A stretch of DNA of 46,650 nt, from the IMG/VR virus record IMGVR_UViG_3300025429_000029, positions 1-46,650 of that record. The stretch is one strand, 5' to 3'. Position numbers and translations under genes: made by a program. This stretch comes from a virus. Its lineage: Duplodnaviria; Caudoviricetes. Position 1 is the first letter of the stretch; the number at the start of each line of letters is the position of its first letter. Below, piece after piece: positions 1 to 46,650 of the stretch. The notes beneath the pieces were generated by a model, which was given only the letters and a program-made list of their open reading frames with translations, was not told where the DNA came from and made no database searches.

Positions 1-1
1 C

Positions 2-3000
2 GGCACACGTGATAGCGAACTAGGTTTTGCACTTACATATAAAAGTATTGGCAATCTAGGTGATATTGTTTTTGAAAACTTCTATGAAACTGATACATTT
101 GATTACAACTTAAATCAAGTTGACCAAGTTCGTAATATCAACAGCGGCTATGCTGCTGTTATATCTAGTTGGAATAATTATAGTTTTGCTAATGGTTGGT
201 ATCGTGTAAGTGATAAAAGCAAACAGTATATTGCGCAATCTTTCACAACAACCGCCGTATCAATAAACAATTTTGACCTTAAGACTGTGTATTCTAATAG
301 TTTTTATGAAACAAATTTGTTTGTTTATGTTAATGGTATACTGCAACCTATTACTAATTATAAACTTACTACAAATAACACAACTTCTGTGCTAGTGTTT
401 AACAACGATCTGGCTGTAGGTGATCGTGTATTTGTTAAGATTTATGGCACTACACAAAACTATAACACAACTTATACTATGCCAAAAAATCTCACTAATA
501 ACAGTGAGAACACAGAATTTTCTACTATTACACTAGGACAGTTACGCAACCACTTAATTGAAATTGGTGAAAATTTATTGAATTTAAGTGGTGAACCCGC
601 AGGCGCAAACAACTTCCGTGATCTTAATTTTAATTATGTTGGTGGCAAGTTGCTGCAACACAGTGCTTCACTAAGACCTGCTGCGCTGTTGTTTGCTAAT
701 CAAGATGTAGACCCTATTCAAATACTACGTTATGCAACCGATAGTTATGTAAATTTCAAAAACCAATTGATGTCATATATCAATAACACACAGTTTACAG
801 ATACAACAAATTACAGTGCGTGTTTAGATTTAGTTCTTAAAAACTTTACTGATCTAGCCAACAGCGGTGCGCCATTCTACTATACAGATATGATTGCTAG
901 CGGCAGCAATTACACTAGTAATTCATATACAGTATCAAACACAAACTATCGCAGATATAACTTAATCTACAACTTAAATGATGACATAAAAGGTTATCGT
1001 AGTTTGTTAGTATATCTAAACGGTGTTCTACTATTAAAAAATATAGATTATACTATTGAATCAACTGTTGTTGCTATCAGTAAAAATGTTACTTTAAACC
1101 GTAATGATGTTATTACAATTGTAGAGTATGAATCAACACTTGGATGTAATGTGCCAGCAACACCTACAAAACTAGGCATATATCCTAAGTTTGAACCGCA
1201 GATAGTTACTGATAACACTTATATTACTCCTACAATTACAGTAGTAGGTCATGATGGCAGCATTAGCGTAGGTTATGGTGATTATCGTGATAATATTCTT
1301 CTTGAATTTGAAAAGCGCGTATTCAATAACATTACTACTACATATGCAGATGATAGTGACGTAGACCTTAGTGCTACTGTGCCTGGCGCATTCCGCAAAA
1401 CTGACTATACTATTACAGAGTGGACACAGTTGCTTGCGCCTGAATTTTTACGTTGGTCAAACAGCAATAGCGTTGATATTTTTACAAATAATACTGCAAA
1501 TGAAAATCGTTTTACTTGGAATTATAGCAGCGGTGTAGATAATCTTTTCTATAGCAGCGTGCCTGGCAACTGGCGCGCTATCTACAAATATTTTTATGAT
1601 ACTGACAGACCGCACACTAATCCTTGGGAAATGCTAGGTTTTACATTTAAGCCAAGTTGGTGGGATTTGCGTTATGGACCAGCACCATACAGCAGCGCAA
1701 ATAATGTGCTATGGGGTGATCTAGAATTAGGTTTTGTATATGGCGGTAATCCACTTGCTAGTTATGTAAATCCACGCTATACACGACCAGGTTTAAGCAA
1801 AATTATACCTGTTGATGAACATGGTAATTTGCTATCACCTATACAAGTTTTAGTTACAAATTACGATGCTAATAATGCTACCCAAAATTGGGTAGTAGGC
1901 GACCAAGGACCAGCAGAAACTGCATGGCGTCGTAGCAGCAGTTATCCATTTGCTGTTATGATTGCATGGTGTTTGGCTAGACCAGCAGAATGGTGTGCGT
2001 TAAAGTATAATACACGTGATTTAACTTATAATAGCAAACTTAATCAATTTATTAACAGCACAACTAATAATCGTCAGTTTAATTTTGCGGTTACTGATGC
2101 TACCAGTTATATACCTGGCTTTAACGTATTGCTGCGTGATTATCTTACTAGTAATAACCTCGATGTAACAGAAAATTGGTTAAATGTAGTAGCAAATAGC
2201 ACATTTAACTTAGTTTATAAAATGGGTGCTTTTACAGACAAAAGTTATCTAAACATCGTGGCTGATCAAGTTAGTCCGCAAAGCACTAACAGCAGTGTTA
2301 TAATTCCACAAGAAAATTATCGCATAGCAGTTACAAAAAGCGCACCTATTAGTCGTGCTGTGTATAGCGCAGTAATTGTGCAGAAAGTAACTAATGGTTA
2401 TCAGATTAGTGGTTTTGATCGTGAGCGTCCTTATTTTATTACTGTTCCTAGTTTAGTAAACAACAATAATTATGGCATTACTGTAGGCAGCGAAACTGCT
2501 ATAGTATATCTAGATAGTTCAACTGGATTAATCACATATCCATATGGTACTATTTTTAGCACACAACAACAAGTCGTAGACTTTTTGGTAAGTTATGGTC
2601 GTTACCTAGAATCACAAGGGTTTTCATTTAATGATATGTTAGGTGATAATACTACAAAAAGTGATTGGGTTCTAGCAGCAAAAGAATTTTTATTTTGGAA
2701 TCAACAAAACTGGGGCGGCGATACTATCATCTCGCTAACACCAGCAGGCATTAATATTAACTTTACTACACAGTTTGGTGCTATTGATAAACTTACCAAT
2801 ACCAATAGCTATACAAAAGTTATTGACAGCGATAACATTACGCTTACTGGTCGTGATTATCGTGTGTATCGTGATGGCAACAACTTTACGCTTACACTTA
2901 AAAATACACAAAAAGGCATACATCTGTTAGATTTGATAGTTGTGCAGTATGAGCATACTATTATCTTTGATAACAATACAGTTTTTAATGATGTGCTGTA

Positions 3001-6000
3001 TGATGAACAAGTTGGCAGTCGTCAATTTAGATTGCGTATCAGCGGCAGTAAAACTGCTAACTGGGATGGTTCGCTTACTGCGCCTGGTTTCTTTGTTAAT
3101 GTTACCCAAGTTCCTGAATGGCAATCATATACCGACTACTACACAGGCGATATAGTTTTGTTCAAAGGCAAGTATTATGCTGCGCAAAACTTCTTGCCTG
3201 GTTCACAGTTCTTTAAGAGCAGCGACTGGTATGAAATTAATGGCAACTTGCTAAGCAAGAATTTAATACCTAACATGGCAAGTGGTGCTGCGCAGTTCAT
3301 TAACTTCCATAATCCTGATGCTATTGATTTGAATAGTGCTGCCGATGCGCTTAGCAAAAGTGAAACAGGATTCACACCACGTCAATACTTTACTGATTTA
3401 GGTTTAGATATTACAACACAATACAAATTCTATCTTGGTATGATTGCACAAAAAGGCACACAAAGTGTGTTTAATGCTTATCTACGCAATCAACAAAGTC
3501 GTATTGATAGCTATATCACGCTTAACGAACAGTGGGCAATTAAGTTAGACAATTATGGCGGCACTAGTAATGTTGATAAACTAGAGTTTAATATTGGCAA
3601 CAGCAAAACTATTAATAACAACTACTTGTTTGAATTTGCAAATAGCGGTGATGCAAGTCGTAGCGATCTAAACACAGTTAAGCCTAATGACCTGCTATAT
3701 GTGCCATCTACATATACGCCAAATATTTTTGCTGCTAGCGAATATAACCCTAATATTATTGATACTGCTGGTCCTGTTAATATTAATGATATAAGCGCAA
3801 GTGTATTTGATATTAATAAGATTTTCAATATCAGTTCGCTATCACCACAACTTTATGAAAGCAGCAAGATTTGGATTGCTAGTGATAATGCAAACCGTTG
3901 GGGCGTGTATCGTCTTAGCCAAACCAATAATATTGCTATTACTGGCGTGTCACAAGTTTCACCAAGCGAATTACAATTTACAGCAAGCGGACCACACTAT
4001 CTTGCACAATATGATTATGTGCTGCTGAATAATGGCAAGTTAATTGCTAGCAACAGCACAACTAACGTAACTGATTTAAGTGGTTTCTATCGTGTAAGCG
4101 CCGTAACTAATAACACATTTAATGTGCGTATCACTAATAATACTACTGTAGGTAACGGTCCTCTAAATGCAATAGTATATAAACTAACTAACATTAGATT
4201 TACAACTGGCGTTGATTTTTCAAACTATGTGCCTGCACGTGGTTGGTTTAATAATGAGATAGTTTATATTGATAACGGTTCAAACGGTTATAATGTTATA
4301 CAAAATACAAATAACTGGAACTATAATCAACTTAAAAGTCCTGTATTCACACAACCTAGTGATAACTTTGGCAGCAGCATTAAAATTAATAGCACACAAG
4401 GGTTTGCGCTTGTAGGCAGCACTAATAAAAATACAACAGGTAGTGCTTATGTTTATACCAAGCGTCAAGACAATACTTGGCAAGAAATTGGTATTTTATC
4501 ACCAGATAGCAGAATTGGTGGTTTTGGTGCTAATGTTGACATCAACAATAATAATATTGGATTTATTAGCGCACCAACAAACTTAAAAGGCATGGTTTAT
4601 GTAGCAAACGTTAATAGTCAACAAATTGCTGCACGTCAAATCATACACTATGATAATCTTTATGTGCTAAGTGCTGGCTTTACACAAAGTAATGCTTACT
4701 TACTTGTTGCAAATGTTACTACATTTGATAGCACAGCAAATATTGCGGCCAGCGCAAATTATAGCCTATCAAACTTTGCTAATGGTATGATTGTAGCAGT
4801 GCCTGGCGCTACTACAACTGTTACGATAGCAAACATATCAACTGGATATCCATACAATAAAATTGGTTTAACTGCTAATCTAGCATCACAAGGCGTTTCA
4901 ATTTCTGGCGGAACCAAAATCGCTATCTATCCAAATGTCAATCCTAGCAGTTCTTTTGGCTATTCAATTAGCGCAAGTAAAGACAGCAATTGGTTGTTTA
5001 TCGGTGAACCTGCAACTAATAGTGTATATGCATACAAATATACAAATGTATCACCAACTACTACTACACGTATAGGTGATGGCAGCACAACTGCATTTAC
5101 ATATCCAGCAGGCGTGCCAACTGGATTAGTGGCTAATGATTTGCAAGTTTATGTAAATGGCGTGCTGCAAGTTCCAAACTTAGATTATATTCGTGCTCCA
5201 GGCCAAGATGTAGTGCTATTTGATGTAGCACCGCCACTTAATGCTACTATTACTATAAATTATACTCCTTATTATCAAGAAGCAAATAGAATTATCACAA
5301 GCGATGCTAATGCAAGTAGTTTTGGAAGTAGCGTAAGCACAAATTATGATGGAACTGTAGTAGCAGTGGGTGCTCCAAACAGCACAGCAATCTTTAGTTC
5401 TACTATTACTAGCAGCGGTAAAACATATGTGTTTGAACGCACAAGTGAAATCTTTACTGCAAATGGCAGCACCAATAATTTTAGTTTAAGCAACGCTTTT
5501 GCTAATAGTGCTACAATCACTACTCCATATTTGACTAGTCGTCCAACTGTAACAGTAGACGGTGTTATTGCTGCTTTCAGTATGGATTATGTGAATAATA
5601 TTGTTACACTTGCCACCACACCTACAAATGGCGCAAAAGTCACAGTTGCAACTAACCAATTTGTTCAAACACTAGTAGCAAATACAGATGCTGCACAACA
5701 AAACAGCAGTCTTGGAACAAAAGTTGTGCTTAGCGCCGATGGTAACAGATTGTTTAGTGCTGCGGTTGGCTATGGTTTAGGCAACAATCAAAATGGTGTA
5801 ATCTACTATTATGTTAACACTTCAAAAAAATACAGAACTATTACTGGCTCAGCCAATAGTTTTGTGCTAAGTGCTAATAGTTCGCTGCGTATTAATAATT
5901 ACCTTGTTAAATTTGGTGCAGACACGCCACAAGTGGCTGTGCAACGTATTAATAGTGCGAGCATTCCATATGTAACTGCAAATCTGCTTGCTAATGGCTC

Positions 6001-9000
6001 AATTACTATTAGCGATAGCGATATGACATCAAAGTTAAGTTTGCGAAACGAAGTTGGTGATCCGCTTGGTGTCATGGGATTAAACCAGTGGCTTAGTGTT
6101 CAACGTATAGTAAATCCTGTATCACAGGACATTGCTCGTTTTGGTGAAAACATGAGTATTAGTCCTGATGGCAATACGCTTGTAGTAGGCAGCACACTTT
6201 CTAATACTAAAACTACTGTTACATTTGATAATAATACTACAATATTTGATAATGGTGGATTGCGTTATCGTGATACAGTTTATAAATCAGGTGCAGCACA
6301 TATTTATGAATATCAAGCATTAGCAAGCGAAAGTCCTAGTGTTGTAGGAGCATTTGCTTATGGTACGCTGCTTAATGACTCTAATGCACATAGTTATGAT
6401 CGTTATGCTAGTGGTATTGATATTAACAATAACTTTATTATGGTAGGTGCGCCACAAGCATATGTGTTAAACAATAGCACAGGTGCTATGTATGTGTATT
6501 ACAATAAGAATGCACAACCAATATGGCAAACTATTCGCAGCGATGGCAACGATTTTGATAGCAGAAAAGTAAATCGTGTGTATATCTATAACAGCACAAC
6601 AGCAAAACTAATTGCTGATTTGCCAGTATATGATTTAACACATGGCATACTGCCTGATAATGCAGAAGAATATATTGATTATGTTATCAATTATGATCCA
6701 TCAGTTTATAATGTAGTTCCTACTGCAACAAGTTTTAGTTATAATCGTAACAGCGCATGGGGCAAAGAAAAAGTAGGCAAATTATGGTGGGATATCAATA
6801 GTATCAAATACTATGATAATACACAAGGCGATAATCTACAAAAGTTTAGTTATTATGGTCTAGCATTTCCTGGCAGTCGTGTTAAGATTTATGAGTGGAT
6901 TGAAAGCGATGTTCAACCAAAAGATTATGTAGGCAGCAACGCAGCCAACACGCCACTTTATACTATTAATGATGTATATACTGCACGCACAGACATAGAT
7001 GAAAAAACAGGACAACCTGTTACAAAGTATTATTTCTGGGTGTTAAACAGCGTGTTAAGCAACAGCACACGACCTAGTGCTTATGAATTACAAAATATAC
7101 TTTCAAGTCCAAAGAATAGTGGTCAGCCATTTGCGGCTGTTGTAAGCAGTAATGCAATAGGACTGTTTAATATTCAAGACTTAACTAGTATTGATACAAA
7201 TTGTGTGATTGAATACAAGAAAGACCTTAAATCACAACTTGTTCATAGTGAATGGACGTTGTTTGATGATGGTAGTGATCTTGGCGTTGCGCGTGAGTTC
7301 TTAGATAAACTTAAAGACAGTTTAGGTGGTCAGGATGTAAGCGGTCGTATCGTGCCTAATCCTAATTTACCTATTGCTCAAAAATATGGTTACGATGTTA
7401 TTAAGCGTCAAACCTTCTTCAAAGATCAATATACAGCAAGAAAACTATATTGTGAAAATATTAATGAAGTCTTTACACAATATCCTATTGTTCTTACTCG
7501 TAGCGATGCTATCACATTCTTGAATGATTATGATCCGTTGCCTACGCCTGACCAATATGTCAAAAGTGTTGCTAACATTACTGAACTTGGTTATTTGGAT
7601 GTAAATTATTATCATAATAACGATCAAGTGCTAGTAGTTAATGATTCTACAAACTATAATAGTGGTTGGAGTTTGTATAAACTAGTGGTTAATAGCACAG
7701 TTAATACTAGAATCTGGCAGTTAGTTCGTGTTCAAACATATGATTTGCGTAATTATTGGAGTTATGCAGATTGGTATAGCCCTGAATATAATTCACAATT
7801 TCCAATTACGCATACAGTCAATACTGAACTGGATATTGCAAACCTAACACTTAATGTTAATGACATTATCTATATTCAAACCAGCAATAATGGCGGCTGG
7901 AAGCAAGTTTTAGTTACACAGAATAATCTAAATCTGTTAGCACAACAAAATGCTACGATTAAACTTAATGCTAATTTGTATGACCTTAACAATAGTGGTT
8001 TAGGTTTCCAAACCAGTAGTTTCCAAAACGTTGGTTTTGACAGCGATAATGGTATTGAGTTTAGAAAAATATTTGATGTAATCAAAGATCATATCTTAAT
8101 CGCAGATTTCAGAAGCAATTTCAAAGATGCTATTAAACTTATGATTAATACTATGGCAACACAACATCAGCAAACAGATTGGTTAATGAAGACTAGTCTT
8201 GTTGATTTGTATCATCGTGTGCGTGGACTAGACCAATTACCAGTTTATCTGCCACAGCCTGAAAATACAGTTGTTAATTTCTTTAACGAAGTCAAACCAT
8301 TCCATACCAAACTTAAACAGTATATTGCAAAATATGATAATAGTAATGCAGTTGATATTAACTATAATCGTATTACAGACTTTGATTTGCAACCATATAA
8401 AAATAGTGTGACTAAAACTTATCGCAGTCCACAACTTGGTAATAGTTTAGATACTTCTGCTTTTACTAATGCTGTTTATCAACCTTGGTTGACAAACCAT
8501 ACATTTAGTGTTGAGCGTATTGATACTATAAATGGTGGCGTGGGTTATGATGCATCTACAACAGTAACTATTGTTGGTGATGGTGTTGGGGCTACAGCAC
8601 GCGCTACAATACTTAACGGCAGCATATACACTATTCAAATGCTTACAAACGGCACAAGTTATACATATGCAAAAGTTCAAATCTATGGCGTAGGTAGCGG
8701 CGCAAGTGCAACAGCAATACTAGGTCAAAGTTTAGCACGTAGTATGACTACATTTGTAAAATATGATCGTTATCAATATTTCCAAAATATAAGTGATTGG
8801 GCTGCTAACACTGCTTATGCGATTGATAGCGTTATTGTTTATGCTGCTGAACCTTACAGAACTGTAGTAAATCATACAAGCACAAGCACATTTGATGCTA
8901 CTAAGTTTGTGCCACTGCGTGTAAAAGTCTGGTATCCACTAACGCAATATGCAGCAAATGATATTGTAGTTTATAAGAACACAAGTTATAAAGTCACTGT

Positions 9001-11302
9001 AGAGTTTACTAGTGGTTTGCTGTTTGATACAAATAACTTAACAAGTTATAACGGTCTTTGGTTAGATAATGCTTGTGACCGTATTTGGGCTTATTATGCG
9101 CCTACTAGCGGTATGGTTGGTCGTGATTTATCACAACTTATGACTGGTATTACATATAGCGGCAATCAAATAATTGGTCCTAACTTTAATCAAGAACCAG
9201 GCTATGATGTCAATAATTATGATTATATTCCATATGATTATAGCACCAAGAATGTTGAAAACGTAATTGACATTTTTGGTAATCAAGCCGAAGATACCTA
9301 TATCCAAAGTTTCTTTACTGATAGCGGATTAGGTTTGCGTCCAGAAGATATTAATATTTTAGGTGGAGATTTTTATGATGCTTATAGCAGTCACGCACCA
9401 GAAGAATTAATACCTGGTCAAGTTCTAGATACGCTTGATATCCGTGTCAAAACTCTTCCTAGTATTAATGGTGGTCCTGATATTAAAATCTTCACATATG
9501 TATATCAAGGCAATAAGTCAATTGTTTTTGATCCAAATGTTACTGGTGTTTCTTATCCTGTAGGTGGCATAGAAAAGTTTTATGTTATTGATGCAAACTT
9601 TGGTCCTATTGCCGAAGGCGTTGATTATACAGTTAACTACCAAAATAAAACTATTAACTTGAATTATAACCCGATCAAAGGCGATGCAATTTATATCTTG
9701 ATGATTGGTTCTAATGGTAAAAATCCTGTATTTGATATTGACGTAGTAGGCGATGGCGTTACTACTGATTTTGAAATATTTGATTTTACTCTTAATAGCG
9801 TAGAGCAAGCATATGTAAAGGTTAATGGCAGCGTAGTTTCAAATTATAGTTTAGTAAACAAATTACTAAATGGTAAAACTGTTCTAACAGTAAGATTTGC
9901 TACTCCACCAAATAGTGGTGATTTTATACAAATTCACTTATATAACCTTGCGCTAGGCACACGTGCTTATAGCGAATGGTATGAACAAACATTCTATATT
10001 ACAACACCGAGTTATCCTGGCACTTATAATTTCACGCTACAAAATCCTGAAATTTATGTGCAACCTTATAGTGCATATCCTATTGTAAGATTAAACGGTA
10101 GTGATTTGAAACCACCACAGCAAACTTATATTGTAGCAGATGGCGTAAGTTCAAGTTACAGCATGAGCAGCGATTGGGTAGAAAATATCTCAATAATCAC
10201 AAATAGCGAAATTATTGTTACTGTTAATAATGTAGTGCAAGTTCAAGGTATTGATTATACCATTTATCATGATCCTACAAATACAGTTATGCCTGTAATA
10301 AACTTTACTGCTGTGCCTACTACCAATAGTTTAATCGTTATTAGCGATAGCAGTCAAAGTGATTTTAAGATTTATGATGGCGTTAACTTGTGGATTAATC
10401 AAAAAGTCAACATACTTTCTAACAGCATATTAACTGTGCTTACACAAGGCAACCATGATGTAAATCAACAATATACTCATCTGTATAGCGGCAGCACACA
10501 AAGCCTATCTATCATAGACTTAGGTTTAGATGGTCTTGGTATTGATACTACAGGTTTTGACTTTAATACTAGCAACGTAATTGGTCAAGCATATTATAAT
10601 CTACCTACAAGCGTTACAAACATTAATCAACTTTATGTAACTCTGACACAACCAGGTGCAACAGGTGGTAAGATTCTTTTACCTTATCAAGATTATAAAC
10701 TAGTGACACCAACTATTATTACTCTTGATCCTAATCTAAACGTAACTGCTAGTAGTTTAGTAACTGTGCGTATATTTGGTTCACCGATTCGTGAAAGAAC
10801 AATAGAGTTTAGAATTTTCAAAGATATGCGTGATGTTGTGCGTTATTATGCTGTAAAATCTACTATACCTGTGCTTACACGAGATTTGAATAAGTCAGAT
10901 GCTTACATTTATGTTGATGATGTTAATTTGATTCAAAACAGTTCGCTAAGAGAAAATGATTTTGGCGTAGTGCTTATAAATGGTGAACGTATAGCATTTG
11001 GATTTATTGATTATGCTAATAACAGACTAGGCAATATACGTCGTGGTATTGCTGGCACAGGTATTCCACAAACTCATCAATTAGGAACACGTGTGATTGA
11101 TAGTGGCAGTTCGCTTGAAATTCCTAATACACGTGAAACTTTAACAAAAATTGGTTATGCAACATATATTACAAACGGCAAAACAAATACTCTACTGCCA
11201 GCAAATTCATATGTTCGTCAGGGACAACTGCTAACTAATATAGGTGAAAGTATATTCACAAGCAATACCAATTATGCACAGTTTATTAGGTCACAAAAAT
11301 GA
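2..11302 (+). CDS. Giant virion structural protein (baseplate/tail-associated), 5'-truncated by the window edge
   Basis: Frame 2 is open from base 2 (GTRDSELGFALTYKSIGNLG...) through the GTG called at 287, so the true start lies upstream. Contains FG-GAP-like blades (FGSSIKIN, FGYSISAS, FGSSVSTN..VAVGAP, FGENMSIS), CBM5/12-like W..Y..GD.V.Y repeats, GDG.TT.F/VYVNGV.Q repeats and an NGG.GY motif. Confidence 0.8.
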   Translation, partial: GTRDSELGFALTYKSIGNLGDIVFENFYETDTFDYNLNQVDQVRNINSGYAAVISSWNNYSFANGWYRVSDKSKQYIAQSFTTTAVSINNFDLKTVYSNSFYETNLFVYVNGILQPITNYKLTTNNTTSVLVFNNDLAVGDRVFVKIYGTTQNYNTTYTMPKNLTNNSENTEFSTITLGQLRNHLIEIGENLLNLSGEPAGANNFRDLNFNYVGGKLLQHSASLRPAALLFANQDVDPIQILRYATDSYVNFKNQLMSYINNTQFTDTTNYSACLDLVLKNFTDLANSGAPFYYTDMIASGSNYTSNSYTVSNTNYRRYNLIYNLNDDIKGYRSLLVYLNGVLLLKNIDYTIESTVVAISKNVTLNRNDVITIVEYESTLGCNVPATPTKLGIYPKFEPQIVTDNTYITPTITVVGHDGSISVGYGDYRDNILLEFEKRVFNNITTTYADDSDVDLSATVPGAFRKTDYTITEWTQLLAPEFLRWSNSNSVDIFTNNTANENRFTWNYSSGVDNLFYSSVPGNWRAIYKYFYDTDRPHTNPWEMLGFTFKPSWWDLRYGPAPYSSANNVLWGDLELGFVYGGNPLASYVNPRYTRPGLSKIIPVDEHGNLLSPIQVLVTNYDANNATQNWVVGDQGPAETAWRRSSSYPFAVMIAWCLARPAEWCALKYNTRDLTYNSKLNQFINSTTNNRQFNFAVTDATSYIPGFNVLLRDYLTSNNLDVTENWLNVVANSTFNLVYKMGAFTDKSYLNIVADQVSPQSTNSSVIIPQENYRIAVTKSAPISRAVYSAVIVQKVTNGYQISGFDRERPYFITVPSLVNNNNYGITVGSETAIVYLDSSTGLITYPYGTIFSTQQQVVDFLVSYGRYLESQGFSFNDMLGDNTTKSDWVLAAKEFLFWNQQNWGGDTIISLTPAGININFTTQFGAIDKLTNTNSYTKVIDSDNITLTGRDYRVYRDGNNFTLTLKNTQKGIHLLDLIVVQYEHTIIFDNNTVFNDVLYDEQVGSRQFRLRISGSKTANWDGSLTAPGFFVNVTQVPEWQSYTDYYTGDIVLFKGKYYAAQNFLPGSQFFKSSDWYEINGNLLSKNLIPNMASGAAQFINFHNPDAIDLNSAADALSKSETGFTPRQYFTDLGLDITTQYKFYLGMIAQKGTQSVFNAYLRNQQSRIDSYITLNEQWAIKLDNYGGTSNVDKLEFNIGNSKTINNNYLFEFANSGDASRSDLNTVKPNDLLYVPSTYTPNIFAASEYNPNIIDTAGPVNINDISASVFDINKIFNISSLSPQLYESSKIWIASDNANRWGVYRLSQTNNIAITGVSQVSPSELQFTASGPHYLAQYDYVLLNNGKLIASNSTTNVTDLSGFYRVSAVTNNTFNVRITNNTTVGNGPLNAIVYKLTNIRFTTGVDFSNYVPARGWFNNEIVYIDNGSNGYNVIQNTNNWNYNQLKSPVFTQPSDNFGSSIKINSTQGFALVGSTNKNTTGSAYVYTKRQDNTWQEIGILSPDSRIGGFGANVDINNNNIGFISAPTNLKGMVYVANVNSQQIAARQIIHYDNLYVLSAGFTQSNAYLLVANVTTFDSTANIAASANYSLSNFANGMIVAVPGATTTVTIANISTGYPYNKIGLTANLASQGVSISGGTKIAIYPNVNPSSSFGYSISASKDSNWLFIGEPATNSVYAYKYTNVSPTTTTRIGDGSTTAFTYPAGVPTGLVANDLQVYVNGVLQVPNLDYIRAPGQDVVLFDVAPPLNATITINYTPYYQEANRIITSDANASSFGSSVSTNYDGTVVAVGAPNSTAIFSSTITSSGKTYVFERTSEIFTANGSTNNFSLSNAFANSATITTPYLTSRPTVTVDGVIAAFSMDYVNNIVTLATTPTNGAKVTVATNQFVQTLVANTDAAQQNSSLGTKVVLSADGNRLFSAAVGYGLGNNQNGVIYYYVNTSKKYRTITGSANSFVLSANSSLRINNYLVKFGADTPQVAVQRINSASIPYVTANLLANGSITISDSDMTSKLSLRNEVGDPLGVMGLNQWLSVQRIVNPVSQDIARFGENMSISPDGNTLVVGSTLSNTKTTVTFDNNTTIFDNGGLRYRDTVYKSGAAHIYEYQALASESPSVVGAFAYGTLLNDSNAHSYDRYASGIDINNNFIMVGAPQAYVLNNSTGAMYVYYNKNAQPIWQTIRSDGNDFDSRKVNRVYIYNSTTAKLIADLPVYDLTHGILPDNAEEYIDYVINYDPSVYNVVPTATSFSYNRNSAWGKEKVGKLWWDINSIKYYDNTQGDNLQKFSYYGLAFPGSRVKIYEWIESDVQPKDYVGSNAANTPLYTINDVYTARTDIDEKTGQPVTKYYFWVLNSVLSNSTRPSAYELQNILSSPKNSGQPFAAVVSSNAIGLFNIQDLTSIDTNCVIEYKKDLKSQLVHSEWTLFDDGSDLGVAREFLDKLKDSLGGQDVSGRIVPNPNLPIAQKYGYDVIKRQTFFKDQYTARKLYCENINEVFTQYPIVLTRSDAITFLNDYDPLPTPDQYVKSVANITELGYLDVNYYHNNDQVLVVNDSTNYNSGWSLYKLVVNSTVNTRIWQLVRVQTYDLRNYWSYADWYSPEYNSQFPITHTVNTELDIANLTLNVNDIIYIQTSNNGGWKQVLVTQNNLNLLAQQNATIKLNANLYDLNNSGLGFQTSSFQNVGFDSDNGIEFRKIFDVIKDHILIADFRSNFKDAIKLMINTMATQHQQTDWLMKTSLVDLYHRVRGLDQLPVYLPQPENTVVNFFNEVKPFHTKLKQYIAKYDNSNAVDINYNRITDFDLQPYKNSVTKTYRSPQLGNSLDTSAFTNAVYQPWLTNHTFSVERIDTINGGVGYDASTTVTIVGDGVGATARATILNGSIYTIQMLTNGTSYTYAKVQIYGVGSGASATAILGQSLARSMTTFVKYDRYQYFQNISDWAANTAYAIDSVIVYAAEPYRTVVNHTSTSTFDATKFVPLRVKVWYPLTQYAANDIVVYKNTSYKVTVEFTSGLLFDTNNLTSYNGLWLDNACDRIWAYYAPTSGMVGRDLSQLMTGITYSGNQIIGPNFNQEPGYDVNNYDYIPYDYSTKNVENVIDIFGNQAEDTYIQSFFTDSGLGLRPEDINILGGDFYDAYSSHAPEELIPGQVLDTLDIRVKTLPSINGGPDIKIFTYVYQGNKSIVFDPNVTGVSYPVGGIEKFYVIDANFGPIAEGVDYTVNYQNKTINLNYNPIKGDAIYILMIGSNGKNPVFDIDVVGDGVTTDFEIFDFTLNSVEQAYVKVNGSVVSNYSLVNKLLNGKTVLTVRFATPPNSGDFIQIHLYNLALGTRAYSEWYEQTFYITTPSYPGTYNFTLQNPEIYVQPYSAYPIVRLNGSDLKPPQQTYIVADGVSSSYSMSSDWVENISIITNSEIIVTVNNVVQVQGIDYTIYHDPTNTVMPVINFTAVPTTNSLIVISDSSQSDFKIYDGVNLWINQKVNILSNSILTVLTQGNHDVNQQYTHLYSGSTQSLSIIDLGLDGLGIDTTGFDFNTSNVIGQAYYNLPTSVTNINQLYVTLTQPGATGGKILLPYQDYKLVTPTIITLDPNLNVTASSLVTVRIFGSPIRERTIEFRIFKDMRDVVRYYAVKSTIPVLTRDLNKSDAYIYVDDVNLIQNSSLRENDFGVVLINGERIAFGFIDYANNRLGNIRRGIAGTGIPQTHQLGTRVIDSGSSLEIPNTRETLTKIGYATYITNGKTNTLLPANSYVRQGQLLTNIGESIFTSNTNYAQFIRSQK

Positions 11303-11976
11303 AAAAACCAACACAAATTCAACCAATAAATAATAATAGTAATGGAAATAAAGAAATGAAGCAACCTAATGAAAATAGTGGTATTGCACTAAGTGGTCAT
11401 ATTAAAATTTATGATCCTAATAGTGGCGAAGTTTTTGTAAACAAGCGCAACGCTATCCATTATGAAAATTTTTCATTCGCACTTGCTCAAAGCATTAGTA
11501 ATGCAGGTCAAGGTTGGATTAGTGAAATGGCGTTTGGTAATGGCGGAACTAGTGTTGATCCAACAGGCGTTATTACATATTTGCCTACAAATACAACAGG
11601 CAGTAACAGCGCACTATACAATCAAACTTATTATAAAGTAGTTGATAATTACAGTAATTATAATACTGATCCTACACGCAACAACATTAGCATTCGCCAT
11701 ACAAGCGGCACGGTTTATAGTGATGTGTTTGTTACATGCACACTAGATTATGGTGAGCCTAGCGGACAACAAGCATTTGATAATAGCACTAACATTAATG
11801 ATGTTTTTGTGTTTGATGAATTAGGACTTAAAACTTGGAACGGCAGCACTGTTGATCAAGGTAATTTGTTAACACATGTTATTTTTCACCCGATTCAAAA
11901 AAGTCTGAATCGACTAATACAAATTGATTATACAATTCGTATTCAAACACTTACTAACTTAACTTCACAGGTATAA
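11299..11976 (+). CDS. Virion structural protein (tail/baseplate); true start may be ATG 11356
   Basis: 225-aa ORF with GHIKIYDP..KRNAIHYEN, FVFDELGL and LTHVIFHPIQKSLNR, motifs typical of large-phage structural modules; structural gene context. Confidence 0.7.
   Translation: MKKPTQIQPINNNSNGNKEMKQPNENSGIALSGHIKIYDPNSGEVFVNKRNAIHYENFSFALAQSISNAGQGWISEMAFGNGGTSVDPTGVITYLPTNTTGSNSALYNQTYYKVVDNYSNYNTDPTRNNISIRHTSGTVYSDVFVTCTLDYGEPSGQQAFDNSTNINDVFVFDELGLKTWNGSTVDQGNLLTHVIFHPIQKSLNRLIQIDYTIRIQTLTNLTSQV
11326..11332 (+). promoter_or_regulatory. Putative T4-like late promoter (ATAAATA)
   Basis: Lies ~25 nt upstream of an in-frame ATG at 11356; the same motif precedes other structural genes. Confidence 0.4.
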
Positions 11977-11978
11977 CT

Positions 11979-12920
11979 ATGACTTTTTATGTAAATTATA
12001 CAAATGGTGCAAATCTGACTGCTATAAGTGATGGTACTATTAATACCACTAGCACTAGCATAACACTTATTGGTAAGAATTTTCCTACATATGGTCAAAT
12101 ATTAAACCAAGATTTGGTTAGTATGCTTGAGAATTTTTCTAATAATAGCAGTCCAAATGCACCACTTGTAGGTCAAATATGGTACGATAGCGGAAATAAT
12201 GTATTAAAGTATTATCGCAGCGGCGCATCAAGCAATTATTGGCAAAATATAGCCAATATTCTTTATAGCAGCACTACACCTACAAGTCCGCAACAAAATG
12301 ATTTATGGTGGGACAGTGCTAACCAACAGTTAAAATATTATGATCAACTATCTTGGATTACTGTTGGTCCGCTTACGACTAATGATGGTTTAAATCGTGT
12401 TAGTGGAACTAATAGTTTTATAGTTCAAATTGGTGGTAATAACTTATTCACGATTGATCCATATGGTCGCGTAAATGCGCCTTATAATCCTGTAGTGCAA
12501 GGCTATGGTTTAAGTGGAAATGTTGCTTTTACTGGCAGCGGTTTAAGCAGTCCTGCTACAGTTGTGCCAGCAGTAACTACAATTAATATTGGCAATAATT
12601 TTAATACAACTACAGGCGTATTCACTTGTCCAACTGCTGGTGTTTATCAAGTTACTGCTACTGCTGTAAGTTTGGGTTATAATAGCACACCAGCACCATA
12701 TCAAAAAATAGAATGGTGGAAAAATTTCTCTACAACATATATTAGTTGCCGTGCTCAAAACCCATCAAGCATTACTAGTGAAAGTTTTGATACTCCTATG
12801 GTTGCGACTGGATATGTGCAGTGTAATGCTGGTGATTCGCTGCAAGCAATTATTGCTGCTGATGCAAATGGTCAAATTGACAACAACAACGCAACTCTGA
12901 GTATAAGATTAGTCTCGTAA
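11979..12920 (+). CDS. Tail fibre-like protein with C-terminal C1q-like domain
   Basis: N-terminal module GKNFPTYGQ..LENF..P..GQIWYD; C-terminal NIGNNFNTTTGVFTCPTAGVYQV matches the C1q signature. Confidence 0.7.
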   Translation: MTFYVNYTNGANLTAISDGTINTTSTSITLIGKNFPTYGQILNQDLVSMLENFSNNSSPNAPLVGQIWYDSGNNVLKYYRSGASSNYWQNIANILYSSTTPTSPQQNDLWWDSANQQLKYYDQLSWITVGPLTTNDGLNRVSGTNSFIVQIGGNNLFTIDPYGRVNAPYNPVVQGYGLSGNVAFTGSGLSSPATVVPAVTTINIGNNFNTTTGVFTCPTAGVYQVTATAVSLGYNSTPAPYQKIEWWKNFSTTYISCRAQNPSSITSESFDTPMVATGYVQCNAGDSLQAIIAADANGQIDNNNATLSIRLVS

Positions 12921-12940
12921 CCCATAAATATTAATGGGTT
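12919..12940 (+). promoter_or_regulatory. Late promoter ATAAATA (12924-12930) inside a 7-bp inverted repeat
   Basis: AACCCAT-aaatatta-ATGGGTT, followed by AGGA and the ATG at 12947. Confidence 0.55.
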
Positions 12941-12946
12941 TAGGAC

Positions 12947-14491
12947 ATGACATATCAGGTAAAGAATTTTTCTCAAAGTGTTACATATAACGTAGCAGAT
13001 GGTGTTGCTAATACCAATGCTATAAGTGTAACTTTTCTTGGTAAGTCTGAAACAAATTATGGAACTTATCTTAACCAGAATTTTTTATGGTTAGTTGAAA
13101 ATTTTAGCAGTCCATATAATAGTCCGCCACAATTGGCTGTTCAAGGGCAGTTATGGTGGGATAACACATATAAATTTTTAAATGTATATGATGGAATTAA
13201 CTGGAATACCGTATACGGTAACTTGTCTAGTTTAAATGTAAATTCTAACATAACAGCAAGTGGCATTAATACTACTACAATAAACGCAAATATCCTAAAT
13301 GCCAATTCAGTTTATGCATCTACCATAGGCAATAGTGGTGCTAAACTAGTAGGAACTATTACAACAAATGCACAACCTTATATTACAAGTGTTGGTGTTC
13401 TAGGTGGTTTAACTAGCAGCGGCACGATTAATGCAAACCAACTACAAGCAGGTGTAATAGGTAATAGCGGTGCGCTGCTTACAGGAACATTAACTACTGC
13501 TGCTCAACCAAATATTACAAGTGTTGGAACATTAACTTCTCTTATAACTAGTGGAGTAATTAACTCTACTAATAACAATATAGTTGCAGGTTCAGGAAAT
13601 GTTTATGGCGCATATAGTGTAGCAAATACAGGTTTTGTAGGGTTGGTCTTAACAAACACGCAACCTTATATTACAACGCTTACTAGTTTGACAACAAGTG
13701 GCATTATTAATTCTTCAAATAACACGATTACTGCTGGTTCAGGAAATGTTTATGGTGCTTATCATATAGCAAACAGCGGCATGGTAGGTTTAGTTACAAC
13801 TAACTCACAGCCATATATTACAACAATAGGAACCTTAACCAGTTTAACAGTAAGTGGTGCTGCTAGTGTAGGTAATGTTATAACAACTAATGGTGTATTT
13901 TACCCTAACGGATTGGCGTTTACTACTAGCAGCGGTGGCACAACATATAGCAACGCCAACGTTGCGTCATATTTGCCTACGTATACAGGAACGTTTGGCA
14001 CACTTAGTGGCATTACAACTAGTGGTGCTGTTGTTCCTAGTTCAAATACAAGTGTAAACTTAGGTTCTGCAAGCAATTATTGGAATAATGTTTATGCAGT
14101 TAATTTTCTTGGCACGTCAACTACTGCAAAATATGCCGACTTGGCCGAAAAATATTTGCCTGATGACAATTATGAGGTTGGCACAGTTATGATGATCGGC
14201 GGTAGCAAAGAAATCACACAACATGATGGTCGCAAGGTTCGTGCGCTTGGCGTAATTAGTAAATACCCTGCATACATGATGAATAGTGAACAAGAAAACG
14301 GAGTATATGTAGCACTTAAAGGTCGTGTGCCTGTTAGAGTGATTGGTCCTGTTGCAAAAGGTCAAGCACTTATTGGAACGGCACATGGTTTAGCGATTGC
14401 ACAAACCGATGATACTCAGTGGATGTTTGGTATTTCATTAGAAGACTATAACGAAAATACAATTAAGTTAATAGAGGCTGTAATTTTATAA
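12947..14491 (+). CDS. Tail fibre protein with C-terminal intramolecular-chaperone (peptidase G2/IMC-like) domain
   Basis: Shared N-terminal module, four (A/T/S)QP(Y/N)IT(S/T) shaft repeats, and C-terminal [21 protein letters not shown]. Confidence 0.75.
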
Positions 14492-15789
14492 TGCGTACTT
14501 TATTTTTATCATCACGAATTAATGCTGGTAGCGTTACATTTAATTCAAGCACAAACTTTACTGCACCTTTTGGTGTTCGTCGTGTTACATTTAGTGGTTA
14601 TGGCGGCAACGGTGGTAATGGTGGTGCTGGCGGTAATGGTGGCTATGGTGGTCAAGGCGGCACTGGATTCAGCGGTAATGCTGGCAATAACGGAACAGGC
14701 GGTGCAGGCGGTGCAGGCGGTGTAGGTGGCAATGGCGGTCTTGGTGGCAATCAAGCAAATGGCGGCGGTAACTGTACATCACCAGGCACAGGCGGCACAG
14801 GCGGCACACCAGGCGGTCAATCTGGTTTTAATGGTAATAAAGGTCGTGGTTGTGGTGGTCCTAGTGGCGGTAGTGGCGGTATTGGTTGCGGAACTACAGG
14901 CGGCAGTGGTGGTTCACCAAACAATAACGCACCAAATAGTTGCGGTGGTTATACTACAAGCACAGGTGGTAGTGGTGGCGGCGGTGGCTATGGTAGAGCA
15001 GGCACGCCAGGTAATAGTGGTAACAGCGGTGCTGCTGGCAACAGTGGCGCAAGTGGTAACAGCGGTACAAATGGCGGTAATGCTGGCAGTGGAAATTATG
15101 GTAATAGTGGAAATGCAACACGTTTTGATGTATTAGCAACATTTTCTGGTGGAAGTGGCGGCGCAGGCGGTAACGGCGGAACTGGTGGCAGTGGCGGTAG
15201 CGGTGGCGGCGGCGGCAGTGGTGGCGCAGCAGGTAATGCTGGTGGTAGCGGTAACGTAGGTGGCACTGGCGGCGCAGGCGGCGGTGGCGGTGGAGGAGGC
15301 GGCAGCGATTGGCGTGACCGCAATCTTACAAACCCAAATGCTGGTAATGCGGGCAGTGGCGGCGCAAATCCTGGTAATGGTGGTGCTGCTGGTATAGCAA
15401 ATGCGCCTAGTAACAGTGCTGGTGGTAGCGGTAATGCTGGTGGAACTGGCGGTAGTGGTAATAGTGGTAATAATGGAACTGGTGCAAGCAACGGCGGCGG
15501 TGGATCAAATGGTTCAAATGGTAGTGCAGGTAATAGTGGCAACGCTGGCGCTAGTGCGGTGGTAAATAATACTACAAATGCTAATGGAATTTTAGTGCCA
15601 TTTACTACATATACTGTTACTGTTGGTAATGGTGGAAATGGTGGAACTGGTGGTAGTGCAGGCAGCGGCGGAAGCGGCGGCACAGGCGCATCTAGTGGTT
15701 CTACAGGCAGTAGTGGTAATGCAGGTTCTAGTGGTAACTCTGGTAATTCAGGAAGAATTATTGTTTCTTGGCCAAATCAGGGTTTTTAA
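14491..15789 (+). CDS. Glycine-rich (GGX repeat) adhesin-like virion protein
   Basis: Long [12 protein letters not shown] tracts framed by [24 protein letters not shown] and GRIIVSW, a layout typical of phage glycine-rich domains. Confidence 0.75.
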
Positions 15790-15801
15790 TGGAGTTAAAA
15801 A

Positions 15802-16110
15802 ATGAGTGTAATTAAAATTAAAGATATTTGTTTGTGCACAGGTTTGGTAAAAGATAATAATGAAAACCGCACAGCATATGATTATCTTACAGCAAATGAT
15901 GTAGATTTTAAGCATCTTGCTTATTGGGATGTTTCACAACATGATGGTGTATGGGCTAGTTTACAAACTTGGGTCCATGACAAAGAAATTAATACTTTTC
16001 CAATTCTGCACTATCATGCAATTGATGACCAATATAATACAACTGGTGTTGTGCTAGTAGGACTAGACGAAATTATGAACAGCGATATCGTAAACCTAAG
16101 TAAACTATAA
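15802..16110 (+). CDS. Hypothetical protein, possibly glutaredoxin-like fold
   Basis: 102 aa with a GGAG RBS; the pattern AYDYL...FPIL...LVGLDEI resembles glutaredoxins, but there is no CxxC. Confidence 0.5.
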   Translation: MSVIKIKDICLCTGLVKDNNENRTAYDYLTANDVDFKHLAYWDVSQHDGVWASLQTWVHDKEINTFPILHYHAIDDQYNTTGVVLVGLDEIMNSDIVNLSKL

Positions 16111-16127
16111 GTTTCTTAGGTTTATTG

Positions 16128-16847
16128 ATGTTAAAATCATTTTTTGGTCGTAACAATCAGATACGTTTTAGTTGCGAGATTGAACACTGGGATATAATCC
16201 CCAAACCTTATCTTAGCAAAAAATATATTCCTGATTGGTTTAAGTCGCTACCTATGCGTGTTGATAACTTAGAAAAGTTAAACAATAGCACAGTAAAACG
16301 ATGTGTGCCTTTTTTAGATGCTATGAGTATAGGATATATTATACCATTAGCAGCCGATGTAGAGATTACGACCAATAGCGATGCCACTGGTATATCTTGG
16401 AATAGCAAATATTTTTCTCCAATTATCGAGACACATGGCAAACAACAGATTACAAGTGAACGTAATCCACATCCAAAAGAACATTTGCCACCACTTAAGT
16501 TTATGAATTATTGGAAAATTCAAACACCACCAGGTTGGAGCACGCTTTTTATTTCTCCTATTAATAGGCAAGATACCAGATTTGAGTGTTTGGGTGGATT
16601 AGTTGATACAGACAAATATACTAATTTTATAAACTTTCCTTTTATGTTTACACAACCTAATTTTACAGGAATTATTATAGCAGGCACGCCTTTAGTCCAA
16701 GCAATACCTATAAAGCGTGATACTTTACTTAATACTAGTGTTGTAGAAGAATTTTCTGAAAAAGATTATATAAGTGTAGATCGTATGAAGAAAAAATTAC
16801 AAGCACACGAAAGTTATTATCGTGATTATTTGGTAGAGAAAAAATAA
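16128..16847 (+). CDS. Conserved phage protein (DUF6065-like)
   Basis: IPDWFK, TVKRCVPFLDAM, W.IQTPPGWSTLF, GLVDTDKY and GTPLVQAIP motifs; ATG at 16128 follows the TTG at 16125. Confidence 0.65.
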   Translation: MLKSFFGRNNQIRFSCEIEHWDIIPKPYLSKKYIPDWFKSLPMRVDNLEKLNNSTVKRCVPFLDAMSIGYIIPLAADVEITTNSDATGISWNSKYFSPIIETHGKQQITSERNPHPKEHLPPLKFMNYWKIQTPPGWSTLFISPINRQDTRFECLGGLVDTDKYTNFINFPFMFTQPNFTGIIIAGTPLVQAIPIKRDTLLNTSVVEEFSEKDYISVDRMKKKLQAHESYYRDYLVEKK

Positions 16848-17464
16848 TGGAACCTTGGATATATTTTGGCACACCTGTTTATAGTTTTTTAATGCCTGAA
16901 TATCTTGATTCAGCGCGTGATGTTTGCAAAACTTACCTTGACAAATTAAAAAATGAAGTAGCATTAGATGAAATTTATCCTATGTATCAAACTGTTTCAT
17001 TTGATACAGAACCTTCAATTAGTGTGCTAACAACAGAAATAAAAAAAGCATCTTATACTATTTTAGAAAACCAAGGTTATGATTTATCAAATTACGAATT
17101 GTTTTATACAGAATTTTGGTGTCAAGAACATCATAAAACAAGCGGACAAGAGCGTCATGTTCATGGCTATAATAATGTGTTAACTGGGTTTTACTTTATA
17201 GAAACACCAGAAAATTGCAGCAGATTGGTTATTCATGAACCAAAAACTGCTAAAGAGTTTGGTAATTTTTTACCAGAAAAAAATCCAAATCAAGTAAGTC
17301 TAGCTAGTCAAACAATAAATTTTGTTCCTGAACCTGGCCAACTTATTATAACCAATAGTTGGTTGCATCATACCTTTACTAGAAACGAGAATAATACGCC
17401 ATTTACTATGATACATTTTAATATTGGTGCTGCTTATAAACCAAGGAATGCAGAAATAGTATGA
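16847..17464 (+). CDS. Putative 2OG-Fe(II) oxygenase
   Basis: HVH metal motif, LTGFYFI, PEPGQLIITNSWLHH and IHFN form the double-stranded beta-helix oxygenase pattern. Confidence 0.75.
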   Translation: MEPWIYFGTPVYSFLMPEYLDSARDVCKTYLDKLKNEVALDEIYPMYQTVSFDTEPSISVLTTEIKKASYTILENQGYDLSNYELFYTEFWCQEHHKTSGQERHVHGYNNVLTGFYFIETPENCSRLVIHEPKTAKEFGNFLPEKNPNQVSLASQTINFVPEPGQLIITNSWLHHTFTRNENNTPFTMIHFNIGAAYKPRNAEIV

Positions 17465-17691
17465 ACAAATATCACATACGTTTCAATAAAAGTCGTGGTC
17501 AAGAAGGTCGTGGAACTCTTGAGCATGTTTGGCGTGTATTTGAAAATGGCAAAGAATTTTTAGTTAAACATGTTCAAATAAATGTTCCTTGCTATGATGA
17601 AACAGATGGCGAAGATTGGAATATATGTTGTCATGGTATTATGACAATTGATAAAGATAGCAGCACAGCCATAATAACAGACTCTCTTTAA
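17461..17691 (+). CDS. Hypothetical protein
   Basis: 76 aa with a 4-bp overlap with the upstream gene; IRFNKSRG..HVWRVFENG. Confidence 0.7.
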   Translation: MNKYHIRFNKSRGQEGRGTLEHVWRVFENGKEFLVKHVQINVPCYDETDGEDWNICCHGIMTIDKDSSTAIITDSL

Positions 17692-17709
17692 TCAACGACT
17701 AAGTTTTAC

Positions 17710-17716
17710 ATAAATA
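17710..17716 (+). promoter_or_regulatory. Putative late promoter (ATAAATA)
   Basis: Intergenic, upstream of an AGGTG RBS and the ATG at 17738. Confidence 0.55.
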
Positions 17717-17737
17717 AAGTAAATCAGGTGTTTATTC

Positions 17738-18946
17738 ATGTCATACACAATAAGTTTGGTAAACCAGTCACCTATAACTATTCAGAATGGTGCAACAGAT
17801 AATACGACTAGTCTAACTTTAGTTGGAAAAAACTATCCAAACTACGGTCAGTTATTACAGCAAGATTTAGTCAATATGTTGCAAAGTTGGGCTGGCGCTA
17901 CTCAACCTGTAAGCGCAGTAACAGGTCAACTTTGGTTTAATACAAGCACAAATTCTTTGTCAATTTATACTGGAACTGGGTTTAAAAAGGTAAACTCTAG
18001 CACAGTAAGCACAACTCAACCAAGCATATCAGTTACACAAGGTGATTTTTGGTACAAGAGCGATGACCAACAGTTTTACATTTATACTGGTGCTACTTGG
18101 CTACTAATTGGGCCTAGTTATACAAGTTCACAACAGCAAACTAATGCAATCGCGCTTTCTATTCAAGACAATACAGCAGCAACGCATACTGTGTTGGCTT
18201 TTTATGTAGGTAACTTTTTAACTGGTATCATAAGCAAAGACCCTACATTTACACCAGCAACATCAATTACTGGTTTCAGCACAATTAATCCAGGTTATAA
18301 TATTAACACTACTATTTTTACTGGTGCAGTTCCACTCAGCGGTCAATTAGTTACAAACGCACAGCCTTATGTTACAAGTTTAGGAACTCTTACTGGTTTA
18401 ACAGTATCAACTCCTATTGTTGGTAGCGTGCTGTATAATGCAAATACAGTTACATATGCTAACCAACCAAATATCACAAGTGTTGGTACTCTAACAAGTT
18501 TAACAAGCAGCGGAACAATTACGGCTAATGCTTTTAGCGGACCATTAAATGGCACTGTTGGTGCTACTTCCCCAACTGTTGGAACATTTACAACAGCAAC
18601 AGTTGCACGTGTTGTTGAAGCAGTTGTTACACTAGGAAGTGTTGGTAATAGCGCAACAATTGATTGGAGTGTTGGTGATGTCCAAACTTTAACTTTGACA
18701 AGCAACTGCTCACTTTCATTTTCTAATCCTCCTAGTAGCGGTAAATCACAAAGTCTTACACTTGTAGTAAGTCAAGATAGCACTGGTGGCAGATTATTAT
18801 CTTATCCTGCAAGTGTTCGTTGGAGTTATGCTCAAGCACCTGTGCTTACACCAAATCCTACTTACCGTGATGTAATATCTTTTATTACATATGATGGTGG
18901 CAGCACTTATCTTGGTGCATATAGTATGGCAAACGTAGCACCATAA
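17738..18946 (+). CDS. Tail fibre-like protein
   Basis: Shared N-terminal module [28 protein letters not shown] repeats, and a distinct C-terminal domain (QDSTGGR..W..DVISF.TYDGG). Confidence 0.75.
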   Translation: MSYTISLVNQSPITIQNGATDNTTSLTLVGKNYPNYGQLLQQDLVNMLQSWAGATQPVSAVTGQLWFNTSTNSLSIYTGTGFKKVNSSTVSTTQPSISVTQGDFWYKSDDQQFYIYTGATWLLIGPSYTSSQQQTNAIALSIQDNTAATHTVLAFYVGNFLTGIISKDPTFTPATSITGFSTINPGYNINTTIFTGAVPLSGQLVTNAQPYVTSLGTLTGLTVSTPIVGSVLYNANTVTYANQPNITSVGTLTSLTSSGTITANAFSGPLNGTVGATSPTVGTFTTATVARVVEAVVTLGSVGNSATIDWSVGDVQTLTLTSNCSLSFSNPPSSGKSQSLTLVVSQDSTGGRLLSYPASVRWSYAQAPVLTPNPTYRDVISFITYDGGSTYLGAYSMANVAP

Positions 18947-18955
18947 GGAGAAAAT

Positions 18956-19351
18956 ATGTCCACAGTAGCATTCGCAAATTATACAGAAGATAGTTATAGC
19001 ACAAATTTACTAGTTGTTATTGACGGAGAACAGGCTGGTATAAATCTTTCATCCGTATCACATGATCCTCGTGTTATTGGTGTTACTACCGACCTTACAA
19101 ACGCAGAAATAGTTTGTGCTGAGTTTGGTAATGATGGCACACTTCCTATGATTGCTATTGCTGGTAAGATTCAGTTACAAGTTCAAGGTCCAATAGGTCG
19201 TGGTGATTGTATTGTAACAAGCGATCAACCTGGTATTGGACAAAAATTAGACCCAAAGAAGTGGGTTCCTGGCTGTATTATTGGTAAAACTATGGAACCA
19301 ATTGAAGATGACAGCACACAGTTAATTACAGTGGTTTTAGGCGCACACTAA
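18956..19351 (+). CDS. Stand-alone IMC/peptidase G2-like domain protein
   Basis: RVIGVTT, IAIAGKIQLQVQGPIGRGDCIVTS and IIGKTME align by eye with the C-terminus of 12947-14491; strong AAGGAG RBS. Confidence 0.65.
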   Translation: MSTVAFANYTEDSYSTNLLVVIDGEQAGINLSSVSHDPRVIGVTTDLTNAEIVCAEFGNDGTLPMIAIAGKIQLQVQGPIGRGDCIVTSDQPGIGQKLDPKKWVPGCIIGKTMEPIEDDSTQLITVVLGAH

Positions 19352-19354
19352 ATA
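19348..19354 (+). promoter_or_regulatory. Putative late promoter (CTAAATA)
   Basis: Overlaps the upstream stop codon, 15 nt before the ATG at 19370. Confidence 0.45.
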
Positions 19355-19369
19355 ATTGTGGGAAAATAG

Positions 19370-20284
19370 ATGGCGTACTCAAGTGGCGGTTTAATACAAG
19401 CAAGCGATTTTAACACTCGTGTTGGTAGCGTAAACCAGCTATGGGGAACTGGCAGTGGTCAGTATGGTTATGGTCAATCTTCCACTGTTGCAACAAATAG
19501 TAGGGGTTCAGTTGTGCCAGCAAGCGATTGGGCTACACTAATTGCTCGTATAGGCACAATGCAACAACATCAGTTTAATAATACAAGTGGTGTGCCTTCA
19601 CAACCAAGCAGTGGTGGTATTATCACATATTTGAGTAGTGTTGACACGGCAATTACAAATTTACAAAATAATCGTTTTAACAATTATACTACATCAAGTG
19701 CACTTGGAGTAACCACAACAAATAACACTAATAGTTGGAATTCAAGTGTAACAAAAACTTGGACAGTTACATTTTCAAGTGGTGATGCTGCACGTTATTT
19801 TTTTAACACTGGTGGATATATCCAAATTGTATCACAAAGTAATTCAATTAATGAATCACAATGGAATAGTTTTGTAAACACAGGTTTTTCATTTATTAAT
19901 TTGTTTGCCACTACATTAACTCATGGTGGAACAGTAGGGAGTTTAACTAGAAACGTTTTTCTTTCTAATCAAGGTTATTTTAATTTAACAACAACACCAA
20001 CGACTTATATCAGTTTACTTGACACTGGAACTGGCAATACTGCATACAATAGTAACCAAGTATATGTTAATCTAAGTAGTAACGGAACACAAGGTGGAAA
20101 CAGTGACGCTGGAAGTGTAATTACAATTAGTTTAGTATTTGTTAATAATGATTCAAACTCTTTCCAATTGCCACTTACTGGAACAACTACAGGTACCATT
20201 CAGTTTTATCAGAGTGAAACAACATACATCTCAAATACTTGGGGAACTCCAACTGTTGCTAACACTGTCAATACACAATCATAA
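19370..20284 (+). CDS. Virion structural protein
   Basis: Ser/Thr/Asn-rich; MAYSSGGLIQASDFN, GYGQ and ARYFFNTGG motifs; last gene of the structural module. Confidence 0.65.
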   Translation: MAYSSGGLIQASDFNTRVGSVNQLWGTGSGQYGYGQSSTVATNSRGSVVPASDWATLIARIGTMQQHQFNNTSGVPSQPSSGGIITYLSSVDTAITNLQNNRFNNYTTSSALGVTTTNNTNSWNSSVTKTWTVTFSSGDAARYFFNTGGYIQIVSQSNSINESQWNSFVNTGFSFINLFATTLTHGGTVGSLTRNVFLSNQGYFNLTTTPTTYISLLDTGTGNTAYNSNQVYVNLSSNGTQGGNSDAGSVITISLVFVNNDSNSFQLPLTGTTTGTIQFYQSETTYISNTWGTPTVANTVNTQS

Positions 20285-20285
20285 T

Positions 20286-20314
20286 TTGACATCTCCTTTA
20301 GTATTTGATAAAAT
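20286..20314 (+). promoter_or_regulatory. Sigma70-type promoter, probably giving a leaderless mRNA
   Basis: TTGACA (20286-91), 17 bp, then TGa-TAAAAT (20309-14); ATG at 20321 with no SD. Confidence 0.65.
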
Positions 20315-20320
20315 AACACT

Positions 20321-20662
20321 ATGACTCCAGAAGAACTGCGTGAACGGGCTATTGAAGCCTATAATCGTGATTTAGCAAAACAGAATATTCTAACTGCCAT
20401 GGAATCACGCATGACAGTAAATTATAATGATGGCGTATTCATCGTAACTCAAGAACTTATTGCTTTCTTACATTCATGGTTTGGACCAAATTGGAAAGAT
20501 TGGGATGGTATAATCTATATGATGGATGCCTATGATGTTCCAGTTAAAGTTATTCCACATGAATTGTTATATATTTGTCAGCGCCGTTGGTGGGAAGTCA
20601 TGAACGAGTTTGCCGCAGAATACGAAGAGTTTACAAAGATTCGTAATGCCAAACAACTCTAA
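20321..20662 (+). CDS. Hypothetical protein, first gene of the modification cluster
   Basis: 113-aa ORF directly downstream of the promoter. Confidence 0.75.
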   Translation: MTPEELRERAIEAYNRDLAKQNILTAMESRMTVNYNDGVFIVTQELIAFLHSWFGPNWKDWDGIIYMMDAYDVPVKVIPHELLYICQRRWWEVMNEFAAEYEEFTKIRNAKQL

Positions 20663-21395
20663 AGGTTGTATCATATTTGCATACAACACAGATACTACTG
20701 ACTATTTTAGTCAAGCAGTTGCTGCTGCTGATAGGGTAGAGCATTATCTTAACATACCTACGACAATTATTACGAATAAAGCAAGTGAATGTAAACACAA
20801 TGTCATAATTGCAGAAACACCAAAAACTAATTATAAACTAAAAAAACTTTGGCTTAATCGTGGCCGCACTCAAGCATTTGAACTAACTCCTTATAATAAA
20901 ACGCTAGTAATTGATAGTGATTATTTTTTATGCACTGATAATTTAAAATATCATTTGCGCAGTCCTAAACCATTTTTAATAGCAAGTGAAGTTTATGAAC
21001 CACTTACTGGCAAGCGTGTAGTCTATAATCTTGGTAAAACGCAAATACTTATGATGTGGGCAACCGTGATGATATTTGATAAAAGTGATGAAGCACGCAA
21101 TATATTTGCGTGTGCAAGTTATGTTGAAAAACACTACAATTATTATAGTGATTTTTATAGTTTTAAGCGACATCCAATACGCAATGATTATATCTTTACA
21201 ATAGCATGTCATCTTATGAGCGGATATAGCAGCAAATCTTATGCATTAAAAAACTATCCACTTGTAAATTGTTATGATATGGCTTATAATAGTTGGAATA
21301 ATAATAAATTAATTTACAAATACGATAACGGTAAAGTTTATGGCAATCGTCTACAAAATATAGATTTGCATCTTATGAACAAGGATCAATTATGA
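20646..21395 (+). CDS. Putative glycosyltransferase (GT-A fold)
   Basis: KGCIIFAYN..DY, TPYNKTLVIDSDY (DxD), WATVMIF and RNDY; ATG 20646 preferred over TTG 20610. Confidence 0.7.
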   Translation: MPNNSKGCIIFAYNTDTTDYFSQAVAAADRVEHYLNIPTTIITNKASECKHNVIIAETPKTNYKLKKLWLNRGRTQAFELTPYNKTLVIDSDYFLCTDNLKYHLRSPKPFLIASEVYEPLTGKRVVYNLGKTQILMMWATVMIFDKSDEARNIFACASYVEKHYNYYSDFYSFKRHPIRNDYIFTIACHLMSGYSSKSYALKNYPLVNCYDMAYNSWNNNKLIYKYDNGKVYGNRLQNIDLHLMNKDQL

Positions 21396-22237
21396 GTCGG
21401 GGATTTTTATGTATTGCACAGAATAGCAGTGAAACCGATTACTTGCGCATGGCATATCTACAAGCATTAAGTTGCAAAATAACACAATATGCACATCGAA
21501 ATAGTTTTAGTGTTATTGTTGACCGTGAAACTGCTGATTGTCTTCAACAAAAACATATTGATATATTTGATAATATAATTGTTTTAAAAAACGATCTTGC
21601 ACAAAACAGCAAGATTAAAATGCAAAATGAATGTCAAGTTTTTAATTACAGTCCGTATAAACAAACAATTAAAACCGAAGCAGATATGCTTTTTACGTCT
21701 AATTATGAATTTATTTGGGATTCTTGGGCTTTTGACAAGTTTCATTTTTGCACACATGTTTATACATATGATGGACATTTAATTAAAGACCGTAGTCAGC
21801 GTCAATTGTTTGATGATAGTCTATTACCTGATGTGTATAGTGCTTGGACATACTTTACATATGACTTGGAGTGTAAAGAATTTTATGATACAATGCATTT
21901 AATTATAGATGATTGGGATTATTATCGTGACAGTTATCTTGTAAATTGTCGCTATGATGAACCACGAACCGATGAAGTATATGCGCTTGCTTGTAAAATA
22001 TTAGATATACCTTATAAAGGAAGTGGTTATGGTTTCTTACATATGAAACCAAAATTACAAAGACTTGGGTCACAACAGTCATGGACTGAACAGTTAGATT
22101 TAGATATCAACGCAGAATTAAATGTAACTATTGGTGGTTATAGACAAAATAAACCGCTGCATTATGTAGAAAAAGATTTTGTTACAGACGAATTACTTGA
22201 TAGATATGAATATGGATATAAGCGAAAAAGAGATTAG
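21392..22237 (+). CDS. Putative glycosyltransferase (GT-A fold), paralog of the upstream gene
   Basis: RGFLCIAQN..DY, SPYKQTIKTEADML (ExD), TDEVYAL, HMKP and HYVEK. Confidence 0.7.
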   Translation: MSRGFLCIAQNSSETDYLRMAYLQALSCKITQYAHRNSFSVIVDRETADCLQQKHIDIFDNIIVLKNDLAQNSKIKMQNECQVFNYSPYKQTIKTEADMLFTSNYEFIWDSWAFDKFHFCTHVYTYDGHLIKDRSQRQLFDDSLLPDVYSAWTYFTYDLECKEFYDTMHLIIDDWDYYRDSYLVNCRYDEPRTDEVYALACKILDIPYKGSGYGFLHMKPKLQRLGSQQSWTEQLDLDINAELNVTIGGYRQNKPLHYVEKDFVTDELLDRYEYGYKRKRD

Positions 22238-22436
22238 GGCTTGGTGGGATGATTTTGAGCGCGAACTTGCTACTATGGTCAAACCAAATGATCCAAGTCC
22301 ATCACCAAAACCAAAATTAGAAACACCCAAACCACCTTCTTGGAAGGCTGGCAACACATATTATACGCTTGCAAATGATCGTCAGTTTCCCGTAGACGCA
22401 GAACATCCAAAGGCAATAGGTTGGAATTATGACTGA
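22206..22436 (+). CDS. Hypothetical protein (Pro-rich linker)
   Basis: Fills the gap between genes with overlaps at both ends; ATG at 22206 or 22212. Confidence 0.55.
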   Translation: MNMDISEKEIRAWWDDFERELATMVKPNDPSPSPKPKLETPKPPSWKAGNTYYTLANDRQFPVDAEHPKAIGWNYD

Positions 22437-23367
22437 ATTAATTGATATTAGTGAATTAGATTGTATTTTTTTAAGTTATAAAGAACCAAATGCAGATGCT
22501 AACTTTGCATATTTGCGTTCGTTTGCACCTTGGGCAAAGCGGGTTGATGGTATAGAAGGCAGTGATGCTGCACATAAAGCAGCGGCTGCTGCGAGTGAGA
22601 CAGAACGTTTTATTCTTATAGACGCTGACAACCAACCCAATCCAGAATTTTTCAATCAGCAATTACGCATTAACCAAACAAATGACCGTTGCGTTTTCCG
22701 TTGGCGAGCCAAAAATATCATTAATGGGCTATGTTATGGAAATGGTGGAATTAGCAGTTGGACAAAAACATTTGTTAATAATATGCGCACCCACGAAGCA
22801 ACTGATGGCAGTGACCATACTGCTGTTGAATTTTGCTTTGATGCAGATTATTGGGCCATGCATGATGTGTGGAGCACCACACTACCAAATGCATCACCAC
22901 AGCAAGCATGGCAAGCAGGATTTCGTGAAGGTGTTAAACTGTGTTTAGATCGTGGTCGTCGCCCTACACCAGAAGAATTTGAAAGTGCTACTTGGCATGG
23001 TAATCGTTCAAACCTTGTTATTTGGACAACGGTTGGTGCGGATGTTGAGTTTGGCAAATGGGCAATAATGGGTGCTAGACAAGGTGCTTATATGACTATG
23101 TTTGTTGATGAATGGGATTATCGTGAAGTACGTGATTTTAAAAAACTTGATGACGTATGGCAATATACGGCGGATGATGGTTTACAACGTAGCGAAAATT
23201 ATGCAAATATATTGCGTAAACGTTTAAATCTTGATATTATAAGCATGTCTCCTGAACAAAGTGCTTGGTATAAAAAGCATCAGCGAGCATATCAGAATAT
23301 TGATATTATGTTACCAGAAAGAGATGTAGGAAATGTCATCAGAAGCGCGGCTAGACAACTCTGGTGA
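22429..23367 (+). CDS. Putative glycosyltransferase-like protein
   Basis: FLSYKEPNAD, RVDGIEGSDAAHKAAA, FILIDADN (DxD), YGNGG and AWQAGFREGVKL. Confidence 0.65.
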   Translation: MTELIDISELDCIFLSYKEPNADANFAYLRSFAPWAKRVDGIEGSDAAHKAAAAASETERFILIDADNQPNPEFFNQQLRINQTNDRCVFRWRAKNIINGLCYGNGGISSWTKTFVNNMRTHEATDGSDHTAVEFCFDADYWAMHDVWSTTLPNASPQQAWQAGFREGVKLCLDRGRRPTPEEFESATWHGNRSNLVIWTTVGADVEFGKWAIMGARQGAYMTMFVDEWDYREVRDFKKLDDVWQYTADDGLQRSENYANILRKRLNLDIISMSPEQSAWYKKHQRAYQNIDIMLPERDVGNVIRSAARQLW

Positions 23368-24769
23368 TATTGCCACAGTTAAAGAAGATAAAACTTTAAA
23401 GAGTGATTTCTTAACTACTGCTGAACAAATGCAACAAAAACTTGGACCTGCTCTTTGCATTGCAAAGTGGCAGCAAACCAGTTTGCACCTAACAACTGGT
23501 CATACCAATAGTTGCTATCACCCGCCATTACATAGGATTGATGCTAATGAGTTACAAGATAACCCCAGTGCGCTCCATAACACCATACATAAAAAGAACC
23601 AGAGAGCACGAATGCTTGGTGGAGAGAAGCCAGAAGAATGTTCATATTGCTGGCGAGTTGAAGCCACGGGAAACTTATCCGACCGACATTACAGATCGGG
23701 GGAACCTTGGGCTGCTGAGAAGTTTAGCGAGATTTTGGTTCAAGACCCACTAACGTGGAATCCAAACCCAAGTTATGTTGAAGTAAATTTTAATAGTGCA
23801 TGTAATTTAAGTTGTTCATATTGCAGTCCACAGTTTAGTAGTTCGTGGATGAAGGAGATAAATGATCTGGGTGCTTATCCTACCTCTAATAGTCATAATA
23901 GTTCTGCTTATTTTCGGGGTGATCGTAAACCTATACCGAATCGTGAAAATAATCCTTATGTTGATGCGTTCTGGCGATGGTGGCCCGAACTCTACCCTAA
24001 CCTAAAACATTTTCGTATGACAGGTGGCGAACCACTTATGGATCGTAATACCTATCGTGTATTTGATTTTGTGATAGAGAATCCAAAGAAAGATTTACAT
24101 CTTAATGTAACTTCAAACTTTAGCCAAGATGAATATGTGTTTGACAAGTATCTAACTTATGTTAAACACATGTGTGGTAACCATGTGCTAGAGCATTTCA
24201 TGCAGTTTGTCTCTATCGACGGATACGGAGAACGTGCTGAATATGCTCGCCATGGTCTTGATTTCAAACTTATGCAACGAAATGTTGAACGTTTCTTGGA
24301 AGAAGTTCCAAGCCGTAATAGCGTGACGTTTATTATTACGATGAATGCGCTCAACATTACAAGTTTGCAAGAACTCATGGAATGGATTCTACAACTTCGT
24401 GCCAAGTATAGCAAGACCTATCAACGTATTTGGTTTGATACGCCAATATTGCGTGAACCCGCATGGCAGTGTATTGATATCTTACCGCAAAGTTATGCTT
24501 GGTTCTTGCAAAATATTGTTGGTTGGATGCAACCACAGATTGAAACAGTTGCTACAAGATTTAATGGGTTTAAGGATTATGAAATTGCTAAACTTCAACG
24601 TGTTGTAGATTGGATGCACGAGCATCACCGTGAAGATAAAATAGCTGCGGCAGATTTCTATCGCTTCTTTAGCGAACATGATGCTCGCCGTAAAACAAAT
24701 TTTCTTGAAACATTTCCAGAGATGAGTGATTGGTATAACAACTGTAAGTATTGGGCAGATAATCTATGA
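23333..24769 (+). CDS. Radical SAM protein with N-terminal twitch-like Cys domain
   Basis: CNLSCSYC (Cx3Cx2C) and TGGEP; N-terminal CIAKW..SCYHP..ECSYCW. Confidence 0.9.
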   Translation: MSSEARLDNSGDIATVKEDKTLKSDFLTTAEQMQQKLGPALCIAKWQQTSLHLTTGHTNSCYHPPLHRIDANELQDNPSALHNTIHKKNQRARMLGGEKPEECSYCWRVEATGNLSDRHYRSGEPWAAEKFSEILVQDPLTWNPNPSYVEVNFNSACNLSCSYCSPQFSSSWMKEINDLGAYPTSNSHNSSAYFRGDRKPIPNRENNPYVDAFWRWWPELYPNLKHFRMTGGEPLMDRNTYRVFDFVIENPKKDLHLNVTSNFSQDEYVFDKYLTYVKHMCGNHVLEHFMQFVSIDGYGERAEYARHGLDFKLMQRNVERFLEEVPSRNSVTFIITMNALNITSLQELMEWILQLRAKYSKTYQRIWFDTPILREPAWQCIDILPQSYAWFLQNIVGWMQPQIETVATRFNGFKDYEIAKLQRVVDWMHEHHREDKIAAADFYRFFSEHDARRKTNFLETFPEMSDWYNNCKYWADNL

Positions 24770-25791
24770 ATTTTCCAATATGGCACTGGCATATTGAAAA
24801 TAGTAGTATCTGCAGTCTTCGTTGCCCACGCTGTCCACGTGCTGAAATACCTGATACGCTGGTTCAAACCAGTCTTGGTTTAGATTTCTTTAAGAAAAAT
24901 TTCAATCCTAATTTCTTAAAAGATGTTTGGCAGATAAGTTTTTGCGGAGATGATGGCGATCCAATTTATGGCAAAGAATTTTTAGAAATTATTGAATATC
25001 TTAAAACTATAAAACCTAACTTAAGTCTTCGCATCATTACTAATGGCAGTCATCGCAAAGAAGGATGGTGGAAAAAACTTGCCGTAAATCTAAACCAATA
25101 TGATGAAATTCATTTTAGTTTAGATGGTTGGGATCAAAGTAGCAATGAAAAATATCGTATTAATAGTGATTGGAATAGTATAGAAACTGCTGTTGCAACA
25201 GTGCGTGATACTAGCAAAGTAATAATGACTTGGGCAGCTATCGCTTTTAAGTTTAACCAATATGATATTATGACTATGAAAGATTTGGCTGTTAAGTTTG
25301 GGTTTGATATATTTCAACTTACATACAGTACCAAGTTTGGCAGTAAGTATCCTAACTACAACATAAATGGCAACGATAATTTAGAACCAAGTGAACAATA
25401 TATCGCTAAAGGACATCGTTTTACTCGTCAACTAATCAATCTCACCAACAGAAAATTGCTAGACAATGGCAAGAATTTAATCAATACAGAACTATACACT
25501 AACATCAATCGTGATGGTAATGTTATTCCACTCTGCAAAATTGGCAATAAAGGTCTTTATATAAGCAGTGATGGATATTTTTATCCATGCTGTTGGATGG
25601 CAAATAGATATAATCACACTCTTTGGCAAGAATTTCGCAAACCACAATATAGTTTGCATAACAAAACAATTGATGATATAATAAACGATGATATGTGGAA
25701 TAACTTCTTTGGTAACTTGCATAATTATGATGAGTGCAATTCCAAGTGTTGTTCCTCTAATTTTAATAAAGGATATGCTACATCTTGGTAA
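24766..25791 (+). CDS. Radical SAM protein with C-terminal SPASM/twitch domain
   Basis: CSLRCPRC, FCGDDGDP, TNGS and FSLDG; C-terminal LC..YISSDGYFYPCCW..ECNSKC. Confidence 0.9.
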   Translation: MNFPIWHWHIENSSICSLRCPRCPRAEIPDTLVQTSLGLDFFKKNFNPNFLKDVWQISFCGDDGDPIYGKEFLEIIEYLKTIKPNLSLRIITNGSHRKEGWWKKLAVNLNQYDEIHFSLDGWDQSSNEKYRINSDWNSIETAVATVRDTSKVIMTWAAIAFKFNQYDIMTMKDLAVKFGFDIFQLTYSTKFGSKYPNYNINGNDNLEPSEQYIAKGHRFTRQLINLTNRKLLDNGKNLINTELYTNINRDGNVIPLCKIGNKGLYISSDGYFYPCCWMANRYNHTLWQEFRKPQYSLHNKTIDDIINDDMWNNFFGNLHNYDECNSKCCSSNFNKGYATSW

Positions 25792-27146
25792 GAAGTAAAA
25801 AACCAGAAGAATCCTATCTAGAATATAAACAACGAGTGTTGGATACCAAGAGTGCATCATTTTGCGGTGCTAAGTGGTATAATGCTACTATCTGGTTAGG
25901 CAGTGGTCAAACTACCAGTTGTCACCATCCGTTACCTCATCGGGTAACAGTGGAACAGGTATTAGCCAATCCTTCTGCTCTTCACAATACACTACAAAAG
26001 AAACAACAACGATTACAAATGCAAAAAGGAGAACGTCCAAGTGGATGTGAATATTGTTGGCGTATTGAAGACTCTTCAACAACTGCCATCAGCGACCGTC
26101 TTTACAAAAGTATGATATATAGTGAAGAAGAATTAAACACAGCATTTCAATTACCGAGTGATACTGACGTAAACCTTCGCACACTGGAGATAGCATTTGA
26201 TCGCACTTGTAATTTTGCTTGTAGTTATTGTAATCCCGCTTTTAGTACTACTTGGGTTAAAGACATTAAAGTCAATGGACCATACAATAATTTGGTTAGT
26301 GATGGTCGCAATCATTTTACCCATTTACATGATTCTTCTCAGTTATATGGGTTTACTGATACCAATCCATATGTAGAAGCCTTTTTTAAGTGGTGGGAAA
26401 GTGATCTTCATAAAACACTTCGAGAATTGCGCATAACTGGTGGCGAGCCACTTATGAGTGGTCACACTTGGAAATTACTTGATTGGTTCAAAGAAAATCA
26501 TGGTAAAAGTAAAACTAAGTTAGCCATTAATAGCAATCTAGGTATGGATAATAAAAAATTAAATGAGTTTATTGAAGTTGTTAGCAATATACCACACGTT
26601 GAGGTTTACACAAGTTGCGAGGCTTTTGGAGAACAAGCAGAATATATACGTGATGGTTTAAGTTATAAACAGTGGTTTGATAATTTAGTTTCTTTGCATA
26701 GTAGCGGAGCAATTAAACAACTGCATGTTATGGCAACAATTAATGGATTGTGTTTATTATCATTACCTAATTTTCTAAAACACCTAATGGATTTTAAGAT
26801 AGGTCGTGGTAAAAACTCACTTACTTTTACCTTAAATATCTTACGCTTTCCTAGTTTTCAAAGTCCAACAGTCATGCCCTATGGGATACGTGAAGAATGT
26901 GCAGTTGAATTGCAAAATTTTTTGGCAAGTTATGAACACACAAATTACTTGCACGAAATGGAAATCGAACACGTTAAGCGATTGATTGAATATCTTAGAA
27001 AAGAACAAACACCACACGAAGGTGCAAGTCATCATGATTTATTAGAACAGGATTTCAAAACTTTTTACGAGCAATATGATGTTCGTCGTAATAAAGATTT
27101 TATAGAAACATTTCCAGATTTAGAGGATTGGTATAATGGCATATAA
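25785..27146 (+). CDS. Radical SAM protein with N-terminal twitch-like Cys domain
   Basis: CNFACSYC and TGGEP; N-terminal CGAKW..SCHHP..GCEYCW; paralog of 23333. Confidence 0.9.
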   Translation: MVRSKKPEESYLEYKQRVLDTKSASFCGAKWYNATIWLGSGQTTSCHHPLPHRVTVEQVLANPSALHNTLQKKQQRLQMQKGERPSGCEYCWRIEDSSTTAISDRLYKSMIYSEEELNTAFQLPSDTDVNLRTLEIAFDRTCNFACSYCNPAFSTTWVKDIKVNGPYNNLVSDGRNHFTHLHDSSQLYGFTDTNPYVEAFFKWWESDLHKTLRELRITGGEPLMSGHTWKLLDWFKENHGKSKTKLAINSNLGMDNKKLNEFIEVVSNIPHVEVYTSCEAFGEQAEYIRDGLSYKQWFDNLVSLHSSGAIKQLHVMATINGLCLLSLPNFLKHLMDFKIGRGKNSLTFTLNILRFPSFQSPTVMPYGIREECAVELQNFLASYEHTNYLHEMEIEHVKRLIEYLRKEQTPHEGASHHDLLEQDFKTFYEQYDVRRNKDFIETFPDLEDWYNGI

Positions 27147-28431
27147 TTATAACGGCAAAGAACCACTTAAAACACCTCTTAAAAAATTATCTGAAAAACA
27201 CCAAGATTTAATTATGAAGAATCCTAGTTTCTGCATATATCCTTGGATACATTTATATTCACATCCTACTGGTGAAGCGTATAATTGTTGCAATATTCCT
27301 CATGAACACGCAATTGGAAATACAAAAAAACAATCTTTGGAAGAAATATGGAAAAGTCCAGAGATGCAGACCGTAAGACAAAAGATGCTATCTGGCGAAA
27401 AAATTCCAAGTTGTAGACGCTGCTATGAACAAGAAGAAAATGGATTTTTTAGTCTGCGGTTAAGTGCTAATAAACATTTTGGTCATCACATCGCACTTAC
27501 GGATGATCCTGATCCACCTATGAAACTTGTTTATTGGGATATTCGTTTTTCTAACTTATGTAATTTGCGATGCCGAACATGCGGTCATTTTTTCAGTTCA
27601 AACTGGTATGATGATCAAGCAAAAATAATTGAAGATGAAAAGGGCAAGGGTTGGGATAAAGTTTGGAAGAAAAACAATCAGCGTATCAACTTTTCAGGTA
27701 GGTCAGAAGACGATATATGGAATCAACTAGAACAGCAAATTGATAATCTTGAACAAGTATATTTTGCTGGTGGCGAACCATTAATTATGGAAGAACACTA
27801 TCGTCTGCTTAATGAATTAATTGCACGTGGTCTCACGAATGTTAAACTTATATACAATACCAATTTTAGCCAACTTACCTACAAAAAGACAAATGTGTTA
27901 GAACTTTGGAAACAGTTTAAGAGTGTAAGTGTTGGAGCAAGCCTTGATGCTATGGGACCACGAGCAGAGTATATACGCAAAGGAACTGAATGGTCAGAAG
28001 TAGAAAAAAATAGAGAAGAAATGTTGAAAATCTGCCCAACGGTTGATTTTTATATTAGTCCTACTTTAAGTATTATGAATGCGCATCATATAACTGATTT
28101 TCATCGTGATTGGGTTGAAAAAGGTTTATTAAAACCACAGGACTTAAATATTAATATTCTTCAAGACCCACCACATTATCGTATAGATACACTTCCATAT
28201 GAATATAAGTTAGATATTCAAGAAAAATATGTCGAACATATCGAATGGTTGCGACCACTAGATAGTTTGAGACGCGCTACCATTGGTTTTGAAAGTGCAA
28301 TCAAATTTATGATGGCTGATGATAAAACTAATTTATTGCCACTATTCAAATCAAAAACTGACCAATTAGATAGAATACGTAATGAACATATATTAAATTA
28401 TATACCTGAGTTGAGTTGCATTTATGAATGA
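27136..28431 (+). CDS. Radical SAM protein with N-terminal twitch domain
   Basis: CNLRCRTC, AGGEP and YNTN; N-terminal CIYPW..NCC..IGN..CRRC. Confidence 0.9.
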   Translation: MAYNYNGKEPLKTPLKKLSEKHQDLIMKNPSFCIYPWIHLYSHPTGEAYNCCNIPHEHAIGNTKKQSLEEIWKSPEMQTVRQKMLSGEKIPSCRRCYEQEENGFFSLRLSANKHFGHHIALTDDPDPPMKLVYWDIRFSNLCNLRCRTCGHFFSSNWYDDQAKIIEDEKGKGWDKVWKKNNQRINFSGRSEDDIWNQLEQQIDNLEQVYFAGGEPLIMEEHYRLLNELIARGLTNVKLIYNTNFSQLTYKKTNVLELWKQFKSVSVGASLDAMGPRAEYIRKGTEWSEVEKNREEMLKICPTVDFYISPTLSIMNAHHITDFHRDWVEKGLLKPQDLNINILQDPPHYRIDTLPYEYKLDIQEKYVEHIEWLRPLDSLRRATIGFESAIKFMMADDKTNLLPLFKSKTDQLDRIRNEHILNYIPELSCIYE

Positions 28432-29590
28432 TAATTTTTGCATATTGCCATTTGTAAGTATTGAAGCAGACCCTATGGGTAAATGCAAGGTATGTTGTTT
28501 AAGTTATGAAACGATTCCAAATGTTGATCTTAAAACAAATACACTTACAGAAGCATTTAATAGTCCATATATGGATGACCTTCGTATGAGTTTTCTTAAT
28601 GGTGAAAAACCAGAGGGATGTGCCCGTTGCTGGAATGAGGAAGCAAGTGGCAGAACCAGTAAGCGCATGCATAGCGCAGTTCGACTTAATAAAATAATTG
28701 CAGACACAAAATTTAGTAGTCCGCATGATGCAAAACTTATGTTTCTTGATCTTAAATTAGGAAATATTTGTAATTTAAAATGTAGAATATGTGGCAGTTT
28801 TAGTAGTTCTAAATGGGCGCAAGAAGAAATTGATATCTATCCTGAAAACCAAACTGCAAGAGACAACCTTGTAAATGGACGCTGGCCTCGTGAGTCAAAA
28901 AACTTTTGGGAAGACCTAACTCAATTGCTTGCAAATACAAAATATTTTGAGTTTACTGGCGGTGAGCCTTTTCTTATTGATGAGCATTTTGATTTGCTTG
29001 CAATTGCAGTTGAATTTGGATATGCAAGCAATATTGAAATCCACTATAATACTAACACTACAACATTTCCAACTCGTGGGTTAGAACTTTGGCCACATTT
29101 CAAGTTAGTTGAAATTGCTTTTTCCATAGATGATATAGGTCCACGATTTGAATATCAACGCTATGGTGCTAATTGGAATAAGAGCATGGAAAATCTACAA
29201 AGATTCAAAGATTTTCGCAAACAGAATAAGAATATCAAACTGCAATTATGTTTGACAACTAATGTTCAAAATTTTTATTATATAGATGAAATGTGTGAGT
29301 GGATTCCAAAACAAAGATTTGATTATGTATATTTTAATGTCTTGCATGATAGTTGGTATTTTAATATTTCTCGCTTAAACCATGAAGCAAAACAGTTAAT
29401 ATATGAGAAGCATAAAAACTATGCAGGTCCATTTAGCAACGAGATTCAAAATCTATTGCAGTTTATGATGCAAGGTGAAGATAGCGATTGCACAGATTTG
29501 GTCAAACAACTAACAAATAGTGATGCGCAACGCAGTCAAAAGTTTAGCGATCACCATAGTGAGATAGCAGCGGTAATCGGTTATGAATGA
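28424..29590 (+). CDS. Radical SAM protein with N-terminal twitch domain
   Basis: CNLKCRIC, TGGEP and YNTN; N-terminal CILPF..VCC..CARC. Confidence 0.9.
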   Translation: MNDNFCILPFVSIEADPMGKCKVCCLSYETIPNVDLKTNTLTEAFNSPYMDDLRMSFLNGEKPEGCARCWNEEASGRTSKRMHSAVRLNKIIADTKFSSPHDAKLMFLDLKLGNICNLKCRICGSFSSSKWAQEEIDIYPENQTARDNLVNGRWPRESKNFWEDLTQLLANTKYFEFTGGEPFLIDEHFDLLAIAVEFGYASNIEIHYNTNTTTFPTRGLELWPHFKLVEIAFSIDDIGPRFEYQRYGANWNKSMENLQRFKDFRKQNKNIKLQLCLTTNVQNFYYIDEMCEWIPKQRFDYVYFNVLHDSWYFNISRLNHEAKQLIYEKHKNYAGPFSNEIQNLLQFMMQGEDSDCTDLVKQLTNSDAQRSQKFSDHHSEIAAVIGYE

Positions 29591-29591
29591 T

Positions 29592-30200
29592 TTATTTTTT
29601 ATTCCACGGTATTTTTCCAAAGTTTGGATTTTTATCTCCTCGTTTGCTTTCACTTAACTTTCTTTTGTGTTCTTCTGATAATTTTCTACCCTTTCTAGAA
29701 ATTGACATTTTATTTTTTGCCTCATCGGTGTGTGGAACTCCAACATTCCATGCTTTATGCCCCTTCAATTTATTTCCAATCTCTGCTAATTTTTGATTAG
29801 TTTCTTTTGTCTGTCCTCTATTCCATGCAGTTTTTCCAAACATTGGATTATTTTTTCCTTTGCTCGCATTGCTGAGTTTTTCTCTTGTTTCTTCCTTGAC
29901 AATAATTTTACTTCTACCATCGCCCCCACTTGTCATGTTTAATAAACGACCAGTCCCAAGGTCTTCTCGTCCATAAAAATCAATCAACAATATTTCTATA
30001 TTATATGCTTGATTTTCTGTAAGATTTTGATATAATATTATTATTCTATTTTTGTCTTTGGGGGCAGAAACTCTTCTGCCGTGTGTTGCAAATGCTCTTT
30101 TACCAATGCCTTTGCCAATATAATATGGAGTTAAATCAGTTTCTCGTAAAAACGCATAGACATAATAATTTTGTGGGAATTGTTGGGTATTAAATACCAT
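29592..30200 (-). mobile_element. Free-standing GIY-YIG homing endonuclease with NUMOD3 repeats
   Basis: YYVYAF..PYYIGKG..RA, E..LI..YGR and LLNMT.GGDG; NUMOD3-type repeats (EETREKLS, HTDEAKNKMS, SEEHKRKLS, NPMFGK.AWN). Inverted relative to its neighbours. Start ATG 30200 lies downstream of AAAGGA. Confidence 0.85.
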
Positions 30201-30263
30201 TGCTGTGTTCCTTTTCAACATAGAGTAGGCGGGATTGCAGTCCGTGGCCTACACTATTATTTA
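30201..30263 (-). promoter_or_regulatory. Late promoter and structured leader of the endonuclease
   Basis: TAAATA (30263-30258), then stem GTAGGC/GCCTAC (30252-47 with 30230-25), then an imperfect stem with the SD in its loop. Confidence 0.55.
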
Positions 30264-30271
30264 GGCAAATA

Positions 30272-31594
30272 ATGACAGAAAATAATAAAGAACAATTTAT
30301 GGACTTCTGCCTAGCCCCATTTACGCACACATTTATTTCTCCTGTCGGTGAAAGACGCCTATGCTGTGCTTCTCGTGAACCTGCCCAAAATTTTCAACAG
30401 TATATTGACACGGCTGGCGGCGATGGACAATTTAACCCTCTTACATTAAAGGATTGGTGGAATGGCGAACATATTAGAGAAATTAGAAAGCAATGGTTGG
30501 CTGGTACGGTTCCATCAGCATGTGAGGTCTGCGATAAAAAGTTACTTAACACTTCTGTATATCGTGATTACTTTGGACATCTTTTTGGTCATCTACGAGA
30601 TGCTGCGGTGGCTAATACAGATGCTGATGGTTATACAACTTTAGAACCAATCTCATGGGACTATCGTTATAGTAATGTATGCAACTTCAAATGTCGCATG
30701 TGTGGCGATATGCTAAGTTCGGCATGGGAAGTTGAAGTTCGCAAGAATGATATGGTTGATTTGTCTAATCCCAAGAATCACTGGATGCAACCAAAGAATC
30801 GCCATGCTATTCGTAACTTTACTCGTGATTTTGTAATACCTGAGTTTCGCACGGCGATTGAAAACAAAACTGTGCGTGAAATATATTGGGTAGGTGGCGA
30901 ACCGTTGTTATATGATGAACACTGGACATTCATGCGCCTCATCGTAGAACTTGGTTATGCCGATCAAGTTCGTATAAGATATAATACTAATTTAAGTTAT
31001 TGCAAAGATTCACAAGGAACATTGTGGGAATTATTACAACACTTTCCACACTGGGAAATATGCGCAAGTTTAGATGCAACAGGAGAAATCGGTGAGTATA
31101 TTAGAACTGGTCTTAGTTATAATATGTTTTTACAAAATTTTAGACAAGGTATTGCACACGCAAGACATAATCGTCAGATGCGTATTGACTTTACTCTTAC
31201 TACCATTGGGTTATTTGATTTGGAAAATATCATCAATCTTGTTGATGAATTAAATGTACAACTGTTAAGTAAAGTAATTTTTGCTTTCTCGCCAGATATT
31301 TTGTTAAGTCCGCTTGCGCTGCCTCGTGATATACTAATTCCATTTATACAAGATATTCAAAGCCGTATTAAGCCACGCATTACTTACCGCACACAAAGTT
31401 TATGGGATGTGTTAGAACATCTTAAAACTCGTCCTACTTTTATAGAACAATACCCTGATACGTATGAGCGTGAGGCAATAAAAGGCAAAGCACATCTTTT
31501 AAAATTGGAATCTATTCGCAAAGATGCTAAAATAACTATGAATAAAATATTATCAAACAGACCTGAAATATTAAAATGGTGGAATAATATATGA
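30272..31594 (+). CDS. Radical SAM protein with N-terminal twitch domain
   Basis: CNFKCRMC, VGGEP and YNTN; N-terminal CLAPF..LCC..CEVC. Confidence 0.9.
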   Translation: MTENNKEQFMDFCLAPFTHTFISPVGERRLCCASREPAQNFQQYIDTAGGDGQFNPLTLKDWWNGEHIREIRKQWLAGTVPSACEVCDKKLLNTSVYRDYFGHLFGHLRDAAVANTDADGYTTLEPISWDYRYSNVCNFKCRMCGDMLSSAWEVEVRKNDMVDLSNPKNHWMQPKNRHAIRNFTRDFVIPEFRTAIENKTVREIYWVGGEPLLYDEHWTFMRLIVELGYADQVRIRYNTNLSYCKDSQGTLWELLQHFPHWEICASLDATGEIGEYIRTGLSYNMFLQNFRQGIAHARHNRQMRIDFTLTTIGLFDLENIINLVDELNVQLLSKVIFAFSPDILLSPLALPRDILIPFIQDIQSRIKPRITYRTQSLWDVLEHLKTRPTFIEQYPDTYEREAIKGKAHLLKLESIRKDAKITMNKILSNRPEILKWWNNI

Positions 31595-32697
31595 CAATAG
31601 TAATGACCATGCGAAATCCGTTAGATAAATCTAGTGTTTTTCCTATTTTTATTGAGCCTAATGATACTCAATTAGCAAGAGATTGGTGCCGAGTATTAAA
31701 GTTAGAGATTCAAAACAATAGCCATCTAGAAAAAAATTATTGTTGGCATGGTTGGCCAAATGGCGGCAGAAATTTAGAATATCTTACTAGCGAATTAAGT
31801 CGTCATACTTTTAACATATGGAAGTTTAATGAATTAGGTATATGGCAAATCGCAGGTCTAAAAGAAATTAAAATCAATACCGTATATAATCCAGAAAATG
31901 TTATGTTGCCGCTTACCGATGATCGTGATAGCGGCGGTCCTAATCATACGGTTATGAACGAGGTCCATAATTACTTTGAACATCTACAAGGCACAGTTGA
32001 AAATATTTCGCCTTATTATAAACTAGCAACGCCATCTGTAAAATATAGTATTAGACAACTAAACAATTTATGTCATGAAATTGAAACACTATGTTTAAGT
32101 TTGCGCAAACAAAAACTCAATCCACAGTGGGTAAGACCTAGCCAAATTACTACATTCTTAAATGCAAAGAGATATAATCTTGTAGACGAACACCGTATTG
32201 GTTTTGCAAAAAATGGTTATGACCGCAAGTTTGGTCATGTGTATATGCACTGGACACAAATTGGCAAGACACTTATGGAAGTATTTCGAGATGAAGGTGC
32301 ACCAGTTTTAGACCAAGCCACTTGTGATGCCATCACCCACTTACAATATTATAGTGGTGAATTTGATATTGAATGGGGTCGTGATGTATGTTATGGCAAA
32401 CATGAATGGCATACAAGTGAAATAGATGCTTTTAATGCTTGGCTAAAGCGCAACGGTTATAATCCAAAAGATTTAAGTCTTAGTTTAGGATATCTTGAGA
32501 TTGGTAAAATTAATTTGGAAATGAGTTTTGGCACAACTGATATAGACAAAATTTGGGAAATTATGGGTGATCATTTAGACATTTATAGTTTAGAACTAGA
32601 TGGCGAACATGCAATATATGATTATAGTTGGGCTGATAGTGATTATGGACAAAGTCAAATAAATTACTTAATGCCTGGTTATAACAGTTATGTTTGA
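31591..32697 (+). CDS. Hypothetical protein in the radical SAM cluster
   Basis: 368 aa with overlaps at both ends; NEVHNYFE, LNNLCHEIE and YMHWTQIGKT. Confidence 0.75.
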   Translation: MTIVMTMRNPLDKSSVFPIFIEPNDTQLARDWCRVLKLEIQNNSHLEKNYCWHGWPNGGRNLEYLTSELSRHTFNIWKFNELGIWQIAGLKEIKINTVYNPENVMLPLTDDRDSGGPNHTVMNEVHNYFEHLQGTVENISPYYKLATPSVKYSIRQLNNLCHEIETLCLSLRKQKLNPQWVRPSQITTFLNAKRYNLVDEHRIGFAKNGYDRKFGHVYMHWTQIGKTLMEVFRDEGAPVLDQATCDAITHLQYYSGEFDIEWGRDVCYGKHEWHTSEIDAFNAWLKRNGYNPKDLSLSLGYLEIGKINLEMSFGTTDIDKIWEIMGDHLDIYSLELDGEHAIYDYSWADSDYGQSQINYLMPGYNSYV

Positions 32698-34240
32698 TAT
32701 AGTTTGGTATGATTATAGTGACGGTGATATTGAAAGTTTAATATCACAAGCCAAGACACAAAGCAAAACAGAATATGTTTGGCTTGCACATAAACAACTT
32801 GATTATACGCAATTTAATTTCCGTTGTTTGCCTAATCTTCATCAGGCACATTATAAACATGCTTGGCCAAGTCATAACAATCCACAACACTATACCACTT
32901 GGTTGATACCAGTTGATAACGATAGCGGAACTGTGTATCATGAACGCATGATTCCTACTATCAATTCAAAATATTATGATATGTGTTTGTTGAACACAAA
33001 TAGTTTTGAAAATACAATAGCCGTAGATTTTCAGGTTCACTTGCTAACAACCATGCAGGCTGCAATTGAAAACGCTATTAAAAAATGTACTAAACCTTGG
33101 TTATGGATTATTGCTGATTGCTGTGAATATGATGATTTTAATTTTGATTGGTTGCCAAGCAATTATGATATGAATTATATTCACTGCTGGCCAAGTGGTA
33201 ATTGTGAAAAAGGTGATACATTTTTAATTAATGTTAATACTTATAAACGAGGCGAACGCAATTATAACTTTAATCATGAACCACTAAAACGCAAACGTTG
33301 GCCAAGCGCAAAAATCACGCATGATAGTTTGGCACAAGAACTTAATGCAACACCAAGACTAAGTTCAATTTATACGATTTATTCTTATACTGGTTTTATT
33401 GATTATCCAGATGTTTGTTTATGGGAAAACCGACCCGTAATAAGTTTGAATCGTAGCAATAGCAGTTGTCTTGTGCCTCGTGATTGTATTGTTAAAAAAG
33501 AAATATATGAATACCCATATCTACTACGTGAAACAAGTCATGGACTTGATCTTGCAATTGATGTTATTTTTATTGATAATGGTGAAAGTTGCGCAAAAGA
33601 AAATTATGAAAGATGTAAAAAGTTAGAACCACTTACAAAATATTGTAGTGGAGTTAATGGCAGATTGGCTGCATACAAAAAGGCTGCAAACCATAGTAAT
33701 TCTGATTGGTTTATTGCTGTATTTGCTAAGTGTCATGTTAAAAATAATTTTGAAGATTTTGATTGGCAACCAGATTTTTGGCAAGAACCTAAACATTATA
33801 TTTTTTATAATCATAACCGTAATAACAATTTAATTTATGGACATATGGCACCTATTGCATATAATACAAAACTACTACTACAAAATACTGGTGGTCTTGA
33901 TATGACACTTGCACAAGCGCACACCACAGTGCCAATTTGTATAAGTGAAACATATATTGAAAATGATCCATTGTTGACATGGCGAACAACATTTCGTGAA
34001 GTTGTTAAACTATTGCATTATAGTAATGAAAATCCAAGTATAGAAAATGAATATAGACTATGGTCTTGGAAAAATGTAACTAAAGGCAAAGATTCTATTT
34101 GGCAACAACGTGGTGTTAAAGATGCGCAAGATTATTATCATGTATGTGGCGGCGATGAAAGTTTGTTGCTGCTAACCGTTGAGTGGGATTGGTTATTGGC
34201 ACATTTTAATAGTCTTTATAGTGATGAAATAACTGTTTGA
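32690..34240 (+). CDS. Multi-domain glycosyltransferase-like protein
   Basis: C-terminal domain is paralogous to 22429 (GVNGRLAAYKKAA, LIYGH, TWRTTFREVVKL); two N-terminal internal repeats. Confidence 0.6.
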   Translation: MFDIVWYDYSDGDIESLISQAKTQSKTEYVWLAHKQLDYTQFNFRCLPNLHQAHYKHAWPSHNNPQHYTTWLIPVDNDSGTVYHERMIPTINSKYYDMCLLNTNSFENTIAVDFQVHLLTTMQAAIENAIKKCTKPWLWIIADCCEYDDFNFDWLPSNYDMNYIHCWPSGNCEKGDTFLINVNTYKRGERNYNFNHEPLKRKRWPSAKITHDSLAQELNATPRLSSIYTIYSYTGFIDYPDVCLWENRPVISLNRSNSSCLVPRDCIVKKEIYEYPYLLRETSHGLDLAIDVIFIDNGESCAKENYERCKKLEPLTKYCSGVNGRLAAYKKAANHSNSDWFIAVFAKCHVKNNFEDFDWQPDFWQEPKHYIFYNHNRNNNLIYGHMAPIAYNTKLLLQNTGGLDMTLAQAHTTVPICISETYIENDPLLTWRTTFREVVKLLHYSNENPSIENEYRLWSWKNVTKGKDSIWQQRGVKDAQDYYHVCGGDESLLLLTVEWDWLLAHFNSLYSDEITV

Positions 34241-35316
34241 ATTATATAATCTACATCATCATCGCTCAAATGCGTATGGGATGGCAGACTAATTATTTTA
34301 CCAGCCAACTGTTCGCTTCTTTTACAACTATGGGTATTCCATGTTTTTGCAAACTGCTGCATATGTAGTGGATGTTTGTAGTGACTACTAAAACCAATAT
34401 TAGCATATTGCAAATAATCACAGGTTTTGCCATAACTAGGAGTAATGATTGGCATAACATACCAGTTATATAAGTTCTGATGCGCAAAGCGTGGCATTAC
34501 AATACGATTGTTATCGTAAAATGCGTTACAATATTTTTTTATAATTTCTGTTTTTCTTTTAAAAAAATTATCGTAGTTTGGTATATTTGCTGCAACTAAT
34601 GCTGCTTGTATGCTTGTAATACGTGATGTATAACCAATATTATCAATATTGCCATCTATGCCGTAGTGTGATTTGCCATTTGTGCAGATAGAGTCCAATA
34701 GTTTTACATCGACTTTATTTGTAACGATAGCACCGCCACCGCCACTGCCACCAAAGTTTTTATAGGCATTAAAACTAATACAAACAGTATCTGCTATAGT
34801 TTGATCATAATCACTTGTGGTAATACAAAAACTTTGCGCTGCATCTATGATAAGTTTAAGATTTCTATCATCGCACCACTTTCTAAGTGCAACAATATCG
34901 CAGCCTTGACCATATAAATCAACTGCTATAACTGCACCTACTTCGCCGCTATATGCGTTATAAACACGATCAAGATCATGCAAATCAATCAACCAACTAT
35001 CATCTGTATCAACAAATGTTGGTATGTATCCTGCTGCAATAACTGCTTGTGCAGTAGCAGCATAAGTCATCGTAGGTATAAGCACACGAGAGTTTTGTGG
35101 TAGTTTAAGTGCAAGTAGCGAAGTATGCATAGCAGAAGTGCAACTGCTAGTAAGTTGAACATCTGCACCATTATACAAATTACTGATAAAACTTTTTAAT
35201 TGTAATTCGTGCTGACCACGATATACTTCGCCAAACTCTAATGTAAAAGATAAGTTTTTATAGATCAGTTCAGCATTATCACGATACTGTTCTGGCAAAT
35301 CACTAAAGTTTATCAT
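34216..35316 (-). CDS. DegT/DnrJ/EryC1/StrS family PLP-dependent sugar aminotransferase
   Basis: SSCTSAM, P.MTY.AT, VDLYGQ, IIDAAQS, SFNAYKNFG..GGG (PLP lysine) and HY..PLH.Q. Confidence 0.9.
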   Translation of the reverse strand: MINFSDLPEQYRDNAELIYKNLSFTLEFGEVYRGQHELQLKSFISNLYNGADVQLTSSCTSAMHTSLLALKLPQNSRVLIPTMTYAATAQAVIAAGYIPTFVDTDDSWLIDLHDLDRVYNAYSGEVGAVIAVDLYGQGCDIVALRKWCDDRNLKLIIDAAQSFCITTSDYDQTIADTVCISFNAYKNFGGSGGGGAIVTNKVDVKLLDSICTNGKSHYGIDGNIDNIGYTSRITSIQAALVAANIPNYDNFFKRKTEIIKKYCNAFYDNNRIVMPRFAHQNLYNWYVMPIITPSYGKTCDYLQYANIGFSSHYKHPLHMQQFAKTWNTHSCKRSEQLAGKIISLPSHTHLSDDDVDYIIQTVISSL

Positions 35317-36185
35317 AGTAACTGTTGTATGCCATCTTCCAAACTTGTCTTTGGTGTGTATCCAAGAAATTGAACTGCACGTCGAGTATTAAGCGACCCA
35401 CGCTTTGGCATGTCAAATGGAATACCATCTCCATACAAGATTTCGCTTTTGGTTTTGGTCCAATCCTTTATAACTGTAACAGCATCTTGTAGCGTTCTAG
35501 CATTACCATAACTTACATTAGCAATAAGATTATGTAAATCAAATACCGCAGCATTTGCGATAGCCTGTGCTACATCTTCAACATAGGTAAAGTCTAATGT
35601 TGCTTGTGGATCATCTACGTGAATAGTTTGTTGGTTAAGTGCAGCATTTATCCACTTAGATATTACACGATTGCCATCATCACGGTTACCATATACAGCA
35701 GTTGGACGAATGATTACCCATTTCTCTGCAATAATTCTAACGAGTTCTTCGCACATCTTCTTGGCTCTGCCATAATCGTTTATAGGTTTAAGTGGCGTGT
35801 CTTCTACGATCTCCCCACTCCAATCACCATAAACCATACTGCTTGATATATAAACCATCTTTGCATTTGGATATGTGGTTAGAAGATGAATAGTGCTTTG
35901 AACAGTATTACGCCAAGCAGCAAGATTGTTTTTAGCAAATGCAGATTGATTTGGTTCGCCCGCGAGATGAACAATCACATCTACATCTTCAATTATTGTA
36001 GAAGAACAATCAGCGTTGATCCATTCGTCATAAGCAAACTCCATATATCGCCCACGAGCCAGATATAAATCAGTCGTAATATAACGCAAGTCATCAATAA
36101 TAGTAACACGATGACCACCATCAATAAGACGTTTTACAACATGATGACCAATAAATCCGTAACCACCCGTTACTAATATATGCAT
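35313..36185 (-). CDS. NAD-dependent nucleotide-sugar epimerase/dehydratase
   Basis: TGGYGFIG Rossmann motif, HLAG, ISSSMVYG, YGRAK (YxxxK) and DFTYVEDVA. Confidence 0.92.
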   Translation of the reverse strand: MHILVTGGYGFIGHHVVKRLIDGGHRVTIIDDLRYITTDLYLARGRYMEFAYDEWINADCSSTIIEDVDVIVHLAGEPNQSAFAKNNLAAWRNTVQSTIHLLTTYPNAKMVYISSSMVYGDWSGEIVEDTPLKPINDYGRAKKMCEELVRIIAEKWVIIRPTAVYGNRDDGNRVISKWINAALNQQTIHVDDPQATLDFTYVEDVAQAIANAAVFDLHNLIANVSYGNARTLQDAVTVIKDWTKTKSEILYGDGIPFDMPKRGSLNTRRAVQFLGYTPKTSLEDGIQQLL

Positions 36186-36186
36186 T

Positions 36187-37029
36187 TTACACCGCCATTT
36201 CTGCTTTAATTATTGGATGATGTTTATAATTCATCAAACGAATATCTTCCATTTGTGCACTCCATATATCTTTAACATCACTTAAATCTAATGTAGGATA
36301 TGGATATGGTTCACGACCTAATAGTTCTAAAACTTGTGGGACATGATTATTATAGATATGAACATCACCAAATGTAAGAATAAGTTCGCCAACTTCTGCG
36401 CCGATTGTCTTGGCAATAAGATGTGTGAGTAGTGCATAACTTGCAATATTAAATGGCACACCCAAAAATAAATCTGCGCTGCGTTGATACATTTGGCAAC
36501 TTAAAATATTTCTACGAATATAGAACTGTGCAAACATGTGACATGGTGGTAGAGCCATTTCATTTAGTTCACCTGGATTCCATGCAGTTATAACATGACG
36601 ACGACCCGTTGGATCGCTTTTTAATATATCAATTAGTTCTGATAATTGGTCTACTTCGGTTCCATCAGGAGTACGCCAGTGACGCCACTGAACACCATAT
36701 ACACGGCCCAAATCGCCACTATAAGTAGACTTTGGAAGCCAATAGCTTGCACTAGCATTTGCAGTCCAAATTGTTTTCTTGCTTTCATCTCGTGTTCCAT
36801 ATAAGATTTCTGCCAATCGTCGTTCATCGCCACTGCCTTCAATAAACCAAAGTAATTCACTCACCACGCTTTTCCAAGCAAGTTTTTTGGTCGTAATTGC
36901 TGGAAAACCATCTTGTAAATTAAACCTTAGTTGTTCACCAAACAAACTTACGGTTCCTACACCAGTTCTATCTATATTTTGCGGTCCAGTTAAGATAATT
37001 TTTTTACATAATTCATTATAATTTTGCAC
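36187..37029 (-). CDS. thyA: Thymidylate synthase
   Basis: DRTGVGT, ELLWF, YGVQWR, ALPPCH, YQRSADLFLGVPFNIASY and GDVHIY. Confidence 0.97.
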   Translation of the reverse strand: MQNYNELCKKIILTGPQNIDRTGVGTVSLFGEQLRFNLQDGFPAITTKKLAWKSVVSELLWFIEGSGDERRLAEILYGTRDESKKTIWTANASASYWLPKSTYSGDLGRVYGVQWRHWRTPDGTEVDQLSELIDILKSDPTGRRHVITAWNPGELNEMALPPCHMFAQFYIRRNILSCQMYQRSADLFLGVPFNIASYALLTHLIAKTIGAEVGELILTFGDVHIYNNHVPQVLELLGREPYPYPTLDLSDVKDIWSAQMEDIRLMNYKHHPIIKAEMAV

Positions 37030-37513
37030 GTTTCCACACCTGAAATGTTTTATTTTTGCCGTAGGTTTCCCAATTCATTTGGAAATTATGTAGTAATTCT
37101 ACCACATTTACACTTACATCGCAATTATAATTATCGTCAAATACAGTAAGATAGATTTGTTCAAAAAGATGTTTTGTGCTACTAATAAGTTTAGCACCAC
37201 CAATAATCCATATATCCTTGTCGGGATTATTTGCTTTTATAACTGCAAGACTTTGCTCTATAAAGTTACCGTGTATAACATAATGTGTATCACGAAAATT
37301 ATCAATTGATTGGTTAGTAACTACACAACAGGTTCTATCAGGTAATGGTTTTGGCATTTTTGTATCTAGCCATGTATTACTGCCCATTACTACAATATGT
37401 CCACGAGTATTGGTAGAAAACCACTGCATATCTTGTTTATCATGTGGCCACGGTAAAGTGCCATCTTTGCCAATACCACCAACTAAATCTATAGCAAAGA
37501 TAGCCTTAATCAT
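37016..37513 (-). CDS. folA: Dihydrofolate reductase
   Basis: GIGKDGTLPW..D, VVMG..TW, PLPDR, WIIGGA and YLT. Confidence 0.95.
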   Translation of the reverse strand: MIKAIFAIDLVGGIGKDGTLPWPHDKQDMQWFSTNTRGHIVVMGSNTWLDTKMPKPLPDRTCCVVTNQSIDNFRDTHYVIHGNFIEQSLAVIKANNPDKDIWIIGGAKLISSTKHLFEQIYLTVFDDNYNCDVSVNVVELLHNFQMNWETYGKNKTFQVWKRAKL

Positions 37514-37812
37514 TAATCTAACAGTTTATTAGTTTTAGTTTCTACTTCATCTGCGATTGCGTTAATGTTTAGGTGAAAGTCAACGCACTCAATATCTTCG
37601 TCATGCATTCCAAGATAATTTTCTACTAGTGTTTCTATCTCTGGATAATCAATACCTTTTTTAATCATGGCATCAATTTCAAAACTATGTATTGCGCCAT
37701 TTTTCAAATTAGCATTAATTGATTTAATAAAGCGAATGGGAACATCGCTAATTTCCATGTCGGAAATCAAATGTTCCCATCTATCAAAAAATTCAACACT
37801 AAAATTAGGCAC
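37513..37812 (-). CDS. Hypothetical protein
   Basis: 99-aa acidic ORF coupled to both neighbours. Confidence 0.7.
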   Translation of the reverse strand: MPNFSVEFFDRWEHLISDMEISDVPIRFIKSINANLKNGAIHSFEIDAMIKKGIDYPEIETLVENYLGMHDEDIECVDFHLNINAIADEVETKTNKLLD

Positions 37813-38500
37813 TTGCTTTATTCTTGGTAGTCTTAGTAGGTGTCTTCTTTGCAGTAGCCTTTACAACAACTGGCTTTGCACCCTTAAGTTCATTCAATTG
37901 CTGTTGCATTCCTTGCATAGTCTTCATCATTTCCATCATTACAGCAGTCATATCTTGACTTGCTGCTGGCGCAGGAGTTGATGATGGCGCAGTATTAAGT
38001 TTTGCATTTTCTGCTGCAATATTGATACCAAGTTCTTCTGGACGAACACTATCGCTTACAAAAGCATCAGTTTGTGCTGTCTTTGCTGGATCAGCATATC
38101 CTTGTTGGTTTTCCATACGCTCTAGTTTCTTAACTGCTTCTTCGCCACGACCTACTTGTGATAGAAGTTTAGTTAGTTCATCTAAACGCATGCTGCTTTT
38201 GCTGTTAGGGGTAATCATAACACTATTACTTCCAACACGCTTTAGATAACCTTCAGAACTTAATGCTTGCAACATATTATTGCCATCTGCCATCATGCGG
38301 CGTTCAAGAATATCGCTGAATTCGTATGCTTGTTGACCTTCATCACTTTCAAGAATACGCATGACATCATCATGGTACTTCTGTGGCATAATATCACTAT
38401 AAATTACTACTGCCATATGTGGCTCATCGTTACTCAATACTCGCTTAACGATAATTACTTTTTTGTCGTTGACTTTACCTACGTGCTTAAAAAAACTCAT
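37805..38500 (-). CDS. Hypothetical protein with low-complexity Lys/Thr/Ala tail
   Basis: 231 aa; KHVG N-terminus, a coiled-coil-like segment and a basic C-terminus. Confidence 0.75.
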   Translation of the reverse strand: MSFFKHVGKVNDKKVIIVKRVLSNDEPHMAVVIYSDIMPQKYHDDVMRILESDEGQQAYEFSDILERRMMADGNNMLQALSSEGYLKRVGSNSVMITPNSKSSMRLDELTKLLSQVGRGEEAVKKLERMENQQGYADPAKTAQTDAFVSDSVRPEELGINIAAENAKLNTAPSSTPAPAASQDMTAVMMEMMKTMQGMQQQLNELKGAKPVVVKATAKKTPTKTTKNKASA

Positions 38501-38721
38501 TGAACTGTTTCCTCTGTTGTTTGTTCTGGTGCTGCTTGTGGTGTATTAGCAGCAATAAATGATTTAACTTTATCATATACAGCACCTACACTTGAAAATT
38601 CATCTGCACGAAACGCACCACGCTGTGAAACAATTTCTACAATTTGAACCAAGAAAGCAATATCTTGAATGGTGATGCTTGGTGATGTTGTTACAGGAAC
38701 ATCTACAGTTTCTTCACTCAT
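38497..38721 (-). CDS. Small conserved phage protein
   Basis: IQDI..IVEIVSQRGAFRADEFSSVG.VYDK; ATG 38721 follows a GGAG SD (the TTG call at 38733 overlaps that SD). Confidence 0.75.
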   Translation of the reverse strand: MSEETVDVPVTTSPSITIQDIAFLVQIVEIVSQRGAFRADEFSSVGAVYDKVKSFIAANTPQAAPEQTTEETVQ

Positions 38722-38740
38722 AATAATCTCCAATTTATAT

Positions 38741-38746
38741 TATTTA
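38741..38746 (-). promoter_or_regulatory. Putative late promoter (TAAATA)
   Basis: Located between the terminator and the RBS of the 38721 gene. Confidence 0.55.
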
Positions 38747-38751
38747 ATCAT

Positions 38752-38781
38752 AAAAAAAGGCTCCGAAAAATTTTCGGAGCC
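38752..38781 (-). terminator. Rho-independent terminator
   Basis: Inverted repeat GGCTCCGAAAA/TTTTCGGAGCC (38759-38781) followed by T7 on the - strand. Confidence 0.85.
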
Positions 38782-38809
38782 AAGTTTAATTGGAGACAAC
38801 ACAACAACT

Positions 38810-40075
38810 TTAGTCCTCGTAGTAGGCATGGACACCAAACGGTGGTTCAATGTCCTTGCGATACTTGTTATGAATGATCCACACAGTATCACAATAGTCA
38901 GCGTCCCCCCAAGAACCAAAGGGTTCGCCATCGGTAAAGACAATAAGCAACTTAGGTTCAATTGCTTCAATCTTCATCCAATTCCAGTTTACTTCAAAGT
39001 CAGTTCCACCAAAGCCCCTAGCTTCATAGTTTACAAGTTCATCACCATCAGCAGTTGTGTAATCAACTGGATTGTGGATTTGTGTATCAAAACACCAAAT
39101 CTTAACCTTGTAATCATCATAAGACTGCATGATACCGTTGACTTCACTAAAGAAGTTATTCAATTGTTCTTGACCAATTGAGCCGCTAGTATCAATAGCC
39201 ACGCAAACATCAATAGCTTGATCTTTACGCATGTTAGGCAAAACAAATCCTTGTGAGAACATTTTCTTGTTAGGAATAGTCCAAGTGTAATCATTCTTAA
39301 CAGTAGATTGGATTTGTTGTGTAATGAGTTCACGCCAGTTGATTTTAGGTTGGGTAAGTTCATTAATCATACGCTTGACGTTGCCAGGAACATCGCCAGC
39401 GCCAGCACTTTGTGCTGCTGCAAGCATGGCTTCTTTGAACTCGTCTTTAATTTTTTGACGTTCTTCATTAGACAGCACAGGACGACCCTTGCCATCTTTA
39501 TCGCCATCTTTACCTTCGCCATCGCCACTGCCCTTGCCATCCTTTTCAGGATCAAGATGGTCATCAAGCAATTGGTCAAGCAAATCTTCGACGTTGATTT
39601 TCTGTGCGTTCTTGATCAAGTCTTCATAAACTTGTTCAAAGTTCCAATCGTCATATTTGCGATCATGCAGAACAGGCACAACAGTAATACGTTGACCAAG
39701 GTTATACTTGATGCAGTCAGCATTAACCACATAGTCCATAGCGATGTTAGCAAGATCACGCTGATAACCACGACCACGGTTCATGTGATCATAAGCGCAG
39801 TGAAGCAACTCATGGCAGAACAAAAACATCATTTGATTAGTAGGCAATTTCAGGATGAAGTCGCTGTTATAATAAAAGTGACGACCATCGGTTGCGGCGG
39901 TTGTGAGCCAACTATCTGCATTTACCAATTTAAGACGCATAGCAAGATTGCCAAAAAATGGTTGTTTAAGCACAAGAGCAATACGAGCCTTGAGAATTGC
40001 TTGACGTGCATTATGGTCAAGCGTTTGGTCAATCGTATCGGACAATTTGCCTGCACCTTGTTTCATTTTAGCCAT
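38810..40075 (-). CDS. VWA-domain protein with N-terminal putative metallopeptidase (DUF2201-like)
   Basis: PFFG, TAATDG and HELLH (HExxH); MIDAS motif DTSGS, GGTDF and FTDG. Confidence 0.88.
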   Translation of the reverse strand: MAKMKQGAGKLSDTIDQTLDHNARQAILKARIALVLKQPFFGNLAMRLKLVNADSWLTTAATDGRHFYYNSDFILKLPTNQMMFLFCHELLHCAYDHMNRGRGYQRDLANIAMDYVVNADCIKYNLGQRITVVPVLHDRKYDDWNFEQVYEDLIKNAQKINVEDLLDQLLDDHLDPEKDGKGSGDGEGKDGDKDGKGRPVLSNEERQKIKDEFKEAMLAAAQSAGAGDVPGNVKRMINELTQPKINWRELITQQIQSTVKNDYTWTIPNKKMFSQGFVLPNMRKDQAIDVCVAIDTSGSIGQEQLNNFFSEVNGIMQSYDDYKVKIWCFDTQIHNPVDYTTADGDELVNYEARGFGGTDFEVNWNWMKIEAIEPKLLIVFTDGEPFGSWGDADYCDTVWIIHNKYRKDIEPPFGVHAYYED

Positions 40076-40099
40076 AATTGTTCTCCTATCAATATATAC

Positions 40100-40127
40100 A
40101 TAATATCACATAATCTTATTATGTCAA
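40100..40127 (-). promoter_or_regulatory. Sigma70-type promoter
   Basis: TTGACA, 16 bp, TGa-TATTAT; AGGAG RBS downstream. Confidence 0.7.
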
Positions 40128-40168
40128 AAGAAAAATAGGGGGGAAGTGCTGCGAACACTACCCCCCTA
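40126..40168 (-). terminator. Rho-independent terminator
   Basis: TAGGGGGG..CCCCCCTA stem (40136-40168) followed by TTTTTCTTTT on the - strand. Confidence 0.75.
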
Positions 40169-40240
40169 ACTGTAGGAAAAATCACACATTTTTCCTACGT
40201 TATCTCGCCCTCACTGTGATGGAGAACGATAGGGGCGAGA

Positions 40241-41368
40241 TTAGTCACGCACCGCCGCCAGAATGAAATCGCCATTCTTGGCATGGTATTCCTTATAGTG
40301 TGCCATTTTGCTTGTTTTCATCGGCAACTTATAGTTACGAAGAATAGTAGCAAGCATCATAACTTGCAATTCCGTATCCATGTTATCAAGGAAAAATCGG
40401 AATACGTTGTCAAGTTCGTTATGCCAAGCAACATTTTCACTATCTTTCATGCGTTCACCGCCGCGACGTTCAAAGCTATCCTTGAGTTCATAGCAGCAAG
40501 AAACGGTAAGAGAATATTTTGCACCGATATCTTTTGCCTTGAGTTCTTTGACTTTGCCAGAAAGGATATCACTTGGGTTTGGCATTTGACTTGCAACCTT
40601 ACGATGGGCTGCAAATTTAAGTGCAACACCTTCACCAACCGTGCCAGCAACAAGGTCATTCAATTCGGTATCATTAAGGTCTTCTTGTAGAAGATCGCTC
40701 ACAAATGACCAAGAACGAGGAGTAGCAAAAGATGCACCGCTTGAACGTGGATCAAAATTGAACAAATCACCTTTGTTACAAGTCACATAAGCCACAACGT
40801 CAGGATTGATATCGTGATTAAGTGCCCAATCATTCCATGATTCGAAGTCAACACGCAAGTTCAAGTGAACAAAACGGTTAGCAAGAGGTGATGGCATACG
40901 ATACACAACACCACGATCAGTATCACGGTTACCAGCAGCAACGATAACAACATTATCAGGAAGTTCATAAGTGCCAACACGACGATTAAGAACCAACTGA
41001 TATGCAGCAGCCTGCGTAGCAGGTGCGGCACTATTCATTTCGTCAAGAAAAAGTACCACAACAGGATACTTTGCGGCTTCTTCGGCTGTTGGCAGATCAG
41101 GCGGTGCATTCCACATAGCATTACCAACAGTAGGATTGTAGTAGAGAACACCCTTCAAGTCAGAAGGGTCCATGAGTGCAAGACGCAAGTCATACAACTT
41201 GCCGCCCATGCTTTCACAAATATCAGCAACCAGTTCAGACTTGCCGATACCAGGCGCACCCCACAAGAAGATAGGACGCTTACGCTTCATACATACCATA
41301 ATTTCACGCTTCGCAGAAGCAAGCGTAACTGTCCGAATTTCGGACACCGCATCATTAACTTTAGCCAT
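40241..41368 (-). CDS. MoxR-like AAA+ ATPase
   Basis: Walker A GAPGIGKS, Walker B LFLDEMN, AAGNR, LANRF and TPRSW. Confidence 0.92.
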   Translation of the reverse strand: MAKVNDAVSEIRTVTLASAKREIMVCMKRKRPIFLWGAPGIGKSELVADICESMGGKLYDLRLALMDPSDLKGVLYYNPTVGNAMWNAPPDLPTAEEAAKYPVVVLFLDEMNSAAPATQAAAYQLVLNRRVGTYELPDNVVIVAAGNRDTDRGVVYRMPSPLANRFVHLNLRVDFESWNDWALNHDINPDVVAYVTCNKGDLFNFDPRSSGASFATPRSWSFVSDLLQEDLNDTELNDLVAGTVGEGVALKFAAHRKVASQMPNPSDILSGKVKELKAKDIGAKYSLTVSCCYELKDSFERRGGERMKDSENVAWHNELDNVFRFFLDNMDTELQVMMLATILRNYKLPMKTSKMAHYKEYHAKNGDFILAAVRD

Positions 41369-41397
41369 TTGTTTTCTCCATCAGTTGACTATAATTC

Positions 41398-41425
41398 ATA
41401 ATAACATATTATTCGTGGTTGTCAA
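41398..41425 (-). promoter_or_regulatory. Sigma70-type promoter
   Basis: TTGACA, 16 bp, TGt-TATTAT; GGAG RBS downstream. Confidence 0.7.
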
Positions 41426-42101
41426 GCACTTTTTTTGTCTCTAAAACGGGAAAAATTTTCAATTTAATACGGACATAGTGCAGTCTTGTCTGGTAATCGT
41501 CATCATGTTTATGCACACGGGCTGTCAAAATAATGACACTTTCACGTTCCATTTTTTCACTTAATGGAAAGCATACGAGGCACCCGTCTTCTGTAACTCC
41601 AGTATGATACCATTTGTTATAATTATAACTAAAAACTGCTGATTTTATAGTGACTTTTGCCTCAATATTGTCGCCAATTTTGCCAATATGACGGCTATTT
41701 TCTTTCAAAATACGAATTTCATCACGTGCATTTTCACGTCCAATAGCATTATTATAAGAATTTGGAACACTAGCAATTAGTGCTAAGGTCTTGAAATCAT
41801 TAGCAGAAATTTCTTTTTGTTCAGTAAGTAGAACCAAGTTTTTCCAATAGTCGTGCAGAGTGCCACTAATAAGTTCAATCATTTTGCTATCAAGATATTC
41901 CATAATTTCTGTTGCATTTTCAATATCTTGCGACAAAACATTAACGTGCTCAATTTCAGGGTTGAGAATATCACGCATAAGTGCGCCGTTGCTTTCCTCA
42001 CCTTTTGCTTTGTCAGCGTCATACCGTTTGATATAACGACCATTGATCCGTTGTGCCGCACAAGCAGCCGAAATAGCATCTTTTAGTTTAATATGTGTCA
42101 T
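41409..42101 (-). CDS. Hypothetical protein with possible C-terminal OB-fold
   Basis: 230 aa; SRHIGKIGD followed by a beta-rich segment ending QTRLHYV; ATGA overlap with the upstream small gene. Confidence 0.7.
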   Translation of the reverse strand: MTHIKLKDAISAACAAQRINGRYIKRYDADKAKGEESNGALMRDILNPEIEHVNVLSQDIENATEIMEYLDSKMIELISGTLHDYWKNLVLLTEQKEISANDFKTLALIASVPNSYNNAIGRENARDEIRILKENSRHIGKIGDNIEAKVTIKSAVFSYNYNKWYHTGVTEDGCLVCFPLSEKMERESVIILTARVHKHDDDYQTRLHYVRIKLKIFPVLETKKVLDNHE

Positions 42102-42214
42102 TTTGCACCTTTATGCTTGTTTTTACGGCTATAACTACCCTTGCCCTTGCGGGGGGTAACAATTTTTTGACGGTATTTGGGGTCCGTTAGGGACTTTGCA
42201 ATAAGGCTACGCAT
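42098..42214 (-). CDS. arfA: ArfA-like alternative ribosome-rescue factor (38 aa, missing from the ORF track)
   Basis: Translated by hand: MRSLIAKSLTDPKYRQKIVTPRKGKGSYSRKNKHKGAK*. Shows L.DP.[FY]RQ and KGKGSY.RK.KH with ArfA spacing, a GGAG SD and its own promoter. Confidence 0.8.
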   Translation of the reverse strand: MRSLIAKSLTDPKYRQKIVTPRKGKGSYSRKNKHKGAK

Positions 42215-42238
42215 CGCTAGTTCTCCATCTATAATGCT

Positions 42239-42266
42239 AATTTAGCATATTTTTTGGATTTGTCAA
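42239..42266 (-). promoter_or_regulatory. Sigma70-type promoter with a palindrome over the -10 box
   Basis: TTGACA, 16 bp, TGc-TAAATT; palindrome ATGCTAA-T-TTAGCAT at 42234-42248. Confidence 0.65.
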
Positions 42267-42643
42267 CCTAAAGTTTCTATGGCTTGGCGTAAATTTCCGT
42301 CACAAATTGCCAATAATGTAGATAATTCTCCATCTATTAGGAATAGTTCCCCACTACTCATTTTCAAAAACCAAGGAAACTTGTGGTAACGATCCATTAG
42401 AACTAATTCTTTGCCATTAATTTGATACTTTTTCTTATCAATATTATGTTTATAAAATTTATAACCTGCGTTTGTTAATAATTCAAAAGCAGTATTGTTT
42501 AATCTAAATCCAAAGTTTTTGTTATTATGATACCAGTATAGCACGTAAATATTTTTAAGATTAGTGTTAGGAATAGGCGAATTTTCACCATGTGCTAAAT
42601 GATATAATTCATGTGTCCAATCAGTTTTAGATTTGTCTTTCAT
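42263..42643 (-). CDS. Hypothetical protein
   Basis: 126 aa; W..GFRL..F, LMDRY..PWF. Confidence 0.7.
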   Translation of the reverse strand: MKDKSKTDWTHELYHLAHGENSPIPNTNLKNIYVLYWYHNNKNFGFRLNNTAFELLTNAGYKFYKHNIDKKKYQINGKELVLMDRYHKFPWFLKMSSGELFLIDGELSTLLAICDGNLRQAIETLG

Positions 42644-42933
42644 TTTGTTGGATAAACAGCGGCACCACTGTTTAACAACACAACACTAAAACGATTGGTT
42701 TTGAATTGTGTATTCAACTTTTTACATAAATTAATTGCATGACCTGGATTTGAAAAACTTGACTTTTTATACTTTGGTCCGCTATATTGTGCTAACATAC
42801 TTGTTGTTTTAAGATTTACTGGTTTATTATCAAGAAAGATTGCCCAAATACCTTCACTAGCCAGAACTTGTTCTGACTTGTATGTTTGCTTATTTGTAAT
42901 TTCAAGTAGTACTTGAGGCTTTGGTCTAGACAT
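42640..42933 (-). CDS. Small basic conserved phage protein
   Basis: MSRPKP.VLLE..GPKYKK.SFSNPGHA.NL; preceded by GATAAATA. Confidence 0.75.
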   Translation of the reverse strand: MSRPKPQVLLEITNKQTYKSEQVLASEGIWAIFLDNKPVNLKTTSMLAQYSGPKYKKSSFSNPGHAINLCKKLNTQFKTNRFSVVLLNSGAAVYPTK

Positions 42934-42952
42934 AATTGATAATCTTACAATA

Positions 42953-42958
42953 TATTTA
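42953..42958 (-). promoter_or_regulatory. Putative late promoter (TAAATA)
   Basis: Intergenic GATAAATA ~20 nt upstream of the ATG at 42933. Confidence 0.55.
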
Positions 42959-42974
42959 TCGGATCGATTCGATC

Positions 42975-43196
42975 CTAAAAATCTTTCCCTATCATTTCTA
43001 CCTGCAAGTTTTCATTATTGTTAATTTTTTCTTGTAAATCGGTGTTATATCCTTCAATTTCAACGATATATGAAAATATGTCAGCAAACTCAACAATCAA
43101 ATTTTTTGCAGTTTCTTTATCAATAACTACCGTTTGATTGATGTTTTCAAGTTTTTGTATTAGGTTTCTTGTGTGAAATGTTCTAGGCGGTCTCAC
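42975..43196 (-). CDS. Hypothetical protein
   Basis: 73 aa, GTG start overlapping the upstream gene. Confidence 0.55.
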   Translation of the reverse strand: MRPPRTFHTRNLIQKLENINQTVVIDKETAKNLIVEFADIFSYIVEIEGYNTDLQEKINNNENLQVEMIGKDF

Positions 43197-43659
43197 TATT
43201 CATAATCCTCAATTGTTCTAATTGCTCAATCTTAGTTCTAAATGGACCTTCATACTCATAACGCTGTATTGTAATTAGTTTTGGCGTATATTCTGGAACA
43301 AATACCTTATTATATTTTACAATATAATAGCCAGCGCAGTAATAACTGCTACTCTTTTCGTTCTTTGTATAAACAGGACATTTTAATTTTACATTCCACA
43401 ATATATTGTGTGGAGTGTGATTTGTAGGAAAATCATAAACTGTATTTTCTACAGCAGGTTTTGTATCACGACTGCGACGAACAAACTTAATATCTTTTTG
43501 TGCAACCATTTCTTGCATATCAGGATAGATTTCAACAGTGTCTTCCATTGTGCAACGAACACCGCTTGTGGTTTGCGCAATGTTTCCAATACGCTCACCA
43601 CGATCATTTTCAATAATCCAAAAACGGTTTTCTACAATATTTTTAGCCTTGAGTGACAT
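43183..43659 (-). CDS. Hypothetical protein
   Basis: 158 aa; FWII, P.YTK..KS.SYYCAGYY, PKLIT.QRY.Y.GPF. Confidence 0.75.
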   Translation of the reverse strand: MSLKAKNIVENRFWIIENDRGERIGNIAQTTSGVRCTMEDTVEIYPDMQEMVAQKDIKFVRRSRDTKPAVENTVYDFPTNHTPHNILWNVKLKCPVYTKNEKSSSYYCAGYYIVKYNKVFVPEYTPKLITIQRYEYEGPFRTKIEQLEQLRIMNSETA

Positions 43660-43861
43660 CTTTAGTATTTCCTTGTATCATATCTTTAAGTGTATCATAT
43701 TTGCTACGAACATACAAATATGAACTCCACCCAAGTGCGCCAGCAATATAAACTCCTGTATTTTGGATGTTATAAAATAATGATAAAACTGCCATTAATA
43801 CAAAACATGTTAACAACATGTAAGAAATGGTCAAGTCAATAGTGCGTAAAATCTTATCCAT
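43643..43861 (-). CDS. Small membrane protein
   Basis: Two hydrophobic segments; ATG 43861 follows AGGAG. Confidence 0.6.
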   Translation of the reverse strand: MDKILRTIDLTISYMLLTCFVLMAVLSLFYNIQNTGVYIAGALGWSSYLYVRSKYDTLKDMIQGNTKDVTQG

Positions 43862-44852
43862 ATACGGTCTCCTGTAGTGGTTTTGCCATAATATCGGCAA
43901 TAGGTTGAACATTTTCTGATAACTTTACAAGTTCCCATTTACTGCAGAACTTGATAAGATGTGTGCCAATTTGCTTATTACTCTTTGGCACAACTTTCAT
44001 AAGTGCTTCGTCAATACTATCACGAATATGTTCAGGCTGTGCTGTTAAGTCAATAAGCATACGATTTTGCTCATAACGATCAAGCACACGATGTTCTACG
44101 CCTTCGTGGTCAGTCCAACGTTGCAACATCATGTTATTCCAAGCCCACCCACGTTTATCACGGTCAGCAAATGCTTCTGCAAGTCCAACTTTTTTGGTGC
44201 TGCCTTTAGTGCGAACACCAGGATAAGCACTCATAATATTATCAGTAGGATCACCACGCATACATTTTTCAAACAGCACAAACTTAGGATCATCTACAAC
44301 TTTAGATTTTTTAGTTTTATTGTCAATAACTTCTTTACCATTATCATCAAAATATCCATTAAGTGTAATATGTTGATTGGTCAAGCCGTTGTAAATGGTG
44401 CATTTATCAGATAACAACTGATAAAAGTCGCTGTCATTACTTAAAATAACATGTTCATCTTGCGGATGCAGCGCAACCCAACGTGCAATAATATCATCTG
44501 CCTCTGCACGTGAAACCTTTATAACGCTGCAATTTGTTTTACTATCTACCCATTTTGTAAAGTCTTCATAAGCAGACCAAAATTCGGCATCTTCTTCTGA
44601 CTCACGTTGTGTCATTTTAGATTTAATATCAGCACGATTTGCTTTATAAGCACTTTGGGCATCTTTGCGCCAACTACGACTTTCTAGTGCAAATATTACA
44701 TGATCAGGACGATGCAGTCGATTGACCTTTTGTATTACACTAAACATAATATGTAGCGCAAGACCAATTTTCTGCCATGTATCAGTTCCACGATGCGTGG
44801 AATGACGTGCACGTGCAAATAAGTTAGCAGTATCTACAAGCAGATATTTCAT
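43854..44852 (-). CDS. rnh: T4 RNase H-like 5'-3' exonuclease (FEN/PIN family)
   Basis: LLVD..N, SWRK..YKANR, EADDII, SNDSDFYQL and GDPTDNI. Confidence 0.88.
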   Translation of the reverse strand: MKYLLVDTANLFARARHSTHRGTDTWQKIGLALHIMFSVIQKVNRLHRPDHVIFALESRSWRKDAQSAYKANRADIKSKMTQRESEEDAEFWSAYEDFTKWVDSKTNCSVIKVSRAEADDIIARWVALHPQDEHVILSNDSDFYQLLSDKCTIYNGLTNQHITLNGYFDDNGKEVIDNKTKKSKVVDDPKFVLFEKCMRGDPTDNIMSAYPGVRTKGSTKKVGLAEAFADRDKRGWAWNNMMLQRWTDHEGVEHRVLDRYEQNRMLIDLTAQPEHIRDSIDEALMKVVPKSNKQIGTHLIKFCSKWELVKLSENVQPIADIMAKPLQETVYG

Positions 44853-44861
44853 AATAACACC

Positions 44862-44890
44862 AATATAATATACGGAGTTTAATTTGTCAA
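44862..44890 (-). promoter_or_regulatory. Sigma70-type promoter
   Basis: TTGACA, 17 bp, TATATT; ATG 9 nt downstream of the -10 box. Confidence 0.65.
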
Positions 44891-44893
44891 GGG

Positions 44894-45337
44894 TTATTTT
44901 ACTTCTGTTCTGCCATCGCCTAGATTGGTTCTAGTGACATAACGAGTATTATCTAGGTTTGGTGGATTTTGCTCATTTGTGCGCAAAATATTACGTGCTA
45001 CATCATTTAACCATGTATCAACCAAATCTTCGGGACTTGAGCCACGATATCCATTTGAACGCAACATTTCAATAAACTCTGCATTCCAATCTAATTCCAT
45101 ACTACCCATGCTTGGGTTTTGTGGATCGAAATCAAATCCAAGCACAGTAATGCGTGGTTCTTCTTTTTTTGGTTTTTCTTTTTTAACTCTTGGTTTGCGA
45201 GTTTTTGTTGGTTTTGGTTCACTGCTAGTTTCAGTAACGGCTGGTGGTGCGCTTTCTTCAATTACAGTAGAGGCGTCAGCGGTTTTATTAATTTCAGTTT
45301 TATTTGATTTACCAAATAGTTTGTCAAGTAATCTCAT
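44894..45337 (-). CDS. Hypothetical protein
   Basis: 147 aa; conserved-looking ELDWN..FI..L...GY.G...E..VD.W. Confidence 0.75.
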   Translation of the reverse strand: MRLLDKLFGKSNKTEINKTADASTVIEESAPPAVTETSSEPKPTKTRKPRVKKEKPKKEEPRITVLGFDFDPQNPSMGSMELDWNAEFIEMLRSNGYRGSSPEDLVDTWLNDVARNILRTNEQNPPNLDNTRYVTRTNLGDGRTEVK

Positions 45338-45348
45338 TTATCACCTTA

Positions 45349-45666
45349 TTAATTTGGTACACGGTAACAGCGGCGTTGAGTTCCAAGAAAATTTCCAAAA
45401 CGATCAAAAATTTCTTCACGACGACATTCGGTGTGGTAATAATTTTCATCATCATAACGTGGTTGATTTGCAATAGCACCACCAACCATACCACCGATTA
45501 TAAGACCACCAATAAGTGGCGCAACCCAATTACCGCCACCACGATTTTCATAATGTCCATAACCAGGACGTGGACCTTCGTAACGACGATCACGCCACTG
45601 TGCGTTTGCTGTCGTTGCAGAAAGTAAGGTGACGCTTGCAAGTAGGATTGCTAAAGTCTTGCGCAT
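45349..45666 (-). CDS. Exported protein with signal peptide and glycine-zipper segment
   Basis: MRKTLAILLASVTLLSATTANA signal peptide; GGLIIGGMVGGAIA; two Cys; ATG 45666 follows GGAG. Confidence 0.75.
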   Translation of the reverse strand: MRKTLAILLASVTLLSATTANAQWRDRRYEGPRPGYGHYENRGGGNWVAPLIGGLIIGGMVGGAIANQPRYDDENYYHTECRREEIFDRFGNFLGTQRRCYRVPN

Positions 45667-45691
45667 AGTGGTTCTCCAATTAACTATAACC

Positions 45692-45719
45692 AATATAACA
45701 TATTTATCGGGCTTGTCAA
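45692..45719 (-). promoter_or_regulatory. Sigma70-type promoter with an embedded TAAATA
   Basis: TTGACA, 16 bp, TGt-TATATT; GATAAATA lies in the spacer. Confidence 0.7.
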
Positions 45720-45722
45720 GGG

Positions 45723-45956
45723 TTAATTTAAGTATGGGCGATATTTTGCCTCAAAATCTTCAATATATCTTTTAGCACTTGATTTTAGGACAATTTTCTC
45801 ATCTTCCATGCCTTCGGGAACTTCTGTGCCTAGATACTCGTATAATTCATGCGCCTTTACGTATTTTTTACCATTTTGTACTTCTTGCTGTATGTATTTT
45901 AATATAAAATACTCAACTTCTTCATCAGTCAAATCTAGTTCTTCTTGGTTATTCAT
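45723..45956 (-). CDS. Hypothetical protein
   Basis: 77-aa acidic ORF coupled to the upstream gene. Confidence 0.65.
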   Translation of the reverse strand: MNNQEELDLTDEEVEYFILKYIQQEVQNGKKYVKAHELYEYLGTEVPEGMEDEKIVLKSSAKRYIEDFEAKYRPYLN

Positions 45957-46209
45957 TTGCGACCTGCAATAATGTTAAGTAAATTTTCCATGCTTCTTCT
46001 AAAGATGGATTTTGTTTACGAAGTGATTTTTGTTTTGAATAAGGAATGTTAAAAAATAAATTATCGTTACTATCAGGTAGTGCGTTATCAACCCATGTTA
46101 ATAGATTTTGATTGCGAGCATTAGCAAAATTTCGCCAACCTGCACTATCCTGTGGGATAGTTCGTCCTGTATCATACTCAAAATCATAGTCGTATTGAGT
46201 GGTGCTCAC
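45949..46209 (-). CDS. Hypothetical protein
   Basis: 86 aa; ends LRKQNPSLEEAWKIY. Confidence 0.65.
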   Translation of the reverse strand: MSTTQYDYDFEYDTGRTIPQDSAGWRNFANARNQNLLTWVDNALPDSNDNLFFNIPYSKQKSLRKQNPSLEEAWKIYLTLLQVANE

Positions 46210-46499
46210 CTATTACTTATCACATATTGAACTATGACTTCACTTAATCGTTCACCAAAATTTTCACCCTCGTTGATAACATGCAGTTCATGCATAAAAC
46301 GATCTTTGCGCTCATCCCAGCGTTGAAACTCTACAATATATCCACCATTGGCAACATGCAATTTCATATTGATACCATTAGCATCAATTGTGTTTTCTTT
46401 AATTTTTTTAATATTAGAAAGATTTACCACGCTTTCTTCGTTTGCTGTATCCCAAGCCTTTTTTGCTTGTTTAAGAAACCATCGATCAAACCACTTCAT
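46206..46499 (-). CDS. Hypothetical protein
   Basis: 97 aa; ANGGYIVEF..LHVI. Confidence 0.7.
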   Translation of the reverse strand: MKWFDRWFLKQAKKAWDTANEESVVNLSNIKKIKENTIDANGINMKLHVANGGYIVEFQRWDERKDRFMHELHVINEGENFGERLSEVIVQYVISNR

Positions 46500-46648
46500 A
46501 CTTCTAAGCCATCCTTTGGAAAAAACTTTAACTTCATAGCAGCATAAGTTGCCGCTTCTTCATTTTTAAAAATTATTTGAACTTTGTCTAAACCACAAGT
46601 TGAAAAAAAGAAATCTTCGTTATATTTGTAACCCGCTTCACCTAACGC
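46496..46648 (-). CDS. Hypothetical protein, 5'-truncated by the window edge
   Basis: Translated by hand: ..ALGEAGYKYNEDFFFSTCGLDKVQIIFKNEEAATYAAMKLKFFPKDGLEV*, with an ATGA overlap into the next gene. Confidence 0.6.
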   Translation of the reverse strand, partial: ALGEAGYKYNEDFFFSTCGLDKVQIIFKNEEAATYAAMKLKFFPKDGLEV

Positions 46649-46650
46649 AT

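Follow-up and report, generated by a model that had tools for sequence, protein, structure and literature searches.

Escherichia coli ArfA (YhdL; PF03889; PDB 5U4I, 5MGP, 5MDV, 5H5U, 7OJ0) is reported to activate RF2 through an N-terminal minidomain, in which Thr7 and Lys8 bind h44 and Ala18 packs between C1914 and Ile11, and to bind RF2 Trp319 through Leu19, Leu24 and Phe25 (PMC5378476). The same source describes an A18T variant that binds RF2 without activation or release, and a protein truncated at Asn47 that is still functional; most of 34 single-cysteine mutants, A18C among them, are described as retaining activity (PMC4245945). For ArfA to act, the mRNA is further reported to extend no more than about 3 nt beyond the ribosomal P site, and E. 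coli ArfA/RF2 pairs are reported to be species-specific. The E. coli arfA mRNA is described as cut or terminated at a stem-loop within the ORF and kept low by tmRNA, brfA as carrying an in-ORF terminator, and the BrfA/ArfA design as a back-up made only upon tmRNA failure (PMC8012679). BrfA of Bacillus and ArfT of Francisella are likewise release-factor-dependent; BrfA shares a KH motif with the phage peptide analysed here but activates RF2 with a different N-terminus, and ArfT uses both RF1 and RF2 and has no tmRNA-linked control. Reviews, in their accessible text, restrict ArfA to some beta- and gammaproteobacteria (PMC8874680), and present it as always throttled by tmRNA and as needing the N-terminal minidomain for RF2 activation.

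Phages also encode members of the family. Thirty phage records were matched by tblastn, and in six of them the matching gene is already described as a ribosome-rescue factor; when isolate phages were searched by tblastn with a different short homologue there was no match, indicating that the search is insensitive and that six of 30 is a lower bound. PF03889 is present on 46 of 47 close homologues, 21 of which are named ArfA by JGI or NCBI. The first-pass annotation had presented the factor as unrecognised, and these names show that short phage ArfA had already been annotated. The gene described here is therefore not new as a kind, and it lacks two classical E. coli-type features, the activating minidomain and the non-stop control.

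Three phage homologues belong to other phage groups, with other gene contexts, than the phage described here, and share with it a short signature in which position 17 holds a small residue and positions 24–25 a pair that is basic or aromatic. The Brevundimonas phage Kikimora protein (USN15577.1; 36 aa) is as short as our peptide and stop-terminated; that of Citromicrobium phage RXM (USM11455.1; 60 aa), in contrast, has retained both the tail and a hairpin within the ORF; and Pelagibacter phage HTVC027P gp30 (58 aa) has a long N-terminal extension and scores 20.2 bits, under the Pfam cut-off. HTVC027P gp30 has been named ArfA and speculated to promote phage protein synthesis (PMC12753301); its expression data, the only ones found for a phage arfA, place it as 'Late' in the supplement of that report and as early and late in its text, and the early signal rests on 0–6 raw fragments in the first 12 samples. 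A jumbo-phage overview covers tRNAs and PTH2 as means of rescue, and its accessible text does not mention ArfA (PMC7824862). Searches of openly accessible articles turned up no experiment on the activity of a phage-encoded or short ArfA.

We note that three further isolate phages carry unannotated ArfA-family ORFs above the Pfam cut-off: Caulobacter phage Cr30 (L005:1953-2099); Ralstonia phage RsoM2USA (L004:2001-2123), on the strand opposite an annotated hypothetical gene; and Roseobacter phage CRP-212 (L003:1983-2108), in another frame inside the 3' end of gp38.

The arfA locus and its insertion slot

The window, by which we mean the whole stretch of DNA analysed, is a 46,650-bp virus record whose neighbouring genes show 34–55% identity to those of jumbo phages of the type represented by PA5oct/Paride, Atu_ph07, Phosso and SCTP-2. 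The features of the arfA region are as follows.

42214 to 42098, minus strand: ArfA-family ORF, 38 aa plus TGA, with 13 Lys/Arg and one Asp, equivalent to E. coli ArfA positions 12–49
42226–42223, minus strand: Shine-Dalgarno sequence GGAG, 8 nt ahead of the arfA ATG
42266–42239, minus strand: putative sigma-70-type promoter-like site, with TTGACA at 42266–42261, a 16-nt spacer and a TG-extended TAAATT at 42244–42239
42234–42248: inverted repeat of 7 bp with a 1-nt centre, overlapping the −10 box
41409..42101, minus strand: gene for a 230-aa phage protein, whose start overlaps the arfA stop (ATGA, 42101–42098)
42263..42643, minus strand: upstream gene of 126 aa, a conserved neighbour that marks the insertion slot

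The ORF, Shine-Dalgarno sequence, TTGACA promoter and ATGA coupling described by the first-pass annotation are thus all present on the minus strand at 42214–42098, and four residues do follow the KH motif before the stop, as it had stated. The stop codon that ends the 126-aa gene upstream falls within the −35 box. A longer N-terminus from an upstream start was considered and rejected: an in-frame TAA is found 10 codons before the ATG and no ATG, GTG or TTG intervenes, so that the window ORF is not extendable; a 6-codon N-terminal extension is present in a few relatives. It is likely that arfA and the 230-aa gene are on one transcript. The 230-aa protein matches phrog_3628 (E=4e-5), and no function for it was found in Pfam or PHROGs. 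Other palindromes occupy the place of the inverted repeat in relatives, and this repeat is a possible operator. A 7-bp palindrome with conserved arms and a variable 3-nt centre lies just upstream of the 230-aa gene in the arfA-less relatives L027, L063 and L066.

A general promoter scan of the window found 34 sites against 31.1 in shuffles, which is not above chance by itself. The pattern TTGACA-N13-TGnTAnnnT, picked post hoc, occurs four times (45719, 42266, 41425, 40127) against 0.075 expected, and all four sites stand just ahead of minus-strand gene starts. Host-type promoters in phages are usually early, and the early timing proposed by the first-pass annotation may hold here. No RNA data set was listed among the 24 sequencing runs.

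The slot was followed through 69 loci (L041-L109; L012 left out), 41 of which span both flanking genes; arfA is present in 26 of the 41 and absent from 15. Thirteen of the 26 alleles are of the KH type seen in the window, 12 are of a second type, about 58% identical to the first and without KH, and one is of a third type, so that KH is missing from 13 of 26. In all 15 arfA-less relatives TTGACA stands directly before the 230-aa gene, and in arfA-less relatives the GGAG junction serves that gene directly; in one such contig a promoter and Shine-Dalgarno sequence nearly identical to those of an arfA-bearing contig are fused at the ATG to the 230-aa gene. The promoter is therefore common to arfA and the 230-aa gene, and is not arfA's own as had been proposed. 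Trees of three flanking genes (22–27 de-duplicated loci) require 6–7 changes of arfA state against a minimum of three, and in no bootstrap tree do the arfA-less loci form a single clade; many forks have low support. These patterns suggest repeated gain or loss of arfA at the slot, probably with recombination; given the latter and the low fork support, we read no order of events.

Family membership and comparison with E. coli ArfA

The ORF matches the Pfam ArfA profile PF03889 at 41.8 bits (cut-off 25.5, E=7e-11), as the first-pass annotation had anticipated, and ArfA is the only family matched by the peptide in Pfam and the PDB; NCBIfam gave no match for the 38-aa peptide, and PHROGs gave three unnamed families. 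With phmmer, six PDB sequences matched at E<=10, all ArfA and all gapless, and the alignment to solved E. coli ArfA agrees with the gapless one given in the first-pass annotation. A profile built from 62 short homologues matched six ArfA chains at E of about 1e-13 to 1e-14 among seven PDB matches, the sole non-ArfA one being at E=0.054; neither the peptide nor this profile matched a BrfA chain in the PDB.

Relatives fetched through the neighbouring genes (34 and 70 loci) yielded 11 distinct close alleles, all of which keep the start, the stop and the ATGA overlap. They differ by 24 synonymous and 14 non-synonymous minimal distinct changes (binomial p=9e-8 against 25 of 111 synonymous sites, with amino-acid-changing steps counted conservatively and alleles that are not independent). 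Pairwise against the window, pS is 0.20–0.53 and pN 0.01–0.09, and variable sites fall 8/3/21 by codon position. The ORF is a real gene under purifying selection.

Phage residue n corresponds to E. coli ArfA residue n+11, a numbering checked against the residues named in PMC5378476, and the match is gapless over positions 16–46. The phage peptide keeps Pro23, an aromatic residue at 25, Arg26, Gln27, KGKGSY, Arg41-Lys42 and Lys44-His45, but begins at position 12, without E. coli residues 1–11, and carries Ala18->Lys, Leu19->Ser, Leu24->Lys, Phe25->Tyr and Glu30->Val. Neither the activating minidomain (Thr7, Lys8, Ile11, Ala18) nor the Leu19/Leu24/Phe25 patch is thus found in its E. coli form, and one of the three Trp319-binding residues is kept (Phe25, as Tyr). 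Most of the minidomain responsible for RF2 activation in E. coli is thus missing from the phage peptide, a loss that the first-pass annotation did not mention. In the segment at 25–30, which in the phage peptide would bind RF2 by beta-strand addition, Tyr25, Arg26 and Gln27 are kept and Glu30 is replaced by Val; the basic channel-binding half (E. coli positions 31–49, with KGKGSY and KH) is complete, and the peptide ends at position 49.

Among the 62 short homologues, a set gathered by similarity to the phage peptide, Ala17 is found in 57, Lys/Arg18 in 54, Leu20 in 60, Tyr/Phe25 in 59 and Val30 in 56, and Lys34, Gly35 and Arg41 are invariant. A residue pattern shared so widely is a clade signature and not decay.

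Control of expression and homologues in bacterial genomes

The phage protein differs from E. coli ArfA in having no C-terminal hydrophobic tail and no in-ORF hairpin, in being stop-terminated by an ordinary stop codon and in being phage-borne. Folding of the phage arfA mRNA is no better than that of shuffles (z −0.01 and −0.84), and the terminator rule found no hairpin with a U-run ahead of the stop; an RNase III-type or terminator hairpin was accordingly rejected, as was a small GNRA-loop hairpin at 42141-42159, which is unsupported by the synonymous changes of other alleles and absent from the second allele type. The non-stop mRNA of classical E. coli-type ArfA, with its hairpin or terminator and degradable tail, is not seen here. 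With no hairpin or terminator before the stop, arfA should escape tmRNA feedback, and on this point the earlier proposal of escape from E. coli-type control stands; its term "constitutive" would be better put as "set by the phage promoter".

Bacterial genomes, when scanned for homologues, yielded 42 loci, comprising 25 in Pelagibacterales, one contig of the window's phage type inside a MAG, and 16 others. Short chromosomal ArfA proteins from SAR11 and others are cellular and resemble the phage peptide in having Lys/Arg at 18 and 24 and a short N-terminus. The 25 Pelagibacterales genes are stop-terminated like the phage gene, ending 5–16 codons past position 40, and are too short to contain a terminator. 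Unlike the phage gene, ten of the 16 non-SAR11 loci retain the tail and the in-ORF terminator, a GC hairpin and U-run 30–52 nt after codon 29 that is followed by a tail of 29–61 codons. As a control, 579 windows taken from these loci gave 7 positives under the terminator rule, and two of the hairpins folded at z −3.8 and −3.9. Position 18 is Arg, Gln or Asp in seven of these ten homologues and position 24 is Lys/Arg in eight; in four the protein appears to begin at position 10–11, the starts being inferred; two loci that were checked have cellular neighbours (GntR and DHDPS family; RF3 and MscS). A terminator is present in one of 42 anchored viral loci, most of which are the phage clade itself, and phages of this clade thus carry the unthrottled form.

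The loci with the intrinsic-terminator-like element are L111, L113, L116, L117, L125, L126, L133, L134, L141 and L143, with the element at about 2085-2140 in most. Five of the ten homologues are alphaproteobacterial, placing BrfA-like control in a group reported to be without arfA (0 of 2,376 Alphaproteobacteria in Table 1 of a survey, PMC11633108). In L141 (50-2267) genes for RF3 and MscS directly precede an alphaproteobacterial arfA homologue; in E. coli, a link between arfA and mscL is reported in the title of one paper.

Possible roles of the phage peptide

We think it fairly probable that the 38-residue phage peptide acts as an ArfA-like rescue factor, and quite likely that it works like ArfA when a switch of release-factor partner is allowed for. 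On host ribosomes that have stalled at the end of cut messages, the peptide would bind in the vacant mRNA channel and recruit host RF2 by beta-strand addition at positions 25–30, and the nascent chain would then be released; RF2 would be activated through a rewired short helix in place of the E. coli minidomain. Output would be set by the phage promoter and not by tmRNA load, and the phage may benefit from additional rescue, free of tagging, at times during infection when nucleases of the host or mRNA turnover yield non-stop messages. An anti-toxin role is plausible given the small 3' overhang on which ArfA is reported to act.

In favour of rescue we count the Pfam score above cut-off, the PDB matches of the 62-homologue profile, the invariant Lys34, Gly35 and Arg41, a C-terminus beyond the functional Asn47 truncation and the reported activity of A18C in E. 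coli. We also count a complete relative (G001; 338,435 bp with terminal repeats, and an arfA allele 92% identical), which carries arfA, 21 tRNA matches, 19 of them over cut-off, and bS21, and has no release factor of its own. Counted against it are the missing residues 1–11, the changes at 18, 19 and 24 together with the binding of RF2 without activation by A18T E. coli ArfA, the reported species specificity of E. coli ArfA/RF2 pairs, the absence of KH from half of the slot alleles, and a gene that is dispensable in 15 of 41 loci. Rescue is still the best reading since chromosomal relatives with similar changes have the in-ORF terminator, a back-up rescue design. A non-stop design that makes the peptide when tmRNA is overwhelmed would fit a back-up rescue factor and would poorly fit an inhibitor, an argument that draws on relatives with inferred start codons and not on the phage peptide itself.

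The main rival to rescue is a tmRNA-blocking antagonist that fills the mRNA channel, perhaps holding RF2 closed as A18T does, and either blocks tmRNA-SmpB or parks ribosomes. Loss of the activating minidomain alongside a fully kept channel-binding half, the reported overlap of the ArfA and SmpB sites, and the lack of tmRNA feedback would all suit such an antagonist, but the short signature occurs at 41 bacterial-genome loci, ten of them with the in-ORF terminator, a cell would hardly produce a rescue inhibitor just as rescue fails, and jammed non-stop ribosomes would cost the phage ribosomes; we regard it as unlikely. The same word applies to rescue with other partners, either RF1 or both release factors as for ArfT, or at mid-message stalls arising from tRNA loss. 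The patch that explains strict RF2 dependence is two-thirds replaced, Val and not Glu is at position 30 in 56 of 62 short homologues, and ArfT is reported to work with RF1 and RF2, yet the aromatic residue at 25 persists in 59 of the 62, and a tail that binds the mRNA channel implies that this channel must be empty. The position of the ORF between the promoter and Shine-Dalgarno sequence and the 230-aa gene, with the ATGA overlap in all 11 close alleles, would also suit a cis-acting leader whose translation only controls the coupled gene, with no role in trans. Protein-level purifying selection on family residues, homologues in unrelated contexts in other phages and retention of the 230-aa gene in relatives without arfA make this very improbable, and a chance Lys/Arg-rich ORF or decaying remnant is scarcely credible: the ORF is very short, is absent from 15 of 41 related loci and has no NCBIfam match, but this has to be set against the Pfam E value, the Shine-Dalgarno sequence, the fixed start and stop and the synonymous excess.

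A bolder view is that the phage short-ArfA clade is a mechanistically distinct ribosome effector, free of both the activating minidomain and tmRNA feedback, either a plug that out-competes tmRNA-SmpB or a factor of switched release-factor specificity, forming a swappable 38-residue counter-defence module behind an existing promoter; we hold this to be possible, if doubtful. The gene is ordinary in that databases already label many such ORFs, and a natural 38-residue version under selection bears on the range of ArfA, on tmRNA throttling and on the need for the minidomain. If rescue by the peptide is active, it would define a minimal RF2-activating element, and phages would contribute rescue capacity of their own that escapes regulation. 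Binding that is not followed by activation would instead make the peptide an inhibitor by which phages act on trans-translation, which is itself pursued as a target for antibiotics.

Four related records, of which G001 is the complete one, contain no phage tmRNA, RF-1 domain or PTH2, and no tRNA array adjoins arfA in the window or in nine loci. The bS21 gene of G001 (L195:1453-1701, minus strand) lies near a GMP-reductase-like ORF, named from its sequence, and comparison of bS21 with the PDB was uninformative on the host. Shine-Dalgarno use and a BA14K-like ORF weakly point to a proteobacterial host. The latter (45349-45666, minus strand) encodes a small protein and follows one of the four promoter sites, and its nearest Atlas clusters are Pseudomonadota. 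Ten sequencing runs contain at least half of the region's words, all of them labelled freshwater metagenome and dated 2017, one of which is possibly the source. Elsewhere in the window, a MoxR-type AAA ATPase and a DUF2201 metallopeptidase/VWA protein form a pair (38810-41368, minus strand), each behind the same promoter pattern, and 21392-35316 holds an extended series of radical SAM/SPASM-type ORFs close to a DegT-family aminotransferase, with a Pfam check covering three radical SAM ORFs and the aminotransferase; this series is likely to serve surface or DNA modification.
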